Source: Escherichia phage vB_EcoM-E33. Taken from it: 64,000 nucleotides of DNA. Made by a program: the position numbers and the translations under genes. The notes under the pieces were generated by a model. The model did no database searches. It saw only the letters and a list, made by a program, of their open reading frames with translations, and was not told where the DNA came from. The DNA is taken from sequence record OL780484.1, one strand, 5' to 3'. Below are positions 1 through 64,000 of the stretch, in pieces. How positions within the stretch are numbered: the first letter of the stretch is position 1; each line of letters opens with the position of its first letter.

Positions 1-254
1 TTCCAGGCTTTAGTAAATTTGTTCTGAAGGTCTTCGCCAAATAGCTGGTCTGGATTAACGTATTCACGCGGTATATAATAAAGCTCAATACCACGCATTT
101 GAATAGACTCAGCAACTAAAGCATCAGCCAATGTTTGGGTATTCTCATGCTTGTAGAAGTTGACGAACGGATTCATTATTTCAGTTTCGTTCGTGTTAGC
201 ATAGCCAGTATTATTTTCCAGCTTGGCAAATAAACTCGAATCGAAAGTAGCCAT
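1..254 (-). CDS. 14: neck protein gp14, N-terminal portion only (gene runs off the window start)
   Basis: Reverse complement from ATG at 254-252 reads [25 protein letters not shown]..., like the T4 gp14 N-terminus as recalled; lies directly downstream of gp13. Confidence 0.8.
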
Positions 255-256
255 AA

Positions 257-1192
257 TTATCCAATTAAAATAGGTGTTGGTGGGTCGAGTAAATCTAATT
301 CTTCGCGAAGGCGTTCTTTTTCTAAACGAGCTTCTTCAATCAATCGAATACCATCTACAGTGGTTCCACCCGCAAGTTGCATGCCTTGGTGTTTGGCCAA
401 AATATTACCATTGACTTCTTTAACCAATGCCGTCGCATAATCTTTGACCCAACGGTTATTATATGAACCATCTTGCAAACCAAGGTCTTCACCTGCCCTC
501 ATACCTGAAATACGACGAGCCGGGTTATCCCAAATAGCTCCGGGGCTCCATTCATTTTCGTCGCACCCGCCAGAGGCATATCCATATCCTGCGGTATTTC
601 CTACCATAGAATCGACCCCATTAAAAGAGCGAGTATAAACTTCAATTACAATAAAATCGCCTTTAACAAAGTTACCCATTACCTTCAACTGTTCAGTGGC
701 ATCGTTATACCAATAATCAGGCAATGGAACCAAAAGGTCCTGCATCATAGAACGATATTGCATTAATTGTGTAAAATACCCGAGGTCAGCACCAAAGGCA
801 TTAGGCCCAAAGCTGTTACAAGAAGTTCCAAGACCGCCGTTAATACCAGCTAGGCCTAATACAAAATCAGTAAACCATGGATAAGTCGCTTGGCCATCCA
901 TAGATGTTAAAGAACCTACATTAGTTCTTAAAATTTGTGTTACTGCAAATATATTACGGCCTTTAAGGTCAAATACGCCGTTACGGAATTTTTCTTCGTC
1001 ATCATGGCCTATATAAAAAGCCTGATAACCTTTGTTATAGCCGTTATAATGATACTCACCGTAGAGCTCCAGGGCGCGCTGGATGCAATCGTATACTTGG
1101 TCTGTAGTTACTTCAATATTCGTAATCGGTGCACCCAGGCGGCGCAGGATTGCGTCCTTGAGTTGCTTAGGGTTATATGATTCACTTGCCAT
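257..1192 (-). CDS. 13: neck protein gp13
   Basis: 311 aa; [29 protein letters not shown] and C-terminal [16 protein letters not shown] match T4 gp13 as recalled; synteny. Confidence 0.9.
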
Positions 1193-1213
1193 GGTTTATT
1201 CCTCTAATAACCG

Positions 1214-1221
1214 TATTTATA
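1214..1221 (-). promoter_or_regulatory. late promoter (TATAAATA on minus strand) upstream of gene 13
   Basis: Plus-strand tatttata is the reverse complement of the T4 late consensus TATAAATA, about 22 nt upstream of the gp13 ATG. Confidence 0.5.
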
Positions 1222-1223
1222 GC

Positions 1224-1241
1224 AAAAAAGGGCCGAAGCCC
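1224..1241 (-). terminator. rho-independent terminator after wac
   Basis: Minus-strand RNA forms GGGC-UUCG-GCCC hairpin followed by UUUUUU, immediately after the wac stop. Confidence 0.55.
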
Positions 1242-1246
1242 TTTTA

Positions 1247-2836
1247 TTATGGTGCTGGGTTTAAAGTCACAAAATCTGACAATAGCACCCACGCATTATT
1301 AACAAGAACATATGGAAGTCCATCAGCAACTGGAGCCACTGGTGGACGTTTAGCAAGTTCAGTTTCTAATGCAGTGATTTTATCTTCTGCTGTAGTAACT
1401 CTAGAAGTTAAAGCTGCCACATTACCATCGGTAACAACTAAATCAGCTTTAACGGTCCCTATTTCAGTAGAAACGTTAGGAACTTCGGTCCACGTAGCAT
1501 TACGACGAGCATAAAGCTTACCATCGGAAGGGGCATCATTCAACTTACCTAACATCCGGGTTTCTAAAGAAGTAACCGCGTTAATAAGACCACGTTCTTC
1601 TACAGTAGTACCGTTAGGGTTTGTCCCGTCAACCTTATTGGTGAGTTTAAGTAAAGTACCCTTAATACCGGATTGGTTATTTCCAATTTCTACTTGAATA
1701 TCCTGGATAGATGAAGTAGATTGGTTTGCTTGGATAATAACGTCATTTAAACGCTTATTAATGGTCCCAGCTGCCGGAGATACTTCACTACCTAAACGGC
1801 GGTTGATATCAGTAACTTGGAAACGTAAGCCATCACTTGAACTAACACCCACTATGGTTTTAAGGTCATTTACATCAGTACGAAGACCGCTTAAACGTCC
1901 ATTAATAGAAGTAGGAGTTGATTCAGAACCTATTTGGGTTTCAATTGATGTTACACGAGGTTTTAAATCAACGTTGACTGAATTTTCTAGGGTAAGAGTT
2001 TTGCTTTCTAAAGTAGTTACTCGGTCCTTTATAGGCATACCGGAGAAATCAATATTAGTCTTAATTTCGTCGATAGATGTATTGAAATTAATTGCAGCCG
2101 TTTCTAATACAGAAATTCGGGTATAAGCCTGTTGTTTACCTACCGTATCGGAATGGGGCCCGAGTTCAGCACGAATTTCATTTAATTTAATACCTAGTTG
2201 CCCGACGTCAGAATCTTCATAATTCCTTTCAAGGGTATCAATGCGAAGACGATGGTCGACCAATTGAGTGGTATTATCAATGATGCGACGTTTCATACCG
2301 GTGGCTTCGCTGGTTTCACCAGGAGGCAACGGATTACCATTTATATCCTGGTTTTCATAATGACCTATTTCGGTTTTAAGAAGAACAATATTTTCACGTA
2401 CAGTTAAATATGGGCCATCTTGTAAAGGGTCATGGTAACCAACGTCTTCTTTTAGGTGGTCTAAATTTATGGTTAAATTGTTTAGCCCAGTAGTGGTTTC
2501 GCCTTCTACTCTCTTAAGCTCTACGATATCAACACGGTTTTTCTCAATTTGTTGGATGACGGAAATATCCGTAGCCATTTCTAAGGCATCATTGATATTA
2601 TTAACGTTTTCTACCAGTTCGTTAACTTTATCTGCGGTTTTCAAATCATTCGCATCAAGAGCTTCAACGTTTTTCTGAACTCCTAAAGCAGCAGCGTTCA
2701 AATTACCTTCATTGCCGTATTTTGTTTTTGCTGCAGACATACAATCACCCTCGCGTATCCATTGGATACGCTTTTGAGGAGCATCAGGTACGCCGTCAAC
2801 AAATGGTAACTCACTAAGTTCCAATTTGTTAATCAT
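1247..2836 (-). CDS. wac: fibritin (whisker, neck collar fibre)
   Basis: 529 aa; N-terminus LPFVDG.P, long heptad-rich middle, C-terminal foldon-like DGLPYVLVNNAWVLLSDF; position between gp12 and gp13. Confidence 0.88.
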   Translation of the reverse strand: MINKLELSELPFVDGVPDAPQKRIQWIREGDCMSAAKTKYGNEGNLNAAALGVQKNVEALDANDLKTADKVNELVENVNNINDALEMATDISVIQQIEKNRVDIVELKRVEGETTTGLNNLTINLDHLKEDVGYHDPLQDGPYLTVRENIVLLKTEIGHYENQDINGNPLPPGETSEATGMKRRIIDNTTQLVDHRLRIDTLERNYEDSDVGQLGIKLNEIRAELGPHSDTVGKQQAYTRISVLETAAINFNTSIDEIKTNIDFSGMPIKDRVTTLESKTLTLENSVNVDLKPRVTSIETQIGSESTPTSINGRLSGLRTDVNDLKTIVGVSSSDGLRFQVTDINRRLGSEVSPAAGTINKRLNDVIIQANQSTSSIQDIQVEIGNNQSGIKGTLLKLTNKVDGTNPNGTTVEERGLINAVTSLETRMLGKLNDAPSDGKLYARRNATWTEVPNVSTEIGTVKADLVVTDGNVAALTSRVTTAEDKITALETELAKRPPVAPVADGLPYVLVNNAWVLLSDFVTLNPAP

Positions 2837-2845
2837 TTTTTACCC

Positions 2846-4372
2846 TTATTCTACTTTAATAATAAAAAGAACGGACATTGTCCATGGACGTGTTTCGTTG
2901 GCAATAAGACCTTCACTATTCAATGTGGTATGTCCATCACGGTTCCAAGGATCGGTGGTCTCAAAACCTTCGTTGGTATAATAACTACGGTTATCCCAGT
3001 CAAGGCCTTTACGAGTACCAACATATCCGGAGTTAGCGGTGTTACCAAAAGCGCCATAGTTATCATGTTCACCAAAACCACCAGCATGTTTATGATAACG
3101 TAATGCTTGGGCTTGAACGGAAGATTGCGGGAAAGAACCAACACCATTACCTAAACGGGCTTTACCTTTACCGTCTTCTCCTCGGTTACCGGCAATATGC
3201 GGGTTAACTTCGCCTTCAGAATATCCACCGACCATGTTAGCGCCACGAGGATATAATCCACGGAAATCTGGAATAGCACCCCACCATCCCCAACGCCCAC
3301 CAACAGCATTTAAATATGCACCACCAGTGTAAGTCCCACCTACACAAGCACGCCATTTACCAGGTATATTACCTTCATTGCCACCCCACATGCAAATAGT
3401 ACCCACCGGAACGCTATCTGATAATTGGTCATGGGTAACAACATCAACACCATTACGACGTAATGCTCCATTAACGTTTAAAGTACCCCATATTTCGCCG
3501 CCTGAAGTAGAAATAACGTTAGCATTATAAGCCAGCGCCGTATTACCATCGCCTTGGCCTACAGTAGTAGATAAACGAACCAACCCAATACGTCCAGTAT
3601 TACCTGTACGAGCTAACAAAGAAGCCGGTGTAACTGCGGCGGTATGGTCGGTACCATTAGATACCATATCCCAACCTGCGAGTTTAATAATACCGCTTCG
3701 TTCTTCGGTGGAAGTTAATGTGGCTAATCCTGCCGGAGAAATAGCGATACCTACCGAAAGACTTCCATTACCAACCTCTGCATTGGTCGCTAAACGAACT
3801 AAACCTTCATTTGTAGTCGTTGCTGTAGAATAAACCGGTAACGCGGCCGTCGCTGCACCAATTGCCTGAGATACTTTAAGTGGGGTCATTGCTGTGGTAT
3901 CATCGGTACCAGCTAATGCGGCAGGTGTAGTTGAAATCTTGATAACGCCTGTGGCGTTCTCTGTTGATAAACGGTTCTCAAATGTATAATCCATTACCGC
4001 TTTCAAAGAGGTTGCTACGATTGCAGCCTGGGGCTCTGTGCCTGCTATGGCTTCAGCGTTAGTAGCATAACGGGTGATACCTACATAAGTTTCTGTTGCC
4101 TGAGTAGGAATATCTAAACGAGCTTTTAAAGTTGCTGGTGTCACTGCACTATAAGCATCCAGACCATCCATTACTTCTTGTGTGGTTGCAAGACGAATAA
4201 TACCTTGGGATGTTTCTGTGGCTGAAGGAACATTACCTGTGACGCCGATTAATGAAATAGTGGCCAATGCTTCTTGAACATTAGTAATATCAGGCGGGAA
4301 ATTCGACCCAGTAGGGTCGAATGATTTGAATTCCGATTTATCACTAATGTGTTTTAGTGTGTTTGTTGACAT
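2846..4372 (-). CDS. 12: short tail fibre gp12
   Basis: 508 aa; KFDPTG.NFPP.IT.VQ N-terminus and C-terminal HKHAGGFGEHDNYGAFGN...GNETRPW match T4 gp12 as recalled. Confidence 0.9.
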   Translation of the reverse strand: MSTNTLKHISDKSEFKSFDPTGSNFPPDITNVQEALATISLIGVTGNVPSATETSQGIIRLATTQEVMDGLDAYSAVTPATLKARLDIPTQATETYVGITRYATNAEAIAGTEPQAAIVATSLKAVMDYTFENRLSTENATGVIKISTTPAALAGTDDTTAMTPLKVSQAIGAATAALPVYSTATTTNEGLVRLATNAEVGNGSLSVGIAISPAGLATLTSTEERSGIIKLAGWDMVSNGTDHTAAVTPASLLARTGNTGRIGLVRLSTTVGQGDGNTALAYNANVISTSGGEIWGTLNVNGALRRNGVDVVTHDQLSDSVPVGTICMWGGNEGNIPGKWRACVGGTYTGGAYLNAVGGRWGWWGAIPDFRGLYPRGANMVGGYSEGEVNPHIAGNRGEDGKGKARLGNGVGSFPQSSVQAQALRYHKHAGGFGEHDNYGAFGNTANSGYVGTRKGLDWDNRSYYTNEGFETTDPWNRDGHTTLNSEGLIANETRPWTMSVLFIIKVE

Positions 4373-5037
4373 TAATATAATCTCTTATAGTAATATAAAG
4401 GAATCGTGCCGTTAACTGTACCACCTGCTAACGATTGGGTAGAGTTACCTAAGTATTCCCACTTACCGTATCCAGCCCTTGGCTGTTGGACTATAGTATG
4501 GGAAATTGTACAACCCGATTGTTTATATGGTGAAAAAATATGATTCTGATAGTCATTGTATTTAATATTCAAGGTAGATTGGTCTAAGGCATCAATAGCA
4601 GTTTCGGCCAAAATATAGCTATTAGCAATAGCGTCTAAAAACACATCATTTACTTTAGATGCAACCAATACAGATGAATCGCCAACTAAGACCTCTACAG
4701 GAAGTCCGAACACTTTAATAATAACCGGGTCGCCAAGTTCACCGCCTGAAGAAATAGAACCGGTAAATGTAATTTTATCAGATTGCTGGATAAATCCAGG
4801 TGCTCTGTTTTCTGTGGTAATAATAACAGAGTTCACAGGAAGCTCTGTTCTAAATGCAATATCATCTATTGCACTTTGGACCGTAGGAAAATAAACACCC
4901 TTCTGAGTTTGGTTTGCAGAAGGACCACCGATAGGACGTTGGTCAGCGACAGCAGTAGGCTTGTCACTAGTGTAAGATAATTCCAAATAATCGGCTAAGC
5001 GGGATTTTAGCCCGCTTTTCATTTCAGTTAAAGTCAT
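4372..5037 (-). CDS. 11: baseplate wedge/short-fibre attachment protein gp11
   Basis: 221 aa; size and position between gp10 and gp12; SRLADYL and FGLPV motifs resemble T4 gp11. Confidence 0.8.
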   Translation of the reverse strand: MTLTEMKSGLKSRLADYLELSYTSDKPTAVADQRPIGGPSANQTQKGVYFPTVQSAIDDIAFRTELPVNSVIITTENRAPGFIQQSDKITFTGSISSGGELGDPVIIKVFGLPVEVLVGDSSVLVASKVNDVFLDAIANSYILAETAIDALDQSTLNIKYNDYQNHIFSPYKQSGCTISHTIVQQPRAGYGKWEYLGNSTQSLAGGTVNGTIPLYYYKRLY

Positions 5038-6848
5038 TATGCAATCCTCATCCAGCGATGAACAGTTAAGTATGGTGGTAGAGTATTAACCGGGATAGGA
5101 GTGGTTCCTTGAGCCTTATTAATACTGGCTTTATCTTCACGATATTTTGTATAAGCCGGTCCTTGTGAATCAGGGTCAACTAAACACCCACCTACAAAAA
5201 TAGGGCCATCGTTATCAGCAATAAGGACTTTATCATCGGTATTAAGTTCAGGGATATTCTCATATTTCAAATTAGCCACATGAGCGCCACCAGTACCGCC
5301 AGCAGTTGACTGTGGAATACCGGCAGAATCCAGATCGTTGTTATTTGCATTAAACAAAGAACTAGCGTCAGGAGACCAACCTACCAAGAACACATCAGAT
5401 AAACGCTTCCATGAACCAAAGCCCATATAAGTTTTAGGGTTATTAGGGTTCACCGTATTCTCATAGATGGTTCCTATTGGATAAACCAAATCAAAAAACG
5501 TTGCTGCTGTATCTATTGTAATATTGGACGCGGCGACCGGTTCAACGTTAGGTGCAAAAGGATTGTCTACATCAGTGATACGAACTTGACCTGTTATATC
5601 GATAGAAGGCCCTTTAGAAATATAGATGTTGTTGGTATAATCCAAAATCTCATCAATTTCCATGGTGGTACCGATATCATTATTGTACCAAATTACTGTA
5701 AGAATATCGCCGTGTTCAAAGTTACGTCCAAATTCAATAGATTCAATCTTGTCTTCAGGAGTCAAATTAAAAATATAATCTGATTTAGATTGGGTCCATT
5801 GACCACCAGCATTAAAACACTCGGTAGCAGTACGACCATCAGCACCTTCACAATAAAACGAAGGAAGTCCTGCTGTACCGGCTTGATGAAGTAATGTGCT
5901 ATTAAGCATGACTTGACAAGCATTTGGGTTGATAGGACTGTTAACAGAAATATTCAAATCAGCGGCTGATATAACATGCGAAGTATTCAAATCGGCTACG
6001 AAGGAAGAACCAGGAACAGAAACGTTTTTAGTCAATTCTGAACTTTGGATTGTTATATCACGGCGGTTATAAGAACTACGCCATTGGGCAAGTCCGTCAT
6101 TATATGATTTGATAATAACAGTATCACCTGCTTCACAAGGATATTTTAAACGGATGTCCTTACCATTCAAAGCTACCAATTCGCCCGGTTGAGCACCTGG
6201 AGAACCGAACTCTGCGGTAGCGGCATCAAAAATATCATCAACACCGTAGAACAAATTGTTACCACGTTGTGAAACGCTTAAACTCGCTACGTTATAAGAA
6301 AGCCCTGGGAAAATGTCTAGAAAATCTGTTTGGCCTTCAGTGGCAATAAACTGCTTAGTTGCTACAGTAGCGAGGTCGTTATTTGGAATACGGTTTACTT
6401 GCTTGTTCTCGACATATTCCCAACGTCCTGGGGCGCAATAAACTAATTCAAGGTCAGAGAAGTTGCGAGCAATTTCTACTTGAGTAGCTGAACCCTTAAT
6501 GGTATCACCCGTGGCAGGGATTAGGGTTACCGGGTTAGCTTGCCATGAAGAATACACGTCGCGTACACGGATAACAAAGTTATATTCTTCAGGAGAGCCT
6601 TTAGGAAGCTGAACGTTAATACGCCCACCTTGAGTATTAAGGGTATAGCTATGACCCATTACAGCGTTCAACAAAGCACCATCTGCAGTAGAATGCTGTT
6701 TCCAAGCGCCTGCTGCATGAGGGTTGTTGCCATCACCTAATTGGTAATAAAGCTCATTGAAGTTGTTATTAATTTTAAGACCACCTGCACGCAGGTAATC
6801 ACCGGACCCGTCATCAACAGCGGAACCTACTTTTAAGTCTTGTTTCAT
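5037..6848 (-). CDS. 10: baseplate wedge protein gp10
   Basis: 603 aa; MKQDLKVGSAVDDGSGDYLR..., ELVYCAPGRWEYV, YENTVNPNNPKTYMGFGSWK, C-terminal YTKYRE..VHRWMRIA match T4 gp10. Confidence 0.9.
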   Translation of the reverse strand: MKQDLKVGSAVDDGSGDYLRAGGLKINNNFNELYYQLGDGNNPHAAGAWKQHSTADGALLNAVMGHSYTLNTQGGRINVQLPKGSPEEYNFVIRVRDVYSSWQANPVTLIPATGDTIKGSATQVEIARNFSDLELVYCAPGRWEYVENKQVNRIPNNDLATVATKQFIATEGQTDFLDIFPGLSYNVASLSVSQRGNNLFYGVDDIFDAATAEFGSPGAQPGELVALNGKDIRLKYPCEAGDTVIIKSYNDGLAQWRSSYNRRDITIQSSELTKNVSVPGSSFVADLNTSHVISAADLNISVNSPINPNACQVMLNSTLLHQAGTAGLPSFYCEGADGRTATECFNAGGQWTQSKSDYIFNLTPEDKIESIEFGRNFEHGDILTVIWYNNDIGTTMEIDEILDYTNNIYISKGPSIDITGQVRITDVDNPFAPNVEPVAASNITIDTAATFFDLVYPIGTIYENTVNPNNPKTYMGFGSWKRLSDVFLVGWSPDASSLFNANNNDLDSAGIPQSTAGGTGGAHVANLKYENIPELNTDDKVLIADNDGPIFVGGCLVDPDSQGPAYTKYREDKASINKAQGTTPIPVNTLPPYLTVHRWMRIA

Positions 6849-7708
6849 TATACTGGAACTCCAATAGTTTGGGTTTCTACGACCTTAATTGCAAGCCTCA
6901 TAGGATTGACAGAAGAAGCGGTCGCGATAATATAGTTTGATGTATCGAATTTAAAATCTAGGGAATAAATTTCGTCATCATCTGAAGTTTGCCCACGTTT
7001 AATAACAGCGTATTCGGTGGAATAAATCTTTTTAGCTTGGTTGTCGATAAACACAAGATATTCTGAAGCTTTGTAAATGGTTTCGTTGGCATTCACTGCC
7101 GTAACTAAAAGTTTGACCAATGAATACTGGCCGGAATAAACCACCGGAATATCACGAGCGACAGAAGATATATTATATGTCTTATTTAATGGAACTCGTT
7201 TATCACCAAACATACTTTCAATTGAATAATCCCATACTGCAATGCCGTTTGTATCTGATACACACCATAAAAGAACTCGTGTATAAGGTGTTACGATACG
7301 CAAAGTCGAAGTTGAATGGCTTGCAAAAGTATCCAATATACGGATTTCAAGATAATTAGTGGAAGAAATACTCCCGTTAGAGTTGATAATCTCGATTCCT
7401 TCACCGACTGCACCTTTTACAGTGGTTAATACGATAGAACCGGTAGAAGCATCGATATCCACCAAAGAGCCTAAATCTACTGAGCTTGCTTGGTCCATAT
7501 CACCAAATTTTTGATAATAACCTGTAGCGTGTAATTTCTGACCGGTTAATTCACCAGTTAAAGCAGTTTTGCGTTGGTCGCCGAAAGTATTATATATGTT
7601 GTTTAAGTCAGTGTTCAGTTTAACACCGCCATCATAAAGAATGTCGCCGGTGCTGGCATTACCAATTTCACCGACGTCAATTAGTTCTTTACCAGTTTGC
7701 TTAATCAT
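6848..7708 (-). CDS. 9: baseplate wedge/long-fibre socket protein gp9
   Basis: 286 aa; IDVGEIGNASTGDILYDGG, HATGYYQK, WDYSIESMFG match T4 gp9. Confidence 0.85.
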   Translation of the reverse strand: MIKQTGKELIDVGEIGNASTGDILYDGGVKLNTDLNNIYNTFGDQRKTALTGELTGQKLHATGYYQKFGDMDQASSVDLGSLVDIDASTGSIVLTTVKGAVGEGIEIINSNGSISSTNYLEIRILDTFASHSTSTLRIVTPYTRVLLWCVSDTNGIAVWDYSIESMFGDKRVPLNKTYNISSVARDIPVVYSGQYSLVKLLVTAVNANETIYKASEYLVFIDNQAKKIYSTEYAVIKRGQTSDDDEIYSLDFKFDTSNYIIATASSVNPMRLAIKVVETQTIGVPV

Positions 7709-7743
7709 AGGTATGCCTCATTATTGATATACTGTATTTATTA

Positions 7744-7766
7744 AACCCGAAAGGGCCTTGCGGCCC
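7744..7766 (-). terminator. terminator-like GC hairpin between gp8 and gp9
   Basis: gggcc-ttgc-ggccc stem-loop just after the gp8 stop, followed on the minus strand by UUUCGGGUUU and a near-consensus late box TAATAAATA. Confidence 0.4.
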
Positions 7767-7769
7767 TTA

Positions 7770-8774
7770 TTAGAATTCGAAGATAATGTTAATTTCTTCT
7801 GTTTGGTCCATGGAACGAATAACCGGAGGACGGTTTTCCATATAAATCATTTCACCTGAATGGCGGGAGAGGTCTATAACATCATAGTACTCTTTTTCGG
7901 CTTTAATGATCGGATCGGATGGGTGAGCTTTAGCTTCTAATGGATTAGAAATTATCGAAAGCTGTCTAAATCCTTTGTTACCAGGAAGACTAAATTCAGG
8001 GAAGTAAACTGAATCTAAGAATGCTTTAAAACGAATGGTATTGCCTTTAATACGATAAATCAATCCATAATCGTCTTGCTGCCAAGTAAGATTATTCTCG
8101 TATCCCCAACGTTCAGGGTCTTCGGCAATTTCTTCTGGCCATGGTACTACAATATATTCATTAGTGCAACGGTTAATACTTACATCAGGTGGAATCTCAT
8201 ACAAATATTCCCAGAGATACCCATCACCCGTATCAACCATACCTTCCGTATCACCTTGACCTGCTGGAGCTTTAACCGACTGTACATTTGAGGTCCATTT
8301 ACCACCAAGTTTAATACACTCAGTTTTATTATCAAGGGACAAAATAGAACATGTACCTGATTCTGGGATATCTACACAACGATAAACCATCCACCCGGCA
8401 CCGACATCAGTACGGTTTTGCGGCTGGCTGTTCGCCACTACAATTTCACCAATCTGGAAAGTAAACGGATTAGGATAAGAGGTATCGCCCCAGTCTTTGC
8501 GCGGGACAACACAATCCAACATGCTCTTATAAACCTTAACGCATCCCATCATGTTTGTCCAGACGTCTTCTACGCCTTCAGAATCATCTACAGGATATGG
8601 CGGGGCAAAACCTGGGTCGTTTTCGTTATCGGCCCATGGTCGGGCCCTTCCGAAAGATACATACATGGTGTTCTGGTCTTCACCATCACCTATTGTTCTG
8701 TAAAAGTTGTACATTTTTTCCGTTCTAAATTTTGAAGTAACAATAGAACGATAAACTACTGTAGAATTAATCAT
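7770..8774 (-). CDS. 8: baseplate wedge protein gp8
   Basis: 334 aa; YRSIVTSKFRTEKM, NRCTNEYIVVPWPEE, GEMIYMENRPP match T4 gp8 closely. Confidence 0.9.
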   Translation of the reverse strand: MINSTVVYRSIVTSKFRTEKMYNFYRTIGDGEDQNTMYVSFGRARPWADNENDPGFAPPYPVDDSEGVEDVWTNMMGCVKVYKSMLDCVVPRKDWGDTSYPNPFTFQIGEIVVANSQPQNRTDVGAGWMVYRCVDIPESGTCSILSLDNKTECIKLGGKWTSNVQSVKAPAGQGDTEGMVDTGDGYLWEYLYEIPPDVSINRCTNEYIVVPWPEEIAEDPERWGYENNLTWQQDDYGLIYRIKGNTIRFKAFLDSVYFPEFSLPGNKGFRQLSIISNPLEAKAHPSDPIIKAEKEYYDVIDLSRHSGEMIYMENRPPVIRSMDQTEEINIIFEF

Positions 8775-11700
8775 TAATTTTTACCTGAGTTGGAACTTTA
8801 GGGTCTCTAGGATTTCCAATATCGTCTTTAAGACGCTTATCAACCAGTGCACGCCAATTGGCAAAGGTCACAGCACTTTGGTCAAACAATGGACTATGCT
8901 TTTTAATACGTTCGTGTGGTAATTGACCTTGGAATACAGAGAAATCATTTTCCGCATCATAATCTGCAGGGATATCAAACGGTTCTCCTGCTTTAGGTCC
9001 AACGTTATAAACCGGAAGTCCTGTTCTAGGGTCTCGTTCTATATTACCATCAAAACCTATTACAGCAACTCTATCATACCATTCAGATGGCAAACCTGAG
9101 TCCCATTTGTAGTTCTTAAGGATATTAATAATAGTTTCTGTATGTTTTAGCGTTAAACCTACGTTAACGAACATAGAAAGCAAAGTTATACCTACAAAGC
9201 CGAAACCTACTGGATGAACAAATCTCAAAACATCGTTGCGATAACGAGAAGTAGGGAGATTAGACTTAATGGTCATCACATAATAAGAACGGTTACGGTT
9301 GATATAGTCGATATTGTTACTCAAAAGCTCTTTACCACGTACGCCCTGAACAATCATACCCTTGAACGAAGTACGTTCAGATTTAATTTCTTGTCCGACT
9401 ATAAAACGACCTAAAAGATTATGAATGGTTAAACGCCATTGCAGTTTACCATCTTTGTAATTTCGTTCTATATAAGTAACATTACTACGACCTGTAGGAG
9501 TATAAATCGTTTGGCCTACGATATCTTCACTGATATTATCAGATTCTACGATGATATCATATTCGATAGAGTTCTTGGACTCGATATCAATTTCTACATC
9601 TTCATTGTAAAGCAATTTAAACAGGAATTTATATGAAGCTTCGGTACCTTTTGTAGACCAAAAATCGGTTTGGCGCGCCTGGAAAAAACGAACTACTTCG
9701 TCGCGTTTTTCTTTCGACAAATAGATATTACGCTTATAGATTTCCGACCACAAATATTCCCATGAATCTTCTTCACGTGGGTATTGGTTACGAATAAGAT
9801 TCAACAAATTATTATAGTGTGTACCTGAGCCATCACTAATAAATTGGAGATAGTATTCACAGAATTTTTCAAAGTTGCTATCTTGAAGCAAATAACTATC
9901 TGGAATCATTTTAACCAGTAAAGGCTGGAGGTCCGGGTCTTGCTCACCAACTTCCTCTTTAGGTTTCCACGGGATTTCATGTTCTTGGTTTTGCAATTCA
10001 GCCGTAAACATAATTTCTTTAGGCTTCCAAATAACACGGACTTCATCGCGTACACGATAGTCGAATTCAAAATATCCAACCAATTCACCTGTAGATTTGT
10101 GAATCATCATTCCGGAAGAATATTTCTTAAAGCCGTTGAACTCTATATTAGGAGATGTGACTTTACAAAAACCTTTATTCCAAATCTCATGAACAATACG
10201 TTCAGGTGAAGAACCACTGTTCAGGTCGATAATTTTCTGGTATAAAGCATCATTATAAACAACCATCGCATGGTCGCTAGTAGTAATCCACGAACGGGTT
10301 CCATCGCGTCGAGACCAACTAAAGAATGGTTCGGCATAATAAGCCATACGCCCAGGTTTAAATTCTTTGAAATCGGATTTAGAGTTAGACCTAAAACTCA
10401 TCATCAAATAATGTTTATCGTGAATCCATTGTTCATCTTTAACATATTTAACGGCGGAGGTGACAATTTCAGGGTATTCCAAAGGAAGCTCAGAATCAAC
10501 CTCTACTTCATATCTAAAGTTGCTTGAACTGAAAAATAATTCCTCTCCATCAGTAGACATGCTGGTATATCCATGCTCTATACGACGACGTTCTTCTTCA
10601 GTGTTTCCAAATACACGGGTCCATGTATCAGTTGAAGTGTCTAACCAATAAACACCTTTGGATTCAGAATCAACCACATTGGATTCGACCGTAGGGTCCA
10701 TTTTTTCTTCTTTAACTTCACCTGTAATTAAAGCAAATGTATGGCCTTGGATAGAATCTAATTTATAACAAACAGCTTTAGGGTTCCCTGTGATAGTCGA
10801 ATATCCGCTTTCAAATATCTTCTCTCCATAAGTCGGAGAACTAGGGTCGGTGTCTATAGGGGCCTCAGATGTTTTTGCTTTATAAACTCTGTCTCTACCT
10901 GCAACATAAATGAAATCATCAGAAGCGCATATAGCTTCAGCAATAGTGGAAATAGGCAAAGGAAGTTTTGCATATGACCCAAATATCTCGATTTCAAATG
11001 GAAGGTCGATATCACTACCTATTTTAGCAAATGTTATATCTTGGGAGCTAAAACGGACATCATCAGCAGACCAACGAATATCACTTGATTTACGTCCGTA
11101 AAATATTTGGTCATAACCTAGAACATACGTAGTAGTTTCAGTTTGGTAATGTGCCGTACGTGAAACAGGGTTACCTACTCGGTCATTAAACAAACGGATA
11201 TAATGCCAGTTCTGCCCTTTATCATTAGAAACCTTAGCGGTACTTTGGAATCTTTCTAAAAGGTAAAGTACACCACCAAGTTCCATTAAAATAGAACGTT
11301 TAGGGTCTTTACAAACCGCTTGGATGCTTCCTTGGATTTCATGGAAACGGTCGGCTTTTAAAACATAATTTGATATAGATGACAAATGCGAATACGCTGG
11401 CGTAAAGTTAAAATCTTCCGTCATTAAGGAAGCCATAATGGCATCGGTATTAAAGTTCACATAATTCTGATTATTTTTTGTGAATTTTTCTTCAATAAAT
11501 TTATTAGACAAAGTGAATTCGCGCATATGCTCAAATGTATATGCGTTGGTAGAGAAAGTTTCAAATTCTTCAGTGTAAACCCATTCGGACTGCTCAAACC
11601 CCTGGGCGGCCACCGCAACTCGCATTTTATAAAATGAATTAGGAGAAATGAATGCCTCTTCAAACCATTCGTTATTAGGGGTGTAACCTAAATTTCTCCA

Positions 11701-11862
11701 AAATAATCTATCGTCGGGAATTTCTACACCCGCATCCTTCGTTTGGGCCAGTTCTACGAAATAATAGAAGTTGGCGCCTACGTCATCCCAAAGAATGCTC
11801 ACATGGTTAGCCGAGAGTTTATCAATTCTCAGACTAGTAACATAAGGCGCTTGTACAGACAT
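8767..11862 (-). CDS. 7: baseplate wedge initiator gp7
   Basis: 1031 aa ORF overlapping the gp8 start by 8 nt; size and position match T4 gp7. Confidence 0.85.
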   Translation of the reverse strand: MSVQAPYVTSLRIDKLSANHVSILWDDVGANFYYFVELAQTKDAGVEIPDDRLFWRNLGYTPNNEWFEEAFISPNSFYKMRVAVAAQGFEQSEWVYTEEFETFSTNAYTFEHMREFTLSNKFIEEKFTKNNQNYVNFNTDAIMASLMTEDFNFTPAYSHLSSISNYVLKADRFHEIQGSIQAVCKDPKRSILMELGGVLYLLERFQSTAKVSNDKGQNWHYIRLFNDRVGNPVSRTAHYQTETTTYVLGYDQIFYGRKSSDIRWSADDVRFSSQDITFAKIGSDIDLPFEIEIFGSYAKLPLPISTIAEAICASDDFIYVAGRDRVYKAKTSEAPIDTDPSSPTYGEKIFESGYSTITGNPKAVCYKLDSIQGHTFALITGEVKEEKMDPTVESNVVDSESKGVYWLDTSTDTWTRVFGNTEEERRRIEHGYTSMSTDGEELFFSSSNFRYEVEVDSELPLEYPEIVTSAVKYVKDEQWIHDKHYLMMSFRSNSKSDFKEFKPGRMAYYAEPFFSWSRRDGTRSWITTSDHAMVVYNDALYQKIIDLNSGSSPERIVHEIWNKGFCKVTSPNIEFNGFKKYSSGMMIHKSTGELVGYFEFDYRVRDEVRVIWKPKEIMFTAELQNQEHEIPWKPKEEVGEQDPDLQPLLVKMIPDSYLLQDSNFEKFCEYYLQFISDGSGTHYNNLLNLIRNQYPREEDSWEYLWSEIYKRNIYLSKEKRDEVVRFFQARQTDFWSTKGTEASYKFLFKLLYNEDVEIDIESKNSIEYDIIVESDNISEDIVGQTIYTPTGRSNVTYIERNYKDGKLQWRLTIHNLLGRFIVGQEIKSERTSFKGMIVQGVRGKELLSNNIDYINRNRSYYVMTIKSNLPTSRYRNDVLRFVHPVGFGFVGITLLSMFVNVGLTLKHTETIINILKNYKWDSGLPSEWYDRVAVIGFDGNIERDPRTGLPVYNVGPKAGEPFDIPADYDAENDFSVFQGQLPHERIKKHSPLFDQSAVTFANWRALVDKRLKDDIGNPRDPKVPTQVKIND

Positions 11863-11889
11863 TAAATCTCCTTAAACCTCCGAAGAGGC

Positions 11890-13848
11890 TTATATTGTAA
11901 TTGGTTCCAACTCTATAGTTGTGTACTGAGGACGAAGGTCATCTTCAAATACGATTAAAGAACCGTCTTTGGTAAAGATGTTGTCTTGGTCTGGCCCTGC
12001 ATAAAGTTCAATAGACTGGACTTCAAAACGGTCGGAAGTAAGGCCTATTGCGGCGATATCCCAGAAAATAAAGTCCGAGTAATAATCAATTTCGCCAATA
12101 ACATAGTAGACCGATTGGTCTGCAGGCGCTGCCATTTTATCGAAGTCATCTCCGGTGTAAGGTTGGATGTATTGGTTTTCAATTACATCGCCAGGTCGGA
12201 AAGGACCTATAACCATTTTACCATCGCCTCGTTCGTCTTTATCTGTGGCAACAATACGTACGTTGTAAGATTTAACAACATCGGATACGTTTGTTGGGAC
12301 GAACTCAAATTCACTAGAAGTTACAGAACGGTTGGTGTATTGATTATAGTATTTAATACCTGCTTCAGGTGTTTTGAAGAAGTTTAATACCTCGCGAACC
12401 ATTGTTACCGTAGCCGAAGAGCCAAGGATACTGTGGTCTGCATTATCAATATAAGTCAGCATTTTAGACTTGGCAAATCCGTGGTTGAATATTTCAACTT
12501 CGTTAATATAATAACGGTCTATTTGGGAAAGGATTTGAGCCGTTAACCATTGTTCGGATTCCTGTAATTTGTTCAGTGCATATGAAACCTTAATTTTATG
12601 CTTCAAGAACAAGTAGTCAGGAGAAATAACCGAAGGGGTAATAGGTGCCAAGTTAAATTCTGAAAGATAATTTTGGATATCTTCGCGTTGAACCGCAGTC
12701 AAATACAATCCTGATTTAGGTTTAATGGTAACAAAGGCATAACCTGGTTTATTTGGGTCTGTAAAGGTTTGTACTGCTTGTACAATAGAACCAAATCGCT
12801 CCGAAACGAATGTATCATAATCTGTACCGGTTACAGCACGCATCTGGGCTTCACGTTTAACTACAGCAAGTTCACGAATACGTTCAATATCTTCAGGGTC
12901 ACCACCACCGTCAGCACCTACATAATCCGGGTTTTCATCGTAGTTTTCTGTAATTTTTTCAACCGTAATATATGCCAAAGAATCCGCATAACTAAAGTCC
13001 ACCGCCCCGTTAGCAACTTCACCGTCTGTACGAAGGTATTCTATAACAATGGTGGCATCTTTAACAGGTTTTAAACCACCAATATAATTAGCTTCTAATA
13101 CCCCACCTGCAACTGATTTTTCAGCAACACCTTCACCAAAGAAGAATTCAGTATTACCATCTACGGTTTCACGCATATAGTAAATTGTTGATGTACTACC
13201 AGCATGAACCATGGATTTATTAGTCCAGTTAGTCCATTCTGCGCCATCGACATAAAGTTTAACTTCCTGTCTATCAATATCCGGGTCACGAATAAGAATA
13301 GGAGTTTTAGGGTCATACTTAAGTTCAGTACGGATAATACGACCTTGTGCTAAAGATACGATAGGAAGATATTGGTTATTAACATCACGTACGGCAATAA
13401 CGTTTTCCGTGGTAACAAAAGCATACGGGTCTGCTGAAGTATCACGGGCATAGGCCAAGAATTTAGTACCACGTGGGATACGAATATTCTTTTCATTCAG
13501 GGCTTGGGTACAGGTCAACATGATACTTGTTTTGGCTGCTGATTTAGAACTTGGCAAATAGCCGTTATCCTGTGCAGCCTGGACGACGGAGGAACGCAAG
13601 TTAGCAGTACCGATGAAAGATTCATATACCGCGGTATTAGCAAACTGCTGCATATACAGGGTGTTGTAAGCTAACATGTCAATCAGGATATTCATTCGCG
13701 AACCAACGAAATCGTAATCCTTAAATTCGTCCTGGCTAGAAAGCCAATCGATAATATTCTTTTTAATCTCTTCAAACGTAGCTCCCACAAATACTTTTGG
13801 GATAGCGTTAACGGTTCTTGTTAATTGGTAATTCGTAGGAGTAGCCAT
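11890..13848 (-). CDS. 6: baseplate wedge protein gp6
   Basis: 652 aa; position upstream of gp7 and length close to T4 gp6 (660 aa). Confidence 0.85.
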   Translation of the reverse strand: MATPTNYQLTRTVNAIPKVFVGATFEEIKKNIIDWLSSQDEFKDYDFVGSRMNILIDMLAYNTLYMQQFANTAVYESFIGTANLRSSVVQAAQDNGYLPSSKSAAKTSIMLTCTQALNEKNIRIPRGTKFLAYARDTSADPYAFVTTENVIAVRDVNNQYLPIVSLAQGRIIRTELKYDPKTPILIRDPDIDRQEVKLYVDGAEWTNWTNKSMVHAGSTSTIYYMRETVDGNTEFFFGEGVAEKSVAGGVLEANYIGGLKPVKDATIVIEYLRTDGEVANGAVDFSYADSLAYITVEKITENYDENPDYVGADGGGDPEDIERIRELAVVKREAQMRAVTGTDYDTFVSERFGSIVQAVQTFTDPNKPGYAFVTIKPKSGLYLTAVQREDIQNYLSEFNLAPITPSVISPDYLFLKHKIKVSYALNKLQESEQWLTAQILSQIDRYYINEVEIFNHGFAKSKMLTYIDNADHSILGSSATVTMVREVLNFFKTPEAGIKYYNQYTNRSVTSSEFEFVPTNVSDVVKSYNVRIVATDKDERGDGKMVIGPFRPGDVIENQYIQPYTGDDFDKMAAPADQSVYYVIGEIDYYSDFIFWDIAAIGLTSDRFEVQSIELYAGPDQDNIFTKDGSLIVFEDDLRPQYTTIELEPITI

Positions 13849-13849
13849 T

Positions 13850-15913
13850 TTAATTCCTAGTAGGAGATTCTAAACAAGGTATGCAAATGGAAAGGGATGG
13901 AAATGCAATCGTTAAACCGAATATTCCCAGCATCTTATTAATCCATTGTACCACCTTACTTAAGGATAATGTTGATATTTGGTTATACATTGATTTGCAC
14001 AAGTCTTTCATTGACCTGGAACCATCAGTAAATTCGTGATATAAAGATTTTGCTTTAGTTACTGAGTTCTCGTATATAACCATGATATCATCTACAGTAG
14101 CTCCGAGCATACCGAGAAGTTCTTCCATTTGAGCCACAATAGGAAGTTTTTTGAATTCTTCTAAAGCCATATCTAATACATCAGAAACGGAGGTTTGACT
14201 TTCGGTAATAGAGTTCTTAATCTGATTATATTTATTCTTTAAAAGTTCGAGTGCAGCTTCAGCTTGTGCTAATGCGGCTTCCTTCTGAGCAGTTAGCTCG
14301 TCTGTAACTTTTTCGTACATTCCTGAAAGATATTGTTTAAATTCAATAGCTTGTTTTTGTACTTCTTGCTTTTTGAGCTTAATCTCATTCCACAGATTGA
14401 GTGCCTGGGTTTTAAGAGCCTCAATCATTGCATAAGCTTCGTCTATTTTCTGGTCTACCTTTTCCATAACCATTTGATAAACATCTGATGCTGTGAATCC
14501 TGGAAAGTTACCGCTCATTATCATGTCCAGTGGTTTAACTTGCTTCATCATTTCCTTGACCGCAGTAATAACGCTCCAAACTGGGTTCGGAACTATAGGA
14601 GGCATACTCCATATTTGAGCGAGGTCTACACACAGTTTTGATAATGCAACACCAGCCATAAGCAATTGAGACCAGGCCCAGTCATACAAGTCTGTAATTG
14701 CATCAATAAGGTCACGCGAATACATCTTGACGCGTTCAACCGAATAATCGTATGCAGACCCAATGGCAGAATAAATCGATTGGATGGTTTCTTCTAAATT
14801 AAAGTTTTTCCATGCTTCTTTTAATTTCTGTACACCATCACCTGAAGTGCAGAGGTCTTCTAGGTCAATAGTCATGCCCATAATAGTAATCGAGGGTAAA
14901 AAGCTTTTAAGTAAGTCCCACCCACCGCCAACAATATTCAAGACCTGTGATATGGCATCTTTAAATGCAAGAAAAGCCATTTGCTGAACATATTGACACA
15001 TAGCAACAGCTGAGTTGCCTAGCTCTTCCATTGCGACCGATAGCTTACTATAACCAGAATCGAAGAATTTTTCCCAATCGGTTCCACCAGATGATGGCCA
15101 TCCAGGGAGCATATCCCAATATAATTTGAATGAATTCCTAGATGTATTCCATGAAGCCATAATCGCATTGGTCAATCCGTTGTAAGGGAATTCCGCTGTA
15201 AAAGGAACACAGCTTATTGCCCTGGCTCGCCCGGTTATTTCTGGCGGTAAAGACCCGATGGATACCGGTCCCGGAATCGGAGTTCCTGGGATACTCATAT
15301 CAACATCTAGATTTAATACCAGTCCAACATAAGTACAAGGTTTTGTCTCATAGTACTTCAAATAAGCCCTGCGGGAGTCACCAAGGCCGTTAAAGTTGAC
15401 ATACATATGATAATCAGCCGTAACTGCAATCATCGTCCTGGGGTCCATTCTGGGGCCTTGTGATGTCCATACACCGCCACAGTTTTCGATGCGATACATA
15501 TCATATTCAATAGATGTTTTATACAATACAGATTTTGATAAATCAGCGCCGTACCAATCATTACCGGGCAAAAGAGTTGCACCAATCGATTCTACATAAT
15601 TTTCTAAATCCAATTGCGTAATAAAGAATATTCCGAGTTTAGCACACCAGATACCTTGACTTGTTCCATCTTCCGGTGGGGGAGGTGCAGGAAAAGTTTC
15701 GGACTTATTACCAAATGGATTTTGTGTGTATAAATGTGTAGCTAGTGGAATAATCTCGGTATCCCATTCAACGCCATTCCCAGGTTGAATAAAAGCACCT
15801 GTTGGGTTATATAATTCCCATTTAACCCGGCGATATTCACCGGGTCCTACTGCGTCATCACAGGGACTTGTTACAGTCCCTACCACTTCATCAACTTTAT
15901 CGTAGTAATTCAT
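13850..15913 (-). CDS. large hypothetical protein in the gene 5.x slot (coiled-coil-rich C-terminal third, hydrophobic C-terminus)
   Basis: ORF track gives 13850-15937 with a GTG start; the ATG at 15913-15911 sits 1 nt after the gp5 stop (TAA-T-ATG) and gives 687 aa; its stop abuts the gp6 start. Confidence 0.7.
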   Translation of the reverse strand: MNYYDKVDEVVGTVTSPCDDAVGPGEYRRVKWELYNPTGAFIQPGNGVEWDTEIIPLATHLYTQNPFGNKSETFPAPPPPEDGTSQGIWCAKLGIFFITQLDLENYVESIGATLLPGNDWYGADLSKSVLYKTSIEYDMYRIENCGGVWTSQGPRMDPRTMIAVTADYHMYVNFNGLGDSRRAYLKYYETKPCTYVGLVLNLDVDMSIPGTPIPGPVSIGSLPPEITGRARAISCVPFTAEFPYNGLTNAIMASWNTSRNSFKLYWDMLPGWPSSGGTDWEKFFDSGYSKLSVAMEELGNSAVAMCQYVQQMAFLAFKDAISQVLNIVGGGWDLLKSFLPSITIMGMTIDLEDLCTSGDGVQKLKEAWKNFNLEETIQSIYSAIGSAYDYSVERVKMYSRDLIDAITDLYDWAWSQLLMAGVALSKLCVDLAQIWSMPPIVPNPVWSVITAVKEMMKQVKPLDMIMSGNFPGFTASDVYQMVMEKVDQKIDEAYAMIEALKTQALNLWNEIKLKKQEVQKQAIEFKQYLSGMYEKVTDELTAQKEAALAQAEAALELLKNKYNQIKNSITESQTSVSDVLDMALEEFKKLPIVAQMEELLGMLGATVDDIMVIYENSVTKAKSLYHEFTDGSRSMKDLCKSMYNQISTLSLSKVVQWINKMLGIFGLTIAFPSLSICIPCLESPTRN

Positions 15914-15914
15914 A

Positions 15915-17702
15915 TTAACCGACCTGTACGTTGCCACCAGATACTTTAGCTAATGAACCGCCATCCATATGCACAGTATTTGATGCGTTTAAATTAATGT
16001 TCGTCGCTGCAAAATTTAAATCTTGTTCGACATTTACATCCATATTTTGAGCATTGATTGTGGCCTTTTGTTTAACGCTTATATCTGCATTCTGGTTGAC
16101 ATTAACTGTTGTATCTTTTTCAACCGTAATATATGCTTCTTGTTCAACAGTTATATCAGCAGTACCCATAATAACTATTTTAACATTTCCTTTAACAAGC
16201 AGAGTTCCATTACCTTCTACAGTTTTGGTTTCATTCCCTCGAATATGAATGCTTTCAGACCCATCAGTTTGACGGCGCACGTTTGCCATATTATAATAGG
16301 TTTCATCGCCACCAACGTTGACTTTATTATTACCACCAACATAAGTATTTGAATCGCCTTGGGTCATATAATAACCATCGGCTACCGTCTTAGAAGTTTT
16401 ACGTCCATCAGGAGCAACTTCTTCATAACTACCGGTAGGATGGATTAAACGGTATCGTTCTTGCCCTGGGGTATTATCGAATTCTTGGATATGCCCGCCT
16501 TCAGTTTGCATGGTTTGGACATATGGATATTCGCCTTTATAACTAGAATCAGGTTCTTTAAAAAGAATCCTTGTGTCTTCTGGAGTCCACGGGTCGGCAG
16601 GGTCTGAATTTGTAGGGGCCACAAAGGTTTGAATCATTCTATACGAACGGCCATTAAATGACCTTTCTTTAGGGGCCATAATACCATATGATTCCATGTT
16701 ACCTGTGAGGATAATCATTGACACCCTTGATGCGCGACCTTTAGTTTGGTTAAACCATACTGAATTACGAGCTTCCTCAAATGCCTTTTTATAATCGCCT
16801 ATTAGCATTGCACTAAGCATTCCACGGAATTTAGCCAATCCACCTAATCCCATTTGGAAAGCCATGTTTTCAAGAGCCATTTGTCTTGAACGGTTTTCTT
16901 TATTGTAAACAGGACCTACAACACTATGCCGACCTATATCGTTTTGGACTTTTTTAAGGTCTTCTTGGAATAATTTAGAAGCCTCATCCATTGATATTGC
17001 ACCAGGGTTGCCTTTAACTTCTCGTCCTACCTGATTAGATAATATTTTGTTTATTCGATTCATATCTCTAATAGGTTGTGGTGTGATAAGGTGGCCTATA
17101 CCTATAGTAGGATAACCTTCGGTATCCCAATATACCTTCAGTCTAAGCCCTTCATCACGATGAAGCATGTTTTCTATTGTGAAATTAGGATTATCGTCTG
17201 GTTTGACTTGACTTAAATCCAACCCGTCAGGATTAATACCTACATCAGTGTTTGCATCTTGTATTACGTTAGAAGTGGCATCGTATCCAACTTCACCACC
17301 TCGGTTTAAAGCAGCAGCATCGTTACCTAAATAAAGCGGATATTGGCCTGTAGGGTCACTAAACCCTTCATTAGGATTAGCCTTCTGTCTTGAAGCGGAA
17401 CCGTATGTACCAAGGACAAGTCCGTTTAATTTCCACTTATCAAGAAAGTGACCATAAACTTGTGTACCGGGGACCATACCAGTCATAGCGGTTTGGATAC
17501 CTGAAACAGAGGCAGAAGATGTAGGCATTAATACCGACATCCATGGTAAATCTTCTGTACGAAGGCCTTTTACAGGGCCTTGTACTTTTTCATATGGATG
17601 CATACCCCATACGCGCACGCGTACTCGGCCTTGTTGGAGTGGGTCCATACGGTCTTCAACCACCCCTACGAACCAACTGACATTATCAGACATGTTAATC
17701 AT
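15915..17702 (-). CDS. 5: baseplate hub/cell-puncturing spike with lysozyme domain gp5
   Basis: 595 aa; N-terminal WFVGVVEDRMDP; lysozyme motif DEGL..WDTEGYPTIGIGH; C-terminal repetitive VxVxQ beta-helix segment. Confidence 0.92.
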   Translation of the reverse strand: MINMSDNVSWFVGVVEDRMDPLQQGRVRVRVWGMHPYEKVQGPVKGLRTEDLPWMSVLMPTSSASVSGIQTAMTGMVPGTQVYGHFLDKWKLNGLVLGTYGSASRQKANPNEGFSDPTGQYPLYLGNDAAALNRGGEVGYDATSNVIQDANTDVGINPDGLDLSQVKPDDNPNFTIENMLHRDEGLRLKVYWDTEGYPTIGIGHLITPQPIRDMNRINKILSNQVGREVKGNPGAISMDEASKLFQEDLKKVQNDIGRHSVVGPVYNKENRSRQMALENMAFQMGLGGLAKFRGMLSAMLIGDYKKAFEEARNSVWFNQTKGRASRVSMIILTGNMESYGIMAPKERSFNGRSYRMIQTFVAPTNSDPADPWTPEDTRILFKEPDSSYKGEYPYVQTMQTEGGHIQEFDNTPGQERYRLIHPTGSYEEVAPDGRKTSKTVADGYYMTQGDSNTYVGGNNKVNVGGDETYYNMANVRRQTDGSESIHIRGNETKTVEGNGTLLVKGNVKIVIMGTADITVEQEAYITVEKDTTVNVNQNADISVKQKATINAQNMDVNVEQDLNFAATNINLNASNTVHMDGGSLAKVSGGNVQVG

Positions 17703-18301
17703 AGCGCTTTTTCCATTTCTCTAATTAAAGCGGAAACAAAGGACTCGATGTCATTAGGGTCTATAATCTTTATTTCGCGCTTATATTCATTTTTACGAAT
17801 GGCGTCCTCGTAAATATCTACTGCAGCCAAAGGACCTTCATATTGAGGATAACGTTTTTCTGTATCACCTTTATCGTACCAAGTATAAGGATTTTCCGGA
17901 GTATTTACTAGATTCCAGAATTTCTCACCCTTTTCATTGACATGATAAAGGACTTGGTTTCCGCCTGCAGTAGCATAACGTTGAATAGCTGCTTGATACG
18001 CAGATTCTTGGCCTGTAATCCAGCCGTAATAAGGGTCATAGATATTGTTACACATTAAAAGGACCCAATATAATTGCACGTTACCATAAAGTTGATGGGC
18101 TAATTCTTCTGGACGAGGGGCCCCACTGATATAATATGTTTTAAGTGTATAATTTTTAGCCACTTTATCAAAATATTCTTTATAGTTTCTAAATATATCA
18201 GTCATCGGTACGCTCAGTACATCGGCATCAGTTAATGAGCCCGAATCCGGCTTGACTGTTTTTGATTCATAATTGATAGGATCGAAAAATGAGAAGAGCA
18301 T
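17699..18301 (-). CDS. 53: baseplate wedge protein gp53
   Basis: 200 aa; MLFSFFDPI..MTDIFRNYKEYF..YWVLLMCNNIYDPYYGWITGQE match T4 gp53. Confidence 0.9.
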   Translation of the reverse strand: MLFSFFDPINYESKTVKPDSGSLTDADVLSVPMTDIFRNYKEYFDKVAKNYTLKTYYISGAPRPEELAHQLYGNVQLYWVLLMCNNIYDPYYGWITGQESAYQAAIQRYATAGGNQVLYHVNEKGEKFWNLVNTPENPYTWYDKGDTEKRYPQYEGPLAAVDIYEDAIRKNEYKREIKIIDPNDIESFVSALIREMEKAL

Positions 18302-18346
18302 AGTGCCTCCGAGTATAAATAATATTAATATTTATAAGGAGGCACT
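18302..18346. promoter_or_regulatory. divergent late promoters (TATAAATA on both strands) inside a palindrome
   Basis: Plus TATAAATA at 18314-18321; minus TATAAATA (plus tatttata) at 18329-18336; flanked by inverted repeat agtgcctcc / ggaggcact that carries the Shine-Dalgarno (SD) sequence of each divergent gene. Confidence 0.6.
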
Positions 18347-18796
18347 ATGGCCTACTCAGGGAAATTTAAACCTACAAACTTACAAAAATATAAAGGTGAT
18401 TGGAAGAAAATCCAATATCGTTCCTCTTGGGAAGCATGGCTTATGCGTTGGCTTGACAACCATCCTAATGTCGTCCAGTGGAACTCGGAAGAGGTTGTGA
18501 TTCCATATTTTAGTAACGCTGATGGAAAGAAACGTCGGTATTTTATGGACTTCTGGGTGAAGTTCGACAATGGTCAACAATTCTTTTTCGAAGTCAAACC
18601 TTTTAAAGAGACCCATCCTCCAGCGGCGCCTGCTAAAATGACTACAGCTGCTAAAAAGAGATATATCAACGAACATTATACATGGAGTGTAAATAAAGAT
18701 AAATGGAAAGCTGCTAAAGCTACAGCAGATAAAATGGGAATTAATTTCAGATTGATTACCGAAAACTCACTGAAAAAATTAGGATGGAAAGGATGA
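18347..18796 (+). CDS. 4: head completion protein gp4
   Basis: 149 aa; [41 protein letters not shown] match T4 gp4. Confidence 0.88.
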
Positions 18797-19620
18797 GTAT
18801 ATTTTCTTACATCAACGAGGCTACTGAAACTACAAAAGGTTCCAAGCCTACTCGTTCAGAACAACAATGGATAACTTTAGGCGTTGAATATGCCAACGCT
18901 AAGGCTAAAGGTGTTTCGGCTAAGAAATTCGCTGAAGATAAAGGCATCAAGTATTCTAGCTTTACATCTGCGATGTCTCGATACTCGAGTCGAATTAAAA
19001 CTGCTGTACAGGTTGAAAAACTTCAGAAGAAACCTGGCAATAAATTAACCAAAGCAGAACGTCAATTAATTTTGGTGAATAGTTTTAGAAAGAGTATTCG
19101 CGATAAGATTGCTAACGAAGGCGCTGCCGTAAACAATAAATCAGCTAAATGGTTTACAGAAACATTAAAGAAAGGAATTCGTGGACACCAGGTATCTAAA
19201 CCGTCTCCTGGTAAGCTTTATGCTTATATCTATGATGCCAAACATAAGGATACCCTACCATACTGGGACAAATATCCTTTAATAATTTATCTTGGGTTAG
19301 GTAAGCATAATTTAATGTACGGACTGAACTTACACTATATTCCACCTAAAGCACGTCAGCAATTTCTGGAAGAATTGCTGAAGCAATACGCGAGTACGCC
19401 TACCATTACGAACTCGACTAAATTAAAAATCGATTGGAGTAAGGTAAAAGGATTCGCTGGCGCCGACGTGATGATTAAGGCTTATATCCCTGGAAATATT
19501 AAGGGACCTTTAGTAGAGATAAAACCGTCTGATTGGGCTAATGTAATAGGATTACCACTTCAGCAATTTGTATCGAAAGGTAAGCGTTATTCAGCTCAGA
19601 AAGTTTGGAAGAAGGCATAA
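18784..19620 (+). CDS. 2: probable gp2 (DNA end protector), assigned by position
   Basis: 278 aa basic protein between gp4 and gp3, size close to T4 gp2; alternative start ATG 18793 overlaps the gp4 stop (ATGA); no motif recognised. Confidence 0.55.
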
Positions 19621-20270
19621 TGAATTACCAGAAAATATATTCTTCATTAATTACACGTGCTCAAGGACGAGCACTATCCTGTTATACCGAATCTCATCAT
19701 ATTTTACCTAGATGTATGGGTGGAGGTGATGAATCTACAAACTTAGTTGATTTAACTCCTGAAGAACATTATTTAGCACATCAACTATTAGTTAAAATGC
19801 ATCCAGGACATCCTGGTCTAACTTTTGCAGCTATGACAATGACTCAAGGCCCTCGTCGTTCTAATAAGCTTTACGGCTGGCTTAAACGTAAGCACTCTGA
19901 GAATATCACAGCAACCCAAACAGGAAAGGTTTATTATAATAATGGCAAGAAGTGTATTAAGCTGTTTCCGGGTGAACCGATTCCTGAAGGATTTGTAAAG
20001 GGACGAGGATGGAGTCCTACAAAAGGAACCACTCATGATAGGAATAATGGCCGTTTTGCCAATAAAGAACTCCAAGCGGAGCTTTCTAAACGGAGATGGG
20101 ATAAAGCCAGAAAGGAAACTTGTGAACAATTTGGTGTGGATACTATAGAAGAGGCCAAGGATATGGTTCGGGCATTTAAAGCTACATGCCACGAAAGATA
20201 CTGGATAAAACCAACTATAGCCAAATGGCCTTTTATGACACCAGTAAGACTACGTGAATTTATAAAATAA
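19620..20270 (+). CDS. HNH homing endonuclease (free-standing), copy 1
   Basis: YTESHHILPRCMGGGDESTNLVDLTPEEHYLAH is an HNH motif; start taken at ATG 19620 overlapping the gp2 stop (TAATG); ORF track start 19605. Confidence 0.8.
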   Translation: MNYQKIYSSLITRAQGRALSCYTESHHILPRCMGGGDESTNLVDLTPEEHYLAHQLLVKMHPGHPGLTFAAMTMTQGPRRSNKLYGWLKRKHSENITATQTGKVYYNNGKKCIKLFPGEPIPEGFVKGRGWSPTKGTTHDRNNGRFANKELQAELSKRRWDKARKETCEQFGVDTIEEAKDMVRAFKATCHERYWIKPTIAKWPFMTPVRLREFIK

Positions 20271-20352
20271 TCTATTATCCCAGCCAGTTATTGAATGGAA
20301 CAGACCTAGGACCATTATACACTGTCTGGGACTTAAGCAATATAGGAACCCT

Positions 20353-20943
20353 ATGAACGGTTTATTTAACCAAACTAACACTACTAACTTTATCTTAGAG
20401 GTTAGTGACGCAGGAATGACACAGGCATTCAAATTGAACGTACAAGATGTAACACTACCGGGTATCCATATTCCGGTCTCAGACGTCCCAGGATCGACCC
20501 AGGGCATACATCGTGCTAAGCTGCCAGGTTCTACTGTAGAATTCGACCCATTGATTGTGAACTTTCTTGTGGACCGTGAATTGAAATCATGGCTTGATGT
20601 TTATAAGTGGATGTTGTCATTAAACAACTATGTAACCCATGATTCAGAAGCCTGGCACCCTAAAGGACAACCGGAAGCTATCACCCTCCACATCCTTGAT
20701 AACAACAAACAAAAAATCGTAATGAGCATTCATTACTACGGTGGTTGGCCATCCGACCTCTCGGAAATCCAGTACTCTTATAAAGAGGATTCTGACCCGG
20801 CGATAATCGCCACAGCAACATTCAACTTCAAATCGTTTGCTGTAGAAATAGATGGTACAATAGTTACAGGTCGTCCACAAATTGATTCGTATGCCGAACA
20901 ACGAGTGGCTCGTATGTCTATGCATCCATCTATGAGAAAATAA
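20353..20943 (+). CDS. 3: probable gp3 (tail tube terminator), assigned by position
   Basis: 196 aa ORF between gp2 and gp1 as in T4; no motif recognised. Confidence 0.5.
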   Translation: MNGLFNQTNTTNFILEVSDAGMTQAFKLNVQDVTLPGIHIPVSDVPGSTQGIHRAKLPGSTVEFDPLIVNFLVDRELKSWLDVYKWMLSLNNYVTHDSEAWHPKGQPEAITLHILDNNKQKIVMSIHYYGGWPSDLSEIQYSYKEDSDPAIIATATFNFKSFAVEIDGTIVTGRPQIDSYAEQRVARMSMHPSMRK

Positions 20944-21693
20944 TGAAACTAATATCAATTGTAGGAATCAAACGTAGCGGTAAGGATACCGTTGCTAACT
21001 ATGTAATCGAAAATATGGATTCGGTAAAATTTCAGCTCGCAGGTCCTATTAAAAAGTATCTGGCTGAAGCCTATGAATACATCTCTGATGACCCTGTATT
21101 CGACCGTAGTTACATGCCTAAACTAGATTTTAACTGTTTTGAAGGTATCGGTTACGACCGTGAAGAAATCCTTCCTTTAAAACCAGATGATGTGATTGAT
21201 ATCTTTGAACATGCTATTGTCAAACTGAATAATATCCTTCCTATTCCAGGAATTGATACCGTAACTACGTATCATTATGGTCCTACCATTCAATATCTGT
21301 CTGAAGAAACAAAAGACCAACTGTTTGAAGTAATAAATAAAAATAACAATTGGTCAGTACGTCGTCTCATGCAGACCCTTGGGACTGATATTATTGTTAA
21401 CCAATTTGATAAGATGTATTGGGTTAAGTTGTTCGCTTTAGACTATTTTGATAAAATATACTCTGATGCGAAATACTATGTCGTACCTGATGTTCGTCAA
21501 ACACACGAAATTGATTCGCTCAGAGCGATGGGTGCTACGATTATTCATGTAGTTCGCGCTGAAACCGGTCAAGTACAAGACTCGCACATCACTGAAGCGG
21601 GTCTACCAATTTTACCCGGTGACGTTGTTATTGAAAATAACGGCACTCTTTCTGAACTATACACCACTATTGATAAATTATTAGGAAATAAAA

Positions 21694-21701
<8 letters not shown>
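20943..21701 (+). CDS. 1: deoxynucleoside monophosphate kinase gp1
   Basis: 252 aa; VGIKRSGKDT, KFQLAGPIKK, WSVRRLMQTLGTDIIVNQFDKMYWVKLFALDY, HITEAGLP match T4 gp1. Confidence 0.92.
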
Positions 21702-22379
<678 letters not shown>

Positions 22380-22386
22380 GAACAAA

Positions 22387-30163: not shown

Positions 30164-31123
30164 ATGATGTTAGTTATTGGTTCTCGTGCACTGCACCACG
30201 CTGGTCTGATTGAAAGTAAGCATATCGAAAATTCTGATTGGGATTTCATTGCCTACCAAGGCTCATGGAATCACTTTAAAGCACGTATGTTCGGCGCCCA
30301 TGTACACGTTGACAATCCTGATGTCCAGGCTTTCAAATGTATGCATAATGGTAAAGAAACCTATTTTGAAGCATATATCGTTCGTGCTCTGACTAACGTA
30401 CGAGAAATCACCGGTGAGCTCCAAGATGAAGATTTCACCTCAAGTTATCGTCTTCTGAAATATGCTGAAAATCATATTAAAAAGGACCGTCTTACAGGTT
30501 TCTATTGGGCAACCCCTGATATCTGTCTGGCTATCAAAACCTCCCATCGTTTCTTGAAGAATAATCCGTTCTTCTTGAAAACCATGTCCCACATCAAATA
30601 CCTTCGTAATAAAGGTATCACCCTTAACGAAGAACTCCAGGAAATTATGTTGCAACGTCAAAAAGAAACGTTGAGCTATTCCCACCCTAAATTGGATGTA
30701 AACAAATCATCGTTCTTTAATGATACCATTTATACCCTAGACCACGACTCTATCCATGAAGCAGTGGCATTGGCAGGGCGCCCTGCATATACCTTTTATA
30801 TGAAGGAAGGTTCTGAAGTCATGACCTCTCGTGAGAAGTTCGAGGCTTTGCCTGAAGCTATTAAACTGGCTGGTGTATATGAAGAAACTTGTGTCCTGGC
30901 ACTAGAACGTTCACAGGTTCCTAATGACTTCAATATTTCACCATCATTAAGTTTCTATATGGCCCTTGAGAAAGTGTGCACCTCAATCACTTCAGGTTGG
31001 TTCCGCACTTATGCATGGGAAAACTACCAAGCTGTGGTTAATATGTACAAGACTTTAGGTGAAAACGACTACATTGAACGGTTTAAGCGTAACCAACATT
31101 TAATTCGTCCTTTCGAAAAATAA
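30164..31123 (+). CDS. putative nucleotidyltransferase-fold protein
   Basis: ATG 30164 after SD gagga; N-terminal LVIGSRALHHAGLIESKHIENSDWDFIA fits the minimal NTase pattern G[SG]x9-13[DE]h[DE]h. Confidence 0.55.
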   Translation: MMLVIGSRALHHAGLIESKHIENSDWDFIAYQGSWNHFKARMFGAHVHVDNPDVQAFKCMHNGKETYFEAYIVRALTNVREITGELQDEDFTSSYRLLKYAENHIKKDRLTGFYWATPDICLAIKTSHRFLKNNPFFLKTMSHIKYLRNKGITLNEELQEIMLQRQKETLSYSHPKLDVNKSSFFNDTIYTLDHDSIHEAVALAGRPAYTFYMKEGSEVMTSREKFEALPEAIKLAGVYEETCVLALERSQVPNDFNISPSLSFYMALEKVCTSITSGWFRTYAWENYQAVVNMYKTLGENDYIERFKRNQHLIRPFEK

Positions 31124-31135
31124 TTGCACAAAACA

Positions 31136-31164
31136 GTGTACAAGGTCTATAGGTGTGATACTAT
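31136..31164 (+). promoter_or_regulatory. early promoter cassette inside a 10-bp inverted repeat
   Basis: -35 GTGTAC 31136-31141, TACTAT 31159-31164; aggtctatag (31143-31152) pairs with ctatagacct (31161-31170). Confidence 0.5.
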
Positions 31165-31201
31165 AGACCTATCAAAACAACAGAGTGAAATGGAGAATAA
31201 A

Positions 31202-31414
31202 ATGAAACTTTCTAACCAAGCAATCAACATGTTAAACGAAGTTCGTGCAGCTGGTGCTAAATGCCTGATGGTTAACACTCGTGACGGTGACCTTCGTCAA
31301 GCATTTGGTGAATTGAAATCTGCTGACCTGGTTAAATGTTCAGTTGGTATTGGTAACGCACTTCGTGTATCCTTATCCCCTAAAGGTAAAATGTACTTTT
31401 TCAACAAAAAGTAA
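31202..31414 (+). CDS. hypothetical small protein
   Basis: ATG 31202 after conserved leader gagtgaaatggagaataaaATG; ORF-track start 31124 would include the promoter. Confidence 0.55.
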   Translation: MKLSNQAINMLNEVRAAGAKCLMVNTRDGDLRQAFGELKSADLVKCSVGIGNALRVSLSPKGKMYFFNKK

Positions 31415-31428
31415 GTGAGGAAAATATT

Positions 31429-32115
31429 ATGAATAGTTCTAAAGTGTTTAATAGTCAAGCTCGTGCAGTAGGCGGTTTTGCTCATGCAATTAAAAACGAC
31501 CAGATTAAAAACGAGCCTATGTTCTTTAACTGTGATTTGAATTTTGCTTTTGATAATGGCAGCCCAATTACTCGTAGCTTTATCCAAAATCTTCCTGACG
31601 ATTGGAAAGACTCGGATGTAGTATTTGATTCCCGTGTACACATGTTAATGCCTGGCTGGTATCCTGCTATCCCAGGTTATCACCATGATGATGTACCACG
31701 TCCGGATATTCCGGTGGGTCAACACTTTATTACCGCAGGGCAACCTGATTATGATAATCCTCGATACCATTCTGAACATATTCTTGGTCTTGTTAACGCT
31801 GATGTGTGTCCTACTCATTTTGCAACCGGAACTGCACAGTTCAGTCAGATTCCTGAAGGCGAACTTATCTATCGCCAGTGGCATAAAGAAGTTCTGGAAA
31901 AAATTGAGTCCAATGAATTAACCAAGTGGGATGCTCCTGACCGCACGTTACTCCAGTTTGATTGGCAGACATGGCATACAGGTTCTCGTGCAGTAAGTAA
32001 CGGTTGGCGCTGGTTTGGTCGTGTGTCTCGTAATACAGACCGTGTTAAAAAGATTACAAATGAAATCCGCGTTAATGCTCAAGTATATCTGGAATTCCCT
32101 ATGGAGGGCTGGTAA
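31429..32115 (+). CDS. hypothetical protein; spacing of HxD...H...RxS reminiscent of 2OG-Fe(II) oxygenases (speculative)
   Basis: 228 aa; HHD at residues 85-87, H183, RVS 198-200; SD gagga then ATG. Confidence 0.5.
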   Translation: MNSSKVFNSQARAVGGFAHAIKNDQIKNEPMFFNCDLNFAFDNGSPITRSFIQNLPDDWKDSDVVFDSRVHMLMPGWYPAIPGYHHDDVPRPDIPVGQHFITAGQPDYDNPRYHSEHILGLVNADVCPTHFATGTAQFSQIPEGELIYRQWHKEVLEKIESNELTKWDAPDRTLLQFDWQTWHTGSRAVSNGWRWFGRVSRNTDRVKKITNEIRVNAQVYLEFPMEGW

Positions 32116-32708
32116 TGGCCCTTTATGAACCTGGTTGTATGGGTATTGATACAAACTTCATCCGTCGGTCGGAAAATGCTGGAATTATTATCCCAAGTGG
32201 TGAGAATATGATTATTAAAAAGTCCTGGCGAAATATCGATGACTGTGATGAAGGAATTTCAGCCAGTACAATAGATTGGTCAGGTTGTACTGCCGAAATG
32301 AAACAGCTTTTAATTGAGGAATATAAAATGGGCTATATTGTAAACGGCTGGCAACCAGTAAAGAAAATCACTCGCACTGACGATAAGTATATTTGTCTCC
32401 AAGATGGAAAGGCCAGGCTCATTGATACTGAATGGCTTACGTTCGGACGATATGTTGTAGCGTATTTTATTACTTTACTTCCAATGTTAGTGCTGAGTTC
32501 ATTTTTAATCGATGCCAACTGGAATGATGCGCTAGAACGAACTATTATTGGCGCTGGATTAATGAACCTTGCCGCCGCTGGCGCTGCTTTAAGTATTTGG
32601 TGCTTGGCTATTGAAATGCCATGGCGTTTACGTCGTCAACAACGTCTTTACGACGAAGGTAAAATCAAACAGAATTTAAATGAGTTTATTGAGGAATGCC
32701 GTAAATGA
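32115..32708 (+). CDS. membrane protein (two C-terminal transmembrane helices)
   Basis: TAATG overlap with the upstream gene; hydrophobic YVVAYFITLLPMLVLSSFLI and IIGAGLMNLAAAGAALSIWCLAI. Confidence 0.55.
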   Translation: MALYEPGCMGIDTNFIRRSENAGIIIPSGENMIIKKSWRNIDDCDEGISASTIDWSGCTAEMKQLLIEEYKMGYIVNGWQPVKKITRTDDKYICLQDGKARLIDTEWLTFGRYVVAYFITLLPMLVLSSFLIDANWNDALERTIIGAGLMNLAAAGAALSIWCLAIEMPWRLRRQQRLYDEGKIKQNLNEFIEECRK

Positions 32709-32941
32709 GTATTGCAATTTATATTAAATCTGAGTCATGTGATTCTTACCTGTATTCCTATGATACCGGAACATCAGAAGAGAAAATTAAAGAAGACTTA
32801 GAAAGCGATATGGATATGTTCTGTCCTATTGGTGACTATATGCTTCAAGTGTCTGATAGTGAAAGTCCATCATCAGAAAATAGACTTCAAATTATTATGC
32901 AAGATATTTTTAAACAATCATGGGAACGAGACGATGAGTAA
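32705..32941 (+). CDS. small acidic hypothetical protein
   Basis: ATGA overlap with the upstream stop; 78 aa. Confidence 0.5.
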   Translation: MSIAIYIKSESCDSYLYSYDTGTSEEKIKEDLESDMDMFCPIGDYMLQVSDSESPSSENRLQIIMQDIFKQSWERDDE

Positions 32942-33383
32942 GAAAGCTAAGGAATTATCGGCAGGTATTTTGTTCATGACCGTTGATAAAGAACTAGTTA
33001 TGGGTCGTGTAACAGGCTCTCGTAATCCAGAGAATATGCGTCATAAATGGGACATTCCTAAGGGTCATGTCGAACCAGGCGAAGAGCCTATTCAAGCGGC
33101 AATGCGCGAAACCGAAGAAGAGATTGGATTCACAGCATACGATCCTGCGTTCCTGAAAGACCTAGGTGAGTTCAAATATTCAAGCAATAAGAATCTACAT
33201 CTGTTCTTATATACAGTGCCTGTGGAACACGAGCAGTTCAAGGATTGCAAATGTACGGCTTACCATACGTTCCCTGATGGTCGTACTATTCCTGAATTCG
33301 ATGCTTTTGCCTTGATTAAACGGCCACAATGGGAATATGTCATGGGCCCGTCGATGTTTAAGGTTTTGGATTCACTCTTTTGA
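32934..33383 (+). CDS. nudE: Nudix hydrolase (NudE-like)
   Basis: Nudix box GHVEPGEEPIQAAMRETEEEIGF; ATG 32934 overlaps the previous stop (ATGAGTAA); ORF-track start 32829 would be a 35-aa extension. Confidence 0.85.
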   Translation: MSKKAKELSAGILFMTVDKELVMGRVTGSRNPENMRHKWDIPKGHVEPGEEPIQAAMRETEEEIGFTAYDPAFLKDLGEFKYSSNKNLHLFLYTVPVEHEQFKDCKCTAYHTFPDGRTIPEFDAFALIKRPQWEYVMGPSMFKVLDSLF

Positions 33384-33413
33384 TATAAATACCTCCTATA
33401 CTCAGGAGGTATT
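33384..33413 (+). promoter_or_regulatory. late promoter TATAAATA plus SD-sequestering hairpin of gene e
   Basis: TATAAATA 33384-33391; atacctcct (33389-33397) pairs perfectly with aggaggtat (33404-33412), which contains the e gene SD. Confidence 0.7.
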
Positions 33414-33908
33414 ATGGATATTTTTGATATGTTACGTCAAGACGAAGGTCTTGATTTAAATCTTTATAAAGACACTGAAGGTTATTGGACTATTGGCATT
33501 GGCCAATTGATTACTAAGAACCCTTCTAAAGATGTTGCTCGTGCTGAACTTGATAAGCTTATGGGTCGAGTTTGTAATGGTCGTATTACTATGGCTGAAG
33601 CTGAACAACTCTTTAACCGATCGGTTGAAAATGCTCGTAGAGCTATTCTGCGTAATCCTAAATTGAAACCTGTTTATGATGTACTGGACGAAGTTCGTCG
33701 TTGTGCTTTAATTAACATGGTCTTCCAAATGGGTGAAGCAGGCGTAGCAGGGTTCACTAACTCTTTACGTATGCTCCAACAGAAACGTTGGAACGATGCG
33801 GCAGTTAACCTGGCTCAATCCCGTTGGTATAAACAAACTCCTAATCGTGCTAAGCGCGTGATTTCAACATTTAAAACAGGTACTTGGAAAGCATATGAAA
33901 ACTTATAA
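33414..33908 (+). CDS. e: endolysin (T4 lysozyme e)
   Basis: 164 aa; [30 protein letters not shown]...[31 protein letters not shown].. near-identical to T4 lysozyme; catalytic E11, D20, T26 present. Confidence 0.95.
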
Positions 33909-34293
33909 TGAATTTATCGCAGAGAATGTAATTCCTGCATCTAAAGAACTTTTGGCGATGTTTGAATCTGAAGAGTTCACTGAAGAACTGAATGAGAACC
34001 TGACCCAGGCCACTCCTCAGGTTATTCGCGTTCGTAATGCCCTTCAGACAGGCATGCAGGCTCGTGTATCTAAGACTATGAAGCTGGCATTCACCACTTC
34101 TAAAAATGAAGACTATGGTGATGGTATTGCAATGAACACTGGGCAGTATTATGTTGAGTGGAATGGTGAAACCGGTACTGCTAAGATTCGCCAAACGAGA
34201 GCAGCGGGTGGCAAAATGTTGGACCTTAAACTGAACGTTAAAGAGAAAGACGTCGCGGCTTTGTTCAAGAATTGGATGAAGACTTACAAATAA
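33895..34293 (+). CDS. internal-protein-like protein with capsid-targeting leader
   Basis: N-terminus [11 protein letters not shown] (identical EFIAE site to the T4 leader); start overlaps the e stop; 132 aa. Confidence 0.7.
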
Positions 34294-34322
34294 GTTTACA
34301 TCTCCTGTAGTCATGATACTAT
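34294..34322 (+). promoter_or_regulatory. early promoter inside stem-loop
   Basis: GTTTAC 34294-34299, 17 nt, TACTAT 34317-34322; arms atctcctgtag / ctacaggagat, the latter containing the denV SD. Confidence 0.6.
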
Positions 34323-34349
34323 AGACCTATCAACTACAGGAGATTAAAA

Positions 34350-34766
34350 ATGACTCGTATCAACCTTACCTTAGTATCTGAATTGGCTGACCAACACTTA
34401 ATGGCTGAATATCGTGAATTACCACGTGTTTTCGGTGCAGTTCGTAAGCATGTTGCTAATGGTAAACGTGTCCGTGATTTCAAAATCAGTCCTACTTTTA
34501 TCCTTGGCACAGGCCATGTTACATTCTTTTACGATAAGCTTGAATTTTTACGTAAGCGACAAATTGAGCTTATAGCCGAATGTTTAAAACGTGGTTTTAA
34601 TATCAAGGATACTACTGTCCAGGACATTAGTGACATTCCTCAGGAATTCCGTGGTGACTATACTCCACACGAAGCTTCTATTGCTATATCTCAGGCCCGT
34701 TTGGACGAAAAAATTGCACAACGCTCTACCTGGTACAAACATTACGGCAAGGCTATTTACGCTTAA
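34350..34766 (+). CDS. denV: endonuclease V (pyrimidine dimer DNA glycosylase)
   Basis: 138 aa; [34 protein letters not shown]... essentially colinear with T4 DenV as recalled. Confidence 0.93.
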
Positions 34767-34808
34767 TTAAATCCGTGATAGAATACTTCTATCAACTTAA
34801 GGAATAAT

Positions 34809-35168
34809 ATGAAAACTTACCAACAATTTATTACTGAATCTACTCAGCGCATTAACGAAGCTATGTCTCCTGAACAATTGGCTAAGGCCAAAGAAGGGCT
34901 GAACCCATCTGAAGTTTTTAAAGTTACAGGTAAAGACTTTGCTTCCATGGCCACTAACCAGAGCTTGGCTAAAGAACTTAAATCTAAATCTAACTTCATT
35001 CATGCTACATGGAATGGTGATTCTCTTACTTCAATAAGTGTGTACAATAAAAAAGGTCTCCTTAAGAGTTCTTATGGCGCGGATGCCATCCGTGTTTCTA
35101 AATCAGATTGGCATAAAAACACTACTAAAGCAGAAAAACCTCATAACCCGGCACTAGACCATCTTTAA
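34809..35168 (+). CDS. internal-protein-like protein with capsid-targeting leader
   Basis: N-terminus MKTYQQFITEST; 119 aa. Confidence 0.7.
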   Translation: MKTYQQFITESTQRINEAMSPEQLAKAKEGLNPSEVFKVTGKDFASMATNQSLAKELKSKSNFIHATWNGDSLTSISVYNKKGLLKSSYGADAIRVSKSDWHKNTTKAEKPHNPALDHL

Positions 35169-35176
35169 GGCTTAAT

Positions 35177-35434
35177 ATGAAAACTTACCAAGAATTTATT
35201 ACAGAATCCACTTTAGTTTCTAAACGTTGGAATATGATTGTAAACGTTAAACCTTCCGGCACTGAAGTTTCTATGGCCGACCCTAATGATGACGAACTTG
35301 AGCACGCTTTTAGCTCTAAAGAAACTGACGAGAAAGTGGTTAAGCAACTGGTTGCTGATGCAGATCAACTTCGTAAAGTAGCAGATGTTGTTAAGCTGTT
35401 TACTAAGAAAGGTTTTAAACACGAAGAACGTTAA
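35177..35434 (+). CDS. internal-protein-like protein with capsid-targeting leader
   Basis: N-terminus MKTYQEFITEST; 85 aa. Confidence 0.7.
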   Translation: MKTYQEFITESTLVSKRWNMIVNVKPSGTEVSMADPNDDELEHAFSSKETDEKVVKQLVADADQLRKVADVVKLFTKKGFKHEER

Positions 35435-35584
35435 TTAGCATTTTTAAATGGGAGCAACCTGGACCTCACAATTCTGTGAGGGACTCCCGCCAACCTGTAA
35501 TAAGGTCGAGCCCAAGTGCGGTAATGGGTAAATGCAGAAAGGGACGAATTAATGTGCCAAGGAACGGCCCTCAAAGGAAATACT

Positions 35585-36112
35585 ATGAAATTTTTAACTC
35601 CCATTTATCTAACCTTAATGCACGCCTTCGCTGAACGCGCCATTGAACGTTTAGACTCAGACCAATATACCTGGTATGAACCTGCTTCAAGAATGCAAGA
35701 GTTTGGTACTCTTCGACTTGATGGCGGACGCCAAACAGGTAAAACAAGTGCCCTTGCTCAGTTCGCCGCTGATTGGGTTTCCAAGGGTAATGATGTGATT
35801 GTTATGTCGAGTTCTTCGCATCGCTCGCGAGAAATTTGTAATGTAATAAAACAGGTTTCTAAGGCACACCCACATCTCCAAGTCGAAGGTCCTGGTTTTG
35901 TTGTCTATGATACTGTGCGCAGTTTCCTTGATGAAGACAATTTCCATAAGTATCGTGGACTATCTGTTACTCGATTATTGATTATTATCGAAGAGCCAAT
36001 GCGCCTTCCAGCGATGGATAAGTTCTATGAAGCTTACCAGGTAATGATTAATAAATTTATGTGCCAAGGCGACAAGCCTTTGCCTCTGTTCTTTGTGATA
36101 GGAATGCAATGA
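35585..36112 (+). CDS. small P-loop NTPase
   Basis: Walker A GGRQTGKTS and Walker B-like LLIIIEEP; start ATG 35585 (SD aagga); alternative ATG 35552 (ORF track). Confidence 0.55.
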   Translation: MKFLTPIYLTLMHAFAERAIERLDSDQYTWYEPASRMQEFGTLRLDGGRQTGKTSALAQFAADWVSKGNDVIVMSSSSHRSREICNVIKQVSKAHPHLQVEGPGFVVYDTVRSFLDEDNFHKYRGLSVTRLLIIIEEPMRLPAMDKFYEAYQVMINKFMCQGDKPLPLFFVIGMQ

Positions 36113-36405
36113 TGACTGATGAAGAACTTTTTGAGTTCTGTTATTTCTCACGTAAGGTTCGAAGAGAGGACCTTACTGCAAATTTCGAATATGCTTATTT
36201 CTACCCATTGGAATATGTATTCATGTCAGGGCCCTTTAAGGGCTCTCGTTTTAGATGTCATGCTCCTAGTATCCGATTAATGAAACAGGTTCCTTACTTC
36301 ACTCTCGAGTTCATCTCAGGGCCTTGTAAGGGTATTATTACTCGTAGTCTCTTGACTTATGACCAAGAGATTCATATGATTTCTGACTGGAAAAAATATG
36401 TCTAA
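36109..36405 (+). CDS. hypothetical protein
   Basis: ATG 36109 overlaps the upstream stop; internal repeat MSGPFKG / ISGPCKG. Confidence 0.5.
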   Translation: MMTDEELFEFCYFSRKVRREDLTANFEYAYFYPLEYVFMSGPFKGSRFRCHAPSIRLMKQVPYFTLEFISGPCKGIITRSLLTYDQEIHMISDWKKYV

Positions 36406-36616
36406 ATTGACAATTGAAGGTTCTGAAGAAGCTCTGAAAAGATTTGTTGAATGGCTTAATGGACCAGGTGAACAAGACTTTCTGGAAGTCTGGGATGGCG
36501 GTCGGTGGAATGGTAAAGAAATGATTTACCCGACTACCTATATCTCCGTGCAAGGTTGGACTGAAGGCCTTCGTTTGGTAGAATATGATATCGCAACTGG
36601 CGAGGAAGTGAAATGA
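36398..36616 (+). CDS. hypothetical protein
   Basis: ATG overlaps the upstream stop; 72 aa. Confidence 0.5.
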   Translation: MSKLTIEGSEEALKRFVEWLNGPGEQDFLEVWDGGRWNGKEMIYPTTYISVQGWTEGLRLVEYDIATGEEVK

Positions 36617-36891
36617 TTGAAGATATCAAGGGTTATAAGCCGCATACCGACGATAAAATCGGTAAAGTAAACGCTATCAAAGATGCTGAAGTTCGTCTTG
36701 GGTTAATGTTTAAAGCTCTGGAAGAAGAACATGTTACTCATTATATGAACTTAGATACCGAAGAGGTTTCTGAACAAGAACTAGACCAGGCTCATGAACG
36801 CATCACCCAGATTCGTAATGCAATTGACCGTCTGAAAGAAGCAAGCATGTGGGCGTGTCGTTCCGTTTTCCAACCCGAGGAAAAATACTGA
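36613..36891 (+). CDS. hypothetical protein
   Basis: ATGA overlap; 92 aa. Confidence 0.5.
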   Translation: MIEDIKGYKPHTDDKIGKVNAIKDAEVRLGLMFKALEEEHVTHYMNLDTEEVSEQELDQAHERITQIRNAIDRLKEASMWACRSVFQPEEKY

Positions 36892-37100
36892 TGAAAATTG
36901 AAAGTTTACAAGATTTCCAGCGTATCATCGGTGAAGCCTGTACTGGCTACCACAAATACTTGCTTGACGACCAAATGGCTTGTCTCGAAGAAGGTGAAGT
37001 ACAGTATGCAGCCCAACGCCTTGAACAAGTGAAAGAGTTTTACCCTGTACTGGTAGAAATTTGTTCAGCTGCTGGAAAACTTACCCCATTCCAAGAATAA
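36891..37100 (+). CDS. hypothetical protein
   Basis: ATG 36891 overlaps the upstream stop (ATGA); ORF-track start 36849. Confidence 0.5.
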   Translation: MKIESLQDFQRIIGEACTGYHKYLLDDQMACLEEGEVQYAAQRLEQVKEFYPVLVEICSAAGKLTPFQE

Positions 37101-37104
37101 AGCA

Positions 37105-37133
37105 GTTTACATCTCCTGTAGACGTGGTACTAT
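37105..37133 (+). promoter_or_regulatory. early promoter inside stem-loop
   Basis: GTTTAC 37105-37110, 17 nt, TACTAT 37128-37133; same arms atctcctgtag / ctacaggagat as the 34294 cassette. Confidence 0.6.
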
Positions 37134-37161
37134 AGACCTATCAACTACAGGAGATTACAAA

Positions 37162-37620
37162 ATGTCAGAAATTAATTCAGAAGTATTCATCCGCCGCAAT
37201 AAATTACGTCGTCAGTTCGAAACCGAATTCCGTGAACTGAATACGTCCATCAAAAAAGCCGCCATCAAGAGCGGAGTCCCAGCCTTCTTTATTAAGTACT
37301 CTAATCACTTGTTGGACCGTGCTATCCAACGTGAAATCGACGAAAAATACGTTTTTGCTTTATTCAAGCAACTCCATAACCATGTTAAAGAAATTCATGA
37401 ATTTTTAATCCAGGAACCTCTACCTGATGTAGAATCCGAAATTGTCCCTGGTAAAGTGTATCGTCCATTGCGTCTCGAAATTACCGATAAAACCTTATGG
37501 CTAGGTATGACAGTAGACCGTAAACATCCTGATAAAGGATATTCCCTTAAATGTCGTATGGCATTTGTTAACTCTAAACGTTTAGAAGGTAAAACCAGCA
37601 CGAAAGTAATCTATCTTTAA
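37162..37620 (+). CDS. hypothetical protein
   Basis: SD aggag inside the hairpin 3' arm, then ATG; 152 aa. Confidence 0.55.
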   Translation: MSEINSEVFIRRNKLRRQFETEFRELNTSIKKAAIKSGVPAFFIKYSNHLLDRAIQREIDEKYVFALFKQLHNHVKEIHEFLIQEPLPDVESEIVPGKVYRPLRLEITDKTLWLGMTVDRKHPDKGYSLKCRMAFVNSKRLEGKTSTKVIYL

Positions 37621-37632
37621 TAATGAGGTCTC

Positions 37633-38172
37633 ATGAAAAAAGTATTAGCCACTTTACTATTGACAGTTAGTATGTCTGCCCATAGCGTAGAGCCTACTTT
37701 CAGTAATGAACAACTCGATAATTTACATTATGCGTATGCTTTCGGTGAACAATACCAAAAGTCGGGAAAGTTCAAAGAAAACCCTAATCAAAAAGGATTA
37801 GGATATATTATGGCCGGATTACTATGGCAGGAATCATCTGCCGGAATTAATCAGGGTTTAAATAAAGATAAGCACCATGCTTATGGCATGTTCCAAAATT
37901 ACTTGCCTACGTTAAGAAGTCGTGTTCAACAGGTAGGTTGGAAGATGTCTGACAAAGAAATAATTCGTATGGTCCAAAAACGACAGAACAGTGCCTCTTG
38001 GGCCTACATTGAACTGTCTTATTGGATTGATGTTCACAAAGGTGACCTGAGAAAAGCGATTGCTTCTTATAATGCGGGCTGGAACGCCAAAGCAGGCAGT
38101 AAATATGCTTCTGAAGTTCTAGAAAAGGCCAATTACCTAAAATCTAAAAAGATGTTTGAGGCGGTGTATTAA
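37633..38172 (+). CDS. secreted lytic-transglycosylase-like protein
   Basis: Signal peptide MKKVLATLLLTVSMSAHS; SLT-like motifs LLWQESSAG, AYGMFQ, ASYNAG. Confidence 0.6.
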   Translation: MKKVLATLLLTVSMSAHSVEPTFSNEQLDNLHYAYAFGEQYQKSGKFKENPNQKGLGYIMAGLLWQESSAGINQGLNKDKHHAYGMFQNYLPTLRSRVQQVGWKMSDKEIIRMVQKRQNSASWAYIELSYWIDVHKGDLRKAIASYNAGWNAKAGSKYASEVLEKANYLKSKKMFEAVY

Positions 38173-38529
38173 ATGATTAAGCAGATGACTATAGCGCTTA
38201 TGTTGATTGCTCCGGGAGTATTAGCGTCACAAGTTGGTGATAGTAATAATTCAATTGTCGAGTATGCTACCCGTACAGCAAAAGATTATTGTCATCCGAG
38301 TAATACTGAATGCATTATCGAATTCAGTTCAAAAATCACAGCTGCTTTTAAAGATGGGCAGAACGACGTAGAGCATCGTCGAATGAAAGAGAAAACTCTT
38401 TCTAAAAGATACGAGCAACGTCTAAACGTTACTGAATGTATTCCATCTGATAAAAAGTACAAAGAAATGTGCGCGTCTATGGTAGACAGACTCGTTGACT
38501 CTTACAACCGAGGATTAAACTCTAAATGA
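38173..38529 (+). CDS. small secreted Cys-containing protein
   Basis: Signal peptide MIKQMTIALMLIAPGVLAS; four Cys; ATG one nt after the upstream stop. Confidence 0.5.
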   Translation: MIKQMTIALMLIAPGVLASQVGDSNNSIVEYATRTAKDYCHPSNTECIIEFSSKITAAFKDGQNDVEHRRMKEKTLSKRYEQRLNVTECIPSDKKYKEMCASMVDRLVDSYNRGLNSK

Positions 38530-38993
38530 TTATTGATTATATTAAGGGCGATATTGTCGCCCTATTTCTTCAAGGTAATAATGTTGCACACGGGTGCAAC
38601 TGTTTCCACACAATGGGTTCAGGTGTAGCTGGACAATTAGCTAAGGCTTATCCGCCTATTCTCGCTATCGATAAAACTACTTATTTAGGTAATTTGGCAA
38701 AACTTGGCACGTTTACTCAAGCCACAGGTAATAATGGCCAAATTTGCTATAATTTATATACCCAATACGAACCAGGCCCTAATCTTGATTATGGTGCTTT
38801 AGTAAACTGTATGATAGAATTAAATCAACAAGCAAAAGGTCTTTTGTTTAAACCAAGAATTTATATCCCTCGCATTGGTTGTGGTATTGCTGGTGGTGAT
38901 TGGGACAAGGTTTATCAATTGATTAATTTGTTTACTCCTGATATTAATTTAGTGGTGGTAGATTATGAAAGCCCATTACCCGCATCCGTTTGA
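38526..38993 (+). CDS. macro-domain protein (ADP-ribose binding/hydrolase fold)
   Basis: GNNVAHGCNCFHTMGSGVAGQL and IPRIGCGIAGGDWDKV match the two macro-domain signature blocks (N-x6-GxGVA and P-x-IG-x-GI-x-G); ATGA overlap with upstream gene. Confidence 0.65.
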   Translation: MIIDYIKGDIVALFLQGNNVAHGCNCFHTMGSGVAGQLAKAYPPILAIDKTTYLGNLAKLGTFTQATGNNGQICYNLYTQYEPGPNLDYGALVNCMIELNQQAKGLLFKPRIYIPRIGCGIAGGDWDKVYQLINLFTPDINLVVVDYESPLPASV

Positions 38994-39177
38994 CCCTAAA
39001 AACAAAGCGGAAATTATTCGACGCTGGACCGAAACACGAGTAACTAAATGCCCTATAAAAAGTCAACACAACACCGATAAATGGTATATTGGTGAATATG
39101 TTGAGTATACTTTTATAGATAAAAATAAACGTAAACAGCATGTAGAAGAATATTGCTTAAAGGTGCAATGGTTATGA
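38965..39177 (+). CDS. hypothetical protein
   Basis: 70 aa; overlaps the macro-domain gene end by 29 nt; its stop overlaps the next ATG (ATGA). Confidence 0.45.
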   Translation: MKAHYPHPFDPKNKAEIIRRWTETRVTKCPIKSQHNTDKWYIGEYVEYTFIDKNKRKQHVEEYCLKVQWL

Positions 39178-39347
39178 GTCTGAGTAAAGAACAGAAAGAT
39201 AAATTGTTTGAGCTTATCCATGAGCTTATGGAACTCAACATAGAATGTGAATTTGATAACTCTCTGGATTGGGATTGGAGAGGTGGTGAAGAGGATGAGT
39301 TTTCTAAAAAGGAAAATGAATTAATTGCTTATGTAAATAGTCTTTAA
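39174..39347 (+). CDS. small acidic hypothetical protein
   Basis: ATG 39174 (MSLSKEQ...); ORF-track start 39153. Confidence 0.5.
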   Translation: MSLSKEQKDKLFELIHELMELNIECEFDNSLDWDWRGGEEDEFSKKENELIAYVNSL

Positions 39348-39356
39348 GAAGGTAAT

Positions 39357-39929
39357 ATGGCTCAACTTTATTTTCATTATGCGGCGATGAATTCCGGGAA
39401 AACCGCTTCATTGCTAACGGCAGCTCATAACTACAAAGAACGTGGTATGGGCGTACTCCTTTTAAAGCCTGCGATAGACAATAGAGAATCAAGCCATAGC
39501 ATTTCGTCTCGTATAGGGATTAGTCAAGAGGCTAATGCCGTGACTCCGGATATGGACCTATACGAGTTCTATCGTTGGGCTGAATCTCAAAAAGATATCC
39601 ACTGCGTATTTGTGGATGAAGCACAGTTCTTAGAACCTGCACAGATAAAACAACTGGCAAAGATAGTAGACAATTATAATGTTCCGGTTATGTGCTATGG
39701 GCTAAGAACTGATTTTCAGGGTAAACTGTTTCCTGGCTCTGCTGAATTACTCGCTACGGCAGATAAACTCGTTGAGTACAAAGGTGTGTGCCATTGTGGC
39801 CGTAAAGCTACTATGACTGCTAGGGTCCAGGATGGTATCGCAATTAAGGACGGCGCCCAAGTTTCTATAGGTGGCAACGATTCTTACGTGTCATTGTGCA
39901 GGAAGCACTGGATAGAAATAACGAGTTGA
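39357..39929 (+). CDS. tk: thymidine kinase
   Basis: 190 aa; YAAMNSGKTASLLTAAHNYKERGM, DIHCVFVDEAQFL, VSLCRKHW match T4 Tk. Confidence 0.93.
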   Translation: MAQLYFHYAAMNSGKTASLLTAAHNYKERGMGVLLLKPAIDNRESSHSISSRIGISQEANAVTPDMDLYEFYRWAESQKDIHCVFVDEAQFLEPAQIKQLAKIVDNYNVPVMCYGLRTDFQGKLFPGSAELLATADKLVEYKGVCHCGRKATMTARVQDGIAIKDGAQVSIGGNDSYVSLCRKHWIEITS

Positions 39930-39936
39930 GGGTATT

Positions 39937-40215
39937 ATGGACCTAAATTCAAAGATTTTAATTCTAGCGTTCGCTGTGGCTATTTCTTATATTGTTCTTT
40001 CGCCTATCATGGATGATGTGGCTTACAAAAGAGAGATAGAGGTTGTAGCAGCGACGTATAATGCTAATAATAAAGAGTGTCCTAATAAAAACGGGATGGA
40101 TTTAATTAAAGCGCATTATATGCTTTCCATTACCTCGCCTATACAGAGGAATTGGGTTGAATATAATTTTAACGACGTGTTCTATTCTTATTGTCGTAAG
40201 CTTAAAAAGCTATAA
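39937..40215 (+). CDS. membrane-anchored hypothetical protein
   Basis: N-terminal hydrophobic helix ILILAFAVAISYIVLSPI; 92 aa. Confidence 0.5.
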   Translation: MDLNSKILILAFAVAISYIVLSPIMDDVAYKREIEVVAATYNANNKECPNKNGMDLIKAHYMLSITSPIQRNWVEYNFNDVFYSYCRKLKKL

Positions 40216-40218
40216 ATA
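40211..40218 (+). promoter_or_regulatory. possible late promoter TATAAATA
   Basis: Exact TATAAATA overlapping the upstream stop, about 90 nt before the rI-like gene. Confidence 0.35.
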
Positions 40219-40307
40219 ATAATACTAACCGTAGAGCTTTAGCTTTTGGTAATCGCTATCGGTTAAGGCCGAAAGGCAAATAGTATAAAACAACAAAGGA
40301 CTTTTGT

Positions 40308-40601
40308 ATGGATATTTTCCGTACAGCGGCTTGTATCCTTATGGCGGGATGTTTAAGCCCTACAGTTTCACTAGCAAATGGTGCCAATGATAAATTGATG
40401 GATGCATTTGCTAGTAGTGCGATGCCTGTTTATGCGCAAATGAGTAGACCCAGCGTAAAGGCCTCCGAAGACTATTGGGCCTATGTTACGGCTTCCTGGA
40501 AGATTTCAAGTTGTCGGACTATAGAAGCGTGCTCAATTGAAGGTCGGGCCATCGGAGAGCGTTATGTAAAACTAATGAAGGTGGAAGATGAAGTTCAATG
40601 A
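40308..40601 (+). CDS. rI: rI-like lysis-inhibition regulator (periplasmic, signal-anchored)
   Basis: 97 aa, same length as T4 RI; N-terminal hydrophobic segment with LSP; C-terminal Cys pair region C..IEACSIEGRA resembles T4 RI C..FECIERGA as recalled. Confidence 0.5.
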   Translation: MDIFRTAACILMAGCLSPTVSLANGANDKLMDAFASSAMPVYAQMSRPSVKASEDYWAYVTASWKISSCRTIEACSIEGRAIGERYVKLMKVEDEVQ

Positions 40602-40971
40602 TTTCGTACCCAGTCGAGGGTCTGAAGTGGATTCTTATATTGGTTGGCTACTGGTTTCTTTAGCCTATTTTAAGTCAGCCCATTTAGAAACCAAAAGCTA
40701 TGCAAGACACAAAGCGTATGACTTCTATTATGTAGAAGTTCAAGGACCACTGGACCAATTTAGTGAGCAATATCTTGGATTCAGTGGCAAAGAATATAAA
40801 GCATCATTACCGTCTGCTTCAGACTTGCCTAAGGACCCTGTAGATTTCCTTGACGAGCTTCTTAAAGCATCTGATAAAATCTATGATACCCTTCCCAAGG
40901 CCATCCAGTCGACTTTGGACGATATCACTGGCGTCTTTTACCAGACTAAGTATTTGCTGACGTTAGAATAA
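40588..40971 (+). CDS. hypothetical protein
   Basis: 127 aa; overlaps the upstream gene end; followed by a terminator. Confidence 0.5.
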   Translation: MKFNDFVPSRGSEVDSYIGWLLVSLAYFKSAHLETKSYARHKAYDFYYVEVQGPLDQFSEQYLGFSGKEYKASLPSASDLPKDPVDFLDELLKASDKIYDTLPKAIQSTLDDITGVFYQTKYLLTLE

Positions 40972-40976
40972 TCAAA

Positions 40977-41002
40977 GGTCTCACTTCGGTGGGACCTTTT
41001 TT
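40977..41002 (+). terminator. rho-independent terminator
   Basis: ggtctcac-ttcg-gtgggacc hairpin followed by tttttt. Confidence 0.7.
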
Positions 41003-41011
41003 CGTTTAGGT

Positions 41012-41040
41012 GTTTACATCCTCTAGGAACATGATACTAT
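41012..41040 (+). promoter_or_regulatory. early promoter cassette
   Basis: GTTTAC 41012-41017, 17 nt, TACTAT 41035-41040, then agacctatcaa. Confidence 0.6.
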
Positions 41041-41068
41041 AGACCTATCAACTAATGAGGAGAACAGT

Positions 41069-41305
41069 ATGAAACTTACAAGTACTACGGTTTCATTAGA
41101 ATATGAAATCAACGGTCGTATCCTTGAGATTAAGATATTCGACGACCGAAGTATCTTCGCTGATTATCGAGGATACAGAATTCGTCTAGAAAAGGACGAG
41201 CTCAAGGAACCGTGGCTCCTTAAAGACACATTAAAGGGATGTGGATGTAAACTGAATACAGCCCAGGCCCAGGAATTGATTTCTAACATTAACAAATATT
41301 GGTGA
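41069..41305 (+). CDS. hypothetical protein
   Basis: SD gaggag then ATG; 78 aa. Confidence 0.5.
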   Translation: MKLTSTTVSLEYEINGRILEIKIFDDRSIFADYRGYRIRLEKDELKEPWLLKDTLKGCGCKLNTAQAQELISNINKYW

Positions 41306-41309
41306 TATT

Positions 41310-41492
41310 ATGTTAACTACTGAACAGATTGAACAAATCCTTAAACTCGCTACTGCTATTGAACGGGATTCTTATGATATTGCAGTAGAACATTGCGAAG
41401 GCTATTCATATTCCGGAATAGAGCAGTGTAAACGAGATTTGGCTAACTCTAAAGCAGCATTGGTTGAGTATCTTAATGAGTTGAAAGCATAA
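41310..41492 (+). CDS. hypothetical protein
   Basis: 60 aa, tightly packed. Confidence 0.45.
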   Translation: MLTTEQIEQILKLATAIERDSYDIAVEHCEGYSYSGIEQCKRDLANSKAALVEYLNELKA

Positions 41493-41749
41493 TGGCTGTC
41501 GGTTTTGCGAAGGATGGAGCCGAACAGCTCGAAATGGAAGCTGTTGTACAAGCCGCTATCACCCATGCGAGAGCACAAGTGGCTGTTGAACGTGAATCCT
41601 CTGAATTCTGTTTTGACTGCGACGAAAAAATTCCTGAAGCGCGGAGACAAGCGATTAAAGGTGTGATATATTGTGTTGGTTGTCAATCAATGCATGATAA
41701 AATTTTTAAACGTGAGCCACGAAATTGTTGGCACAGGAGCATGAGATGA
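41492..41749 (+). CDS. TraR/DksA-like C4 zinc-finger protein
   Basis: CFDC-x5-IPEARRQAIKGVIY-CVGC: C-x2-C-x17-C-x2-C with the IPEARR motif typical of the TraR/DksA zinc finger. Confidence 0.6.
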   Translation: MAVGFAKDGAEQLEMEAVVQAAITHARAQVAVERESSEFCFDCDEKIPEARRQAIKGVIYCVGCQSMHDKIFKREPRNCWHRSMR

Positions 41750-41840
41750 TTTACTATCTTGAACCTTGGGCTTGGTTAACAATGACCGTAGGGCCTGTTT
41801 TAATTGGTTTATTCTTTTCGTGGTTGGCGAGGAAACTGTA
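41746..41840 (+). CDS. possible 31-aa hydrophobic peptide (not in ORF track)
   Basis: ATG 41746 overlaps the upstream stop (ATGA); MIYYLEPWAWLTMTVGPVLIGLFFSWLARKL; its TAA is followed immediately by the next ATG. Confidence 0.35.
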
Positions 41841-42038
41841 ATGTTATATGACCCGAGTGGTAATTCTGAAGATGGTATTATTGTCCTCTTGGCAGATGTT
41901 GAAGAATCCGACGATGACATCTTTGTTAAAGATTGGGAAGAAAAAGGTGGAATCACGCTCCAACAAGAAAATGATATGATTTGTCTGAATGCAAGCCAAG
42001 TTGAAGAGCTTTATAGTATTTTAAAACATAACCGTTGA
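41841..42038 (+). CDS. small acidic hypothetical protein
   Basis: ATG 41841 after ggcgaggaaactgta (MLYDPSGN...); ORF-track start 41766. Confidence 0.5.
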   Translation: MLYDPSGNSEDGIIVLLADVEESDDDIFVKDWEEKGGITLQQENDMICLNASQVEELYSILKHNR

Positions 42039-42048
42039 GGAATAGAAA

Positions 42049-42609
42049 ATGATTATTGAAACAACTGAATTGTTTGGCGAACTGTCCGCTGAAGTAGTTA
42101 ATAACGCAATTGAGCTTTCACAAGAAGACGATAAAATCGTACTGACTATCGCTGATATTAAACCGCTTTATGATTTAATGGTTTTGGATAGACACGATTA
42201 TCTTAATGGTCGTGCTAGTGCTCCTATTGATATCAATGATGATATGTATGCCTATATCTATAAAAACGAAAACGGGTTTAATCTGGAAAATGGTATTGAA
42301 TGTCTGAGCATCAGCGATTCTGATAAATTCTTTGATTGTATTTTCAAACTGTTCCAGGAAGAATGTAAGCCGGAAGTTGAATGGAAAGTCCCAGGCCAAG
42401 ATGCTGTGATTCGTTCTAGTGAAACGTTTGAAGGCACTGAAGAGGAATTAGATTATAATACTGAACTGACTGTGCTTCAACATAACGGCCGTGATTTGCT
42501 ATCCTTGACCCAAAGACACGACGGTGAAAATGAAGTGGTATTTACTAAGGACGAGCTCAAAGCTTTAGTCTCTTATCTGAACTCTGTTATCCCAACTATG
42601 AACTCTTAA
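42049..42609 (+). CDS. acidic hypothetical protein
   Basis: 186 aa; SD gagga then ATG. Confidence 0.55.
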   Translation: MIIETTELFGELSAEVVNNAIELSQEDDKIVLTIADIKPLYDLMVLDRHDYLNGRASAPIDINDDMYAYIYKNENGFNLENGIECLSISDSDKFFDCIFKLFQEECKPEVEWKVPGQDAVIRSSETFEGTEEELDYNTELTVLQHNGRDLLSLTQRHDGENEVVFTKDELKALVSYLNSVIPTMNS

Positions 42610-42619
42610 GGAAAATATT

Positions 42620-43078
42620 ATGATTATCAATGCAAACTCTTGGCATGTTAAACTACATGACCGTTTTTATGCCAGTTATTCACGTCCGCGCTCATTATGC
42701 GCATACTTCTGGAAAATGGTTTGGGCGTGCTTTATATGTTCTGTGCTTGCAGGTAGTACTATTTTCGGCTTAACTGTTGCAGGTGCCGGTATATTGGAGC
42801 AGTTCTTTGTATTGAGTACTCCTGTTGGTTTAAGTTTAGGTTTTATTTTAGGACTGGTTACACTAGCTCTTATTCTAGCGGTAGCCGTTGGTATTGTGTA
42901 TTGTATAATGAATTTATGGTCCTGGTATGATTTACGTAAAGAAGAAAAGGAATGGCTACTAATTAAAGCTAAACGTGAAGGAAAGGAAATTAAAGAAAAT
43001 ATCGTTATTCAATATATCAAAGCTCGTAAATCTAAGGTCTGCCCTGTAATCCACTTCGAGAACAAAACAAACCCATAA
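42620..43078 (+). CDS. integral membrane protein
   Basis: Several hydrophobic helices (FWKMVWACFICSVLAGSTIFGLTVAG, PVGLSLGFILGLVTLALILAVAVGIVYCI). Confidence 0.55.
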   Translation: MIINANSWHVKLHDRFYASYSRPRSLCAYFWKMVWACFICSVLAGSTIFGLTVAGAGILEQFFVLSTPVGLSLGFILGLVTLALILAVAVGIVYCIMNLWSWYDLRKEEKEWLLIKAKREGKEIKENIVIQYIKARKSKVCPVIHFENKTNP

Positions 43079-43842
43079 TGAATTATACCAAGCTTTATGA
43101 TAGTCTAATCCAAAGAGGTAAACTTAGAGGATTAGACAAATCCAAATTAAATTTTTATACAGAGTCCCATCATATACTCCCATCATGTATTGGTGGGAGT
43201 GATGAACCTAATAATTTAGTTCTGTTGACAGCCAGAGAACATTTTATAGCACACTGGCTTCTAGCTAGAATTCATTCTGATTCTTCTGGACTAATTTATG
43301 CTTGGTGGTCGTTTTATAGCTTCGGTGAGGATTCTCTAGGAAGAAATCTTAAACTAACTTCTAGAGGATACCAATTAGTTAGAGAAAAATTTTCAGAAAT
43401 TCATTCAAATGCGATGAAAGAAATATGGAAGACTGAAGAGTATAGAAATAAACGTTCTATAACTATGAGTCTACCGGAAATAAAAGATAAAATGTCTGCC
43501 GCTCAAATAGAAGCTCAAAACCGTCCTGAAGTTAAAGAGAAAATTTCTAAAGCTATTAAAGAAGCATTTAAACGCCCTGATGTTAGAGAAAGGCATTCTA
43601 ATGCTGTTAAGAAATCTCTAAATAATCCGGAAACTAAAAAGAGGCAATCTGATGCTTCTAAAGCAAAGCAAAGAATAGGAAAACATTGGCAAGATTATGA
43701 TTTGCTTTATTCTTTATGGGTTAAATTAAATAGGCCTAAGCGTGGGGCTTTTGGTACTTATATTAGTAAATTAGGATATCCCAAATCTAACTACCAACGT
43801 TTAATTATGCAATTTATTGAAGACTATGAAAGAGGTGAATAA
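43078..43842 (+). CDS. HNH homing endonuclease (free-standing), copy 2
   Basis: YTESHHILPSCIGGSDEPNNLVLLTAREHFIAH HNH motif; N-terminal ~60 aa paralogous to the 19620 endonuclease; C-terminal repeats NRPEVKEKISKAIK / RPDVRERHSNAVKK / NPETKKRQSDASK. Confidence 0.8.
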   Translation: MNYTKLYDSLIQRGKLRGLDKSKLNFYTESHHILPSCIGGSDEPNNLVLLTAREHFIAHWLLARIHSDSSGLIYAWWSFYSFGEDSLGRNLKLTSRGYQLVREKFSEIHSNAMKEIWKTEEYRNKRSITMSLPEIKDKMSAAQIEAQNRPEVKEKISKAIKEAFKRPDVRERHSNAVKKSLNNPETKKRQSDASKAKQRIGKHWQDYDLLYSLWVKLNRPKRGAFGTYISKLGYPKSNYQRLIMQFIEDYERGE

Positions 43843-44852
43843 TGAGAACAGTTATGAAGGGATATTTTGGCTCCCACCTTTATGGAACAAGTACTCCGGA
43901 ATCTGATGTCGATTTTAAAGAAATCTTTGTTCCACATCCGCGTGATATTCTGTTAGGTACGGCTATGAACCATACCAACCTGAATACGAATAACACTGCT
44001 TCCAAAAACACTAAAGATGATGTTGACCACGAGCTTTACAGTCTGAAATATTTCTTTAAACTAGCGGCTGATGGCGAAACAGTTGCTTTGGATATGCTCC
44101 ACACTCCACCTGAACTGGTGGTTAAATCTGATTTACCTGATGTATGGAAATTTATCCAGGATAACCGTTCTCGGTTCTATACAACCAACATGAAAGCCTA
44201 TTTAGGGTACGTCCGTAAGCAAGCTTCTAAATATGGTGTTAAGGGTTCTCGTCTGGCTGCTCTGCGTGGTGTACTGGCAATCGTTAACCAGATTCCTGAA
44301 CAGTGGGTTGACTATCAAGAAGGAATCCCTGATAGACTTCGTCGTACTAAGGTAGAAGATATCAAACACAGACTCCCTGAAAATGAGTTCTGTGAATGGG
44401 TATTCCATAACCATGAGAAAACAGGCCCTCAAACGTTCTATACTGTTCTAGGACGTAAGTACCAAACTACTTTGTCTTTAATCGAGCTCAAGCAATCTCT
44501 GAATAAGCTCGATGCTGAATATGGTGAACGTGCCCGTAAAGCTGAAGCTAACGAAGGTATTGACTGGAAAGCTCTGAGCCATGCTTATCGGGCTGGGTAT
44601 CAATTGTTGGAAATCTACCAAACAGGCGACCTGGTATTCCCATTGCGCGAAGCCTCTATCATTAAGCTGATTAAGGCCGGTGAACTTCCATTTAAAGAGG
44701 TCCAAGAACTTCTTGAAGACACTGTTGATTTAGTCGAAGTACTGGCTATCCAGGCTCATAAGAACGGTATGCCTGCTAAGGTAGATATGAAGTTCTGGGA
44801 CAAGTTTGTTGAAGAGGTATACCTTGACAACCACAACTCTTATTATCGATAA
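43842..44852 (+). CDS. nucleotidyltransferase-fold protein (RNA-repair-associated family?)
   Basis: N-terminus KGYFGSHLYGTSTPESDVDF fits NTase G[SG]x9-13DhD; 336 aa; ATGA overlap with the HNH gene. Confidence 0.6.
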   Translation: MRTVMKGYFGSHLYGTSTPESDVDFKEIFVPHPRDILLGTAMNHTNLNTNNTASKNTKDDVDHELYSLKYFFKLAADGETVALDMLHTPPELVVKSDLPDVWKFIQDNRSRFYTTNMKAYLGYVRKQASKYGVKGSRLAALRGVLAIVNQIPEQWVDYQEGIPDRLRRTKVEDIKHRLPENEFCEWVFHNHEKTGPQTFYTVLGRKYQTTLSLIELKQSLNKLDAEYGERARKAEANEGIDWKALSHAYRAGYQLLEIYQTGDLVFPLREASIIKLIKAGELPFKEVQELLEDTVDLVEVLAIQAHKNGMPAKVDMKFWDKFVEEVYLDNHNSYYR

Positions 44853-44859
44853 CGAAGAA

Positions 44860-45048
44860 ATGAAGGTCTTTTTATCATATGGAAGACCCCATAAAACCCG
44901 ACGTTGGTATCTTGAAGCTGTCTGTAAAGAAACCGGACGTCGAGTCAATATCAAGTACGCATGCAAACCTACGCCTAAACAGACAAGACGATTTGTTAAC
45001 TGGGCTGTAAATGATATCCGCTTCTATAATTTTTGGAGCGCAATTTAG
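44860..45048 (+). CDS. small basic hypothetical protein
   Basis: ATG 44860 (MKVFLSYGRPHK...) just after the upstream stop; ORF-track start 44806. Confidence 0.45.
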   Translation: MKVFLSYGRPHKTRRWYLEAVCKETGRRVNIKYACKPTPKQTRRFVNWAVNDIRFYNFWSAI

Positions 45049-45069
45049 GAACCTTCGGGTTCCTTTTTT
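45048..45069 (+). terminator. rho-independent terminator
   Basis: ggaacc-ttcg-ggttcc hairpin followed by tttttt. Confidence 0.75.
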
Positions 45070-45088
45070 GGGTTTAGTGCAAAAAGGT

Positions 45089-45117
45089 GTTTACAACCTC
45101 GTAGAGCATGATACTAT
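45089..45117 (+). promoter_or_regulatory. early promoter cassette
   Basis: GTTTAC 45089-45094, 17 nt, TACTAT 45112-45117, then agacctatcaa. Confidence 0.6.
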
Positions 45118-45165
45118 AGACCTATCAAATAAATGAACTGAAACAACTTAAAACGGAGATACAAA

Positions 45166-45420
45166 ATGAATATTAAAGCACCTTTCGCCGGTAATGTTAT
45201 TCGTGAAGATTCAATCGAAATCAACGGTGTGGTAGTTAAAGCGGTTTTAACTGATATCAAAACCTTGGTTAAAGTTGATTACTTAACCTTTAATTTCGAA
45301 AACATTGAAGGTTATATTAATTTCCCACCAAGCATTAAAATGCATGTACGCCATGAAACTTGGTCTAAAGCAGATCAGCAAAAAGCAGTAGATTTTATTA
45401 TTGAGTTCTTCTCAAAATAA
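45166..45420 (+). CDS. hypothetical protein
   Basis: 84 aa downstream of promoter. Confidence 0.5.
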   Translation: MNIKAPFAGNVIREDSIEINGVVVKAVLTDIKTLVKVDYLTFNFENIEGYINFPPSIKMHVRHETWSKADQQKAVDFIIEFFSK

Positions 45421-45422
45421 GT

Positions 45423-45451
45423 GTGTACATATGCTTTAAACGTGTTATTAT
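45423..45451 (+). promoter_or_regulatory. early promoter variant (GTGTAC, 17 nt, TATTAT)
   Basis: Followed by agacctatcaaatctactgagtgaaatggagaatataATG, the same leader module as at 31170-31204. Confidence 0.5.
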
Positions 45452-45488
45452 AGACCTATCAAATCTACTGAGTGAAATGGAGAATATA

Positions 45489-46469
45489 ATGTTAACTATC
45501 AAAATCAACAAAGGTATCTATCGCGGTAATGAAATCTCTGGTACGTTCATGAGTTCAGGTAAAACCTGGTTCCCTAATAAAATTCATGAATCCGAAGCTC
45601 ACCTCGGTGATGGCAAGGTATTCGTACAGATTGATGGTGTTGAACGTGGTGTATGGGTGTTCAAATGTGACGTTGAAATGGAAGGTGCTGAAGCTCCTGC
45701 AGTTGTTACTGAATCCGCTGAAGAAATGAAACATCGCATTAACAAACGTTTTAAAGTAATGAACATGATGACTAATGGAATCATCGATGGTAAAATTCGT
45801 TCCCTTATCATCTCTGGTGCCGCAGGTATTGGTAAAACGTATTCTTTGGATAAAGCATTACAGAATGCCCACGAAAATGAAACTATCGAATATAAATCAA
45901 TCAACGGAAAGATTAGTGGAATCGGTCTTTACGAGCAGCTTTGGAATAACCGCGGCCCTAATAGTGTTCTTCTTATTGATGATGTTGATGTATTCTCTGA
46001 TATGGATATCCTGAACCTGTTAAAAGCAGCATTGGATACTGGTGAAAAACGTAAGGTGTGCTGGAGCACTTCAAGTTCTTATCTTGATGATAAAAATATC
46101 GATAAAGAATTTGAGTATGAAGGCACCATCGTGTTCATCACCAACGTTGATATTGACCGTGAATTAGAGCGTGGAACTAAACTTGCTCCACACCTCCAGG
46201 CTTTAGTATCGCGTTCAGTTTACTTAGACCTCGGAGTTCACTCGAACGAAGAGATTATGGTTCGTGTTGAAGACGTTATCCTGTCCACTGATATGATGCA
46301 AAACCGTGGTCTGACTGATGCCGAGACTTACCAAGCTTTAGCATGGATGAAGGCTAATGTATCTCGTCTTCGTAACGTATCATTACGTACAGCTCTTTAT
46401 CTGGCGGACTTCATTGCCACCGATAAAAATGACTGGAGCGAAATCGCTGAAGTTACACTTCTGAAATAA
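45489..46469 (+). CDS. AAA+-type ATPase with extra N-terminal domain
   Basis: Walker A ISGAAGIGKTY and Walker B VLLIDDVDVF; start ATG 45489 after SD ggaga; ORF-track start 45423 lies inside the promoter. Confidence 0.6.
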   Translation: MLTIKINKGIYRGNEISGTFMSSGKTWFPNKIHESEAHLGDGKVFVQIDGVERGVWVFKCDVEMEGAEAPAVVTESAEEMKHRINKRFKVMNMMTNGIIDGKIRSLIISGAAGIGKTYSLDKALQNAHENETIEYKSINGKISGIGLYEQLWNNRGPNSVLLIDDVDVFSDMDILNLLKAALDTGEKRKVCWSTSSSYLDDKNIDKEFEYEGTIVFITNVDIDRELERGTKLAPHLQALVSRSVYLDLGVHSNEEIMVRVEDVILSTDMMQNRGLTDAETYQALAWMKANVSRLRNVSLRTALYLADFIATDKNDWSEIAEVTLLK

Positions 46470-46478
46470 GGGTGAATT

Positions 46479-46820
46479 ATGTTTGAACAATTTATTTACA
46501 ATCTTTATAACGCAGGTCAGACTTTTTCCAAAGCTATGAAACAGTCCGTCGAGGACTATGATAAAGAACTTATCGATGGATATACTAATAGAGTTTATAA
46601 AACTGATTGTGAAGAAGGAGACTACAAGAGACTGCTCTTGGCCGCGAAGACCCAGGCCTTAATAAATCTAGACCATAAGCAGGTAAAGTTGGCAGGCGAC
46701 TTCCGAGATGAACTCTGCGCCATCAGGAATGAATATCGCATTCGTATTGAACACCAACGGAAAGAGAACACCCAATCCGCCTGGTTTAGTGGTCAAGCCG
46801 GTGAAAAAAGTTTCTATTAG
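46479..46820 (+). CDS. hypothetical protein
   Basis: 113 aa. Confidence 0.5.
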   Translation: MFEQFIYNLYNAGQTFSKAMKQSVEDYDKELIDGYTNRVYKTDCEEGDYKRLLLAAKTQALINLDHKQVKLAGDFRDELCAIRNEYRIRIEHQRKENTQSAWFSGQAGEKSFY

Positions 46821-46822
46821 TT

Positions 46823-46851
46823 GTTTACATCTCCAGTAGAAATGATACTAT
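46823..46851 (+). promoter_or_regulatory. early promoter inside stem-loop
   Basis: GTTTAC 46823-46828, 17 nt, TACTAT 46846-46851; arms ctccagtag / ctactggag, the latter containing the SD. Confidence 0.6.
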
Positions 46852-46877
46852 AGACCTATCAACTACTGGAGGTTAAC

Positions 46878-47402
46878 ATGAACGCTAAAGATATTTTTTC
46901 ACTCATCAATTATAACAATGGTAATTTCAAATCCGAAAAACAAAGCAAGTTCTTTAACGACGTTGCTTGTGGTAATGAGATTACTGTATCTGGAGGAGAG
47001 ATTTACAAAAGCCGTTGGAACTGGATTGTTGTCATCGATTCAGTTGGTATTGTAGAGCTCTATAAAAACACTAACAAAAAACGTACTCTTCACTGGAGTC
47101 GTGAAACCAATCAAGCTTATCAAGCTGAACGTAACAAACGTTTAATGCCTACCGAATCTGACCTGGCAAACGTTAAATCTGATATCGCTTATTTCGATAA
47201 TCTGATTGCTGAACAACAAGCTGTTATTGATAAGTTTGACGAAATCAAAGCTTGTAAAGAGATTCCTGAATTCATGCGGGAATCAGTAAACGAACAGTAC
47301 GCCCTCACTTCAGGTCGTATCGAGCAGTACAAATCACAACGAGCTGAACGCCAAGCTCTGCTTCAGAAATTTGAAGAGCGTTTAAAGACGGTTCTCGCAT
47401 AA
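46878..47402 (+). CDS. hypothetical protein
   Basis: 174 aa. Confidence 0.5.
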   Translation: MNAKDIFSLINYNNGNFKSEKQSKFFNDVACGNEITVSGGEIYKSRWNWIVVIDSVGIVELYKNTNKKRTLHWSRETNQAYQAERNKRLMPTESDLANVKSDIAYFDNLIAEQQAVIDKFDEIKACKEIPEFMRESVNEQYALTSGRIEQYKSQRAERQALLQKFEERLKTVLA

Positions 47403-47403
47403 A

Positions 47404-47428
47404 CGCTTTATACCAAGGATGGTATAAT
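47404..47428 (+). promoter_or_regulatory. promoter with MotA-box-like element (middle-promoter-like)
   Basis: aaaCGCTTTA about 12 nt upstream of an extended -10 tgGTATAAT; no GTTTAC at -35. Confidence 0.4.
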
Positions 47429-47465
47429 GGTTCTAGGTTCTTAATTACTTACTGAGGAAATTATT

Positions 47466-48308
47466 ATGTCACAGGCAATTAATCAAATTCGTTCTGAAGT
47501 TAAAAAAGTTGTTAAATTTGGTCGTATTCCGAGTTCTAAAGAAGTGGTTGAAAAGGTTCTATATATGATGTGGGACAAGTTCAATGTTTGTACTGTTAAA
47601 GATGACTTCACTAAAATCTTTGATAAGACCAGGTCGTTTACCTTAGAAGACCGGGTCATGAAAACTCTTCGTAAAACAGGTATGTTGTCTCGTGCTAATG
47701 CCAAAATTATTCTTAAAAATTATAACAAAGGCTACGACCTCTATGGTCGTTTAATCCCGGCGATGTCATTTGACGAAGTGGTTCAAGACCTTCATGCCAA
47801 CCAACGACGTCTACTAGCACTAGGTGCTCGCCTTGCAAAAGGTCAAGATAAACAAATGACCTTTAAGACTAATGGTTCAGGTGATTGGATTATCTTTAGT
47901 ATTGTTAACCACCCCAGAAATGAAAATGAGTATACCATTTCAACTTTTAGTGGTTGTCAATATGACAACTGGAAGTTCCATCTCCGATTAGCCTTGTCCG
48001 AATTAGAACAGCACGGTGTTCTTAGTTTTGGTGATGCCGAAACTGGGGTGGGTCAGCGTATTAAACTTTATAAAATTAAAGACCTGGCTGAAGAGCATTC
48101 AGAACAAGCTCCTAAACCGGAACCTGTGCCAGTGCGCAGCAATGAGAAGCACCAAGCTCAAATCGAGTATTTTAGCAATTTGCTTACTTGTCTTAATGTT
48201 ACAATTCAACAACAAGATGATGAGATTTTCCGACTCTCTGGTCTGAATGCTAAAGCCAAGGCTGAACGTCAAAAATATATCGATATCCTAAATCTTCTTA
48301 AGGATTAA
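47466..48308 (+). CDS. hypothetical protein
   Basis: 280 aa; SD gagga then ATG. Confidence 0.55.
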   Translation: MSQAINQIRSEVKKVVKFGRIPSSKEVVEKVLYMMWDKFNVCTVKDDFTKIFDKTRSFTLEDRVMKTLRKTGMLSRANAKIILKNYNKGYDLYGRLIPAMSFDEVVQDLHANQRRLLALGARLAKGQDKQMTFKTNGSGDWIIFSIVNHPRNENEYTISTFSGCQYDNWKFHLRLALSELEQHGVLSFGDAETGVGQRIKLYKIKDLAEEHSEQAPKPEPVPVRSNEKHQAQIEYFSNLLTCLNVTIQQQDDEIFRLSGLNAKAKAERQKYIDILNLLKD

Positions 48309-48310
48309 TT

Positions 48311-48526
48311 ATGGAAATTATTGGTTTTATTCTTGCTTATCTTGTGATAGGATTTATTACTGCTTTGATTGCGCATAAAACAGGCGCGTGGAACCCGGTT
48401 AAAATTGAATCAAGCTATGATGCGGTATTCATTACATTTGTATGGCCAGTATTTTGCTTTGCCTGGTTATGTATGCTAATTCTGTGGCCTATCGCTAAAC
48501 TCTATGAAAAATTATTTGGACTCTGA
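48311..48526 (+). CDS. small membrane protein
   Basis: 71 aa, two hydrophobic helices. Confidence 0.5.
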   Translation: MEIIGFILAYLVIGFITALIAHKTGAWNPVKIESSYDAVFITFVWPVFCFAWLCMLILWPIAKLYEKLFGL

Positions 48527-48527
48527 T

Positions 48528-49397
48528 ATGAACATTAAAACACGTAAAGAATATTCCATCTATGACCATGACACGACTCGTCGTATCGCTATCGATCGGC
48601 TGGCAGACTTTGGCCATATTTGTAATGGTAATTATACTTATGGTGTAGGTCGTAAAGGGACTTATATTAGTTCTTTGAACGATTATTGCCGTTGCCCTGC
48701 TCATTTATTTGGTGCAACACTGCGAGCTAATATCAAAGACCTCTTGGCTACCGCAGGACGTATTTCTACGGTTCCTGTCAATATCAAGAATATTAATTTT
48801 ACGGCTCGTAACCTAGTCATTAATATTCTGCCTGACGGTATTCAAGTTCGTTTCCGTCCTACCTCAAAAGGTAATAAGGCCCTTCGTGAAGCATTCGAAA
48901 CCTTATTCAGAGAGGCAATGACCCGTATTAAGGCAGTAGAATCATATAAAGTTACAACCGATGAATATGCTGATTGTTTTGAGCGGGCTGATGCAGTGTA
49001 TTTTAATGTTAAACTAACTCGTGAATATCTTTTGTCTTATGCCCCTTATCAATCCCAACAAAAGGACCCACAAATGGAACGTCGTATCTCTGCAGTATCA
49101 TGTGACAGTGTAGGCCAGTATGCGGCCTATGACAAATTCAAAACCACTGCTGTACCAAGCCCATTCAATTCCGAACCGTATCATTGGAAAATTAAACCCG
49201 AGAATTCTTTGGTGGTTACTAACCCTACGATGAAACCTATCGAGAAGTATCATGAGGACCACCTCCAGGAATCAATCCACCGTTTAAACGGCCAGATCGA
49301 AGATGAGAAAAAGAGTATCCAAGACGTATTGATTCGCATCAAGAACATGGAACTCCAGCGTGACAAGCTCCGCGCGGCAGTATTAGCTCTAAAATAA
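48528..49397 (+). CDS. hypothetical protein
   Basis: ATG 48528 two nt after the upstream stop; ORF-track start 48504. Confidence 0.5.
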   Translation: MNIKTRKEYSIYDHDTTRRIAIDRLADFGHICNGNYTYGVGRKGTYISSLNDYCRCPAHLFGATLRANIKDLLATAGRISTVPVNIKNINFTARNLVINILPDGIQVRFRPTSKGNKALREAFETLFREAMTRIKAVESYKVTTDEYADCFERADAVYFNVKLTREYLLSYAPYQSQQKDPQMERRISAVSCDSVGQYAAYDKFKTTAVPSPFNSEPYHWKIKPENSLVVTNPTMKPIEKYHEDHLQESIHRLNGQIEDEKKSIQDVLIRIKNMELQRDKLRAAVLALK

Positions 49398-49398
49398 T

Positions 49399-49428
49399 GT
49401 TTACATCCAAGGATGGATGGAGTATAAT
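49399..49428 (+). promoter_or_regulatory. early promoter
   Basis: GTTTAC 49399-49404, 18 nt, TATAAT 49423-49428; short catcc/ggatg repeat in spacer. Confidence 0.6.
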
Positions 49429-49454
49429 CTTTTAAATCTACTGAGGAGAATATC

Positions 49455-50465
49455 ATGACTCGTACTGAATACATCAATGCCTTTACTACGTATATCACTA
49501 CCAACACCCCTCCGTTAACCCCATACGAGGTAATAGTTTCTAATATCAATAAATGGGTCGACCAAATTGATGATGCATTATCGCGCTGTTTCAAAGCTGA
49601 AATCGAAAAGATTGCAGGCCGTTTGTGCATTCATGATATCATTAAAACATTTAAAGGTTCTCGACTGCTTTCGCGCCTGGTCAATAAGGACATCCTTTCT
49701 GAGTTCGGTAAAGAGAAATATCCAGGTTCCAACCGTGTTGTTAGCTACAAATGGTTTGGTGATACCATAAAAGGTTATATCAAAATTAAAGGTATGGACC
49801 CTAATAGTTTATTTCCGCAACGTTGGGTTAGCGAATTCAAGGCTAACTCTGCATTAATTCTCAAAGCGGCCTCTAAAACTATAGTTTCCGGTGATTGTCG
49901 TACTATTCACCCGATGGCTAATTGCATGATTAAAACAAATAGTTATAAAGGAAAAGCTATTATTTCTGTTATTTGGTCACCTAATAGGAAACCTAAAGAT
50001 GATGCGGAAGTTGTAAAGTATCAAGATATTGCTTACGATACCTTGAATACTATCGAACAAGCTTTAGCTCTGATGGATACCGTAGAGAAATATGAGACCC
50101 AAGAAGTTAAACACCACTTAGGCTGGAAAGGATATGAGGTCTTAGTAACAGTCCGTGAAATCAAATGTACCGTTCCAAAAACTGATGCTGAAATTTACAA
50201 AGAAAAATGTGAGGAAATTGTGAACACTGATAAAGAGCCTGCTACATTAGAAGATTTGATTAACGACTTGAACAGCCCTATCATGGCCCCTACACCAATT
50301 ACTAAATCCAAGTTACCGGAAGTCGTTGCCTTGGAAAAAGCGTATAAAGACGCCCTTGCTATCAACAAAAAACTGACTGGCCAATATACTGCTGCCAAGA
50401 AACTTTGGGAAGAGTCTACCAATCGTTTAGACCGTCTTGAACAGGCTCTGGAGCTGCTGAAATGA
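49455..50465 (+). CDS. hypothetical protein
   Basis: 336 aa; SD gaggag then ATG. Confidence 0.55.
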   Translation: MTRTEYINAFTTYITTNTPPLTPYEVIVSNINKWVDQIDDALSRCFKAEIEKIAGRLCIHDIIKTFKGSRLLSRLVNKDILSEFGKEKYPGSNRVVSYKWFGDTIKGYIKIKGMDPNSLFPQRWVSEFKANSALILKAASKTIVSGDCRTIHPMANCMIKTNSYKGKAIISVIWSPNRKPKDDAEVVKYQDIAYDTLNTIEQALALMDTVEKYETQEVKHHLGWKGYEVLVTVREIKCTVPKTDAEIYKEKCEEIVNTDKEPATLEDLINDLNSPIMAPTPITKSKLPEVVALEKAYKDALAINKKLTGQYTAAKKLWEESTNRLDRLEQALELLK

Positions 50466-50773
50466 AACAACGTTTAGCTGAAGATATTGCTTCAGCATCT
50501 AATACTGGTTTATTGAAATTTATTAAAGCCGCGGATGTTGAAGTTGAATTGGTTGGTAAAATTCATGGTTGTGATGATTATGATGATGCCGTTAATTGGG
50601 ATGCTGTAATGGCTATGGTCGCACGACGAGAACAAGCTTCTAAGAATGTTCCTAACTGTCCTAAGTGCGGCACAGAACAGGTTCAATTGGTCCATTGGCA
50701 GACTAGTAATCTTCGTTACAAATGCCGCCATTGTAAACATAAATTTGAGCGAGAAGAAAATGGCAAAGCGTAA
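50462..50773 (+). CDS. small C4 zinc-ribbon protein
   Basis: CPKC-x16-CRHC near the C-terminus; ATGA overlap with upstream gene. Confidence 0.5.
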
Positions 50774-50996
50774 AGAATATGTAGAGGCTGCCGATAAGGC
50801 AGTCCGCGAACTTACTTTAGCTTATTATAAAGAGCATGGTAAATTTCCGGACAGTTATTCAGTATTGAAATCTGCTTTAACTCGCTCGTATAATAATATA
50901 CTATCTGATGTGTATAATTTAAAATATGAGCACATGGAAAAATATGGAACAGAACTTGACCGTTCTGAAGCATTCAAACAAATATTAGGAATTTAA
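50760..50996 (+). CDS. hypothetical protein
   Basis: ATG 50760 overlapping the upstream gene end; ORF-track start 50646. Confidence 0.45.
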
Positions 50997-50997
50997 A

Positions 50998-51261
50998 ATG
51001 TTTAAAGTTTATGGTTATGATTCAAATATTCACCGTTGTGTTTTCTGTGATAATGCCAAACGTCTGCTTGATGTTAAGAAACAACCTTACGAATTCATTA
51101 ACGTGATGCCGGAAAAAGGCGTATTTGATGATGAGAAGATTGCTCAACTCCTGGCTGCGCTTGGTCGCGAATCTCAAATCGGTTTGACCATGCCGCAAGT
51201 ATTTGCCCCTGATGGAAGTCATATTGGTGGCTTTGACCAACTGCGAGCGTATTTCAAATGA
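50998..51261 (+). CDS. nrdC: glutaredoxin/thioredoxin (NrdC)
   Basis: 87 aa; MFKVYGYDSNIH.CV.CDNAKRLL..KKQP.EFIN.MPEKGVFDDEKIA.LL..LGR..QIGLTMPQVFAPDGSHIGGFDQLR.YFK nearly identical to T4 NrdC. Confidence 0.93.
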   Translation: MFKVYGYDSNIHRCVFCDNAKRLLDVKKQPYEFINVMPEKGVFDDEKIAQLLAALGRESQIGLTMPQVFAPDGSHIGGFDQLRAYFK

Positions 51262-51419
51262 TTGAATTAATGTTGGTTGTTTTGTATCTTATCATCGGTA
51301 TTGGTTATGCTAAGACCCTAGCTAAATTAGATGATTCAGGTGACTTTTGTTGGTGGTTGACGTCTATGATTTGTTGGCCTTTATTTCTGGTTGGTGCTTC
51401 ATTCTGGAACTTCAAATGA
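51258..51419 (+). CDS. possible 53-aa membrane peptide (not in ORF track)
   Basis: ATG overlaps the nrdC stop (ATGA); MIELMLVVLYLIIGIGYAKTLAKLDDSGDFCWWLTSMICWPLFLVGASFWNFK; its stop overlaps the next ATG. Confidence 0.4.
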   Translation: MIELMLVVLYLIIGIGYAKTLAKLDDSGDFCWWLTSMICWPLFLVGASFWNFK

Positions 51420-51724
51420 TTGAATTAAACGAACAAACCATTTTTCTAGGTGATGGTACCGAAGATGACCTGGAATATAAACTATACGAATATATGGTTT
51501 GGTTGGCTAAAGCAGAAGGTATAGACTTTGCTGTAGCCCATCCATATGGCGAGAACACTGTTGTAATCGGCGGCACCGCTTACGAAGTCCAATGGCAATA
51601 CGTTGGCCTTGAATCTGAAGAATTTGAAGAAGATGAACACGGTGATTGGCATCCAGTCGGTCCTTGGTACTGGGAACACGGTGAACCTGATTTTGAAGTA
51701 AGTAGTTGGTGGTGTGACCGTTAA
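51416..51724 (+). CDS. acidic hypothetical protein
   Basis: ATG 51416 (MIELNEQTIF...); ORF-track start 51347. Confidence 0.5.
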   Translation: MIELNEQTIFLGDGTEDDLEYKLYEYMVWLAKAEGIDFAVAHPYGENTVVIGGTAYEVQWQYVGLESEEFEEDEHGDWHPVGPWYWEHGEPDFEVSSWWCDR

Positions 51725-51779
51725 GCCATGGTATGTCGCTCGGTGGGATACGATAGAACCTACCGAGCCAGAGGAACCC

Positions 51780-51809
51780 GTTTACAACGATTCCGAAATA
51801 GAGTATAAT
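51780..51809 (+). promoter_or_regulatory. early promoter
   Basis: GTTTAC 51780-51785, 18 nt, TATAAT 51804-51809; preceded by a 10-bp stem hairpin at 51738-51768. Confidence 0.55.
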
Positions 51810-51855
51810 GAACCTTCAAACAATGATTTAATTGATATGGAATATGGGTTTTACT

Positions 51856-52032
51856 ATGAAAACTGAACTGATTTATACTGAAAAGTTAAATGGCGGTAAA
51901 GTCTGGAAACTTCTTATTAAAGGAAGTCCTACTGATCAGTTTATGGCCACTTGTGTAGGGTTATACACCCGTCCTACCAAAAAGATGATTCGTCAATTTA
52001 AACGGTTGCATCGCTCATTTTATAATGTTTAA
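51856..52032 (+). CDS. small basic hypothetical protein
   Basis: ATG 51856 (MKTELIY...); ORF-track start 51832. Confidence 0.45.
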   Translation: MKTELIYTEKLNGGKVWKLLIKGSPTDQFMATCVGLYTRPTKKMIRQFKRLHRSFYNV

Positions 52033-52070
52033 TAAATACCTATATCTAATTATTATTAAAGGTATAGGTC

Positions 52071-53144
52071 ATGCAAGATTTCGGACATTGGGCGGTATTT
52101 GAAGAAACCGATATTAAAAACCATATTGGATTTGTATACGTAATCACTTTTGAAGATGGCAAAAAATATGTGGGTGCTAAAAAGATTTGGAAACGAATTA
52201 AAGCTGCACCTTGCACATTTAAACGCGGCCCTAAAAAAGGATTTGAAGAATCTGATTGGAAAACCTATACCTCATCATCTAATGAACTAAACGCAATGAT
52301 AGAAAAGGGTATAAGTCCTAAAGAGTACCTTATTGTAGGATGGTATCCTACTTGGGGTAAAACTCTTATGGCAGAAATGGAAATGCAATTAGCCAATGAT
52401 GTTTTACGAGACCCTATGTGGCTTAACAAGCAAATTGGCGGACATTTCAACCCTAACTGCTTTGACGATTTAACCGAAGATGATATTGCAAGATGGATGG
52501 AATTTGATAAAGGGAACGAACATGTTTCCTGGCCTATGATGTACAAAATCGGTCAGAAAACCAAATATGTTAAACCTGACGAAGTTGGCAAGTATATTAA
52601 ATCTGGGTGGCAATTTGGTCGTTCTAAAACAGAAAAACATTCTGTTACCTATAATTGCTCTAAATTTACTATATGGGACTATCAAGAAAATAAAGCAGTG
52701 GAAGTTCTAAATCAAAATGAGTTTGCTCGTAATAATGATTTAAGTAGCAACCATCTAACTAGACTACTTCAAGGAACTCTCGACCTTATTAAAGATCGCT
52801 GGGGACTTCCACCAGATATTGCTCGTCAGCGTTATAAATTTCAGGACGTTTCTTCAGGAACAAAATTTTTATCTAATTCTGAGTTAGAAGAATTTTACGG
52901 TATGACTCGCGGTCAGGCTAACAAAGCCGTTAAAGATGGAAGAGCCGTTAAATTGGTAGTCGAAAGCAAAGAAGACCACATTAAAAAACTTGGCTCTATC
53001 GAATTGGTAAAAACCGAAAAGACAAAAGTTACGTCTCAAGTAATGCTTAACAGTTTTAAAGATATAGTTAATCCTATGACCACTGCCGAAAAATCAGAAA
53101 TGATTGAATGGTTGGAAAGTTATATAACTTATTTGAAATCTTAA
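52071..53144 (+). CDS. GIY-YIG homing endonuclease (Seg-like)
   Basis: N-terminal GFVYVITFEDGKKYVGAKK GIY-YIG motif; 357 aa with long C-terminal putative DNA-binding region. Confidence 0.75.
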   Translation: MQDFGHWAVFEETDIKNHIGFVYVITFEDGKKYVGAKKIWKRIKAAPCTFKRGPKKGFEESDWKTYTSSSNELNAMIEKGISPKEYLIVGWYPTWGKTLMAEMEMQLANDVLRDPMWLNKQIGGHFNPNCFDDLTEDDIARWMEFDKGNEHVSWPMMYKIGQKTKYVKPDEVGKYIKSGWQFGRSKTEKHSVTYNCSKFTIWDYQENKAVEVLNQNEFARNNDLSSNHLTRLLQGTLDLIKDRWGLPPDIARQRYKFQDVSSGTKFLSNSELEEFYGMTRGQANKAVKDGRAVKLVVESKEDHIKKLGSIELVKTEKTKVTSQVMLNSFKDIVNPMTTAEKSEMIEWLESYITYLKS

Positions 53145-53285
53145 TGAGGAAATCGCTTAAATGATTAATTTTTATGGCTACACATTTTATGCTTTAGCCG
53201 AATCTCTGAATGATGCGGTGCGTATTATGGGTGTTGAGTATCCTGCTCAATGGTTATTTGTTGTAACTAACATGTGGGTTCTTTA

Positions 53286-53501
53286 ATGAATAAATTTCGT
53301 AATGCTGTTTCTGATATCCTGGCTAATATAACATTGGTTCTGTTTATCGTATGCCTTTTAATCCTGGCTATTCCGTTTGGATTGCTGTTCATGATTATTG
53401 GTGCTCTGAGTACTGAAAAAGGTCTTGAAGGGTCCGAGTTCGACAAACGAATCCAGGCTGTTCATAGTGTTATTGCAAAAATGATGAAGGTGAAAGAATG
53501 A
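53286..53501 (+). CDS. small membrane protein
   Basis: ATG 53286 (MNKFRNAVSDILANITLVLFIVCLLILAIPFGLLFMIIGAL...); ORF-track GTG start 53274. Confidence 0.5.
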   Translation: MNKFRNAVSDILANITLVLFIVCLLILAIPFGLLFMIIGALSTEKGLEGSEFDKRIQAVHSVIAKMMKVKE

Positions 53502-53794
53502 AACGTTTTGAAGAATATGTAGCTTTGAATTGGACCGCTTGGGACAAGTTTGGTGATGATTGGTACTTCCATGACTGTGACCTGAACCCTGAATTCTTTA
53601 AAGGTAAGGAAGACGACCTCAAGGACATCTATGCTCTGTCAGAGATTCATGGTATTAAACCTACTGTCTATTTCTCTTTTGATGATACCGGGTTCCTTAT
53701 CCAGATTTACGTCCCATACGGAACTAATGAAGACGAAGTTCTAAAAACTTGGGACTACCAAGGAGTTATTTCCTGTGGACCAAAAGTTAACTAA
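53498..53794 (+). CDS. hypothetical protein
   Basis: ATGA overlap; 98 aa. Confidence 0.5.
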   Translation: MKRFEEYVALNWTAWDKFGDDWYFHDCDLNPEFFKGKEDDLKDIYALSEIHGIKPTVYFSFDDTGFLIQIYVPYGTNEDEVLKTWDYQGVISCGPKVN

Positions 53795-54092
53795 AATTGA
53801 GATTTACGGTATCCCTGAGACAGTCATGCGCTGTCCAGGGTGCATTGCTGTTCTATCGCTCCTAAATTCCCTTTCTATCCCACATACTTTCTATCCTGTG
53901 ATTAACCAGACGCCGTCAGGCGCAGTATACGACAAGCCTCTTATAGTATCATTGGCCAAACGTGCAGGCTTCAAGAGCTTAGCGATACGCTATCCTGTCA
54001 TATTTGTCGATAATAAGAAAATAGAAAATATTCCTGCCTTCAAATCGCTTTTGATTGAACTTGGTTATGACCAAGATTTAATTGAAGATTAG
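53775..54092 (+). CDS. thioredoxin-fold CxxC protein (glutaredoxin-like)
   Basis: KIEIYGIPETVMRCPGCIAV: beta-strand then CPGC as in glutaredoxins; apparent GTG start at 53775, since the first ATG would delete the strand preceding CPGC. Confidence 0.45.
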   Translation: MDQKLTKIEIYGIPETVMRCPGCIAVLSLLNSLSIPHTFYPVINQTPSGAVYDKPLIVSLAKRAGFKSLAIRYPVIFVDNKKIENIPAFKSLLIELGYDQDLIED

Positions 54093-54093
54093 T

Positions 54094-54122
54094 ATTTACT
54101 TCCTCTCCTCACGTGTTATAGT
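54094..54122 (+). promoter_or_regulatory. early promoter variant inside stem-loop
   Basis: -35 ATTTAC 54094-54099, -10 TATAGT 54117-54122; arms cctcacgtgtt / aacacatgagg, the latter overlapping SD gaggag. Confidence 0.5.
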
Positions 54123-54151
54123 CTATCCTATCAACACATGAGGAGAACATT

Positions 54152-54334
54152 ATGACTATCCAAGATAAAGAAATTAAAGCCGACCAGTATTATTTGGTAA
54201 ATGGCTACCCTGTTCAAGTAACAAAGGTAACAAATCTCGATGTATGGTATCAACCTTTGACTCACCCTGATGCTCCATTGATGGTGTGCGACCGTTCTTT
54301 ATTTTGTTCAGTAGCTAAGGAAATTAAATCATGA
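54152..54334 (+). CDS. hypothetical protein
   Basis: 60 aa. Confidence 0.45.
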   Translation: MTIQDKEIKADQYYLVNGYPVQVTKVTNLDVWYQPLTHPDAPLMVCDRSLFCSVAKEIKS

Positions 54335-54585
54335 GTCTGAAATTACATTCAATGAAAAATATCATTACCCTTAATCTGGATGATGAGCGCCTGATTTTTC
54401 TCACCGTCACTGATAAGAATATTGAAATTGCAAATGGTCCTAAGACTTATTGTTGCCCAGTGAAGAATTGGAAACATGTAACCTTTTTGACCCTGTGCGA
54501 CCGTCTGAAAGATATTAAGTTAGATTTGGATGTCAAAGATGTCCAATACATTAAAAATCTTATTGGATACAAACTGCTGAGGTAA
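54331..54585 (+). CDS. hypothetical protein
   Basis: ATGA overlap; 84 aa. Confidence 0.45.
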   Translation: MSLKLHSMKNIITLNLDDERLIFLTVTDKNIEIANGPKTYCCPVKNWKHVTFLTLCDRLKDIKLDLDVKDVQYIKNLIGYKLLR

Positions 54586-54587
54586 CT

Positions 54588-54881
54588 ATGGGTAAAACTA
54601 TTCGTCGTAAAGAATTGTCTGTAAAAGATTTTTATTATTCCGGACGTCGTAAAGCACCTGACGGCGTAAGTCAGGAACTGGTTGAAGAAAATATATTCCG
54701 TTCCGACAAGTGGAAACGTATGCGCGGTGTTGATTCTGAAGTTAAGAATGAAATGAATCGCCAACTTCGTAAAGAAGTGAGAAAGCTGAAAAAAGATGTT
54801 TACAACGACGATGAACCTGATTACAATACTTCTCATCGAGTTGCAAAACGTAAATCAAACGAATGTTATCGTTATAGCTGA
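54588..54881 (+). CDS. basic hypothetical protein
   Basis: 97 aa, Arg/Lys-rich. Confidence 0.45.
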   Translation: MGKTIRRKELSVKDFYYSGRRKAPDGVSQELVEENIFRSDKWKRMRGVDSEVKNEMNRQLRKEVRKLKKDVYNDDEPDYNTSHRVAKRKSNECYRYS

Positions 54882-54888
54882 GGAAAAT

Positions 54889-55020
54889 ATGAATATCAAA
54901 CGAATGCTTTTTAAGCAAGGACTATACACTTTAAATGTTAGTCCAAAGGGCGATACAACCACGTGGTCAGTAAATGACTGGATTAAATTCATTGATAAAC
55001 ACGGAAACTGGAAAATTTAA
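54889..55020 (+). CDS. small hypothetical protein
   Basis: ATG 54889 after SD gaggaa; 43 aa; ORF-track start 54796. Confidence 0.4.
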   Translation: MNIKRMLFKQGLYTLNVSPKGDTTTWSVNDWIKFIDKHGNWKI

Positions 55021-55221
55021 ATGAATCCTGAATCTAAATTATCACAGCGAATTGCTGAAGCTCGTCGTCAGTTCTTTGAAAATATGATAGCCCAAGGTAT
55101 TGATGACGAAGTTTTTCTGAACTGGTTTTGGAACCACAAATATTCAAGTTGTTCAGGCGCTTTATTAATTTCAGCTGCATCTATGTACGAAGGCTGGAAA
55201 GGTGCAATGAGTCAAAAATAG
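55021..55221 (+). CDS. hypothetical protein
   Basis: 66 aa. Confidence 0.45.
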   Translation: MNPESKLSQRIAEARRQFFENMIAQGIDDEVFLNWFWNHKYSSCSGALLISAASMYEGWKGAMSQK

Positions 55222-55250
55222 TTTACAAACTCTTGGGACCAGAGTATAAT
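55221..55250 (+). promoter_or_regulatory. early promoter inside stem-loop
   Basis: GTTTAC 55221-55226 (overlaps the upstream stop), 18 nt, TATAAT 55245-55250; gggacca / tggtcc repeat flanks the -10. Confidence 0.6.
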
Positions 55251-55289
55251 GGTCCTACGGATTATAACTTTAAAACTGAGGAAATTATT

Positions 55290-55619
55290 ATGTCACAAGC
55301 TATTAAAAACGTACTGAACTCTTTCGCTTTCGATAAAGTAAACGAACTGATGAAAACAGGTTTTGTAACTCCTCAGGTTCTTGACCAATGGGTTGCTGAA
55401 CTGTTACCAATCATGCACTCTAAAGACCAGAAAATTGGTAAGAACGGTATTCGTGAAATCCTGGTTCAATATATCCTTGATGAATTCGATGTCGCTGCCT
55501 TTGGTGTTGAATCCAAAGCTTGGTGCCCTGGCGAAATCACGGATAAAACTATCCGTCGTATGAAAAACCAACGTAAGAAAAAATTCGTTGACCTGAAAAT
55601 TGTTAAGGCAGCGAAATGA
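55290..55619 (+). CDS. hypothetical protein
   Basis: ATG 55290 after SD gagga; ORF-track start 55128 would include the promoter. Confidence 0.5.
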   Translation: MSQAIKNVLNSFAFDKVNELMKTGFVTPQVLDQWVAELLPIMHSKDQKIGKNGIREILVQYILDEFDVAAFGVESKAWCPGEITDKTIRRMKNQRKKKFVDLKIVKAAK

Positions 55620-55882
55620 TTAAAATAAAACTCTCTAATTACGATAAAAACTTGGAAATGATTGCTATGAAAGAAGAACTCTTGAATGATGTCCGCTTTA
55701 CCGGTTATGCAGTTCAATTTAATGGTGATGGGGCTCTCCAGATTGAGGGTGACCACTTCATCATCGAATACGAATTTAAACAGTACTGGCTTTATGCGAA
55801 GGACGAAGTTGGTGGTGTTGATTACGTCGACGAGTTCGATAACCTGGATGATGCCTTAGAAGGAGCTCGATTCCTACAATGA
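55616..55882 (+). CDS. hypothetical protein
   Basis: ATGA overlap; 88 aa. Confidence 0.45.
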   Translation: MIKIKLSNYDKNLEMIAMKEELLNDVRFTGYAVQFNGDGALQIEGDHFIIEYEFKQYWLYAKDEVGGVDYVDEFDNLDDALEGARFLQ

Positions 55883-56142
55883 AACCCATATCCACCACCC
55901 TCGCCTACGAAGGTCTCGGATTTTTCTTAATAGATAACTGTATGGATGTTGAGTTTGTTTGTGGTGAGACTTCTTTAGTATGGAAGTCTCATATTTCCAA
56001 ATACAACCATCGCGAATATCCAAGTCTTTTTAAAGAATTTTGTGGATATATGTCTGAACACGGGTGTACTGATACAATTTCTTATTCCGAGTTCACACAA
56101 ATCCTTGAAACAGTATTTCAGGCTTATTGCTTACTCCGTTGA
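55879..56142 (+). CDS. hypothetical protein
   Basis: ATGA overlap; 87 aa. Confidence 0.45.
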   Translation: MKPISTTLAYEGLGFFLIDNCMDVEFVCGETSLVWKSHISKYNHREYPSLFKEFCGYMSEHGCTDTISYSEFTQILETVFQAYCLLR

Positions 56143-56177
56143 TGCTTTAAAAGGGTCTTCAAATACTATGATATAAT
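56143..56177 (+). promoter_or_regulatory. promoter-like cassette (MotA-box-like TGCTTTA and TATAAT)
   Basis: gaTGCTTTA 56141-56149; TATAAT 56172-56177 followed by agacctatga (degenerate copy of the conserved block); no GTTTAC. Confidence 0.4.
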
Positions 56178-56208
56178 AGACCTATGATTTGAGTTATCTG
56201 AGGTAACA

Positions 56209-56766
56209 ATGACCGAAATTAAACTGACTAAAAATAACTATGTAAATAATAAGGAGCTTCTGAAAGCTATCACCCAATGGAAAACAGAACTCAGAGAAAA
56301 TACCGATCCTAATAAAATAGTTCGCCAGAACGACGTTATCGGCTTGGCTATTATGCTCATTGCTGAAGGACTAAGTAAACGTTTCAACTTCTCAGGATAT
56401 ACCCAATCTTGGAAGCAAGAAATGATTGCTGATGGAATCGAAGCTTCGATTAAAGGTCTTCACAACTTCGACGAAACAAAATACGACAACCCACATGCAT
56501 ATATCACTATGGCTTGTTTTAATGCCTTCGTTCAGCGTATCAAAAAAGAACGTAAAGAAATGGCAAAGAAATATAGCTACTTCGTCCATAATGTCTATGA
56601 CAGTAATGATGACGACATGGTAGGTATTGCAGATGAAACCTTTATCCAAGATATCTACGACAAAATGACTCAGTATGAAACCTCTTTAACTAAAGCACCA
56701 GGGTCTGATAAGAGTGCCGAACCTAAAGTTGGTGAACTGGATTTTTTATATGGAACATCAGATTAA
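56209..56766 (+). CDS. 55: late-transcription sigma factor gp55
   Basis: 185 aa; [71 protein letters not shown] match T4 gp55. Confidence 0.9.
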
Positions 56767-56980
56767 TATCACTCCACTTTTAGATGGAATGGAAGACTTC
56801 GAAGCACTCCCTTATTTTATTAAATTGATATTACGGGATGTTAAAGGTCTTCCTATTGATATTGACCCACTTAACGTCAGGAATATTGAATTCACTTCTC
56901 CTGACAATAACGTAGATTACCGTTATCATGTTGAGAACGCTAATTTCTACTTCACTATTGAATTGACTCCAAAGGATTAA
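56750..56980 (+). CDS. hypothetical protein
   Basis: ATG 56750 overlapping the gp55 end; ORF-track start 56714. Confidence 0.4.
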
Positions 56981-56981
56981 T

Positions 56982-57293
56982 ATGCAAAGCCATGACATTT
57001 CTCAATTGACTGATGAGCAAATTGAAGAAGCCCAGCAACGTTTAGAAGAGCACAATATTAAAGAAGCTAATTCTCAAGCGGCTAAGATTCTTAAGAAGAA
57101 TGCTCGTGAAATCCGTCGTTTAAATCTCCATGCCCAAGGCGCTGTACTTGAAAACAACTTTGAAGCATATAAGTACGCTTTAATTAAATTACGTGGTATT
57201 TACCGTCAACCTGTTACTGATGAACTTGTTCAATTGATGTGGGAATCTACCCGCAAACAAATTTGGGAAATCGTCAATGGCCCTAGTAAATAA
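56982..57293 (+). CDS. hypothetical protein
   Basis: 103 aa. Confidence 0.45.
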   Translation: MQSHDISQLTDEQIEEAQQRLEEHNIKEANSQAAKILKKNAREIRRLNLHAQGAVLENNFEAYKYALIKLRGIYRQPVTDELVQLMWESTRKQIWEIVNGPSK

Positions 57294-57477
57294 ACCCTTT
57301 AAACGGCTTCTTATTGGAGCCGCCTTTAGACTTCGCTCATACGGTAATATCTGTATTAAGCAGTCCGAAACCGAATATAAAATGGTCGGCCAGTATTCCG
57401 ATGGAATTTTTCGGATTGAGCCTGTAGCCAAGGTTTGGGTAGATTCTCATCAACTTAAGAAATGGTGGCAACGATGA
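57277..57477 (+). CDS. hypothetical protein
   Basis: 66 aa. Confidence 0.4.
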   Translation: MALVNKPFKRLLIGAAFRLRSYGNICIKQSETEYKMVGQYSDGIFRIEPVAKVWVDSHQLKKWWQR

Positions 57478-57536
57478 TAACGTGGACAGGCGGCTAATGA
57501 AAGACGAATACGAAAAAGTTTAAGAGGTTGTATGAA

Positions 57537-57710
57537 TGACGAATTCGATGGATTTTGATAAGATTAAATCTGACAAAAATGAGATGATACTTCAATTTGA
57601 AGCCGCTCGTATTAAAGCAGAAAATGAAGGTACTATTACCTATAAGCCTATCAAGTTCAGGTCTAATCACGAACCTCTGTACGGTGTATTAGTTGGTAAA
57701 GGAGCTTAGG
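57537..57710 (+). CDS. possible 57-aa protein (not in ORF track)
   Basis: SD aagagg then ATG 57537 (MTNSMDFDKIKSDKNEMILQFEAARIK...); stop codon tag lies inside the terminator stem. Confidence 0.35.
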
Positions 57711-57720
57711 CTCCTTTTTT
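57701..57720 (+). terminator. rho-independent terminator
   Basis: ggagc-ttag-gctcc hairpin followed by tttttt. Confidence 0.7.
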
Positions 57721-57774
57721 GCTTTCTGAATGGATGATAAAATAAATCTATGAAATACATTATAAAGGTAGATT

Positions 57775-58797
57775 ATGAAAATTTTGAATATAGGTGATTT
57801 GCATATCGGAGTAAAAGCCGATGACCCTTGGATTCAGGAAATCCAGCTTAACGGTATTAAACAGGCTGTAGAATATTCTAAAGCAAACAATATTGATACA
57901 TGGATTCAATATGGTGATTGGTTCGATGTACGCAAGGCTATCACCCATAAATGTATGGAATTTAATCGTGGTCTGGTGGAAATTATCAGCGATGCAGGTA
58001 TTAAAGTCCATGTTATAATTGGTAACCATGATGCAACGTTTAAAAATAGCATAACTCCTAATGCGGTTTCTGAACTTCTTACTCAGTATGAAAATTTTAC
58101 TGTTTACGAGAAACCTACTACGGTTAATTTTGATGGCACCGAAATTGATTTGATTCCATGGATGTGTGAAGAAAACACGACCGATATCATGGACCATATC
58201 AAAAATACTACAGCAGATTTCTGCATTGGCCACTGGGAATTAAATGGTTTCTATTTCTATAAAGGAATGAAATCACATGGTTTAGAACCTGATTTCCTTA
58301 AGAAGTATAAGCAAGTATGGTCTGGTCACTTCCACACCATTTCTGATGCAGCAAACGTCAAGTATATTGGTACGCCATGGACCCTGACTGCAGGTGATGA
58401 GAACGACCCTCGTGGCTTCTGGATTTTCGATACAGAAACCCATAAAATGGATTTCATCATCAATGAAACTTGTTGGCACCGTAAGATTCATTATCCAAAC
58501 GCGACTATCGATTACAAAGATTTTACAAATATCGCAGTTCGTGTTATAGTCGATAAAATTGATGACGGTCTTACTAAGTTCGAATCAGAGCTTGAAAAGG
58601 TTGTCCACTCTTTACGTATCGTGTCTAAGGTAGATAACAGTGTTGATATCGATGATTCTGAAGAGGAAGATGAAGTTAAGTCCCTCTTGGATATAATGTA
58701 TGATTATATCGATGCCCTTCCTGATGGCCACACTGAAGACGATGTTAAAGCCCTTAAGACTATGGCCGCACAACTTTATAATGAGGTTACACGATGA
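57775..58797 (+). CDS. 47: recombination endonuclease subunit gp47 (Mre11/SbcD-like)
   Basis: 340 aa; LNIGDLHIG, GDWFD, IIGNHD, GHWE, SGHFH phosphoesterase motifs; T4 gp47 size. Confidence 0.9.
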   Translation: MKILNIGDLHIGVKADDPWIQEIQLNGIKQAVEYSKANNIDTWIQYGDWFDVRKAITHKCMEFNRGLVEIISDAGIKVHVIIGNHDATFKNSITPNAVSELLTQYENFTVYEKPTTVNFDGTEIDLIPWMCEENTTDIMDHIKNTTADFCIGHWELNGFYFYKGMKSHGLEPDFLKKYKQVWSGHFHTISDAANVKYIGTPWTLTAGDENDPRGFWIFDTETHKMDFIINETCWHRKIHYPNATIDYKDFTNIAVRVIVDKIDDGLTKFESELEKVVHSLRIVSKVDNSVDIDDSEEEDEVKSLLDIMYDYIDALPDGHTEDDVKALKTMAAQLYNEVTR

Positions 58798-59057
58798 CTT
58801 TAGATGAATTCAAAAAATCAGGCCTTGAACTAGAACACGACTGCATCGTTATTGATGACGATAACCAAACGAATATCATTAAGTTCTGGTTTGAAGCCGT
58901 GAGCACTCGCGATACCAACGAGCTTATTAAAGTTTATGTTGCTACTGATTGGGCTGTAGAATTTAGCTTTAATGTAATGGTAGATGATACTCCAGAAACA
59001 TTAATTCATATGGCTGAATCATGCATCAAGGATGCTTATAATGACGAAAATGTATAA
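58794..59057 (+). CDS. hypothetical protein
   Basis: ATGA overlap with gp47; 87 aa. Confidence 0.45.
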   Translation: MTLDEFKKSGLELEHDCIVIDDDNQTNIIKFWFEAVSTRDTNELIKVYVATDWAVEFSFNVMVDDTPETLIHMAESCIKDAYNDENV

Positions 59058-59256
59058 ACATGATTTTCATATTGGCGATGGCTGGTTCGGTAATGTAGAA
59101 TGGGACGTGGATGGTTCTTGGTATACCGGAACTATGTATGTCACTTCTGGATATTCTGAAGGTGTTTCATGGGCCATGGAACTTGACGACGTGTTTGCTT
59201 CTTCCGAAGAAATGCTAGAATATGCCGAACAAACAATTCGTGAGAACAATACATGA
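59041..59256 (+). CDS. hypothetical protein
   Basis: ATG 59041 (alternatives 59032, 59050); its stop overlaps the gp46 ATG. Confidence 0.45.
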   Translation: MTKMYKHDFHIGDGWFGNVEWDVDGSWYTGTMYVTSGYSEGVSWAMELDDVFASSEEMLEYAEQTIRENNT

Positions 59257-60935
59257 AGACTTTTAAGTTAAAGAAAGTAACGTATAAAAATATCATGTCA
59301 GTAGGCCAGCAACCTATTACAATCCAACTTGATAAGGTCCAAAAGACCTTAGTCACCGGTAAAAACGGCGCTGGTAAATCTACGTTCCTTGAAGCCGTTA
59401 CATTTGCTCTGTTCGGTAAGCCTTTTCGTGATGTTAAGAAAGGGCAGTTGATTAACTCAAGTAATAAGAAAGACCTTTTGGTCGAACTGTGGATGGAATA
59501 TGATGGCAAAGAATACTATATCAAGCGCGGGCAAAAACCCAATATTTTTGAAATCTCTTGTGGCGGTGAACGTCTTGATGAATCTGCCAGCAGTAAAGAC
59601 TTCCAAGCAGAATTTGAACAGCTTATCGGAATGTCATATACCAGTTTCAAACAGATTGTCGTACTTGGTACAGCAGGGTATACCCCTTTCATGGGTTTGT
59701 CGACCCCTGCGCGCCGAAAGCTTGTGGAAGACCTCTTAGAGGTTTCTGTATTAGCGGATATGGATAAGTTGAACAAATCTTTGATTCGTGAGACTAATAG
59801 CCAAATCCAAGTAATCGACGTTAAGCAGGATTCTATTACCCAACAGATTAAAATTTATAATGACAACGAAGAACGTCAGCGTAAATTATCCGGCGAGAAC
59901 GCAGCACGTCTACAAGTAATGTATGACGAGCTAGTTAAAGAAGCCAGGACTGCGAAGGGCAATATAGAAAAACTAACTGATGAATTACTCAATGTCATCG
60001 TCGATGATGACCCTAGCAACTCTATGAGTGACCTGAGCAATAAAGGATTTGCAATCAAGAATGATATGGCAACCTTTACTAAGGTCGTGAAATTATACGA
60101 AACTGGCGGTAGCTGTCCTACGTGTATGCAAGGGTTAGAAGAGCATGGGAACATCCTTACTAAAATTAAGGACAAGAACTTTGAACTTCAAAAATCTTTG
60201 GATAAGATTAATGAGCAGTACCAAGAACTCAAGCTCATTAAGGACCAAGTAACCGAACAACGTAATAAAGCGCTGGCTATTAAATCTCAGATAGCTACTC
60301 ATAAGCAACAAGCCATTACTGCCGTAGAGAAAGCTAAAAAAGTTAAAGTATTAATAGACCAAGCCGCTGCTGAGTTCGTAAGTAATGCCGAAGAGATTGC
60401 CACGCTTCAAGCAGAGCTTGATAAAATCGTCTCTACCAAATCGTCCTTAGTAATGGAAAAATATCATCGTGGAATTCTGACAGAAATGTTGAAGGATACC
60501 GGTATTAAAGGTTCCATTATTAAGAAATACATTCCTATCTTTAATAAGCAGATAAATTCTTATTTGAAGATTATGGAAGCCGACTACGTCTTTACCCTAG
60601 ACGAAGAATTCAATGAGACGATTAAATCACGTGGACGTGAAGACTTTAGTTATGCTTCATTTTCACAGGGTGAGAAAGCACGTATTGATATCGCACTACT
60701 TTTTACCTGGCGTGATATTGCTTCAAAGGTATCCGGTGTTAATATCAGCACATTAATTCTTGATGAAGTTTTTGACAGTGCTACTGACGCCGAGGGTGTT
60801 AAGAGCATTGCAACCATCTTGAATAGCCTTGAAGATACGAACGTGTTCATTATCTCTCACCGAGACCATGACCCACAAGCTTATGGCCAACATCTTCAAA
60901 TGAAGAAAGTTGGACGATTCACGGTGATGGAATGA
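59253..60935 (+). CDS. 46: recombination endonuclease subunit gp46 (Rad50/SbcC-like)
   Basis: 560 aa; Walker A GKNGAGKST, central coiled coil with CPTC zinc hook, signature FSQGEKARIDIALL, Walker B LILDEVFD. Confidence 0.92.
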   Translation: MKTFKLKKVTYKNIMSVGQQPITIQLDKVQKTLVTGKNGAGKSTFLEAVTFALFGKPFRDVKKGQLINSSNKKDLLVELWMEYDGKEYYIKRGQKPNIFEISCGGERLDESASSKDFQAEFEQLIGMSYTSFKQIVVLGTAGYTPFMGLSTPARRKLVEDLLEVSVLADMDKLNKSLIRETNSQIQVIDVKQDSITQQIKIYNDNEERQRKLSGENAARLQVMYDELVKEARTAKGNIEKLTDELLNVIVDDDPSNSMSDLSNKGFAIKNDMATFTKVVKLYETGGSCPTCMQGLEEHGNILTKIKDKNFELQKSLDKINEQYQELKLIKDQVTEQRNKALAIKSQIATHKQQAITAVEKAKKVKVLIDQAAAEFVSNAEEIATLQAELDKIVSTKSSLVMEKYHRGILTEMLKDTGIKGSIIKKYIPIFNKQINSYLKIMEADYVFTLDEEFNETIKSRGREDFSYASFSQGEKARIDIALLFTWRDIASKVSGVNISTLILDEVFDSATDAEGVKSIATILNSLEDTNVFIISHRDHDPQAYGQHLQMKKVGRFTVME

Positions 60936-61123
60936 GTGATTTTATAACAGGCCAGCATTTGTTGGCCGTTCCTGAACTAAAGCGGTATGTTTTAGTTAAC
61001 AACTTCTCTGGAGACGAACATCTTGTTACTGAAGATTATCTCCGAAATGCTTTTAAGTCAGAGTATGATAGAATCATGTCGAACAGGAACCCTGCCTGGT
61101 TCGTTTATGAATACTTTGATTAA
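60932..61123 (+). CDS. hypothetical protein
   Basis: ATGA overlap with gp46; 63 aa. Confidence 0.45.
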   Translation: MSDFITGQHLLAVPELKRYVLVNNFSGDEHLVTEDYLRNAFKSEYDRIMSNRNPAWFVYEYFD

Positions 61124-61185
61124 ACGTTAAGTGCTTTAAAATATTGATTTATAATACATCTACCAACCAAATGAGAGAAAATATT

Positions 61186-61599
61186 ATGTTTGCTAACGCT
61201 ATTACTGTTAAAGATATCCAAGTTAAAACCATTCGTACTGACTCCAACCCACACAATCAAAACCGTATCCGTAAATCATGGGTACTGAATATTGATACCG
61301 ACTCTGCACGTCGTCTGCAGTCTCTTCCACAAGAAACTAAGTTCATGCTCTACGGTATCATTGATAACGACGTATCTGATAAGTGGGTAGAAATTATGCG
61401 TCGCCATTATAATGATTCATTGGCCGCAGGTGCTAAACTGGTTATCGACCGTGATGGTTCTGAACGTCTCGAAGATGATTATTGCGTAGATTTTGACGAA
61501 CAACTGCTTGAAGCCGGTGCTATTGTTGCTTCCCAGATTCCAGAGTATATTGAATCTCTGCCTGAATCCATTCGTAAACAAATGATCGTTATTGCTTAA
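61186..61599 (+). CDS. hypothetical protein in the position of T4 rpbA, upstream of gene 45
   Basis: ATG 61186 after SD gagag; 137 aa; assignment by position only. Confidence 0.4.
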   Translation: MFANAITVKDIQVKTIRTDSNPHNQNRIRKSWVLNIDTDSARRLQSLPQETKFMLYGIIDNDVSDKWVEIMRRHYNDSLAAGAKLVIDRDGSERLEDDYCVDFDEQLLEAGAIVASQIPEYIESLPESIRKQMIVIA

Positions 61600-61623
61600 T
61601 TTTTGACTTGATAAGGAAACATT

Positions 61624-62322
61624 ATGAAATTCTCTAAAGAAACTCTGAACATTCTGAAAAACTTCTCCAGTATTAACCCAGGTATCATGCTTAAGCCTGG
61701 TAACACTATTCTAACTCGTTCAGTAACGGGTGCAAGTTATGGTGAAGCTACTGTAAGTGATACCTTTGATATCGAAGCCGCAATCTATGATTTGAACGGC
61801 TTCTTAAGTATTCTGTCATTGGTATCTGATAGTGCTGAAGTTTCGGTAAGTGAAGACCAAACCACTCTAATTATTAAAGACCAACGTTCAACTATTAAGT
61901 GGCCTATTGCCGACCCAAGTACAATTGCATTCCCAAGCAAAGCTATTCCGTTCCCGGTGGCTGAAGTTATTTTTGACCTTAAAGCCGAAGATTACCAACA
62001 GTTGATGCGTGTGTCCTCTGGACTGAGTATTGACACATTTGCTATTACTGTAGACAATGGTAAAATTGTAATCAATGGCTACAAACAAGTTGATGATAAG
62101 GACCTGGCACGTCCATTGTATTCCTTAGTGGTTGCAGACCATGATGGCCCTGAATTCAAATTCATTATCAACAAAACTAATATGAAAATGATGCCTGCCG
62201 ATTACCATGTACTGTTATGGGCTCGTGGTGAAGGTCAGGACGCTCGTTTCGCAGCCAAGTTTGAAGGTTCACAAGCTTCTTATGTATTGGCTATGGAAGC
62301 AGGCTCAAGCCACTCGTTCTAA
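61624..62322 (+). CDS. 45: sliding clamp gp45
   Basis: 232 aa; LKNF..IN.GIMLK, AIYDLNGFL.ILSLV.D.AE, GKIVINGY, FIINKTNMKM match T4 gp45. Confidence 0.92.
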   Translation: MKFSKETLNILKNFSSINPGIMLKPGNTILTRSVTGASYGEATVSDTFDIEAAIYDLNGFLSILSLVSDSAEVSVSEDQTTLIIKDQRSTIKWPIADPSTIAFPSKAIPFPVAEVIFDLKAEDYQQLMRVSSGLSIDTFAITVDNGKIVINGYKQVDDKDLARPLYSLVVADHDGPEFKFIINKTNMKMMPADYHVLLWARGEGQDARFAAKFEGSQASYVLAMEAGSSHSF

Positions 62323-62328
62323 AGCATA

Positions 62329-62358
62329 GGGAGGAATATTCCTCCCTTGGAGTATAAT
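62329..62358 (+). promoter_or_regulatory. palindromic hairpin followed by a -10-like TATAAT between genes 45 and 44
   Basis: gggaggaatattcctccc perfect 18-nt palindrome 62329-62346, then ttggagTATAATg. Confidence 0.4.
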
Positions 62359-62384
62359 GTAAAAACAAACCTGAGGAAATTAAT

Positions 62385-63344
62385 ATGCTTACAGTAAACA
62401 ATAATGAATTCATGTTCGAACAGAAATATCGTCCAGGTACTTTATCTGAGTGTATTCTGCCTGCGCATGATAAAGAAACCCTCCAAGCCATTGTTAATAA
62501 GGGCCTAATCCCTAACATTATCCTAGTCTCTGCTTCACCAGGCACAGGTAAAACTACCGTAGCTAAAGCATTGTGTGCTGATACAAATTCAGACATGTTG
62601 TTTGTTAACGGTTCTGACTGCCGTATTGATTTCGTTCGTAATGAACTTACTCGTTTTGCATCTTCCAAATCTATCGAAGGTAAACGTAAGGTAATTGTTA
62701 TCGACGAATTCGACCGCGCCGGTGTTGCTGAAGCTCAACGTCACCTTCGTTCGTTCTTAGAAGCCTATTCCTCAAACTGTTCTGTAATTATTACAGCAAA
62801 CAATATTGATGGTATTATCGGTCCACTTCAATCCCGTTGTCGTGTTATTAAATTTGGTGAAGCCACTCCGGCCGACCAAACATCCATGATGAAAGAAATG
62901 ATTCATCGTGCTGTAGCAATCTGTAAAAACGAAAATATCGAAGTCGAAGACCTTAAAGTTATTGCTGCCTTAGTTAAACAAAACTTTCCTGACTTCCGTA
63001 AAACAGTTAACCAACTAGACCGTTACTCATCCAGTGGTAAAATCGATACAGGCATTTTGAGTATTGTAATGAATACCAATTCGCCTATTGATGAAGTAGT
63101 GGCTGCACTTAAAGATAAAAACTTTAAAGAACTCCGTGCATTAGCTCCACGCCATGTCAATGACTATTCCAACTTTATTATGTCACTGGCTAACGAACTC
63201 TATGGTAAATTGCCTGGGCCAAGCATTGTTAGAATGTATGAAATTGTCGGTGAAAATAACCAATACCACGGTATTGCGGCTAACCCAGAAATTCACATGA
63301 CTTATCTGTTCATCCAACTTGCTCTGGAGCTCCAATGGCTATAA
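62385..63344 (+). CDS. 44: clamp loader large subunit gp44
   Basis: 319 aa; EQKYRP, SPGTGKTTVAKALC, VIVIDEFDR, ITANNIDGIIGPLQSRCRVIKFG, MYEIVGENNQYHGIAANPE match T4 gp44. Confidence 0.93.
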   Translation: MLTVNNNEFMFEQKYRPGTLSECILPAHDKETLQAIVNKGLIPNIILVSASPGTGKTTVAKALCADTNSDMLFVNGSDCRIDFVRNELTRFASSKSIEGKRKVIVIDEFDRAGVAEAQRHLRSFLEAYSSNCSVIITANNIDGIIGPLQSRCRVIKFGEATPADQTSMMKEMIHRAVAICKNENIEVEDLKVIAALVKQNFPDFRKTVNQLDRYSSSGKIDTGILSIVMNTNSPIDEVVAALKDKNFKELRALAPRHVNDYSNFIMSLANELYGKLPGPSIVRMYEIVGENNQYHGIAANPEIHMTYLFIQLALELQWL

Positions 63345-63907
63345 GTCTTTTTGATGATGACGTTGAACTGAACGAACATGAAGTTGCTTGGAAATCACGT
63401 AACGACGCTGCAATTCAAGCCTTGGCCGATTCATTTAAAGAAAAGGCTGAAAACGAACTGTTCGCCATTATGAATGATATCACATATGGTAAGAACCAAC
63501 GTAACTTGGCTCAGTCGGAAAACTACAATCAATTTTGGCTCGATAATAGTTTGAGCCAACATGTGGATTGTATTATGCAGGCTGCAATGGTTAACTGTCT
63601 GAAACTTGATGACCAAAGTCATTTCAACTATCTTTTACACGCTGTTCCTAAGGGTAAGAGGTTTGGTAAATGGGCTAAGGCCCATGATGATGAAGTTAGT
63701 GTAGTTTTTATTACTCGTTTATTGATGAAATACCATTCAATTAATAATGATGACGCTTATCGTTATCTCGAGACTTATAAAATTAAAGGCCATCTTCCTG
63801 CAGTGCTTAAGAAGATGAAAGGGTTGGTTACGGACGAATTCCTGAAATCCGTAACTAAAAATGTTAAAGAACAAAAAGACTTGAAAAAGAAAGCATTGGA
63901 ATGGTAA
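63335..63907 (+). CDS. 62: clamp loader small subunit gp62
   Basis: 190 aa; LNEHEVAW, DSFKEKAENE, GKRFGKWAK, GLVTDEFLKSVTKNVKEQK..KKKALEW match T4 gp62. Confidence 0.9.
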   Translation: MAISLFDDDVELNEHEVAWKSRNDAAIQALADSFKEKAENELFAIMNDITYGKNQRNLAQSENYNQFWLDNSLSQHVDCIMQAAMVNCLKLDDQSHFNYLLHAVPKGKRFGKWAKAHDDEVSVVFITRLLMKYHSINNDDAYRYLETYKIKGHLPAVLKKMKGLVTDEFLKSVTKNVKEQKDLKKKALEW

Positions 63908-63913
63908 ATTAAA

Positions 63914-64000
63914 ATGATTGAAATTACTCTGAAACAACCTGAAGACTTCTTGAAAGTGAAAGAGACCCTAACTCGTATGGGTATCGCTAATAATAAAGAA
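63914..64000 (+). CDS. regA: translational repressor RegA, N-terminal portion (runs off window end)
   Basis: MIEITLKQPEDFLKVKETLTRMGIANNK matches the T4 RegA N-terminus; ORF runs past the window end. Confidence 0.85.
   Translation, partial: MIEITLKQPEDFLKVKETLTRMGIANNKE

Follow-up and report, generated by a model that had tools for sequence, protein, structure and literature searches.

What occupies the slot between the baseplate genes gp5 and gp6, and what its product may do on the virion, are the questions raised by a 687-aa ORF in Escherichia phage vB_EcoM-E33 (record OL780484.1), of which we analysed a stretch of 64 000 nucleotides, hereafter the window. Known spike tips are mostly PAAR proteins, and the other described type is a fused iron-binding apex, as in P2. 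A first-pass annotation made from the sequence alone had placed a large ORF in this slot; its coordinates were right, and our analysis adds that the gene lies on the minus strand (Table 1). An in-frame alternative start, GTG at 15937, would give a protein of 695 aa, but the ATG is favoured, as the family alignment begins there, M1 is nearly invariant at the head of the N-terminus MNY... and the annotation of Escherichia phage WG01 agrees. The ORF had also been described as coupled to gp5 and as abutting gp6, and both junctions were found on the coding strand, which reads ...CAG GTC GGT TAA T ATG from the gp5 stop to the ORF start and ...AGG AAT TAA A ATG from the ORF stop to the gp6 start. The flanking genes were recognized by Pfam as gp53, gp5, gp6 and gp7. 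A tblastn search returned full-length homologs in 215 phage records and a search of protein databases returned 62 clusters, all of about 670–760 aa, so this is not a chance ORF.

The T4-type late promoter motif near gene 53, TATAAATA, pairs with a divergent copy for gene 4 and is probably the promoter for the block that holds the 687-aa ORF. Between the motif and the ORF there is neither a gap nor a convincing terminator. As the number of late motifs in the window is not above that expected by chance, this function is argued by position only.

Table 1. Features of the gp53–gp6 region, with positions numbered from the first nucleotide of the window
Feature	Position	Strand	Remarks
687-aa ORF (ATG 15913-15911, TAA 13852-13850)	13850..15913	-	Ortholog of RB43 orf205w, phrog_5296; putative alternative spike tip protein
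gp5, baseplate hub / tail lysozyme spike, 595 aa	15915..17702	-	OB, lysozyme and beta-helix domains
gp6, baseplate wedge gene	11890..13848	-	Begins 1 nt past the ORF stop
gp53, baseplate wedge gene	17699..18301	-	Opens the 53-5-ORF-6-7 block
T4-type late promoter motif TATAAATA	18329..18336	-	28 nt upstream of the gene 53 ATG
Exchangeable 'spike-tip cassette', 2286 bp	13860..16145	-	gp5 tip + ORF; from alignment with QL01
RB43-type gp5 beta-helix tip, about the last 77 residues	15915..16145	-	Ends ...SGGNVQVG; swaps with the ORF
N-terminal alpha/beta region, residues 1-292	15038..15913	-	Core 20-200 with pLDDT >90; C18 and C193 invariant
Helical region, residues 294-664	13922..15034	-	Bundle of long helices in the predicted model
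Long helical hairpin, residues 475-575	14189..14491	-	Strong heptad pattern
Hydrophobic, proline-containing conserved C-terminal segment, residues 662-682	13868..13930	-	Near-invariant C677

This region of the window is 99.5 % identical to that of WG01, a Dhakavirus, and 95.7 % identical to that of Bp7. By BLASTP, the 687-aa protein shares 43 % identity with RB43 orf205w (YP_239181) over residues 1–682 of 687 (E=0), and the same residues match phrog_5296 ('unknown function') over profile positions 1–684 of 685. On the sequence evidence, the gene is an ortholog, in Dhakavirus, of RB43 orf205w, whose family was already described in 2025. The likeness extends to length (690 aa in RB43), the position after gp5, an RB43-type gp5 C-terminus, the lack of gene 5.4 and an alpha/beta N-terminal part followed by a helical remainder; the difference is that the carrier described here belongs to another genus, Dhakavirus, in the subfamily Tevenvirinae. 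Among the examples examined, carriers were found in Dhakavirus, Tequatrovirus (PD112), Moonvirus, Bragavirus, Nanhuvirus and Pseudotevenvirus, and the matches also include phages of the KP15 group, which we take to be Slopekvirus. The order gp5, ORF, gp6 is shared with RB43, PD112, KM16 and phiP4-3. An exhaustive profile search with the N-terminal domain against 1.84 billion representative proteins yielded only 12 clusters, consisting of proteins of 670–760 aa or fragments, and in all of those whose context was examined the gene lay after gp5. Nearly all records annotate the homolog as 'hypothetical'. The Roth90 record names it 'tail length tape measure' and the VAC66 record 'baseplate hub structural protein', and both are misnomers.

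The family has a published interpretation. RB43 orf205w was proposed as a unique spike tip that replaces gene 5.4 (Mattenberger et al., bioRxiv 2025.08.28.672839; PMC12407873) on the basis of a low-resolution cryo-EM map; RB43, RB16 and Lw1 are without gene 5.4, and their locus corresponding to T4 5.1–5.4 holds orf205w. The same authors described a protein of ~690 residues, with residues 1–220 of mixed alpha/beta structure and the remainder helical, and reported a C6-symmetrised cryo-EM map of the RB43 baseplate at 17.7 Å with a larger object on the spike tip, into which a low-confidence AlphaFold model of orf205w fits. The complex of orf205w with gp5 could not be produced, and the assignment was worded as 'possibly' and 'putative' (PMC12407873). 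The gp5 beta-helix of the carriers is itself longer, and some of the added density at the RB43 tip could come from it. No virion proteome of any carrier phage was found in the literature. Mass spectrometry data exist for the ValerieMcCarty phages, which belong to Jiaodavirus, a genus outside those in which the gene was found. The papers citing WG01 and QL01 do so for the original host-range work and say nothing on the locus.

Our comparison of close relatives revealed that the gene is not a fixed trait of Dhakavirus. In QL01 and PSD9 the slot is filled by gp5.1 (165 aa) and gp5.4 (97 aa, PAAR) in place of the ORF, although PSD9 and WG01 are assigned to one species. As these relatives keep gp5.1 and gp5.4, the ORF represents one allele of a polymorphic cassette. 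Alignment with QL01 showed ~98.6 % identity through position 13859 and again from 16146, and unrelated sequence between them, where QL01 has 1009 bp comprising a T4-type gp5 tip, gp5.1 and gp5.4. The right breakpoint falls within gene 5, at about residue 519, so that the exchanged unit comprises the ~77 end residues of gp5 together with the tip gene or genes. That the cassette was recently acquired from DNA of foreign composition was rejected, its GC content being 39.7 % and that of the window 39.3 %.

Compared with QL01, the body of gp5 (residues 1–480) is 100 % identical and the tip only 27 % identical, whereas the comparison with Tequatrovirus PD112 gives 65 % for the body and 91 % for the tip. 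The last 77 residues share 40 % identity with RB43, whose gp5 aligns with that of the window through the C-terminus and has the same end motif, ...GGxVQVG; the length is 595 aa here against 580 aa in QL01. In all carriers the C-terminus of gp5 conforms to ...GxLxK(V/I)(S/T)GxxVQVG. The two most divergent members of the family also lie directly after gp5, which there ends in ...FTGGTVxVG; one of these gp5 proteins is 389 aa long, with Gp5_OB as the sole Pfam family on record, and is too short for a lysozyme domain. Judged from these alignments, it is the ORF, and not the remainder of gp5, that the tip follows.

This association was quantified across 38 complete gp5 loci from IMG/VR. Seven combined an RB43-type gp5 tip with an orf205w-type gene and had neither gp5.1 nor gp5.4, the other 31 combined a T4-type tip with gp5.1 and gp5.4 and had no orf205w-type gene, and mixed combinations were absent (0/38). 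Searches of the whole WG01 genome and the window for gp5.4 and gp5.1 homologs, using QL01 queries with tblastn and phmmer, found none (best E-value 0.048), nor is a gp5.4 or gp5.1 annotated in WG01, which is the nearest relative with a complete sequence. The gene of Nanhuvirus LPCS28 lies after gp5 too, though gp6 no longer adjoins it, and because it is gp5 and not gp6 that stays adjacent, the linkage is to gp5. Taken together, these comparisons argue strongly, on genetic grounds, that the protein functions jointly with the distal gp5 end and stands in for gp5.4.

Attachment at the spike tip is thus well supported, and the suggestion in the first-pass annotation that the protein might be spike-associated is strengthened by the mutual exclusivity with gp5.4, the strict co-variation with the gp5 tip and the low-resolution tip mass seen by cryo-EM in RB43. 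T4 gp5.4 (PDB 4KU0) and the PAAR tips of T6SS were compared with the orf205w-type gene: the genomic slot is the same, gp5.4 and the orf205w-type gene being mutually exclusive in genomes, and so is the putative partner, a trimeric beta-helical spike with a flat end. T4 gp5.1 has no detectable homology to the protein and is lost alongside gp5.4 wherever an orf205w-type gene occurs in the 38 loci. The P2 gpV-type fused apex, with its HxH iron site, solves the same problem of capping the end of a beta-helix; in contrast to gpV, the candidate described here is a separate polypeptide, and the gp5 that precedes it ends in ...SGGNVQVG with no HxH near the C-terminus.

That the protein has no recognizable T4 homolog, as had been noted at the outset, holds in a wider search: Pfam gave nothing above threshold, hhalign gave probabilities of ~0.1 % against gp5.1 and gp5.4, and WG01 has no paralog. 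Homology to PAAR or gp5.4 was rejected, no PAAR family being present among the Pfam matches of the query and 61 family members and the hhalign probability being 0.05–0.1 %; the 687-aa protein also lacks the small conical beta-structure fold of PAAR tips. A fusion or expansion of gp5.1 was likewise discarded (hhalign probability 0.1 %). A T4 late protein relocated to this slot, which the first-pass annotation had raised as the alternative to look for, was not found, nor was a paralog: the family HMM, run against the six-frame ORFs of WG01 and the window, retrieved the gene itself only. The apical metal site of gp5.4 is made up of three His and one Cys. The orf205w family alignment contains no conserved histidine; among its cysteines, C18 and C193 are invariant, and C235, C639 and C677 are near-invariant.

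The structure of the protein was predicted with AlphaFold2 from a 61-sequence alignment, giving a mean pLDDT of 87 and a pTM of 0.78, whereas the orf205w model in the preprint was of low confidence. The model consists of an alpha/beta part (residues ~1–265), a lower-confidence linker (266–293) and a helical part (294–664). The N-terminal part had been described as rich in Gly and Pro, and this was borne out, with 9.6 % Gly and 8.6 % Pro in residues 1–292 compared to 2.9–5.6 % and 1.4–3.9 %, respectively, in the other regions. When this region was modelled alone, the core (20–200) stayed confident (pLDDT >90) and residues 200–292 dropped in confidence, which suggests that the latter pack against the helical region or the C-terminal strand. 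Apart from members of its own family, neither PDB nor BFVD contained a structural relative of the N-terminal region, and a profile search of PDB sequences produced coiled-coil noise only. As modelled, this is a demonstration that the fold of the N-terminal domain is unrelated to PAAR or to any solved structure.

For the helical region (294–664), fold and profile matches were limited to generic coiled-coils and helical hairpins. Its hairpin is predicted to be formed by helices of 55 and 38 residues, and the heptad-rich stretch reported previously lies within the 55-residue helix, where 81 % of the a/d positions are hydrophobic. The hydrophobic tail that had been pointed out at the C-terminus is real, with a Kyte–Doolittle 19-residue mean of 1.87 (residues 662–680; 1.77 for the family), but it is predicted as a beta-strand and not as a free membrane anchor. 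The model places coil at 665–672 and a beta-strand at 673–682 (pLDDT 90–92), and therefore the segment 662–682 is predicted to be a helix end, a coil and a strand. Secondary structure and pLDDT indicate that the tail may be buried in the folded protein. Within the family, the best conserved parts are the core of the N-terminal domain, the helical region 294–470 and the helices at 631–664. The hairpin (475–575) and the linker (266–293) are the most variable, both with 31 % identity among distant members, and the hairpin shows zero indels across the 61 sequences.

On this evidence we consider that the ORF encodes an alternative, non-PAAR spike tip protein of some T4-like phages, seated on the gp5 beta-helix end, and put the probability of this reading at roughly 0.75. 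Under this reading, the protein would be expressed late, from one transcript with gp53, gp5 and gp6 and translationally coupled to gp5, and would attach to the gp5 beta-helix trimer at its blunt C-terminal end, where T4 has the 97-aa PAAR-like gp5.4. Conservation suggests that docking on the gp5 platform is by the N-terminal alpha/beta domain, a candidate gp5-docking domain, and by the conserved core of the helical part, and that the ~8-nm helical hairpin, variable in sequence and fixed in length, projects forward as the leading end. When the sheath contracts, the tip would be driven into the outer membrane ahead of every other part of the virion. The P2 spike is released into the periplasm (PMC12407873), and by analogy the tip may be freed there along with the gp5 spike, so that the earlier alternative of an ejected protein could apply as well. 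More speculatively, the envelope there may be acted on by the helical bundle and by the conserved hydrophobic segment at the C-terminus. What the tip does at the host envelope is inferred, as are its stoichiometry, orientation and ejection and any membrane activity. A more specific proposal, in which the helical tip is no passive cap but a membrane-active device that would open or condition the envelope, with the fixed-length hairpin as a 'needle' and the C-terminal segment as a releasable element, making it a determinant of host range, is doubtful.

It counts against the tip reading that a 77-kDa, mostly helical protein would be an odd 'sharpening' device. Other explanations were weighed. A non-structural assembly factor or chaperone that folds or caps the RB43-type gp5 end, and is absent from the virion, would be expected to co-vary with the gp5 tip just as a structural tip would; such a protein would agree with its not having been detected by proteomics in the literature on carriers, and with the replacement of gp5.1 as well by the cassette. 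Against this, RB43 virions carry extra mass at the tip for which the locus offers no other candidate gene, and carriers without gp5.4 would be left with an uncapped beta-helix end. Furthermore, at 687 aa and with two confidently folded parts, the protein is large for a chaperone that would serve a segment of 77 residues, and we regard this explanation as improbable. Still less credible, and in our view very improbable, is a tape-measure-like or internal ejection protein located in the tube lumen or hub and not at the outer spike tip. The helical half has weak PHROG matches of this kind, to which the Roth90 and VAC66 annotations can be added, but the best (E=4e-4) is sub-threshold, reflects coiled-coil-like sequence only and contains no stretch that passes alone. 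The genome has a separate gp29, annotated as the 'hub subunit and tail length' gene, and no paralog of the ORF; neither co-variation with the 77 residues at the distal end of gp5 nor exclusion of gp5.4 would be expected of a protein in the lumen. Identification as the tail tape measure protein was rejected on these grounds.

The remaining alternative is a spike-borne effector, resembling the PAAR-linked toxins of T6SS, that would act in the periplasm or at the inner membrane in channel formation, blocking of superinfection or anti-defence, and not in penetration. The helical half does have fold matches, but at 4–14 % identity they are no better than those to designed bundles and prefoldin, and a match to Hbl B has no stretch that passes alone. 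A ClyA/Hbl-type alpha pore-forming toxin was rejected, as there was no specific similarity to the ClyA-family bundle with its hydrophobic head. Pfam searches across the 61 family members gave scattered coiled-coil noise and no enzymatic or toxin domain. PAAR-like modularity was also not seen: in the 12 clusters the N-terminal domain is never paired with different C-terminal cargos, unlike PAAR, and the single architecture led us to reject an adaptor with variable cargo. We therefore hold an effector to be unlikely, at about the level of the chaperone. Compared with a spike tip, the chaperone, tape-measure and effector explanations are all in poorer agreement with the co-variation, the lack of gp5.4 and the density seen in RB43.

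In summary, our study adds to the published proposal a cassette that is polymorphic within one species and has a breakpoint in gp5 itself, a co-variation without exception, a confident model and an N-terminal domain with a predicted fold unlike PAAR. The gp5 boundary at about residue 519 defines a fragment for co-expression, which may fix the problem of complex production met with RB43. As the flanks of the WG01-type and QL01/PSD9-type cassettes are ~98.6 % identical, the role of the tip is testable in near-isogenic phages or by a swap. The spike tip is the first contact of a contractile injection machine with the target membrane, and the orf205w family would be a third solution to its construction, unrelated to PAAR and to the fused P2-type apex. 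If this is true, T4-like phages possess two interchangeable, structurally unrelated spike-tip systems, which recombine as a cassette with the matching gp5 end. For gp5.4, a dependence on deep-rough LPS has been reported. If the large helical tip were also the membrane-active device that we hold to be doubtful, the type of tip would decide which LPS, capsule or envelope variants are penetrated, and would thereby be a host-range determinant acting after adsorption.

Alignment to WG01, the closest sequenced relative (a Dhakavirus), revealed the window to be mosaic outside the baseplate block (20267-64000), and the alignment gaps and low-identity stretch listed in the table indicate that it therefore represents a separate isolate rather than WG01 itself. 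The 687-aa ORF between gp5 and gp6, a putative alternative spike tip, encodes a protein 100 % identical to its copy in phage Bp7, although identity across the adjacent DNA reaches only 95.7 %.

Compared to WG01, the window also carries an insertion of ~640 bp at a 221-aa ORF matching a homing endonuclease family, directly preceded by gene 2 (DNA end protector). At the matching position, a homing endonuclease is annotated in the sister phage QL01. The 221-aa ORF lies ~3.7 kb from the spike-tip cassette (the gp5 C-terminal tip and the 687-aa ORF) and, speculatively, it could promote the exchange of neighbouring markers.

Features of the window and of two loci carrying homologs of the 687-aa ORF
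Feature	Position	Strand	Details
Two TATAAATA motifs	18314-18336	opposite strands	8 nt between motifs
221-aa ORF	19605-20270	+	TTG start; match to homing endonuclease family phrog_655, E = 2e-56
Gap vs WG01 at 221-aa ORF	19628-20266		
Further gaps vs WG01	~22378-23221, ~32355-32684, ~43067-43840, ~44847-45412, ~52025-53144, ~57747-58107		
Low-identity stretch vs WG01	41726-44846		only ~88 % identity
gp5 of L053 (JGI metagenome 3300076144)	219-1388		389 aa
Genes 3' of the homolog in L051 (LPCS28)	4562-7067	opposite	small, hypothetical

Both TATAAATA motifs of the tabulated pair fall within the 45 bp gap separating gene 53 (-) from gene 4 (+), and the arrangement looks like a divergent late-promoter pair. 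Across the whole window the motif occurs 6 times, which is not above the chance expectation of 7.8.

The phT4A (NC_055712.1) homolog of the 687-aa ORF aligns only to residues 193-682 (BFVD product, 485 aa), and in kp20 (PP993148.1) the match is in two pieces, under two CDSs annotated as 'hypothetical protein'; truncation or a frameshift of the gene may explain these cases, as may sequencing errors. In the distant metagenomic carrier L053, the homolog is preceded by a gp5 that is of insufficient length for a lysozyme domain and has Gp5_OB as its sole Pfam family on record, yet this gp5 retains the ...FTGGTVVVG ending. Downstream of the homolog in Cronobacter phage LPCS28 (Nanhuvirus), a run of hypothetical genes takes the place of the usual gp6-gp7 genes, and the baseplate gene block is therefore split in Nanhuvirus.

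Additional DNA of ~600-700 bp was also found in some IMG/VR loci that encode gp5.4, the small PAAR-like spike tip protein that the 687-aa ORF replaces in carriers. It separates gp5.1 from gp5.4 in L020 and L028, and in L012 it follows gp5.4, ahead of gp6. This extra DNA suggests a general insertion hot spot at the gp5-gp6 slot.

Follow-up and report, generated by a model that had tools for sequence, protein, structure and literature searches.

A face-to-face pair of predicted T4-type late promoters between genes 53 and 4 of Escherichia phage vB_EcoM-E33, and the probable by-product origin of its palindrome

In Escherichia phage vB_EcoM-E33, the divergently oriented genes 53 and 4 are separated by 45 nt, and the two ends of this gap are inverted copies of one another that enclose a late promoter consensus on each strand. 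The locus raises the question of whether the palindrome is a regulatory structure or whether it follows from the placement of the same short signals on both strands of a very small space. A first-pass annotation had described it as a mirror-symmetric late promoter unit in which a late transcript would start within the AT-rich loop and leave its ribosome-binding site free, while read-through RNA could fold into a stem. The locus was analyzed here within a 64,000-nt stretch of sequence record OL780484.1, referred to below as the window. The reading we favor, to which we assign a probability of about 0.8, is that the gap is a compact, interleaved, face-to-face pair of T4-type late promoters and that the palindrome is mostly a by-product of the signals packed into it. 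The same estimate covers the view that the perfect 12-bp arms, although statistically unusual under a constrained null model, are one neutral haplotype of a Dhakavirus subclade and not a selected structure.

The genome is that of a JS98-like Dhakavirus of the T4 type. Over 901 bp around the site, it has 99.6% identity to Shigella phage PSD9 and to Escherichia phage LHE83; for JS98, the value over the same stretch is ∼91%. The gene order, with genes 5 and 53 on one side of the gap and genes 4, 2, and 3 on the other, is the same as in T4 and JS98. Together with the Pfam matches listed in Table 1, this synteny bore out the identities that had been proposed for the two flanking genes. Gene 53, on the minus strand, begins at 18301, and its start codon appears as CAT at 18299-18301. 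While gp4 matches its JS98 counterpart at every residue, gp53 is only 96% identical to that of JS98; it is 99.5% identical to the QL01 protein and 98.5% identical to that of vB_EcoM_005, a phage whose gp4 is only 93% identical. Because gp53 and gp4 differ in their closest relatives, these comparisons suggest that a recombination boundary lies in the gap or close to it.

The gene 53/gene 4 junction is also the only coding-strand switch within the window, and both a minimum of the cumulative GC skew and a sign change of the AT skew are located there (∼17000-19000). This is consistent with the placement of T4 oriE near a region of transcriptional divergence (PMC3016281). A sigma-70-type promoter antisense in gene 5 (Table 1) aligns with the T4 oriE early promoter, TTGATG-17-TATAAT, and is the only evident origin of early plus-strand RNA that could extend into gene 4. 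A 45-aa open reading frame (17543-17680, plus strand) is separated by 22 nt from the start of gene 5, like repEB in T4, and its product is 38% identical to RepEB. From these similarities, an oriE-type module appears to be conserved in Dhakavirus.

Table 1. Features of the gene 53/gene 4 junction and its surroundings, in window coordinates.
Feature	Position	Strand	Basis or details
Sigma-70-type promoter TTGACG-17-TATAAT, antisense in gene 5	16269-16297	plus	11/12 matches; context, not part of the unit
Gene 53, baseplate wedge subunit gp53, 200 aa	17699-18301	minus	ORF; Pfam PF11246 (Phage_gp53), E=1.2e-72; synteny with T4 and JS98
Full imperfect inverted repeat	18290-18358	both	21-nt arms, 86% complementary, reaching 9 nt into each coding region
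Gap between gene 53 and gene 4, 45 nt	18302-18346	both	sequence
Gene 53 translation initiation region (left arm)	18302-18310	minus	GGAGG (complement of 18306-18310), then 4-nt spacer CACT
Late promoter box TATAAATA (P4), driving gene 4	18314-18321	plus	predicted +1 at 18327, leader 20 nt
Inter-box segment atattaa, 7 nt	18322-18328	both	holds both predicted starts (-13 to -6 rule)
Late promoter box TATAAATA (P53), driving gene 53	18329-18336	minus	predicted +1 at 18323, leader 22 nt
Gene 4 translation initiation region (right arm)	18338-18349	plus	GGAGG 18338-18342, spacer CACT, ATG 18347-18349
Gene 4, head completion protein gp4, 149 aa	18347-18796	plus	ORF; Pfam PF08722; 100% identical to JS98 gp4

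From left to right, the gap and its two start codons read CAT-AGTGCCTCC-gag-TATAAATA-atattaa-TATTTATA-a-GGAGGCACT-ATG, and the coordinates given earlier for the gap, the arms, and the boxes proved correct throughout. When both start codons are included, the inverted arms, CATAGTGCCTCC and GGAGGCACTATG, match without exception along 12 bp (18299-18310 and 18338-18349). Each consists of GGAGG, CACT, and a start codon, and thus is the Shine-Dalgarno and start context of the gene on its side, as had been recognized at first sight. The description of the gap as a mirror-symmetric palindrome needs to be amended, however. The 12-bp inverted arms are real, but the symmetry is that of a dyad (an inverted repeat) rather than a mirror, and it is imperfect: arm and neighboring box are 3 nt (gag) apart at the left end and 1 nt (a) apart at the right, which offsets the symmetry centers of the arms and of the boxes by 1 bp. 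The interior of the gap includes 24 bp composed of A/T only (18314-18337). Among the 67 start contexts in the window, GGAGGCACTATG is found only at genes 53 and 4, and a search of the window for a second copy of the arm motif returned none.

T4 late promoters are marked by TATAAATA at positions -13 to -6 (PMC1524935). They have no -35 element, require no site-specific activator, and accept A at -13 as a variant, and a downstream A/T-rich segment melts (PMC2988020). As the first-pass annotation had claimed, a perfect copy of the octamer is present on each strand of the loop. Each copy is followed by an A/T-rich segment, is spaced such that the ribosome-binding site remains in the leader (25 and 27 nt from box to start codon), and lies 5' of the orthologue of a T4 late gene at a site conserved in relatives. 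Perfect TATAAATA octamers occur only six times in the 64 kb, and five of the six sit 21-26 nt 5' of a start codon that is preceded by a ribosome-binding site. Matches to WATAAATA are depleted in the window (10 sites versus 17.7 expected, with at least 10 in 100 of 100 shuffles), and all 10 point along the local genes, a pattern suggestive of selection against late promoters in stray positions. Given the rarity of the motif, two boxes placed 7 nt apart in a 45-bp gap are not a chance occurrence. On the grounds of consensus, position, and conservation, which also underlie the assignment of their use, we regard the two boxes as convincing candidate late promoters for genes 4 and 53. The GenBank and RefSeq records of T4 contain no promoter features at the 4/53 junction, and a full-text literature search for T4 start-site mapping returned nothing usable; a review cautions that activity has not been demonstrated for every one of the 50 T4 late sites listed (PMC2988020).

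When the -13 to -6 rule is applied, both predicted starts fall within the 7-nt inter-box segment, and each predicted late RNA therefore lacks the opposite arm. This agrees with the earlier proposal that late transcripts would start inside the loop. The predicted initiating base is an A for both genes, and the two predicted transcripts overlap by 5 nt. In the arrangement that we propose, gp55-RNA polymerase would recognize the promoters together with gp33 and the gp45 sliding clamp. The pair is located where the virion-gene cluster passes from one coding strand to the other. P4 would fire rightward into gene 4 from ∼18327 and P53 leftward into gene 53 from ∼18323, such that each box would fall among the opening nucleotides of the transcript of the opposite gene and would supply the A/T-rich melting region downstream of the other box. 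Each late mRNA would then carry a 20-22 nt leader with a strong GGAGG ribosome-binding site. The crossing layout can be ascribed to compaction, because each promoter needs ∼30 nt 5' of its ATG and the gap offers only 45 nt, and the dyad symmetry to the placement of TATAAATA, GGAGG, and ATG on both strands within these 45 bp. Because the melted regions of the two promoters coincide, it is likely that they cannot be occupied at once.

To place the unit among its relatives, the corresponding junctions of T4, RB69, six Dhakavirus haplotypes, Escherichia phage VR20, Enterobacter phage CIP9, Citrobacter phages CF1 and Moon, Salmonella phage CGG4-1, and Acinetobacter phage Acj61 were compared. In every lineage, a plus-strand TATAAATA directed toward gene 4 was found to the left of a minus-strand TATAAATA, or of its A(-13) variant AATAAATA, directed toward gene 53. 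The plus-strand box is invariant (12 of 12 aligned lineages), and the minus-strand box has one or the other of its two forms in all lineages in which genes 53 and 4 are adjacent. The separation of the boxes ranges from 6 to 11 nt and is most often 7: N7 in T4, RB69, five Dhakavirus haplotypes, and CGG4-1; N7 and N6 in CF1 and Moon; N10 in VR20 and CIP9; and N11 in Acj61. The pair is thus present across at least eight genera, and a short BLAST search with the 89-nt core matched 402 phage records. In a metagenomic relative (L033), an HNH gene is inserted between the unit and gene 4, and the box pair is intact beside gene 53. Eighty environmental T4-like loci collected by profile search were left out as uninformative about the unit, because their gene 53 is either over 1 kb away from gene 4 or undetected in the fetched flank; three Aeromonas-type loci (L020, L021, and L026), which have a different upstream gene, were also set aside.

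The window itself contains an HNH-like open reading frame (19605-20270, plus strand; 217-221 aa; motif HHILPRCMGG) between genes 2 and 3, where JS98 has an 86-nt gap. It had no Pfam match. Its product is 39% identical (E=8e-37) to that of the L033 open reading frame (885-1538) inserted between the late promoter unit and gene 4. It is probably a mobile homing-endonuclease gene of a kind that lands beside late promoters.

Paired divergent late promoters are already known, and the RB69 pair has been predicted in print. Additional file 5 of Nolan et al. (2006) lists overlapping predicted late promoters Pl:80613(+) and Pl:80684(-), both within the gap that separates gene 4 (start 80626) from gene 53 (start 80688) in RB69. 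The comparison with the T4 gene 4/53 region, which had been suggested at the outset, yielded the same box pair at the same N7 spacing. Both the T4 and the RB69 junctions have the same genes in the same divergent orientation, the same TATAAATA-N7-TATTTATA crossing, and leaders of 20-23 nt (in T4, 21 and 23 nt) that carry GGAG(G) as the ribosome-binding site. They differ from the present junction in that their arms have only GGAG/CTCC in common; the T4 hairpin reaches -14.7 to -17.6 kcal/mol, as opposed to -33 kcal/mol here, and in RB69 the gene 53 side is longer by 17 nt, the gap measures 61 nt, and gene 53 has a TTG start codon. Two other T4 gaps of ∼50 bp also have late boxes on opposite strands. 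At inh/segE (T4 112021-112042; L117 12021-12042) the boxes cross as they do here, with N6 spacing, whereas at 26/51 (T4 116429-116478; L117 16429-16478) the boxes of the two divergent genes are arranged back-to-back with a 4-nt overlap in a 12-nt palindrome, TATTTATAAATA. Unlike the junction studied here, both gaps serve other genes and are devoid of long GC-rich arms. The RB69 prediction and the T4 pairs at 4/53, inh/segE, and 26/51 indicate that the unit is the orthologue of a described arrangement and one instance of a general T4 design.

Divergent promoters of bacteria reportedly fall into three classes as defined by Beck and Warren: back-to-back, overlapping, and face-to-face. In the face-to-face class, each -10 element is said to lie within the region transcribed from the other promoter and the 5' ends to overlap by a few nucleotides, much as in the phage unit. 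The phage promoters are nevertheless distinct in being gp55-dependent, in having no -35 element, and in being activated by a sliding clamp and not by site-specific regulators.

The feature that makes the gap conspicuous is its capacity to fold. RNA from the gap region folds at -32.9 and -33.6 kcal/mol for the two strands, with z ∼ -8 relative to dinucleotide shuffles, and none of 200 shuffles folded as well as the native RNA; the single-stranded DNA folds at -17 kcal/mol. The predicted late leaders, by comparison, fold at -7.6 (gene 4) and -7.5 (gene 53) kcal/mol. In silico, then, the fold-energy calculation that had been proposed indicates that read-through RNA could form the stem, at about -33 kcal/mol with the ribosome-binding site and AUG paired, and the much weaker folding of the late leaders fits the idea that the Shine-Dalgarno sequence is left free in late RNA. 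The question is how much of this energy comes with the signals themselves. A constrained null in which the boxes, GGAGG, and the start codons were held fixed and the fillers were randomized already folds at -21.3 to -23.7 kcal/mol, versus -12.7 kcal/mol for a full shuffle, so roughly two thirds of the hairpin energy is automatic. The perfect arms add ∼10 kcal/mol, for which P is about 0.0007-0.007 under the constrained null. Hairpins of other Dhakavirus members (-25 to -28 kcal/mol) are located in the upper tail of this null, which makes some selection for pairing within this genus conceivable. The energies are -18 to -25 kcal/mol in VR20 and CIP9 and -13 to -16 kcal/mol in CF1, CGG4-1, and Acj61. 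A search of Rfam 15 found no family, the single match being a chance hit to a miRNA precursor at 20.8 bits versus a gathering score of 60. Unpaired probabilities of the ribosome-binding site and AUG were noisy and did not cleanly separate the positive control, gene e, and our judgement was therefore based on energies and on the conservation of pairing. The late leader of gene 53 pairs weakly with its own codons 2-3.

The conservation of pairing did not sustain the regulatory meaning that the first-pass annotation had implied for the stem: the arms are not conserved beyond GGAGG/CCTCC, their variable sites assort freely, and the hairpin is weak in T4 and several genera. The identity between the two arms averages 5.3-6.3 of 14 positions within a lineage, versus 5.8 (sd 2.3) between arms drawn from different lineages. 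Six arm haplotypes are found in Dhakavirus, without compensatory changes among them. Position 18304, on the gene 53 side, is polymorphic (T/G/A) with no compensating change in the other arm, the spacer on the gene 4 side varies between CACT, CAACT, and CGACT, and KIT01 has an uncompensated arm mismatch. Other Dhakavirus genomes have GGAGGCAACT or GGAGGCGACT at the gene 4 initiation region. Perfect arms are present in 14 of ∼51 Dhakavirus records and are limited to one subclade, in which this form has been retained even though the flanking genes differ by about 5%. The perfect palindrome thus looks like a lineage-specific variant for which the comparative data give no evidence of selection. One conjecture is that it arose by templated quasi-palindrome correction, with one base lost from a GGAGGC(A/G)ACT ancestor, a route that would fit the haplotypes.

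A hairpin that covers a start codon nevertheless calls to mind the T4 genes e, soc, 49, and I-TevI, in which such a structure acts as a translational mask. In these genes and in Aeh1 mobE, the position of the late promoter leaves late RNA without the 5' strand of a stem in which longer RNAs pair their ribosome-binding site (PMC3014915), and the geometry of the 53/4 gap fits this logic on both strands, with a stable helix over the start in silico and a predicted late RNA that lacks its 5' strand. If the hairpin were a mask, most plausibly for gene 4 only and mainly in Dhakavirus, early read-through RNA would hide the GGAGG and AUG of gene 4 in the stem, and late RNA initiated in the loop would be translated. 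Such masking is well established in T4 (PMC3014915). The difference between -33 kcal/mol for read-through RNA, with the ribosome-binding site and AUG paired, and -7.6 kcal/mol for the late leader is in its favor, as is a stem energy above that of the constrained null. The sigma-70-type promoter in gene 5 is a strong one on the correct strand and matches the T4 oriE early promoter in position, and the terminator-like sites that separate it from gene 4 are all weak. The pairing itself is not kept among relatives, however, as judged from arm identity, uncompensated polymorphisms, and weak hairpins elsewhere; compensatory changes are absent and the arm haplotypes assort freely. The stem energy is no better than -14.7 kcal/mol for T4, and for the CF1, CGG4-1, and Acj61 lineages it is -13 to -16 kcal/mol; in those weak-stem lineages the start region is predicted to be equally accessible in late and read-through RNA. 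Whereas T4 e, soc, 49, and I-TevI have a dedicated 5' arm and similar leaders are predicted in close T4-type phages (PMC3014915), the 5' arm here is the opposite gene's ribosome-binding site and its pairing is not conserved. For e and I-TevI, early transcripts that run into the gene are on record (PMC3014915), but for gene 4 they would have to come from 2 kb upstream and are only conceivable. Early synthesis of a head-completion protein would also seem to have no obvious cost, unlike that of a lysozyme or a nuclease. As for gene 53, the 45 kb of the window that lie beyond the unit on its right contain no minus-strand late box, and T4 early and middle RNA is all of the polarity opposite to the gene 53 strand (PMC2988020), so a source of read-through for that strand was not found. 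Masking is therefore considered unlikely. A more elaborate version, restricted to the QL01/WG01/PSD9 subclade, would make the perfect arms a working switch: oriE-like early plus-strand RNA would enter gene 4 untranslated, with the neighbor's ribosome-binding site masking gene 4's own, the two promoters would be mutually exclusive, and one 45-bp module would combine bidirectional late initiation, translational insulation, and promoter competition. We view this version as quite improbable.

Selection could also have acted on the interleaving itself, with a shared melted region that lets one promoter fire per DNA copy and the orientation of the tracking gp45 clamp setting how much gene 4 is transcribed relative to gene 53. 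With boxes 7 nt apart and predicted starts 4 nt apart, the polymerase footprints would have to overlap; the N6-N11 crossing is conserved across genera and recurs at T4 inh/segE, and the junction combines a strand switch with a GC-skew minimum beside an oriE-like promoter. Genome compaction alone predicts the same layout, however (∼30 nt per promoter in a 45-nt gap), T4 26/51 uses a back-to-back overlap for the same problem, and RB69 tolerates a 61-nt gap, and we consider it improbable that the crossing was selected as such. It is highly improbable that the palindrome functions at the DNA level, as an operator for a dimeric protein, a cruciform, or a recombination site. The perfect dyad symmetry over 12 bp, the DNA hairpin of -17 kcal/mol per strand, and the differing closest relatives of genes 53 and 4, which suggest a nearby recombination boundary, could be taken as signs of such an element. 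Yet the arms vary between and within genera, with only the ribosome-binding cores in common, the arm motif has no further copy in the window, and T4 late promoters need no site-specific activator (PMC2988020). The operator and cruciform possibilities were rejected because the arms are not conserved. An intrinsic terminator, or an insulator against antisense transcripts, is hardly credible. It would draw on the UUUUU that directly follows the extended stem in minus-strand RNA, but these residues belong to two adjacent, conserved Phe codons of gene 53 (MLFSFFD), the plus strand is without a U tract, and the site was not called by a terminator scan. The junction is moreover divergent and not convergent, with no minus-strand promoter upstream, and the terminator was discarded as a candidate on these counts. 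We are thus left with the interleaved late promoter pair as the reading that best accounts for the gap.

Several other structures in the window combine hairpins with late boxes. At gene e (lysozyme, 33414-33908, plus strand), TATAAATA stands directly before CCTCC, whose pairing partner is the ribosome-binding GGAGG (33384-33416); a structure of the gene e type is known to block translation from early transcripts (PMC3014915). Elsewhere, GC-rich, terminator-like hairpins with T runs are located at ∼24672-24702 (plus strand) and ∼1224-1245 (minus strand). They lie immediately upstream of late boxes at 24704-24711 and 1214-1221, respectively, and form terminator-then-late-promoter tandems.

Overall, the first-pass annotation is partly supported: the promoter assignment and the start geometry hold as predictions, while the regulatory stem is unsupported. 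The locus offers a caution for the reading of such structures, as the same short signals on opposite strands yield an impressive hairpin (z ∼ -8) without selection, according to the comparative data. Should the masking reading be true after all, gene 4 would join the short list of T4-type genes for which structure blocks the translation of early read-through RNA. In any case, the 53/4 unit is an ordinary and known component of T4-type genomes. Its value for discovery is small, but it is useful as an annotation anchor that marks the strand-switch point of the virion-gene cluster beside an oriE-like region.

Follow-up and report, generated by a model that had tools for sequence, protein, structure and literature searches.

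A probable Mob-family HNH homing endonuclease gene at a conserved intergenic site between genes 2 and 3 of a JS98-like T-even phage

Free-standing homing endonucleases of the Mob and Seg kinds are a textbook feature of T-even phages. One of them, MobE of T4, is a free-standing HNH homing endonuclease encoded between nrdA and nrdB (Wilson & Edgell 2009, PMC2790892). The gene that we analyse here lies between genes 2 and 3 of Escherichia phage vB_EcoM-E33 (OL780484.1) and resembles mobE in several respects: its start overlaps the upstream gene, it encodes an N-terminal HNH domain followed by a unique C-terminal domain, its distribution among the T-even phages is sporadic, and polymorphisms linked to it are found in the neighbouring gene near the insertion site. 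The two genes differ in their location (the nrd locus as opposed to the late structural genes 2 and 3) and in the C-terminal domain. Strand-specific nicking and biased inheritance have been shown experimentally for MobE and are only predicted for the HNH enzyme; and while the internal terminator of mobE is functional, the hairpin found in the HNH gene is not conserved outside Dhakavirus.

T4 MobD, as well as its ortholog located at 43078-43842 of the window – i.e. the whole stretch of 64,000 nucleotides that was analysed – shares 51-53% identity with the HNH protein over the first 70-75 residues, the HNH motif included. MobD differs in possessing NUMOD3-like repeats, in being encoded at another locus and in displaying no similarity to the HNH protein beyond about residue 75. 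A review of T4 gives the activity of mobA-D as 'ND' and lists no Mob gene at genes 2/3 (PMC2988022). RB32ORF146c and the other same-site homologs (from Tequatrovirus, Gaprivervirus, Kanagawavirus and other genera) are similar over their full length, with 51-79% amino acid identity, and share both the insertion point and the stop/start overlap; they differ from the HNH gene only by sequence divergence, which roughly parallels the divergence of the flanking genes. Finally, the phage enzymes I-HmuI and I-TevIII similarly join an HNH motif to a separate DNA-binding region, but reside inside group I introns and cut near the intron insertion site, whereas the HNH gene is not located in an intron; searches of the PDB with sequence and profile, as well as fold searches, yielded no significant match between I-HmuI and the HNH protein. 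In the literature that we searched, we found no experimental characterisation of the HNH enzyme or any of its same-site homologs, which appear in annotation tables only.

The gene, its neighbours and the encoded protein

The phage is a Dhakavirus, that is, a JS98-like T-even phage, and the region is 99.5% identical to that of Escherichia phage QL01. The surroundings of the HNH ORF constitute the T4 late cluster in the T4 order: gp5, gp53, gp4, gp2, the HNH ORF, gp3, gp1, 57A and 57B. The names of the neighbouring genes were assigned using the near-identical annotated records of QL01, LHE83 and JS98, complemented by tblastn:

15915-17702, minus strand: gp5 (near-identical annotated records, tblastn)
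17699-18301, minus strand: gp53 (near-identical annotated records, tblastn)
18347-18796, plus strand: gp4, head completion protein (near-identical annotated records, tblastn)
18784-19620, plus strand: gene 2, DNA end protector, 278 aa (QL01, LHE83 and JS98 annotation, tblastn)
19620-20270, plus strand: free-standing HNH homing endonuclease gene of the Mob family, as judged by sequence (ORF of 216 aa plus stop)
20353-20943, plus strand: gene 3, tail completion / sheath stabiliser, 196 aa, the downstream neighbour of the HNH gene

The earlier note on this DNA, made by reading the letters, had proposed that a 216-aa ORF is wedged between genes 2 and 3 and coupled to gene 2 via a TAATG overlap. 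Both points hold: the ORF is recovered on the plus strand with an ATG start, and the gene-2 stop codon TAA (19618-19620) overlaps the start codon of the HNH gene (19620-19622), with one A common to the two. The statement that T4 has no gene at this position is also correct, since the T4 record NC_000866 has only a 106-bp spacer there and no ORF. Whether or not the site is occupied, genes 2 and 3 are complete ORFs, and the insert follows the gene-2 stop and precedes the gene 2-3 spacer; the HNH gene is therefore intergenic and free-standing, and lies within neither an intron nor an intein. The last two codons of gene 2 differ between occupied and empty alleles (19614-19615). The HNH protein is 100% identical to a QL01 gene product annotated as 'homing endonuclease'. 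As a separate observation on the cluster, gp4 matches the Pfam family Tn7_TnsA-like_N, which has an endonuclease fold (E 2.9e-24).

The HNH protein has no match in Pfam (PF01844 and PF13392 included), either at E<=0.01 or at E<=10. As Pfam does not recognise the protein from the window, the HNH label given to it by the earlier note needed independent support. A search of NCBIfam produced a sub-threshold match to the IscB HNH family only, and the PDB search with the single sequence returned only weak HNH-motif matches. The protein does, however, match PHROG 655 'homing endonuclease' (7e-56), and 28 of 31 homologs match the Pfam HNH family PF01844 at E<=0.1, the best of them at 8.7e-5. A family profile built from the alignment of the 31 homologs and searched against the PDB gave exclusively HNH proteins as its best matches: McrA (E 0.0036), a group II intron maturase (0.0071) and Cas8-HNH (0.12). 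The similarity to T4 MobD amounts to 51% identity over the first 70-75 residues (E 2e-24), with none found beyond approximately residue 75. Taken with the invariant motif described below, these matches uphold the reading of the ORF as a free-standing HNH enzyme.

The proposed paralogy between the N-terminus of the HNH protein and the second HNH gene of the window was likewise confirmed, at 53% identity over residues 1-70 (E 2e-24). The shared N-terminal region is about 75 aa long when the two window paralogs are compared and extends to about 100-130 aa across the wider family. A tblastn search for a third Mob copy in the window produced a match at 41740 (E 0.047), which we consider noise: the frame contains stop codons. 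The paralog and the two parts of the HNH protein are as follows:

43078-43842, plus strand: Mob-type HNH paralog, ortholog of T4 mobD (79% identity to T4 MobD, 252 aa, E 3e-159)
19620-19919, plus strand: N-terminal HNH nuclease domain, residues 1-100 (alignment invariants, AlphaFold2 model, profile matches, identity to MobD)
19920-20267, plus strand: C-terminal locus-specific domain, residues 101-216 (conserved only in homologs at the gene 2/3 site)

In the alignment of 31 homologs, H26, H27, N41, E48, E49, H50 and H54 are invariant, forming an HH...N...H...H motif. All three of the profile matches in the PDB align over this HH..N..H segment, and the motif residues fall on those of the HNH domains in McrA and the group II maturase. 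The AlphaFold2 model of the protein (pLDDT 85) has two strands and a helix around the motif, and the putative beta-beta-alpha core would span residues 24-60 (strands 24-27 and 42-45, helix 47-60; pLDDT >90). Fold searches with the model gave no significant match. The C-terminal domain is modelled with a pLDDT of 83 as a beta-hairpin carrying a YYNNG...IKL...PEGFxKGR motif, a linker and a four-helix module; we detected no relative of residues 101-216 in Pfam or the PDB, and no significant fold match. It is presumed to serve in DNA binding and target recognition, as in the Mob proteins (PMC2790892). The modular architecture of the protein is the one published for this family (PMC2790892): the HNH-bearing N-terminus is homologous to Mob proteins and the C-terminus is specific to the member.

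Occupied and empty sites

Alignment of the window to phages lacking the gene defines an insertion of exactly 650 bp:

19622-20271: insertion relative to empty-site phages (LHE83 and JS98 alignments; junctions of 19 genomes)

The placement of the insert is ambiguous by the 5-bp ATAAT, which is present at both 19617-19621 and 20267-20271. The empty allele reads CATAAT followed directly by CTATTATCCC, while in the occupied allele the same CATAAT is followed by the 650 bp and then by CTATTATCCC; in the longer context given by base-level alignment, the empty allele reads GAAGAATTCATAAT joined to CTATTATCCC, and the occupied allele GAAGAAGGCATAAT, the 650 bp and CTATTATCCC.

A megablast search with the segment from gene 2 through gene 3 returned 57 records, of which 51 reach the identity typical of Dhakavirus (>=90%). 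The insert is present in eight of these 51: QL01 (two records), LQ5, ABTNLS3, C6, 04086, SHP1 and dhabil. The remainder, approximately 43, have a clean empty site, seen as two match pieces that close to about 1510 bp. The comparison of the gene 2-3 junction suggested by the earlier note thus shows that the gene is not fixed in the relatives, the empty sites being scarless: it is absent from about 85% of close relatives, all of them viable isolates, and from T4. The 216-aa ORF is intact in all eight occupied Dhakavirus genomes. A shorter CDS is annotated in C6 and SHP1, and we therefore considered the possibility that these copies are decayed; this was ruled out, as both contain the full ORF. 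A sporadic distribution with base-exact empty-site alleles is what is looked for in a homing gene, and it is what we found.

The same site is used well beyond Dhakavirus. All 76 full-length homologs detected in the phage collection (E<=1e-40) overlap or abut a gene annotated as 'DNA end protector', and their hosts include Escherichia, Shigella, Salmonella, Kosakonia, Serratia and Erwinia, as well as Citrobacter, Klebsiella, Enterobacter, Yersinia and Acinetobacter. The start of the HNH gene overlaps the gene-2 stop in each of the five lineages that we examined, i.e. Dhakavirus and the four below, listed with the amino acid identity to the HNH protein:

Kosakonia phage 305 junction: 79% identity, TAATG overlap
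VR25-like locus L037 junction: 61% identity, TTG start inside TTGA; the siblings L017 and L018 are empty
L019 junction: 50% identity, ATGA overlap
RB32 (T4's own genus) junction: 61% identity, ATGA overlap

Within T4's genus, the 61%-identical homolog is found at this site in RB32, RB33, HY03 and others. The right junction, TAA|T(T)CTATTATC, is common to Dhakavirus, Kosakonia phage 305, L037 and RB32, and is as in the empty relatives and T4. The polymorphism between occupied and empty sites likewise recurs in VR25-like, Kanagawavirus-like and Tequatrovirus phages.

Other insertions were noted in the same neighbourhood. The gene 5-53-4-2-3 cluster of other T-even phages is a hot spot of endonuclease insertion, as noted at L016, L021 and L045 (about 3880-4340), L025, L030 and L032 (4350-5000) and L063 (2281-2916); the window is free of these additional genes. 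Mob-type N-termini are found upstream of gene 4, gaps of ~650 bp separate genes 4 and 2, and a Seg-like gene is annotated in phage IME540 between genes 5 and 53.

Expression and the gene 2-gene 3 spacer

On its own strand, the HNH gene has a single T4-type late promoter motif upstream of it:

18314-18321, plus strand: T4-type late promoter TATAAATA, upstream of gene 4

No further TATAAATA is found between 18322 and 24703, and hence no late promoter of this type precedes either the HNH gene or gene 3; a scan for sigma-70-type promoters gave nothing above the shuffled expectation. Since it has no late promoter motif of its own, the HNH gene appears to be promoterless and is presumably read from the gene 4-2-3 late transcript. 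We infer that its translation is coupled to termination on gene 2. The mobE gene also lacks a promoter and overlaps nrdA, which lies upstream of it, and its product nicks a polymorphic site close to where the gene is inserted; for mobE the same expression arrangement has been demonstrated or proposed (PMC2790892, PMC2988022). As for the promoter region itself, two TATAAATA motifs stand back to back in the spacer between genes 53 and 4, at 18314 (plus) and 18329 (minus), 8 bp apart (18314-18336); this divergent pair presumably drives two divergent late operons.

Two candidate regulatory features were rejected. The first was an internal terminator similar to that of mobE: the hairpin CCAGGACATCCTGG followed by a T-run at 19803-19826. 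It arises from the codons of an HPGHPG stretch and is probably incidental; the Kosakonia, RB32, L037 and L019 copies lack it and, as it is confined to the Dhakavirus copies, we do not regard it as a conserved feature. The second was a Shine-Dalgarno sequence created by the insertion: the AAGG that precedes the ATG in the window is AATG in ABTNLS3 and C6 and AACG in dhabil, and is thus not conserved. We note that a scan for terminator-like patterns across 18200-21000 (2.8 kb) yielded nine sites, as compared to 1.9 expected from shuffles, most of them inside coding sequence.

The sequence immediately 3' of the insert is unchanged by the insertion:

20271-20352, plus strand: gene 2-gene 3 intergenic region (stem-loop and motifs conserved across T-even genera)

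This spacer and the 3' end of gene 2 together make up the candidate homing site. It contains a stem-loop at 20278-20331 (-22 kcal/mol, z -2.3), in which Kanagawavirus-like loci display an apparent compensatory change from A:U to G:C. All of the T-even genera examined, T4 included, have TCTATTATC, CCATTATAC and TAAGC as motifs without variation; the spacer was additionally viewed in L005 (3956-4061), L012 and L015-L017. There is no TATAAATA late promoter in the spacer, no Rfam family was matched across 18200-21000, and an RNAalifold consensus of the spacer across genera, for which the alignment is divergent, did not recover the long stem. The spacer element could act in RNA processing or stability, or serve as an atypical gene 3 promoter. 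It is also conceivable that the downstream element (the stem-loop together with CCATTATAC/TAAGC) might be two things at once: the target of the enzyme and a functional RNA or DNA signal.

Mobility, maintenance and alternative readings

As judged by every feature that sequence can address, the ORF at 19620 is a free-standing HNH homing endonuclease gene of the Mob family. We assign a probability of roughly 85% to the reading that it is a T4 Mob (HNH) gene of this kind residing immediately behind the gene-2 stop, at an intergenic site that is conserved. In the mechanism that we propose, the gene would be transcribed late, on the gene 4-2-3 message originating at the 18314 promoter, and translated at a low level by termination-reinitiation coupled to gene 2. 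In a mixed infection with an empty relative, the C-terminal domain would bind the 3' end of gene 2 and the intergenic sequence of the empty allele, with the HNH domain nicking or cutting near the bound site. The linked polymorphisms make the end of gene 2, on the left, the most likely place for the cut. Repair by recombination with the occupied genome would then copy the cassette into the recipient, along with a short tract of flanking sequence; the insertion, the linked substitutions or both would protect the occupied genome itself. That the enzyme cleaves the cognate empty site, where and on which strand it does so, and homing itself are thus our inference.

Several observations bear on the spread of the cassette. 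Between the window and 04086, SHP1 and C6, the cassette is 99.2, 98.5 and 98.6% identical, respectively, while the 800-bp flanks on each side are 94.5-97.4% identical; the excess has binomial p-values from 1e-7 to 1e-3. The flanks nearest to those of the window belong to empty phages: LHE83 (99.8/98.6%) and IME540 (99.2/98.9%). Similarly, the 24-kb backbone (window 8000-32000) is nearest to the empty phages PSD2002 and LHE83 (97.8%). Sites that distinguish QL01 from PSD2002 are QL01-like in the window at 19545-20571 and PSD2002-like on either side, with two informative sites supporting the left boundary and 27 the right one. As read from these sites, such a tract is the pattern of a short conversion tract bearing the cassette. 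More generally, the window phage is mosaic and not identical to any record in the collection: its gene 2-HNH-gene 3 segment is QL01-like, and its gp5 has the 595-aa form found in WG01, LHE83 and PSD2002 rather than the 580-aa form of QL01.

Polymorphisms linked to the presence of the HNH gene are located at the 3' end of gene 2:

19545-19615: HNH-linked polymorphisms (patch 19545-19581, SNP 19605, positions 19614-19615)

Position 19605 is the synonymous third base of a Val codon (19603-19605), and is T in all eight occupied genomes and A in ten of the 11 empty ones (Fisher p = 1.2e-4, without phylogenetic correction, the 19 genomes being related and not independent). The association has exceptions: the empty L010 carries the 'occupied' allele at 19605, and the occupied Kosakonia phage 305 and L037 carry the 'empty' GTA codon. 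The patch at 19545-19581 lies near the gp2 C-terminus, 40-75 bp upstream of the insertion point, and displays contiguous, partly non-synonymous variation, in contrast to the third-position variation seen elsewhere in gene 2; its alleles are partly associated with HNH presence. Among the 19 genomes, no site of the right flank is associated with HNH status, and the linked sites all lie on the left, at the end of gene 2. We regard the linked polymorphisms not as a result but as a clue to where the site of cleavage or immunity may lie.

The estimates of selection and long-term divergence leave some room for a different account of why the gene is kept. Its dN/dS is 0.075-0.15 (0.077 relative to dhabil and 0.075 relative to Kosakonia phage 305), the same as that of its neighbours gp2 (0.06-0.08) and gp3 (0.05-0.08). 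With a dN/dS of about 0.08, the protein must have been maintained as functional, and purifying selection as strong as that acting on essential neighbours could reflect some benefit to the phage. The HNH gene and the flanks have the same dS, both for the window versus dhabil and for the window versus Kosakonia phage 305, and the gene has therefore co-diverged with the locus over long times. Such co-divergence agrees equally well with two histories: frequent homing, or a long vertical residence in which losses came about by ordinary recombination. It is also plausibly explained by a homing element that cycles mainly among close relatives, as repair needs homologous flanks.

On the account in question, the nuclease is of homing descent but domesticated or otherwise beneficial: it would exclude the markers of co-infecting relatives, degrade the DNA of competitors or of the host late in infection, or regulate the gene 2/3 region through binding to its own site, much as I-TevI represses its own promoter, and it is this benefit, not selfish spread, that would explain its maintenance. 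Purifying selection on a par with that on essential gp2 and gp3 in a gene of which all copies are intact, a dS that matches the flanks across genera, pointing to long residence at one locus, and the conservation of the translational coupling to gene 2 in five lineages are all in line with such a benefit. Bioinformatics alone cannot separate active homing from domestication (PMC10448857), which we also count in its favour. On the other hand, about 85% of close relatives, as well as T4, are viable without the gene; in several Dhakaviruses the cassette is less diverged than its flanks, as lateral spread predicts; and marker exclusion is a consequence of homing-type cleavage rather than an alternative mechanism to it. 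We consequently judge this account improbable. The somewhat broader proposition that the enzyme is more than a passive selfish element, acting as a weapon of competition or as a regulator of the gene 2-3 junction, we also consider unlikely, if marginally less so; we leave room for it because of the selection matching that on essential neighbours, the dS equal to that of the flanks across genera and the coupling retained in five lineages.

Could the gene instead be ancestral, already located between genes 2 and 3 in the common ancestor of these T-even genera, now immobile and repeatedly lost, with empty sites that originated from deletion and were spread by ordinary homologous recombination? 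The divergence of the HNH gene does track that of the flanks, both between dhabil and the window and between genera, and the same site is occupied in many genera, as this scenario would predict. However, the empty sites are base-identical in many lineages and genera, while the microhomology available for deletion is only 4-5 bp. Moreover, the similarity of the HNH gene significantly exceeds that of its flanks in three phage pairs. Finally, an immobile and dispensable gene is expected to decay, and yet all eight Dhakavirus copies are intact, with a dN/dS of 0.08. Repeated loss is thus very unlikely to account for the distribution. A packaging-associated HNH nuclease acting with gp2 in the manner of the HK97-type terminase helper is hardly credible: only the adjacency to gene 2 and the late co-expression speak for it, whereas T4-type phages package by the headful mechanism with gp16/gp17 and need no HNH packaging factor, most relatives lack the gene, as does T4, and the many natural empty-site phages imply that packaging and the protection of DNA ends are normal without it, its neighbours are genes 2 and 3 with no terminase gene adjacent, as there would be for a nuclease of the HK97 gp74 type, and its nearest characterised relatives are the Mob homing endonucleases.

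Returning to the reading of the ORF as a Mob homing endonuclease gene, the gene itself is already known: the identical protein of QL01 is annotated and the RB32 homolog was annotated in 2006. On account of these annotations, and since such genes are an ordinary T-even feature, the value of the finding as a discovery is small. Its practical value is that of a clean natural test system for Mob specificity. Isolated phage pairs that match at ~99% in the surroundings of the site, one with the cassette and the other without it, are at hand: QL01 and LQ5 versus WG01, LHE83 and PSD2002, and, in T4's genus, RB32 versus T4. Mapping the target of the HNH enzyme would add a new specificity. It would put to the test, too, the proposal that the limits of genetic exchange among phages are marked by nucleases of this kind (PMC10448857). 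Lastly, a dual role of the spacer element, if true, would explain why the homing site has remained stable across the T-even genera.

What the first reader, a model, noticed from the sequence alone, without database searches (positions are those of the whole stretch)
30164..31123. Second, unrelated nucleotidyltransferase-like protein
The N-terminus MMLVIGSRALHHAGLIESKHIENSDWDFIA has the G-S...D-x-D spacing of minimal nucleotidyltransferases, followed by about 270 aa with no motif I recognise. Together with the 43842 protein this gives two NTase-fold candidates in one window. Their substrates (nucleic acid ends, nucleotides, antibiotics or signalling molecules) are open.
Basis: partly seen in the sequence, partly recalled or inferred. 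Interest (0 to 1): 0.5.

Follow-up and report, generated by a model that had tools for sequence, protein, structure and literature searches.

The report
Phage nucleotidyltransferase with Cys-tailed partner proteins
The ORF is a real nucleotidyltransferase-fold enzyme of an uncharacterised family found almost only in phages, and in nearly every phage that has it the gene sits just downstream of one to six small acidic proteins ending in the same W-x-x-S-S-x-x-Cys tail, which suggests a protein-modification module nobody has described.

Summary

New here: 75 of 80 IMG/VR loci, and every canonical locus fetched by other routes, carry 1-6 small acidic ORFs (PHROG 899, median 88 aa, pI 4.4). They lie on the same strand, almost always within 2 kb upstream, and 196 of 200 end in ...W-x-x-S-S-x-x-C. 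This window has four, at 28241-29280. T4's early regions have neither gene. Short divergent NTase homologues lack the small ORFs and also lack a set of C-domain residues.

Best reading (inferred): the enzyme binds these tails and transfers a nucleotide or phosphate to a tail serine. Inhibitor, adaptor and RNA-substrate readings remain open.

The parts
30164..31123 (+). NTase gene, 319 aa (DUF7277 + DUF7275; PHROG 2141)
30167..30466 (+). N-terminal minimal NTase core (aa 2-101, DUF7277). Catalytic codons: G6-S7 at 30179-30184, D25-x-D27 at 30236-30244, E69 at 30368-30370.
   Evidence: Invariant columns in A1. Secondary-structure positions in the model. Fold matches.
30521..31078 (+). C-terminal helical domain (aa 120-305, DUF7275). 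Its first helices continue the MenT/ANT-like module (invariant K125, H128, K139). The rest is family-specific (HPxL 174-177, YDHDxxH 192-198, GVYEE 237-241, LALER 245-249, KVCTSITSGWFR 270-281).
28241..28531 (+). Small acidic partner protein 1 (96 aa), ends ...AWISSSAMC
   Evidence: PHROG 899, E 2.8e-23. Tail motif.
28541..28822 (+). Small acidic partner protein 2 (93 aa), ends ...GWVSSSSEC
   Evidence: PHROG 899, E 2.4e-20..
28832..29044 (+). Small acidic partner protein 3 (70 aa), ends ...FWFTSSMSC
   Evidence: PHROG 899, E 6e-14..
29056..29280 (+). Small acidic partner protein 4 (74 aa), two-motif type: internal DWLNSSCYGEE and terminal IWYPSSC
   Evidence: PHROG 899, E 1.4e-9. The two-motif subtype recurs in 28 of 200 distinct proteins.
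29274..30144 (+). Three intervening genes (75, 116 and 79 aa; PHROGs 7065, 9796, 3723, all of unknown function). They are tightly packed with the others but conserved only among T4-like relatives, so they are probably not part of the core module.
   Evidence: In other lineages the small ORFs abut the NTase gene directly.
31143..31170 (+). 10-bp RNA hairpin 20 nt after the NTase stop codon, with no U-tract. Possible transcript-end or stability element.
   Evidence: Folding energy -19.5 kcal/mol, z -3.74, 0 of 200 shuffles as stable.

Best explanation
The gene encodes an active, Mg2+-dependent polymerase-beta-fold nucleotidyltransferase, made early in infection. G6-S7 holds the NTP phosphates, D25/D27 hold the metals, and E69 is the third carboxylate. 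The first helices of DUF7275 (K125, H128, K139) complete the nucleotide site, as the helical lobe does in MenT and ANT(2''). The rest of DUF7275 is a phage-specific acceptor-binding domain. I propose that the acceptor is the invariant C-terminal tail G-x-W-x-(S/A/P)-S-S-x-x-C-COOH of the small acidic proteins encoded just upstream, four of them here. In this model the tail docks on DUF7275 and one of its serine hydroxyls receives an NMP, or a phosphate as in MenT autophosphorylation. That would yield covalently modified small proteins that act on host targets, plausibly defence systems. Shown: the fold, the catalytic motifs, restriction to phages, and the conserved gene pairing. Inferred: enzymatic activity, physical binding of the tail, which atom is modified, and the downstream role.
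For: NTase fold and intact catalytic residues. Gene pairing: 75 of 80 IMG/VR loci have at least one tail-bearing ORF on the same strand. Of 223 such ORFs, 222 lie upstream and 206 within 2 kb, against 6 on the opposite strand. All 18 clusters at 60% NTase identity show the pairing, and the nearest small ORF ends a median of 346 nt before the NTase start. The pairing is also seen in loci reached from the small-protein side and in GenBank phages of Escherichia, Pseudomonas, Acinetobacter, Xanthomonas and Aeromonas, as well as in MAG contigs. Controls: there are no motif ORFs elsewhere in this 64-kb window or in 93 kb of T4, which also lacks the NTase. The tail is under protein-level selection. 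W, S and C are invariant in A4 while the rest averages 16% column identity. Of 200 distinct proteins, 196 end in Cys, and the Ser codons switch between TCN and AGY. Correlated loss: the short homologues (KVP40, Faust, JonJames) have no small ORFs nearby and lack R129, H174-P175 and the C272/S277/G278/F280 residues. Multiple diverged paralogues per genome, and proteins carrying the motif twice, fit a portable acceptor tag better than a single inhibitor. Precedents: MntA poly-adenylylates a residue of HepT (PMC7641770), and MenT active sites transfer phosphate to a Ser/Thr hydroxyl (PMC11375011).
Against: Gene linkage shows a functional connection, not a substrate relationship. The closest structural neighbour, MenT1, acts on tRNA 3' ends, and its small upstream partner MenA1 is an inhibitor (PMC10435456). 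The enzyme and the small proteins are both acidic, which is unremarkable but gives no electrostatic support. Five of 80 loci lack a same-strand small ORF within 6 kb. Four of these have one on the other strand and one, L051, has none. One tail ends in ...SSSQN rather than Cys.
Confidence: 0.4

Rival explanations
1. MenAT1-like arrangement. The enzyme is a MenT-like RNA/tRNA 3'-end nucleotidyltransferase, used for host shut-off or for repairing or blocking tRNA. The small upstream proteins are its inhibitors or regulators, and their tail plugs the active site.
Against: MenA1 works through its N-terminal helix, and its C-terminal 17 residues are dispensable (PMC10435456). Here the tail is invariant and the helix is variable. 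One to six diverged paralogues per genome is odd for an antitoxin. The MenT phosphoacceptor position (T39/S78) is Asp25 here. Family pI is mostly 5-7, without the basic character expected of a tRNA binder. No PF08843 match in any of 42 members. The family is absent from bacterial genomes, where toxin-antitoxin pairs live.
Confidence: 0.2
2. Adaptor model. The invariant tail is only a docking peptide. Each paralogue's variable body binds a different host protein and presents it to the NTase, which nucleotidylylates that host target.
For: The pattern of a variable body plus an invariant tail, with several paralogues per genome. In rV5-like phages the small ORFs sit directly beside an Acb2/Tad1-hairpin anti-defence gene.
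Against: No host target is known. The invariant Ser-Ser and terminal Cys look more like chemistry than docking alone. Proteins carrying the motif twice are hard to explain as adaptors.
Confidence: 0.15
3. Small-molecule NTase. Like ANT(2'') and Lnu enzymes, it nucleotidylylates a hydroxyl of a metabolite, antibiotic or immune signal. The small proteins are merely co-regulated neighbours.
Against: It does not explain linkage to the small ORFs across 18 of 18 sequence clusters, or the correlated loss of both. The enzyme is twice the size of ANT/Lnu proteins and has an extra domain of unknown fold.
Confidence: 0.15
4. Catalytically dead NTase-fold scaffold that only binds the small proteins or a nucleotide.
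For: No activity has been shown. Phages often use enzyme folds as binders.
Against: All three carboxylates and the G-S motif are invariant over the 42 diverse homologues aligned, out of about 1,600 clusters at 50% identity. That pattern is what is expected for catalysis.
Confidence: 0.05

Closest known systems
MenT1/MenA1 (Rv0078A/B) and the DUF1814 AbiEii/MenT toxins
   Different: No sequence match to PF08843. The first metal ligand is Asp25 rather than the Ser/Thr phosphoacceptor. There is an extra family-specific C-terminal region of about 150 aa with no known fold. The family is phage-only. The partners are multi-copy, unrelated to MenA1, and conserved in the tail rather than the helix.
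MntA-HepT (MNT/HEPN) module
   Same: A minimal NTase that covalently nucleotidylylates a residue of its genomically linked protein partner (PMC7641770). This is the mechanistic precedent for my best explanation.
   Different: MntA is a single-domain MNT of about 130 aa, and its partner is a HEPN RNase. No homology was detected with either component here.
ANT(2'')-Ia / LnuA antibiotic nucleotidyltransferases
   Different: They are about 160-180 aa, with no DUF7275-specific region. They are bacterial resistance genes acting on small molecules.
CitX / MdcG holo-ACP synthases (from my own knowledge, not tested here)
   Same: These are enzymes I recall, without having checked, as NTase-fold; they attach a nucleotide-derived group to a serine of a small acidic carrier protein.
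   Different: They did not appear among the structural or sequence matches. Their carrier proteins have no Cys-terminal tail.
RlaP / T4 nrdC.11 (the other NTase in the window, 43842-44852)
   Same: Same superfamily fold class and also phage-borne.
   Different: A different Pfam family (PF10127). It is present in T4, whereas this gene is not found in the 93 kb of T4 searched.

Membership tests
Polymerase-beta-like nucleotidyltransferase fold superfamily | hG[GS] at the strand-helix junction | tested here: met
   G6-S7 are invariant in 42 sequences and in 9 divergent ones. Strand 2-5 and helix 6-12 in the model.
Polymerase-beta-like nucleotidyltransferase fold superfamily | [DE]h[DE]h on the next strand, plus a third carboxylate on a later strand | tested here: met
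   D25, D27 and E69 are invariant in A1 and lie on strands 26-31 and 64-73. E69 could not be aligned with confidence in the truncated short subfamily.
Polymerase-beta-like nucleotidyltransferase fold superfamily | Three-dimensional similarity to solved NTases | tested here: met
Polymerase-beta-like nucleotidyltransferase fold superfamily | NTP-dependent nucleotidyl transfer | not testable with these tools
   Needs biochemistry.
DUF1814 / AbiEii / MenT toxins | Sequence membership (PF08843) | tested here: not met
   No hit at E up to 10 for the query or any of 42 members.
DUF1814 / AbiEii / MenT toxins | C-terminal motifs with catalytic Lys and Asp (MenT3 K189, D211; PMC7450476) | tested here: inconclusive
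   K125 is invariant and is plausibly the equivalent residue. Position 143 is Asp in most members but His in T4-like ones. No residue-level superposition was available.
DUF1814 / AbiEii / MenT toxins | Ser/Thr phosphoacceptor two residues before the catalytic Asp (MenT1 T39-x-D41, MenT3 S78-x-D80) | tested here: not met
   The position is Asp25 in all sequences. The MenT residues are from PMC7450476 and PMC11375011.
DUF1814 / AbiEii / MenT toxins | Bacterial toxin with a cognate antitoxin gene upstream | tested here: inconclusive
   Small genes do lie upstream. But the family is phage-only: 5 MAG contigs among 185,579 species genomes. The partners are multi-copy and unrelated to known MenA types.
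Pfam DUF7277 + DUF7275 / PHROG 2141 | Profile match above the curated cut-off | tested here: met
   94.8 and 258.7 bits against cut-offs of 27. PHROG 2141, E 4.5e-149 over the full length.
cGAS/DncV-like CD-NTases | Fold and sequence similarity to CD-NTases; CBASS-type context | tested here: not met
Class II CCA-adding / poly(A) polymerases | PolyA_pol head domain and body/tail RNA-binding domains | tested here: not met
HD phosphohydrolases (my own lead for the C-domain, from the H...DHD...H pattern) | HD-domain helical fold | tested here: not met
Lanthipeptide-type RiPP systems | Tandem precursor genes next to the modifying enzyme; Ser/Thr and Cys in a conserved C-terminal core | tested here: met
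   1-6 tandem small ORFs per locus with an S-S-x-x-C terminus.
Lanthipeptide-type RiPP systems | Recognisable dehydratase/cyclase (LanB, LanM, LanKC/L, LanC), or detection of a dehydrated or cyclised product | tested here: not met
   No such Pfam domain in the NTase or its neighbours. Product chemistry cannot be tested here.

The most novel reading that the evidence does not exclude
The module is a phage-encoded post-translational maturation system of a new chemical type. The NTase activates a tail serine by O-nucleotidylylation. The DUF7275-specific residues then promote elimination to dehydroalanine, and the invariant terminal cysteine attacks it. This would give a small thioether (lanthionine-like) ring at the C-terminus of a set of acidic effector proteins. 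It would be a RiPP-like pathway in virulent phages that uses a polymerase-beta NTase instead of a kinase or glutamyl-tRNA dehydratase.
Probability: 0.08. Interest if true: 0.9.

Novelty: new variant of a known kind. Interest (0 to 1): 0.66.

Why it matters
The NTase fold is familiar, but this family is common: 733 of about 50,700 phage records, and about 1,600 clusters at 50% identity. It is restricted to phages, has never been studied, and T4 lacks it in the 93 kb of early-gene regions searched, so classical genetics never touched it. The pairing with multi-copy, Cys-terminated acidic proteins turns an 'orphan enzyme' into a concrete two-component system that can be tested with one co-expression and one intact-mass measurement. 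If the tails are modified, this would be, as far as I know, the first dedicated protein-nucleotidylylation (or related) system of virulent phages, and its effectors are likely to act in host takeover or counter-defence. If instead the small proteins gate a MenT-like activity, it would be a phage-borne version of a toxin-antitoxin principle. Either result would be new biology and would annotate two large families of 'hypothetical proteins'.

Tried and rejected

2. Arabinosyl-hydroxycytosine DNA-modification pathway. The NTase of that pathway is an RmlA-like bifunctional enzyme (AfhE / RB69 gp52:53) encoded elsewhere. The present family also occurs in phages with other DNA chemistries.

3. Conserved neighbour search using only the adjacent genes. 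Blastp found nothing beyond close relatives. The partners were only seen after scanning for the C-terminal motif.

4. Informative domain fusions. None were found. The apparent small-protein-NTase fusion P0233 is a gene-calling artefact that reads through an in-frame TAG.

5. Sequence searches against the PDB, NCBIfam and PADLOC found nothing.

6. The profile search of 1.84 billion representatives lists only its best 150 hits. These were all full-length family members, so no bridge to another family was obtained.

7. Literature searches for the Pfam/PHROG/VOG identifiers, for phage NTase anti-defence, for RiPP plus NTase, and for AMPylation found nothing on this family.

8. The promoter/terminator scan around the gene showed no excess over shuffles.

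9. T4 tk.1 gave a weak hit to the small-protein HMM, but it lacks the tail. The similarity is in the helix only.

Full report
**Context.** The window comes from a T4-like phage of the genus Dhakavirus (Straboviridae). The protein encoded at 30164-31123 is 99.7% identical to QL01_123 of Escherichia phage QL01. The gene lies in the variable early region between the tRNA genes (24136-24292) and nudE / lysozyme e / denV (32829-34766). All genes in this stretch are on the + strand and tightly packed.

**The observation.** The ORF is 319 codons long, with a GAGGA ribosome-binding site 7 nt before the ATG at 30164, and the N-terminus reads as quoted. In an alignment of 42 homologues down to 44% identity, G6, S7, D25, D27 and E69 are invariant. 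Nine further sequences down to 26% identity keep the G-S and D-x-D residues. An AlphaFold2 model built on that alignment is confident (mean pLDDT 92.4, pTM 0.85). It places G6-S7 at the junction of strand 2-5 and helix 6-12, D25/D27 at the start of strand 26-31, and E69 on strand 64-73. This is the classical arrangement of a minimal polymerase-beta-type NTase.

**Fold.**
- Foldseek lists the same kinds of protein first, although with weak E-values.
- The 145 aligned residues exceed the N-domain of about 105 residues, so the first helices of the second Pfam domain belong to the MenT/ANT-like catalytic module. These helices carry the invariant K125, H128 and K139.

**What sequence databases say.** The protein matches only Pfam DUF7277 (aa 2-101) and DUF7275 (aa 120-305), and PHROG 2141, which has no assigned function. 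It has no match in NCBIfam, PADLOC or PDB sequences. None of the 42 members touches a Pfam NTase family, apart from one chance-level hit to DUF6036. One GenBank record (Acinetobacter phage Apostate) calls its homologue 'putative nucleotidyltransferase', and the others say 'hypothetical protein'. No paper in the library mentions the family identifiers.

**Distribution.**
- tblastn finds the protein in 733 of 50,697 phage records. Hosts include Escherichia, Acinetobacter, Aeromonas, Pseudomonas, Vibrio, Klebsiella, Gordonia and Streptomyces.
- The 5.8-billion-protein collection holds 1,920 relatives.
- A profile search of 1.84 billion representatives finds 1,599 clusters at 50% identity.
- A scan of one genome for each of 185,579 bacterial and archaeal species finds only five loci, all on MAG contigs that look like phage DNA. 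The family is effectively phage-only.
- T4 itself has nothing at the syntenic position. It also has no homologue in the 93 kb of early-gene regions I searched, coordinates 1-74 kb and 150-169 kb. The late-gene region 74-150 kb was not searched.

**The unexpected finding.** Comparing only the immediately adjacent genes across distant phages showed nothing. I then noticed that the protein upstream of the Pseudomonas phage homologue ends like four small ORFs in this window. A scan for ORFs ending in W-x(1-3)-S-S-x(0-3)-C found such ORFs on the same strand, within 3 kb, in every locus with a full-length NTase. It found none in T4. The ORFs belong to one family, PHROG 899, of unknown function and with no Pfam model.

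In this window they are 28241-28531, 28541-28822, 28832-29044 and 29056-29280. The first three stop codons are each followed within 9-11 nt by the next gene's start, preceded by a Shine-Dalgarno-like sequence; the fourth ORF's stop overlaps the start of the next gene at 29274.

Alignment of 24 members gives only three invariant positions besides the start: the W, one S and the terminal C. Mean column identity is 16%.

**Quantifying the pairing.**
- An IMG/VR scan returned 80 NTase loci, each with up to 6-kb flanks on both sides.
- 75 of the 80 have at least one small ORF, detected by HMM or motif, on the NTase strand.
- Of 223 such ORFs, 222 lie upstream and 206 within 2 kb. Only 6 hits are on the opposite strand.
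- Copy number per locus ranges from 1 to 6.
- The 80 loci fall into 18 clusters at 60% NTase identity, and all 18 show the pairing. The nearest small ORF ends a median of 346 nt before the NTase start, and within 100 nt in 25 loci.
- Of the five exceptions, four have family members on the other strand about 5 kb away, and one (L051) has none.
- Starting from the small proteins instead, five of six look-ups found a DUF7277/DUF7275 gene 2-3 kb downstream. In the sixth, the contig ends right after the small ORF.
- Among 200 distinct small proteins, 196 end in Cys. Median length is 88 aa and median pI is 4.4. The commonest tail is G-x-W-x-S-S-S-x-x-C, and 28 carry a second, internal copy of the motif.
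- Serine codons in the tail switch between TCN and AGY, so selection acts on the protein rather than on a DNA or RNA element.

**Correlated absence.** Three divergent homologues of about 250 aa (KVP40, Streptomyces phage Faust, Gordonia phage JonJames) are still DUF7275 members, but their N-domain is truncated. They have no small ORFs nearby. They also lack residues that are invariant in the canonical family: R129, H174-P175, C272, S277, G278 and F280. They keep the NTase motifs, K125, H128, K139, H194-D195, H198, E240-E241 and E248-R249. T4 lacks both genes. This is what one expects if the canonical-specific residues serve the small proteins.

**Mechanism.** I regard the following as shown: the NTase fold, the intact catalytic residues, and a strongly conserved operon-like pairing with tail-bearing small proteins.

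I infer that the tail binds the DUF7275 domain next to the active site. Three roles fit this:
- **Acceptor.** The tail is the substrate.
- **Plug.** The tail inhibits the enzyme, as in MenA1/MenT1.
- **Docking peptide.** The small protein is an adaptor.

I favour the acceptor role for four reasons.
- The invariant residues are two serines and a cysteine, that is, nucleophiles.
- The body of the protein is free to vary and the genes multiply.
- The motif can occur twice in one protein.
- In the MenAT1 precedent it is the N-terminal helix that inhibits, and the C-terminal tail is dispensable (PMC10435456). That is the opposite conservation pattern.

There are chemical precedents. MntA poly-adenylylates its partner HepT (PMC7641770), and MenT active sites can transfer phosphate to a Ser/Thr hydroxyl (PMC11375011). 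One difference from MenT is that the phosphoacceptor position (T39 in MenT1, S78 in MenT3; PMC7450476, PMC11375011) is Asp25 here. That predicts an ordinary two-metal NTase rather than a self-inactivating one.

The downstream role is unknown. Very acidic small early proteins, and an Acb2/Tad1-hairpin gene directly beside the small ORFs in rV5-like phages, hint weakly at counter-defence.

**Rivals and rejected leads.**
- The MenT-like RNA-substrate reading with regulatory small proteins remains serious. The small-molecule reading explains the fold matches but not the pairing.
- The arabinosyl-DNA pathway was excluded.
- A seeming fusion of a small protein to the NTase (P0233) turned out to be a read-through of an in-frame TAG.

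**Verdict.** Taken as 'an NTase-like ORF' the finding is ordinary. It becomes interesting because the enzyme belongs to a large, phage-restricted, unstudied family that is coupled to a second unstudied family with a striking invariant Cys-terminated tail. I rate it a new variant of a known kind, interest 0.66. There is a small chance (about 0.08) that the chemistry is of a new, RiPP-like type.

Noticed in passing
window 31143-31170: A stable 10-bp hairpin (GGUCUAUAGG...ACUAUAGACC) lies 20 nt after the NTase stop codon, at -19.5 kcal/mol and z -3.7 against shuffles. It has no U-tract, so it is not a classical intrinsic terminator. It may be an mRNA 3'-end or stability element.
   Followed up: partly
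L012 4144-4413 (Escherichia phage tuntematon) and L024 3932-4207: In rV5-like phages the gene immediately upstream of the small Cys-tailed ORFs has an Acb2/Tad1 hairpin domain (PF24729, E 1e-19). This is a known anti-CBASS/anti-Thoeris sponge fold, so the module sits in an anti-defence neighbourhood there.
   Followed up: partly
window 31429-32115 and 32115-32708: A 228-aa protein (PHROG 1843, no Pfam match) and a 197-aa predicted membrane protein (PHROG 2203) follow the NTase. ORFs of the same lengths follow it in the same order in Tequatrovirus JK45 and on an Aeromonas-phage contig; homology was checked only for the JK45 228-aa protein (95% identity). The 228-aa protein has a conspicuous H-H-D-D stretch. 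Its function is unknown.
   Followed up: no
window 43078-44852: A 254-aa HNH-type homing-endonuclease-like ORF (43078-43842) directly abuts the RlaP-family NTase (43842-44852, PF10127, E 1.8e-11). This mirrors T4 mobD next to nrdC.11.
   Followed up: partly
L004 (KVP40 20389-21150), L014 (Faust gp204), L015 (JonJames gp15): A short subfamily (about 250 aa) keeps DUF7275 but only the first 30 or so residues of the NTase core (G-S and D-x-D). It has no Cys-tailed neighbours. In Faust it lies next to an RNA ligase gene, and in JonJames it lies near a tRNA cluster. Its function may differ from the canonical family.
   Followed up: partly
L109 1-350: A metagenomic gene call (P0233) fuses a small protein to the NTase by reading through an in-frame TAG. 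That small protein ends ...GGPACW, with a Trp after the Cys, which is an unusual tail.
   Followed up: yes
L025 4202-4384 (marine Tara contig): One family member ends ...EWTSSSQN instead of ...C. It is one of only 4 non-Cys endings found among the 200 IMG/VR proteins, plus this one.
   Followed up: no
window 24136-24292: Only two tRNA genes (Met-CAT and Arg-TCT) are present where T4 has eight. The tRNA-to-lysozyme region is instead filled with about 25 small ORFs of unknown function.
   Followed up: no

What the first reader, a model, noticed from the sequence alone, without database searches (positions are those of the whole stretch)
31429..32115. Protein with 2OG-Fe(II)-oxygenase-like HxD...H...RxS spacing
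HHD at residues 85-87, a distal His at 183 and R-V-S at 198-200 reproduce the metal- and 2-oxoglutarate-binding spacing of Fe(II)/2OG dioxygenases. If real, the enzyme could modify nucleic acids or proteins (AlkB-like repair or hydroxylation). The assignment rests on motif spacing alone.
Basis: inference. Interest (0 to 1): 0.35.

Follow-up and report, generated by a model that had tools for sequence, protein, structure and literature searches.

The report
Uncharacterised phage iron/2-oxoglutarate oxygenase-like protein
This T4-like phage gene encodes a well-conserved but unstudied protein that almost certainly has the fold and metal-binding residues of an iron/2-oxoglutarate oxygenase; what it oxidises is unknown.

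Summary
The ORF (31429-32115, +, 228 aa) is real. The spacing alone is not beyond chance: about 10% of composition-matched shuffles show it. Two other lines of evidence support the reading. Across 363 full-length homologs from very different phages, H85, D87, H183, R194 and R198 are kept in at least 99%. Two independent AlphaFold models (pLDDT 91 and 95) have as their best PDB neighbours almost only Fe(II)/2OG oxygenases of the PhyH type (HygX, GriE, SnoK, EctD, proline hydroxylases). These matches are distant (TM about 0.4, E about 1e-4).

No Pfam or NCBIfam model matches. The family is PHROG 1843, "unknown function". S200 is Ser or Thr in 94% of members. Nothing supports AlkB, prolyl-hydroxylase or TET/JBP membership.

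The gene stands alone among early/accessory genes of T4-like, T7-like, sipho- and actinophages, under purifying selection (dN/dS 0.1-0.24). In some lineages it lies beside RNA-repair genes (RtcB, metallophosphoesterase) or NAD+/ADP-ribose genes (NARP1-like, NADAR, ARH, Nudix). This is a weak lead towards a counter-defence role.

Verdict: a divergent, unannotated family within a known enzyme superfamily, substrate unknown.

The parts
31429..32115 (+). Complete ORF (228 aa plus TAA stop) encoding the Fe(II)/2OG-oxygenase-like protein. It corresponds to QL01 gp120 and Bp7 gp225, both annotated 'hypothetical protein', and belongs to PHROG 1843.
   Evidence: dN/dS 0.12-0.24
31417..31420 (+). GAGG Shine-Dalgarno sequence, 8 nt upstream of the ATG. 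The upstream ORF stops at 31412-31414.
   Evidence: read directly from the sequence
31681..31689 (+). Codons for H85-H86-D87. H85 and D87 are the proposed proximal Fe(II) ligands (HxD). They lie in the highly conserved stretch LMPGWxPxIPGWHxDxVPR.
   Evidence: H85 in 362/363 and D87 in 360/363 members; aligned to PHYH H175/D177 in the extended hhalign alignment
31699..31701 (+). Codon for R91, a near-invariant Arg four residues after the HxD. It is a candidate binder of an anionic substrate.
   Evidence: 360/363 members; the role is inferred
31690..31773 (+). Family-specific loop insert (residues about 88-115) between the strand carrying HxD and the next core strand. This is the least confident part of the model.
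   Evidence: pLDDT 65-74 and no regular secondary structure; variable length in the alignment
31813..31815 (+). Codon for T129 (CPTxF motif on the strand at residues 129-138). It is a candidate second ligand of the 2OG C5-carboxylate.
   Evidence: 346/363 members; the role is inferred by analogy with TauD T126 (from memory)
31975..31977 (+). Codon for H183, the proposed distal Fe(II) ligand, on the predicted strand at residues 182-185.
   Evidence: 360/363 members; strand position; aligned to PHYH H264
32008..32010 (+). Codon for R194 (GWR motif), at H183+11, the canonical H-X10-R position. It is the best candidate for binding the 2OG C5-carboxylate.
   Evidence: 359/363 members; aligned to PHYH R275; lies on the predicted strand 192-201
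32020..32028 (+). R198 is invariant and residue 200 is Ser or Thr in 94% of members. It lies on the same face of the same strand as R194. It binds either 2OG (DAOCS/TET2-like register) or an anionic group of the main substrate (TauD R270-like).
   Evidence: which role applies is unresolved (inference)
32107..32112 (+). Codons for the C-terminal G227-W228. Trp is the last residue in about 95% of members.

Best explanation
The ORF encodes a soluble, stand-alone, non-haem Fe(II)/2-oxoglutarate-dependent oxygenase. It belongs to a phage-borne family that has not been characterised and is a remote structural relative of the PhyH (phytanoyl-CoA dioxygenase-like) group.

Proposed mechanism (inferred): H85, D87 and H183 form the facial triad that holds Fe(II). 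2OG chelates the iron through its C1-carboxylate and C2-keto groups. Its C5-carboxylate is salt-bridged by R194 on the eighth jelly-roll strand, possibly helped by T129. O2-driven decarboxylation of 2OG to succinate and CO2 generates an Fe(IV)=O species. That species hydroxylates a C-H bond of a main substrate, or dealkylates it through hydroxylation.

The HxD (not HxG/A) motif argues for hydroxylase-type chemistry rather than halogenase-type. The further invariant arginines (R198, R91, R214) suggest the substrate carries carboxylate or phosphate groups: a small metabolite, a nucleotide, or a nucleic-acid or ADP-ribose-type adduct.

The gene is expressed with the early/accessory block between the tRNA region and nudE/e. 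It needs no phage partner, so it most likely acts on a host-derived or universal substrate to aid infection.

Shown: the ORF, its conservation, the predicted fold class and the gene neighbourhoods. Inferred: metal and 2OG binding, the chemistry and the substrate class.
For: (1) Conservation. H85, D87, H183, R194 and R198 are kept in at least 359 of 363 members spanning about 25-100% identity. In the 103-sequence alignment only G83, H85, D87, H183, R194 and R198 are invariant.

(2) Fold. The AF2 model of the window protein has pLDDT 90.7 and pTM 0.88, with eight core strands in jelly-roll order. HxD follows the second strand, H183 is on the seventh and R194/R198 on the eighth. An independent model of the 33%-identical Mycobacterium phage Reindeer gp122 has pLDDT 94.7.

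(3) Structural neighbours. For model 1, 49 of the top-50 PDB Foldseek hits are Fe/2OG oxygenases or halogenases (HygX, GriE, SnoK, H11 proline hydroxylase, EctD, SadA, HalB/D, EvdO2, ColD, ThoJ) and one is DUF4867. Probabilities are 0.93-1.00 and the best E is 4e-4. For model 2 nearly all top-50 hits are again Fe/2OG oxygenases, now also including TauD and proline 3-hydroxylase, best E 1.3e-4; the exceptions are YjgK, ergothioneine dioxygenase and one rhinovirus capsid chain. Several of these (SnoK, EvdO2, MysH, ThoJ, EctD) are sequence relatives of human PHYH.

(4) Profile alignment. hhalign of the family profile against a 5-sequence PhyH PDB profile puts H183 on PHYH H264 and R194 on R275. 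The extended alignment also puts H85/D87 on H175/D177. The score is 20.8 against 13.7+-2.3 for column shuffles, and 1 of 60 shuffles reaches it.

(5) Viral structures. BFVD neighbours beyond the family include cyanophage and giant-virus 'phytanoyl-CoA dioxygenase' and '2OG-Fe(II) oxygenase' proteins. UniRef names one family cluster 'Phytanoyl-CoA dioxygenase family protein'.

(6) A real, selected gene. There are 1,295 homologs in the first search and 614 representatives at 50% clustering. dN/dS is 0.12-0.24.

(7) Stand-alone. No gene family accompanies it in more than 9 of 41 lineage groups.
Against: No sequence-based method reaches significance against any curated 2OG family. Pfam and NCBIfam give nothing for the protein, for 103 members scanned one by one or for the family consensus sequences. 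HMM searches against PDB sequences give nothing. hhalign to PhyH is only marginal (E 0.036).

Structural matches are distant (TM 0.3-0.44, rmsd about 8 A) and rest on predicted models. I could not read model coordinates, so the convergence of H85, D87, H183 and R194 on one site is inferred from strand topology and not measured. No biochemical data exist for any member. Cupin-fold proteins with His/Asp metal sites that do not use 2OG exist; small cupins such as YjgK and ergothioneine dioxygenase also appear.
Confidence: 0.78

Rival explanations
1. Nucleic-acid oxygenase. The protein would be an AlkB-like repair demethylase, or a TET/JBP-like base hydroxylase, acting on DNA, RNA or tRNA. It could also remove a host-inflicted adduct from RNA as part of phage RNA repair.
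For: Several invariant arginines (R91, R198, R214) could bind phosphates. In actinophages and prophages the gene lies within about 3.5 kb of an RtcB RNA ligase and a metallophosphoesterase, while the genes in between vary; in ClubL it directly abuts RtcB. Divergent RtcB genes also lie 5-7 kb away in L117/L118 and L123. Skog has a polynucleotide kinase 3.5 kb away. In T4-like phages the gene sits about 7 kb downstream of the tRNA genes. Phage TET/JBP T-dioxygenases exist (PMC13229309).
Against: No PF13532 (AlkB) or PF12851 (TET/JBP) match at E<=10. No AlkB, FTO, TET or JBP structure appears among the top 50 PDB neighbours of either model. RtcB is nearby in only 3-5 of 41 lineage groups and is absent from the window and from the T7-like, siphophage and Bacillus-phage loci. 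The published phage T-dioxygenases were all retrieved with PF12851.
Confidence: 0.12
2. Small-molecule (amino-acid-type or other carboxylate metabolite) hydroxylase that remodels host metabolism, like its closest structural neighbours. Alternatively, it simply converts 2OG to succinate, as was proposed for the PhyH-domain proteins of cyanophages.
For: The nearest structures are free-amino-acid or small-molecule enzymes: GriE (Leu), H11 and P3H (Pro), SadA, EctD, HalB/D (Lys/Orn), MysH, HygX and EvdO2. The gene has no dedicated partner and occurs in phages of Proteobacteria, Actinobacteria, Firmicutes and others, so the substrate is expected to be universal. PhyH-domain proteins are core genes in T4-like cyanophages, with a proposed role in modulating 2OG (PMC3037559).
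Against: Structural similarity is only at the fold level (TM about 0.4), so substrate pockets cannot be transferred. No biosynthetic or transport genes accompany the gene. Nothing identifies a specific metabolite.
Confidence: 0.3
3. Counter-defence enzyme of the NAD+/ADP-ribose conflict. It would oxidise or oxidatively release an NAD-derived signal or adduct, working beside NAD+-reconstitution (NARP1) and ADP-ribose-processing enzymes.
For: Three loci place the gene beside NAD+/ADP-ribose genes:
- L123: FAM, then a PRPP-synthetase-like (Adps-type) gene, then a NAMPT-like (Namat-type) gene, with a 4-nt overlap between the first two.
- L092: Adps-like, 4mcj-like, NADAR, NAMPT-like, then FAM.
- L046: Nudix, NMNAT-like..., FAM, ADP-ribosylglycohydrolase, NAMPT.

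These FAM proteins are only 29-40% identical to one another. In the window, the NudE Nudix hydrolase lies 714 bp downstream. There is precedent for accessory enzymes inserted in NARP1 operons: Adpp and RyDEP (10.64898/2026.01.28.702374; 10.64898/2026.05.28.727677).
Against: NAMPT-like genes are near FAM in only 4 of 41 groups. In the reverse test only 2 of 80 NAMPT-like IMG/VR loci carry FAM, and one of those is the seed contig. The window itself has no NARP1, NMNAT, ARH or RtcB. Accessory and anti-defence genes cluster in islands anyway. No paper on NARP mentions such a gene. No chemistry is known that links 2OG oxygenases to ADPR.
Confidence: 0.12
4. Not a 2OG enzyme. The protein would be a cupin-fold protein that uses the His/Asp/His site differently (a 2OG-independent dioxygenase or isomerase), that hydroxylates a host protein, or that merely binds a ligand.
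For: Sequence methods do not link it significantly to any 2OG family. Small non-2OG cupins (YjgK, ergothioneine dioxygenase) appear among the neighbours of model 2. Four members give weak AraC_binding (cupin) hits, best E 0.003.
Against: An invariant Arg sits exactly at H+11 on the eighth strand, and it aligns in register with the PhyH 2OG-binding Arg. 49 of 50 top hits for model 1, and nearly all for model 2, are 2OG enzymes.
Confidence: 0.1

Closest known systems
PhyH / phytanoyl-CoA dioxygenase-like Fe(II)/2OG oxygenases (Pfam PF05721; e.g. human PHYH 2a1x, SnoK, EvdO2, HygX, EctD, GriE)
   Same: They are the best structural neighbours of both models. The family shares the HxD...H triad with an Arg exactly 11 residues after the distal His. 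The profile alignment places H85/D87/H183/R194 on PHYH H175/D177/H264/R275. Both have N-terminal helices and strands packed onto a jelly-roll. The mechanism is probably the same.
   Different: There is no PF05721 match; among 103 members the best is one hit at E 0.068. TM is only about 0.4. The protein is shorter (228 aa against 250-310). It has a family-specific insert of about 28 residues right after the HxD, a second invariant Arg at H+15 followed by Ser/Thr, an invariant 'PGWxPxIPGWHxDxVPR' block and an invariant C-terminal Gly-Trp. It is found almost only in phages and prophages.
TauD/TfdA-type 2OG dioxygenases (PF02668; E. coli TauD)
   Same: The linear motif is the same: HxD...T...H-X10-R-X3-R. 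In TauD (H99, D101, T126, H255, R266, R270; residue numbers from memory) the first Arg binds 2OG and the second binds the substrate's sulfonate. TauD structures appear among the neighbours of model 2 (ranks 38 and 46). The best, though non-significant, hhalign segment puts GWH85xD87 on TauD NWH99TD101.
   Different: There is no significant sequence or profile similarity (probability below 1%). TauD ranks low structurally (prob 0.33, TM 0.26) and is larger, with different insertions.
   Same: Same superfamily chemistry and the same HxD...H triad.
   Different: There is no HMM match and neither family appears in the top-50 structural neighbours. hhalign against E. coli AlkB gives a probability of 0.15%. 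The P4H-type 'H-X~9-10-RxS' position is occupied here by R194-W-F; the Rx[S/T] triplet lies four residues further on.
Phage TET/JBP 5-methylpyrimidine dioxygenases (PF12851; PMC13229309, PMC8256090)
   Same: They are phage-encoded Fe/2OG oxygenases, and some work with a nearby ParB-like protein. TET2 has an RxS at H+15 (from memory). Reindeer encodes a ParB-like nuclease domain protein four genes upstream.
   Different: There is no PF12851 match and no TET/JBP structure among the neighbours. No DNA methyltransferase, glycosyltransferase or hypermodification genes are linked. The ParB-like gene is not conserved next to the family.
PhyH-domain and 2OG-Fe(II) oxygenase genes of T4-like cyanophages (PMC3037559)
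   Same: They are accessory jelly-roll oxygenase genes of unknown substrate in T4-type phages. They appear as weaker BFVD structural neighbours.
   Different: They are different sequence families; P-SSM2 PiuC, for example, is PF13640. hhalign of the family against six P-SSM2 candidates is non-significant.

Membership tests
Fe(II)/2OG-dependent oxygenase superfamily (cupin/DSBH clan) | Double-stranded beta-helix (jelly-roll) core of eight strands | tested here: met
   This rests on predicted models only. Two AF2 models (pLDDT 90.7 and 94.7) show the expected strand order. 49 of the top-50 PDB neighbours of model 1, and nearly all of model 2, are 2OG oxygenases.
Fe(II)/2OG-dependent oxygenase superfamily (cupin/DSBH clan) | Conserved HxD/E...H facial triad, located after strand II and on strand VII | tested here: met
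   H85 in 362/363, D87 in 360/363 and H183 in 360/363 members. Positions relative to the predicted strands are as expected.
Fe(II)/2OG-dependent oxygenase superfamily (cupin/DSBH clan) | Basic residue on strand VIII that binds the 2OG C5-carboxylate | tested here: met
   R194 (H+11) and R198 (H+15) are each kept in 359/363 members, on the predicted strand 192-201. R194 aligns with PHYH R275. Which of the two binds 2OG is unresolved.
Fe(II)/2OG-dependent oxygenase superfamily (cupin/DSBH clan) | 2OG-dependent turnover (succinate and CO2 formation) with Fe(II) | not testable with these tools
   This needs biochemistry. No member has been characterised (literature searches).
PhyH family (Pfam PF05721) | Match to the PF05721 HMM above the gathering threshold | tested here: not met
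   No hit for the window protein at E<=10. One of 103 members hits at E 0.068. The family consensus sequences give no hit.
PhyH family (Pfam PF05721) | Significant profile-profile similarity with the catalytic residues in register | tested here: inconclusive
   hhalign against a 5-sequence PDB PhyH profile gives E 0.036 and score 20.8, against a shuffle null of 13.7+-2.3 (1 of 60 shuffles reaches it). All four catalytic residues are in register. A deep PhyH profile could not be built, because the last homolog search returned mostly vertebrate PHYH.
AlkB family (PF13532) | HMM match or close structural similarity to AlkB/ALKBH | tested here: not met
   No Pfam hit. hhalign against E. coli AlkB gives probability 0.15%. 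There is no AlkB-type chain in either top-50 list.
Prolyl 4-hydroxylase-type (PF13640 / P4Hc) | HMM match; RxS about 9-10 residues after the distal His | tested here: not met
   No Pfam hit. The residues at H+11 to H+13 are R-W-F, and Rx[S/T] lies at H+15 to H+17. hhalign against P-SSM2 PiuC (PF13640) gives probability 0.1%.
TET/JBP 5mYOX (PF12851) | PF12851 HMM match; linkage to DNA-modification genes | tested here: not met
   No hit. The neighbourhood census shows no methyltransferase, glycosyltransferase or hypermodification partners.
PHROG 1843 (phage protein family, unknown function) | Full-length HMM match | tested here: met
   E 4.5e-96, residues 1-228 on profile positions 1-222 of 222.

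The most novel reading that the evidence does not exclude
The family is a new class of phage counter-defence or repair enzyme. It would be a 2OG oxygenase that oxidatively removes or destroys a host-immunity product, for example an NAD+/ADP-ribose-derived signal or adduct, or a lesion on tRNA/RNA. That would explain why it recurs beside NARP1 (Adps/Namat), NADAR, ADP-ribosylglycohydrolase and Nudix genes, and beside RtcB/metallophosphoesterase RNA-repair genes, in deeply divergent phage lineages. It would also explain its spread by horizontal transfer among T4-like, T7-like, sipho-, Herelle- and actinophages.
Probability: 0.2. Interest if true: 0.75.

Novelty: new variant of a known kind. Interest (0 to 1): 0.42.

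Why it matters
If the assignment holds, about a thousand "hypothetical" proteins gain an enzyme class and a testable active site (H85/D87/H183/R194/R198). These proteins occur in Dhakavirus and other T4-like coliphages, Aeromonas and Klebsiella phages, T7-like phages, mycobacteriophages, Gordonia and Bacillus phages, and prophages. They belong to PHROG 1843 and have no Pfam model.

Oxygen- and 2OG-dependent chemistry in phages is known only in a few cases (TET/JBP DNA hydroxylases, AlkB). A widespread, horizontally mobile, stand-alone oxygenase in early-gene regions would be a new way for phages to alter host metabolites or macromolecules.

Its occasional placement inside NAD+-reconstitution and RNA-repair gene clusters gives concrete, cheap experiments in cultured phages such as QL01, JS98-like phages, Bongo/Reindeer and Smoothie. 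As it stands, though, this is an ordinary-looking remote member of a very large superfamily with unknown substrate.

Tried and rejected
- **Curated family models.** Pfam, NCBIfam and PADLOC scans of the protein found nothing, and Pfam scans of 103 members, of two family consensus sequences and of ten longer homologs (possible fusions) were equally empty.
- **PDB sequence searches.** A single-sequence search and a profile search returned only noise.
- **hhalign against single sequences.** E. coli TauD, AlkB and six P-SSM2 candidates were all non-significant.
- **Deep PhyH profile.** I used the last large homolog search to build one, but it returned almost only vertebrate PHYH orthologs and was of little use.
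- **e.2 as a functional partner.** The stop/start overlap with the downstream e.2-like membrane gene suggested coupling. I rejected this: e.2 homologs are absent from all non-Tevenvirinae loci, and the real e.2 start is probably 31 codons downstream.
- **T4 ortholog.** There is none in the syntenic e-to-tRNA region of T4.
- **ParB-dependent T-dioxygenase idea.** It was prompted by the ParB-like gene in Reindeer. I rejected it: there is no PF12851 match and ParB is not conserved next to the family.
- **Nudix linkage.** It holds in only 3 of 41 groups.
- **NARP1 linkage, tested in reverse.** Only 2 of 80 NAMPT-like loci carry the gene, so I downgraded it to a weak lead.
- **Cultured phage with a NARP1-adjacent copy.** None was found; the best GenBank hit to the L092 protein is 43% identical.
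Full report
**Observation.** The window is a Dhakavirus-type T4-like coliphage, 99.6% identical over this gene to Escherichia phage QL01. The ORF at 31429-32115 (+) starts with ATG, is preceded by GAGG eight bases upstream, and encodes 228 aa.

The spacing is not remarkable on its own. About 10% of shuffles of the same composition contain Hx[DE]...H...RxS, and 8.7% contain HxD...H-X10-R. The finding therefore stands or falls on conservation and fold.

**The gene is real and widespread.** It matches PHROG 1843 ('unknown function') end to end (E 4.5e-96). No Pfam, NCBIfam or PADLOC model matches.
- A first search found 1,295 homologs.
- There are 614 representatives at 50% clustering.
- 471 GenBank phage records carry it. 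They include T4-like phages of Escherichia, Shigella, Aeromonas, Klebsiella, Enterobacter, Serratia, Edwardsiella, Pectobacterium and Erwinia; Vequintavirinae; Mycobacterium and Gordonia phages; and Bacillus Herelleviridae.
- It also occurs in genomes or MAGs of at least a dozen bacterial phyla and one archaeal MAG, probably as prophages.

A 72%-identical copy sits in a 61-kb SPP1-portal-type contig, which indicates horizontal transfer between unrelated phages. dN/dS is 0.24 against Bp7 and 0.12 against that contig. T4 itself has no copy in the syntenic e-to-tRNA region. Annotators call the gene 'hypothetical protein'. The exceptions are one 'oxidoreductase', one erroneous 'tail sheath monomer' and one UniRef 'Phytanoyl-CoA dioxygenase family protein'.

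**Conservation of the motif.** In a 69-sequence alignment (down to 24% identity) and a 103-sequence alignment of 50%-cluster representatives, the invariant positions include H85, D87, H183, R194 and R198. In the larger alignment the only invariant columns are G83, H85, D87, H183, R194 and R198.

Over 363 full-length members aligned to the family HMM, the counts are:

| Residue | Members keeping it (of 363) |
|---|---|
| H85 | 362 |
| D87 | 360 |
| H183 | 360 |
| R194 | 359 |
| R198 | 359 |
| R91 | 360 |
| R214 | 353 |
| T129 | 346 |
| W228 (C-terminal) | 345 |

Position 200 is Ser in 192, Thr in 150 and Ala in 14 members. None of the other eight histidines of the window protein is invariant in the 69- and 103-sequence alignments. 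This is the pattern expected of a 2-His-1-carboxylate site plus 2OG- and substrate-binding arginines.

**Fold.** AlphaFold2 with the 69-sequence alignment gave pLDDT 90.7 and pTM 0.88. The model has two N-terminal strands and three or four helices, then a strand at residues 64-73. The HxD segment follows, then a less confident loop of about 28 residues (pLDDT 65-74). Strands follow at 116-122 and 129-138, then a helix at 147-160, then strands at 165-168, 173-178, 182-185 (carrying H183) and 192-201 (carrying R194 and R198). That is the order of a double-stranded beta-helix, with the triad and the arginine on the expected strands.

Foldseek against the PDB returned, in the top 50, 49 Fe(II)/2OG oxygenases or halogenases and one DUF4867 chain. 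The oxygenases include HygX, GriE, SnoK, proline hydroxylase H11, EctD, SadA, HalB/HalD, EvdO2, ColD, ThoJ and MysH. The best E is 4e-4, probabilities are 0.93-1.00, TM is 0.28-0.44 and rmsd about 8 A.

As an independent replicate I modelled Mycobacterium phage Reindeer gp122, which is 33% identical (pLDDT 94.7). Its neighbours are the same class, with ColD, GriE and H11 on top and TauD, proline 3-hydroxylase and EctD further down. The best E is 1.3e-4. The list also holds a few small cupins (YjgK, ergothioneine dioxygenase) and one rhinovirus capsid chain.

BFVD returns family members first. It then lists uncharacterised phage and giant-virus proteins, and annotated 'phytanoyl-CoA dioxygenase' or '2OG-Fe(II) oxygenase' proteins of cyanophages and giant viruses. 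Model coordinates are not exposed by the tools. The convergence of the five residues on one site is therefore inferred from topology, not measured.

**Relation to known families.** Several of the structural neighbours (SnoK, EvdO2, MysH, ThoJ, EctD) are sequence relatives of human PHYH. From PHYH (2a1x), SnoK, EvdO2, SnoN and PHYHD1 I built a small PhyH profile.

hhalign of the family profile against it gives a marginal score: 20.8, E 0.036. The column-shuffle null is 13.7+-2.3, and 1 of 60 shuffles reaches the real score. The alignment is nonetheless in register. H183 falls on PHYH H264 and R194 on R275. The extended alignment also puts H85/D87 on H175/D177.

All five PhyH proteins carry Arg exactly 11 residues after the distal His, as this family does. 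The canonical 2OG-binding arginine is therefore most likely R194. It could bind an anionic group of the main substrate, as TauD R270 does. Alternatively it could be the 2OG ligand in a DAOCS/TET2-like register. Those residue numbers are from memory and this point is unresolved.

AlkB, P4H-type and TET/JBP membership were each tested and not met. The recently described phage T-dioxygenases are PF12851 proteins, and this protein is not one.

**Surroundings.** In the window the gene lies in the hyperplastic early region, which runs as follows:
- tRNA-Met and tRNA-Arg (24136-24292)
- many small ORFs
- a DUF7277/DUF7275 protein
- a small ORF annotated as 70 aa in QL01 (ORF listing gives a longer 96-aa ORF, 31124-31414)
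- this gene
- an e.2-like membrane protein
- a 78-aa ORF
- the NudE Nudix hydrolase
- lysozyme e
- an ipIII-like internal head protein
- denV

All are on the + strand. The one-base stop/start overlap with e.2 is probably not meaningful. Both the PHROG profile and T4 e.2 begin aligning at residue 32 of that ORF, and e.2 is absent from every non-Tevenvirinae locus.

**Neighbourhood census.** I collected 119 loci, which gave 104 called family ORFs falling into 41 groups at 60% identity. No gene family accompanies the gene in more than 9 groups.

The commonest neighbours are generic: T7-like DNA polymerase, primase-helicase, RNA polymerase, 5'-3' exonuclease and HNH endonucleases. I identified these by inspecting representative sequences. 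They show that in T7-like phages the gene sits among the DNA-metabolism genes. The enzyme is therefore stand-alone and presumably acts on something common to very different hosts.

Two recurrent but minority contexts are worth recording.

(a) RNA repair. In actinophages and prophages (Reindeer/Bongo group, M. abscessus prophages, Smoothie group, Yvonnetastic, ClubL), the gene lies within about 3.5 kb of an RtcB RNA ligase and a metallophosphoesterase. These three are the only genes shared by all four loci compared, while the genes in between differ. GD43A-5 keeps the phosphoesterase only. Skog has a polynucleotide kinase nearby. Divergent RtcB genes lie 5-7 kb away in two other lineages.

(b) NAD+/ADP-ribose genes.
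- L123 has FAM, an Adps-like PRPP-synthetase homolog and a Namat-like NAMPT homolog in tandem, with a 4-nt overlap between the first two.
- L092 has Adps-like, a 4mcj-like protein, NADAR, NAMPT-like (E 4e-170 to PDB NAMPTs) and then FAM.
- L046 has Nudix, NMNAT-like, a protein kinase..., FAM, ADP-ribosylglycohydrolase, NAMPT and a FAD oxidoreductase.
- The FAM proteins of these loci are only 29-40% identical to one another.

NARP1 operons are known to recruit accessory enzymes, namely Macro Adpp and RyDEP. The reverse test is sobering, however. Of 80 NAMPT-like IMG/VR loci, 77 of which carry an Adps-like gene, only two carry FAM, and one of those is the seed contig. The window has none of these genes except NudE. 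I treat both contexts as leads consistent with residence in accessory or anti-defence islands, not as evidence of function.

**Mechanism and verdict.** The best-supported explanation is a non-haem Fe(II)/2OG-dependent oxygenase.
- The triad is H85/D87/H183.
- 2OG is anchored by R194, possibly with T129.
- The outcome is hydroxylase-type, because the motif is HxD rather than HxG/A.
- The substrate is anionic and is recognised by R198, R91 and R214.

I put about 0.78 on the enzyme-class assignment. Confidence in any particular substrate is much lower: small metabolite about 0.3, nucleic acid about 0.12, NAD/ADPR-related about 0.12.

It is wrong or unsupported about the subfamily, and probably off by four residues for the 2OG-binding arginine.

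In terms of novelty this is an unannotated, phage-specific, divergent family inside a very well known superfamily. It has its own insert, a second invariant arginine and an invariant C-terminal Gly-Trp. That is moderately interesting. It would become much more so if the counter-defence or repair reading were borne out experimentally.

Noticed in passing
window 32115-32708: The e.2-like membrane-protein ORF overlaps the stop codon of the studied gene by one base. However, PHROG 2203 and the T4 e.2 homolog both align only from residue 32 onward. The true start is therefore probably the ATG near 32208, and the apparent translational coupling may be an artefact of ORF calling and annotation.
   Followed up: partly
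L015 (T4 NC_000866) 5482-5961: The window's e.2 protein aligns in one tblastn segment across T4 coordinates that run about 170 nt beyond the annotated 102-aa T4 e.2 CDS, up to nudE. This suggests the T4 reference e.2 is truncated or interrupted compared with its Dhakavirus homolog.
   Followed up: no
window 24136-24292: Two adjacent tRNA genes, tRNA-Met(CAT) and tRNA-Arg(TCT), lie about 7 kb upstream. They mark the T4-type tRNA region that precedes the e.8-e.2 accessory block.
   Followed up: no
window 30164-31123: Two genes upstream is a protein of about 320 aa made of DUF7277 plus DUF7275 (PHROG 2141), also of unknown function and conserved in Bp7 and QL01.
   Followed up: no
L001 (Reindeer), L005 (Smoothie), L016/L017 (M. 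abscessus prophage), L018 (Yvonnetastic), L023: Actinophages and prophages keep a trio of RtcB RNA ligase, the studied family and a metallophosphoesterase within about 3.5 kb, while the small genes and HNH endonucleases in between turn over. In Gordonia phage ClubL the family gene directly abuts RtcB. This may be an RNA-repair module.
   Followed up: partly
L092 6571-10567; L123 9707-12915; L046 5156-14355: Uncultured viral or MAG contigs place the family gene inside NAD+/ADP-ribose gene clusters. L092 has Adps-like, a 4mcj-like protein, NADAR, NAMPT/Namat-like and then the family gene. L123 has the family gene, Adps-like and Namat-like, with 4-nt overlaps. L046 has Nudix, NMNAT-like, ..., the family gene, ADP-ribosylglycohydrolase and NAMPT. 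The reverse test (2 of 80 NAMPT-like loci) shows the link is rare.
   Followed up: partly
P0112 (Escherichia phage vB_EcoM_005); prophiT49-2 gp141; P0018 cluster: Public names for family members are inconsistent: 'tail sheath monomer' (clearly wrong), 'oxidoreductase', and UniRef 'Phytanoyl-CoA dioxygenase family protein'.
   Followed up: no
L009 48665-49213 (P-SSM2 PSSM2_054) and L014 19601-20230 (PSSM2_104): Two P-SSM2 genes are annotated 'DNA endonuclease V'. PSSM2_054 gives only a weak 2OG-FeII_Oxy_3 hit (E 0.005). A similarly named cyanophage protein appeared among the structural neighbours. These are probably mis-annotated jelly-roll oxygenases.
   Followed up: no
P0251 (418 aa), P0305 (444 aa): A few family representatives are about twice the normal length and match the query in two or three stretches. 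This suggests tandem duplication or fusion of two copies. No other Pfam domain is present.
   Followed up: partly
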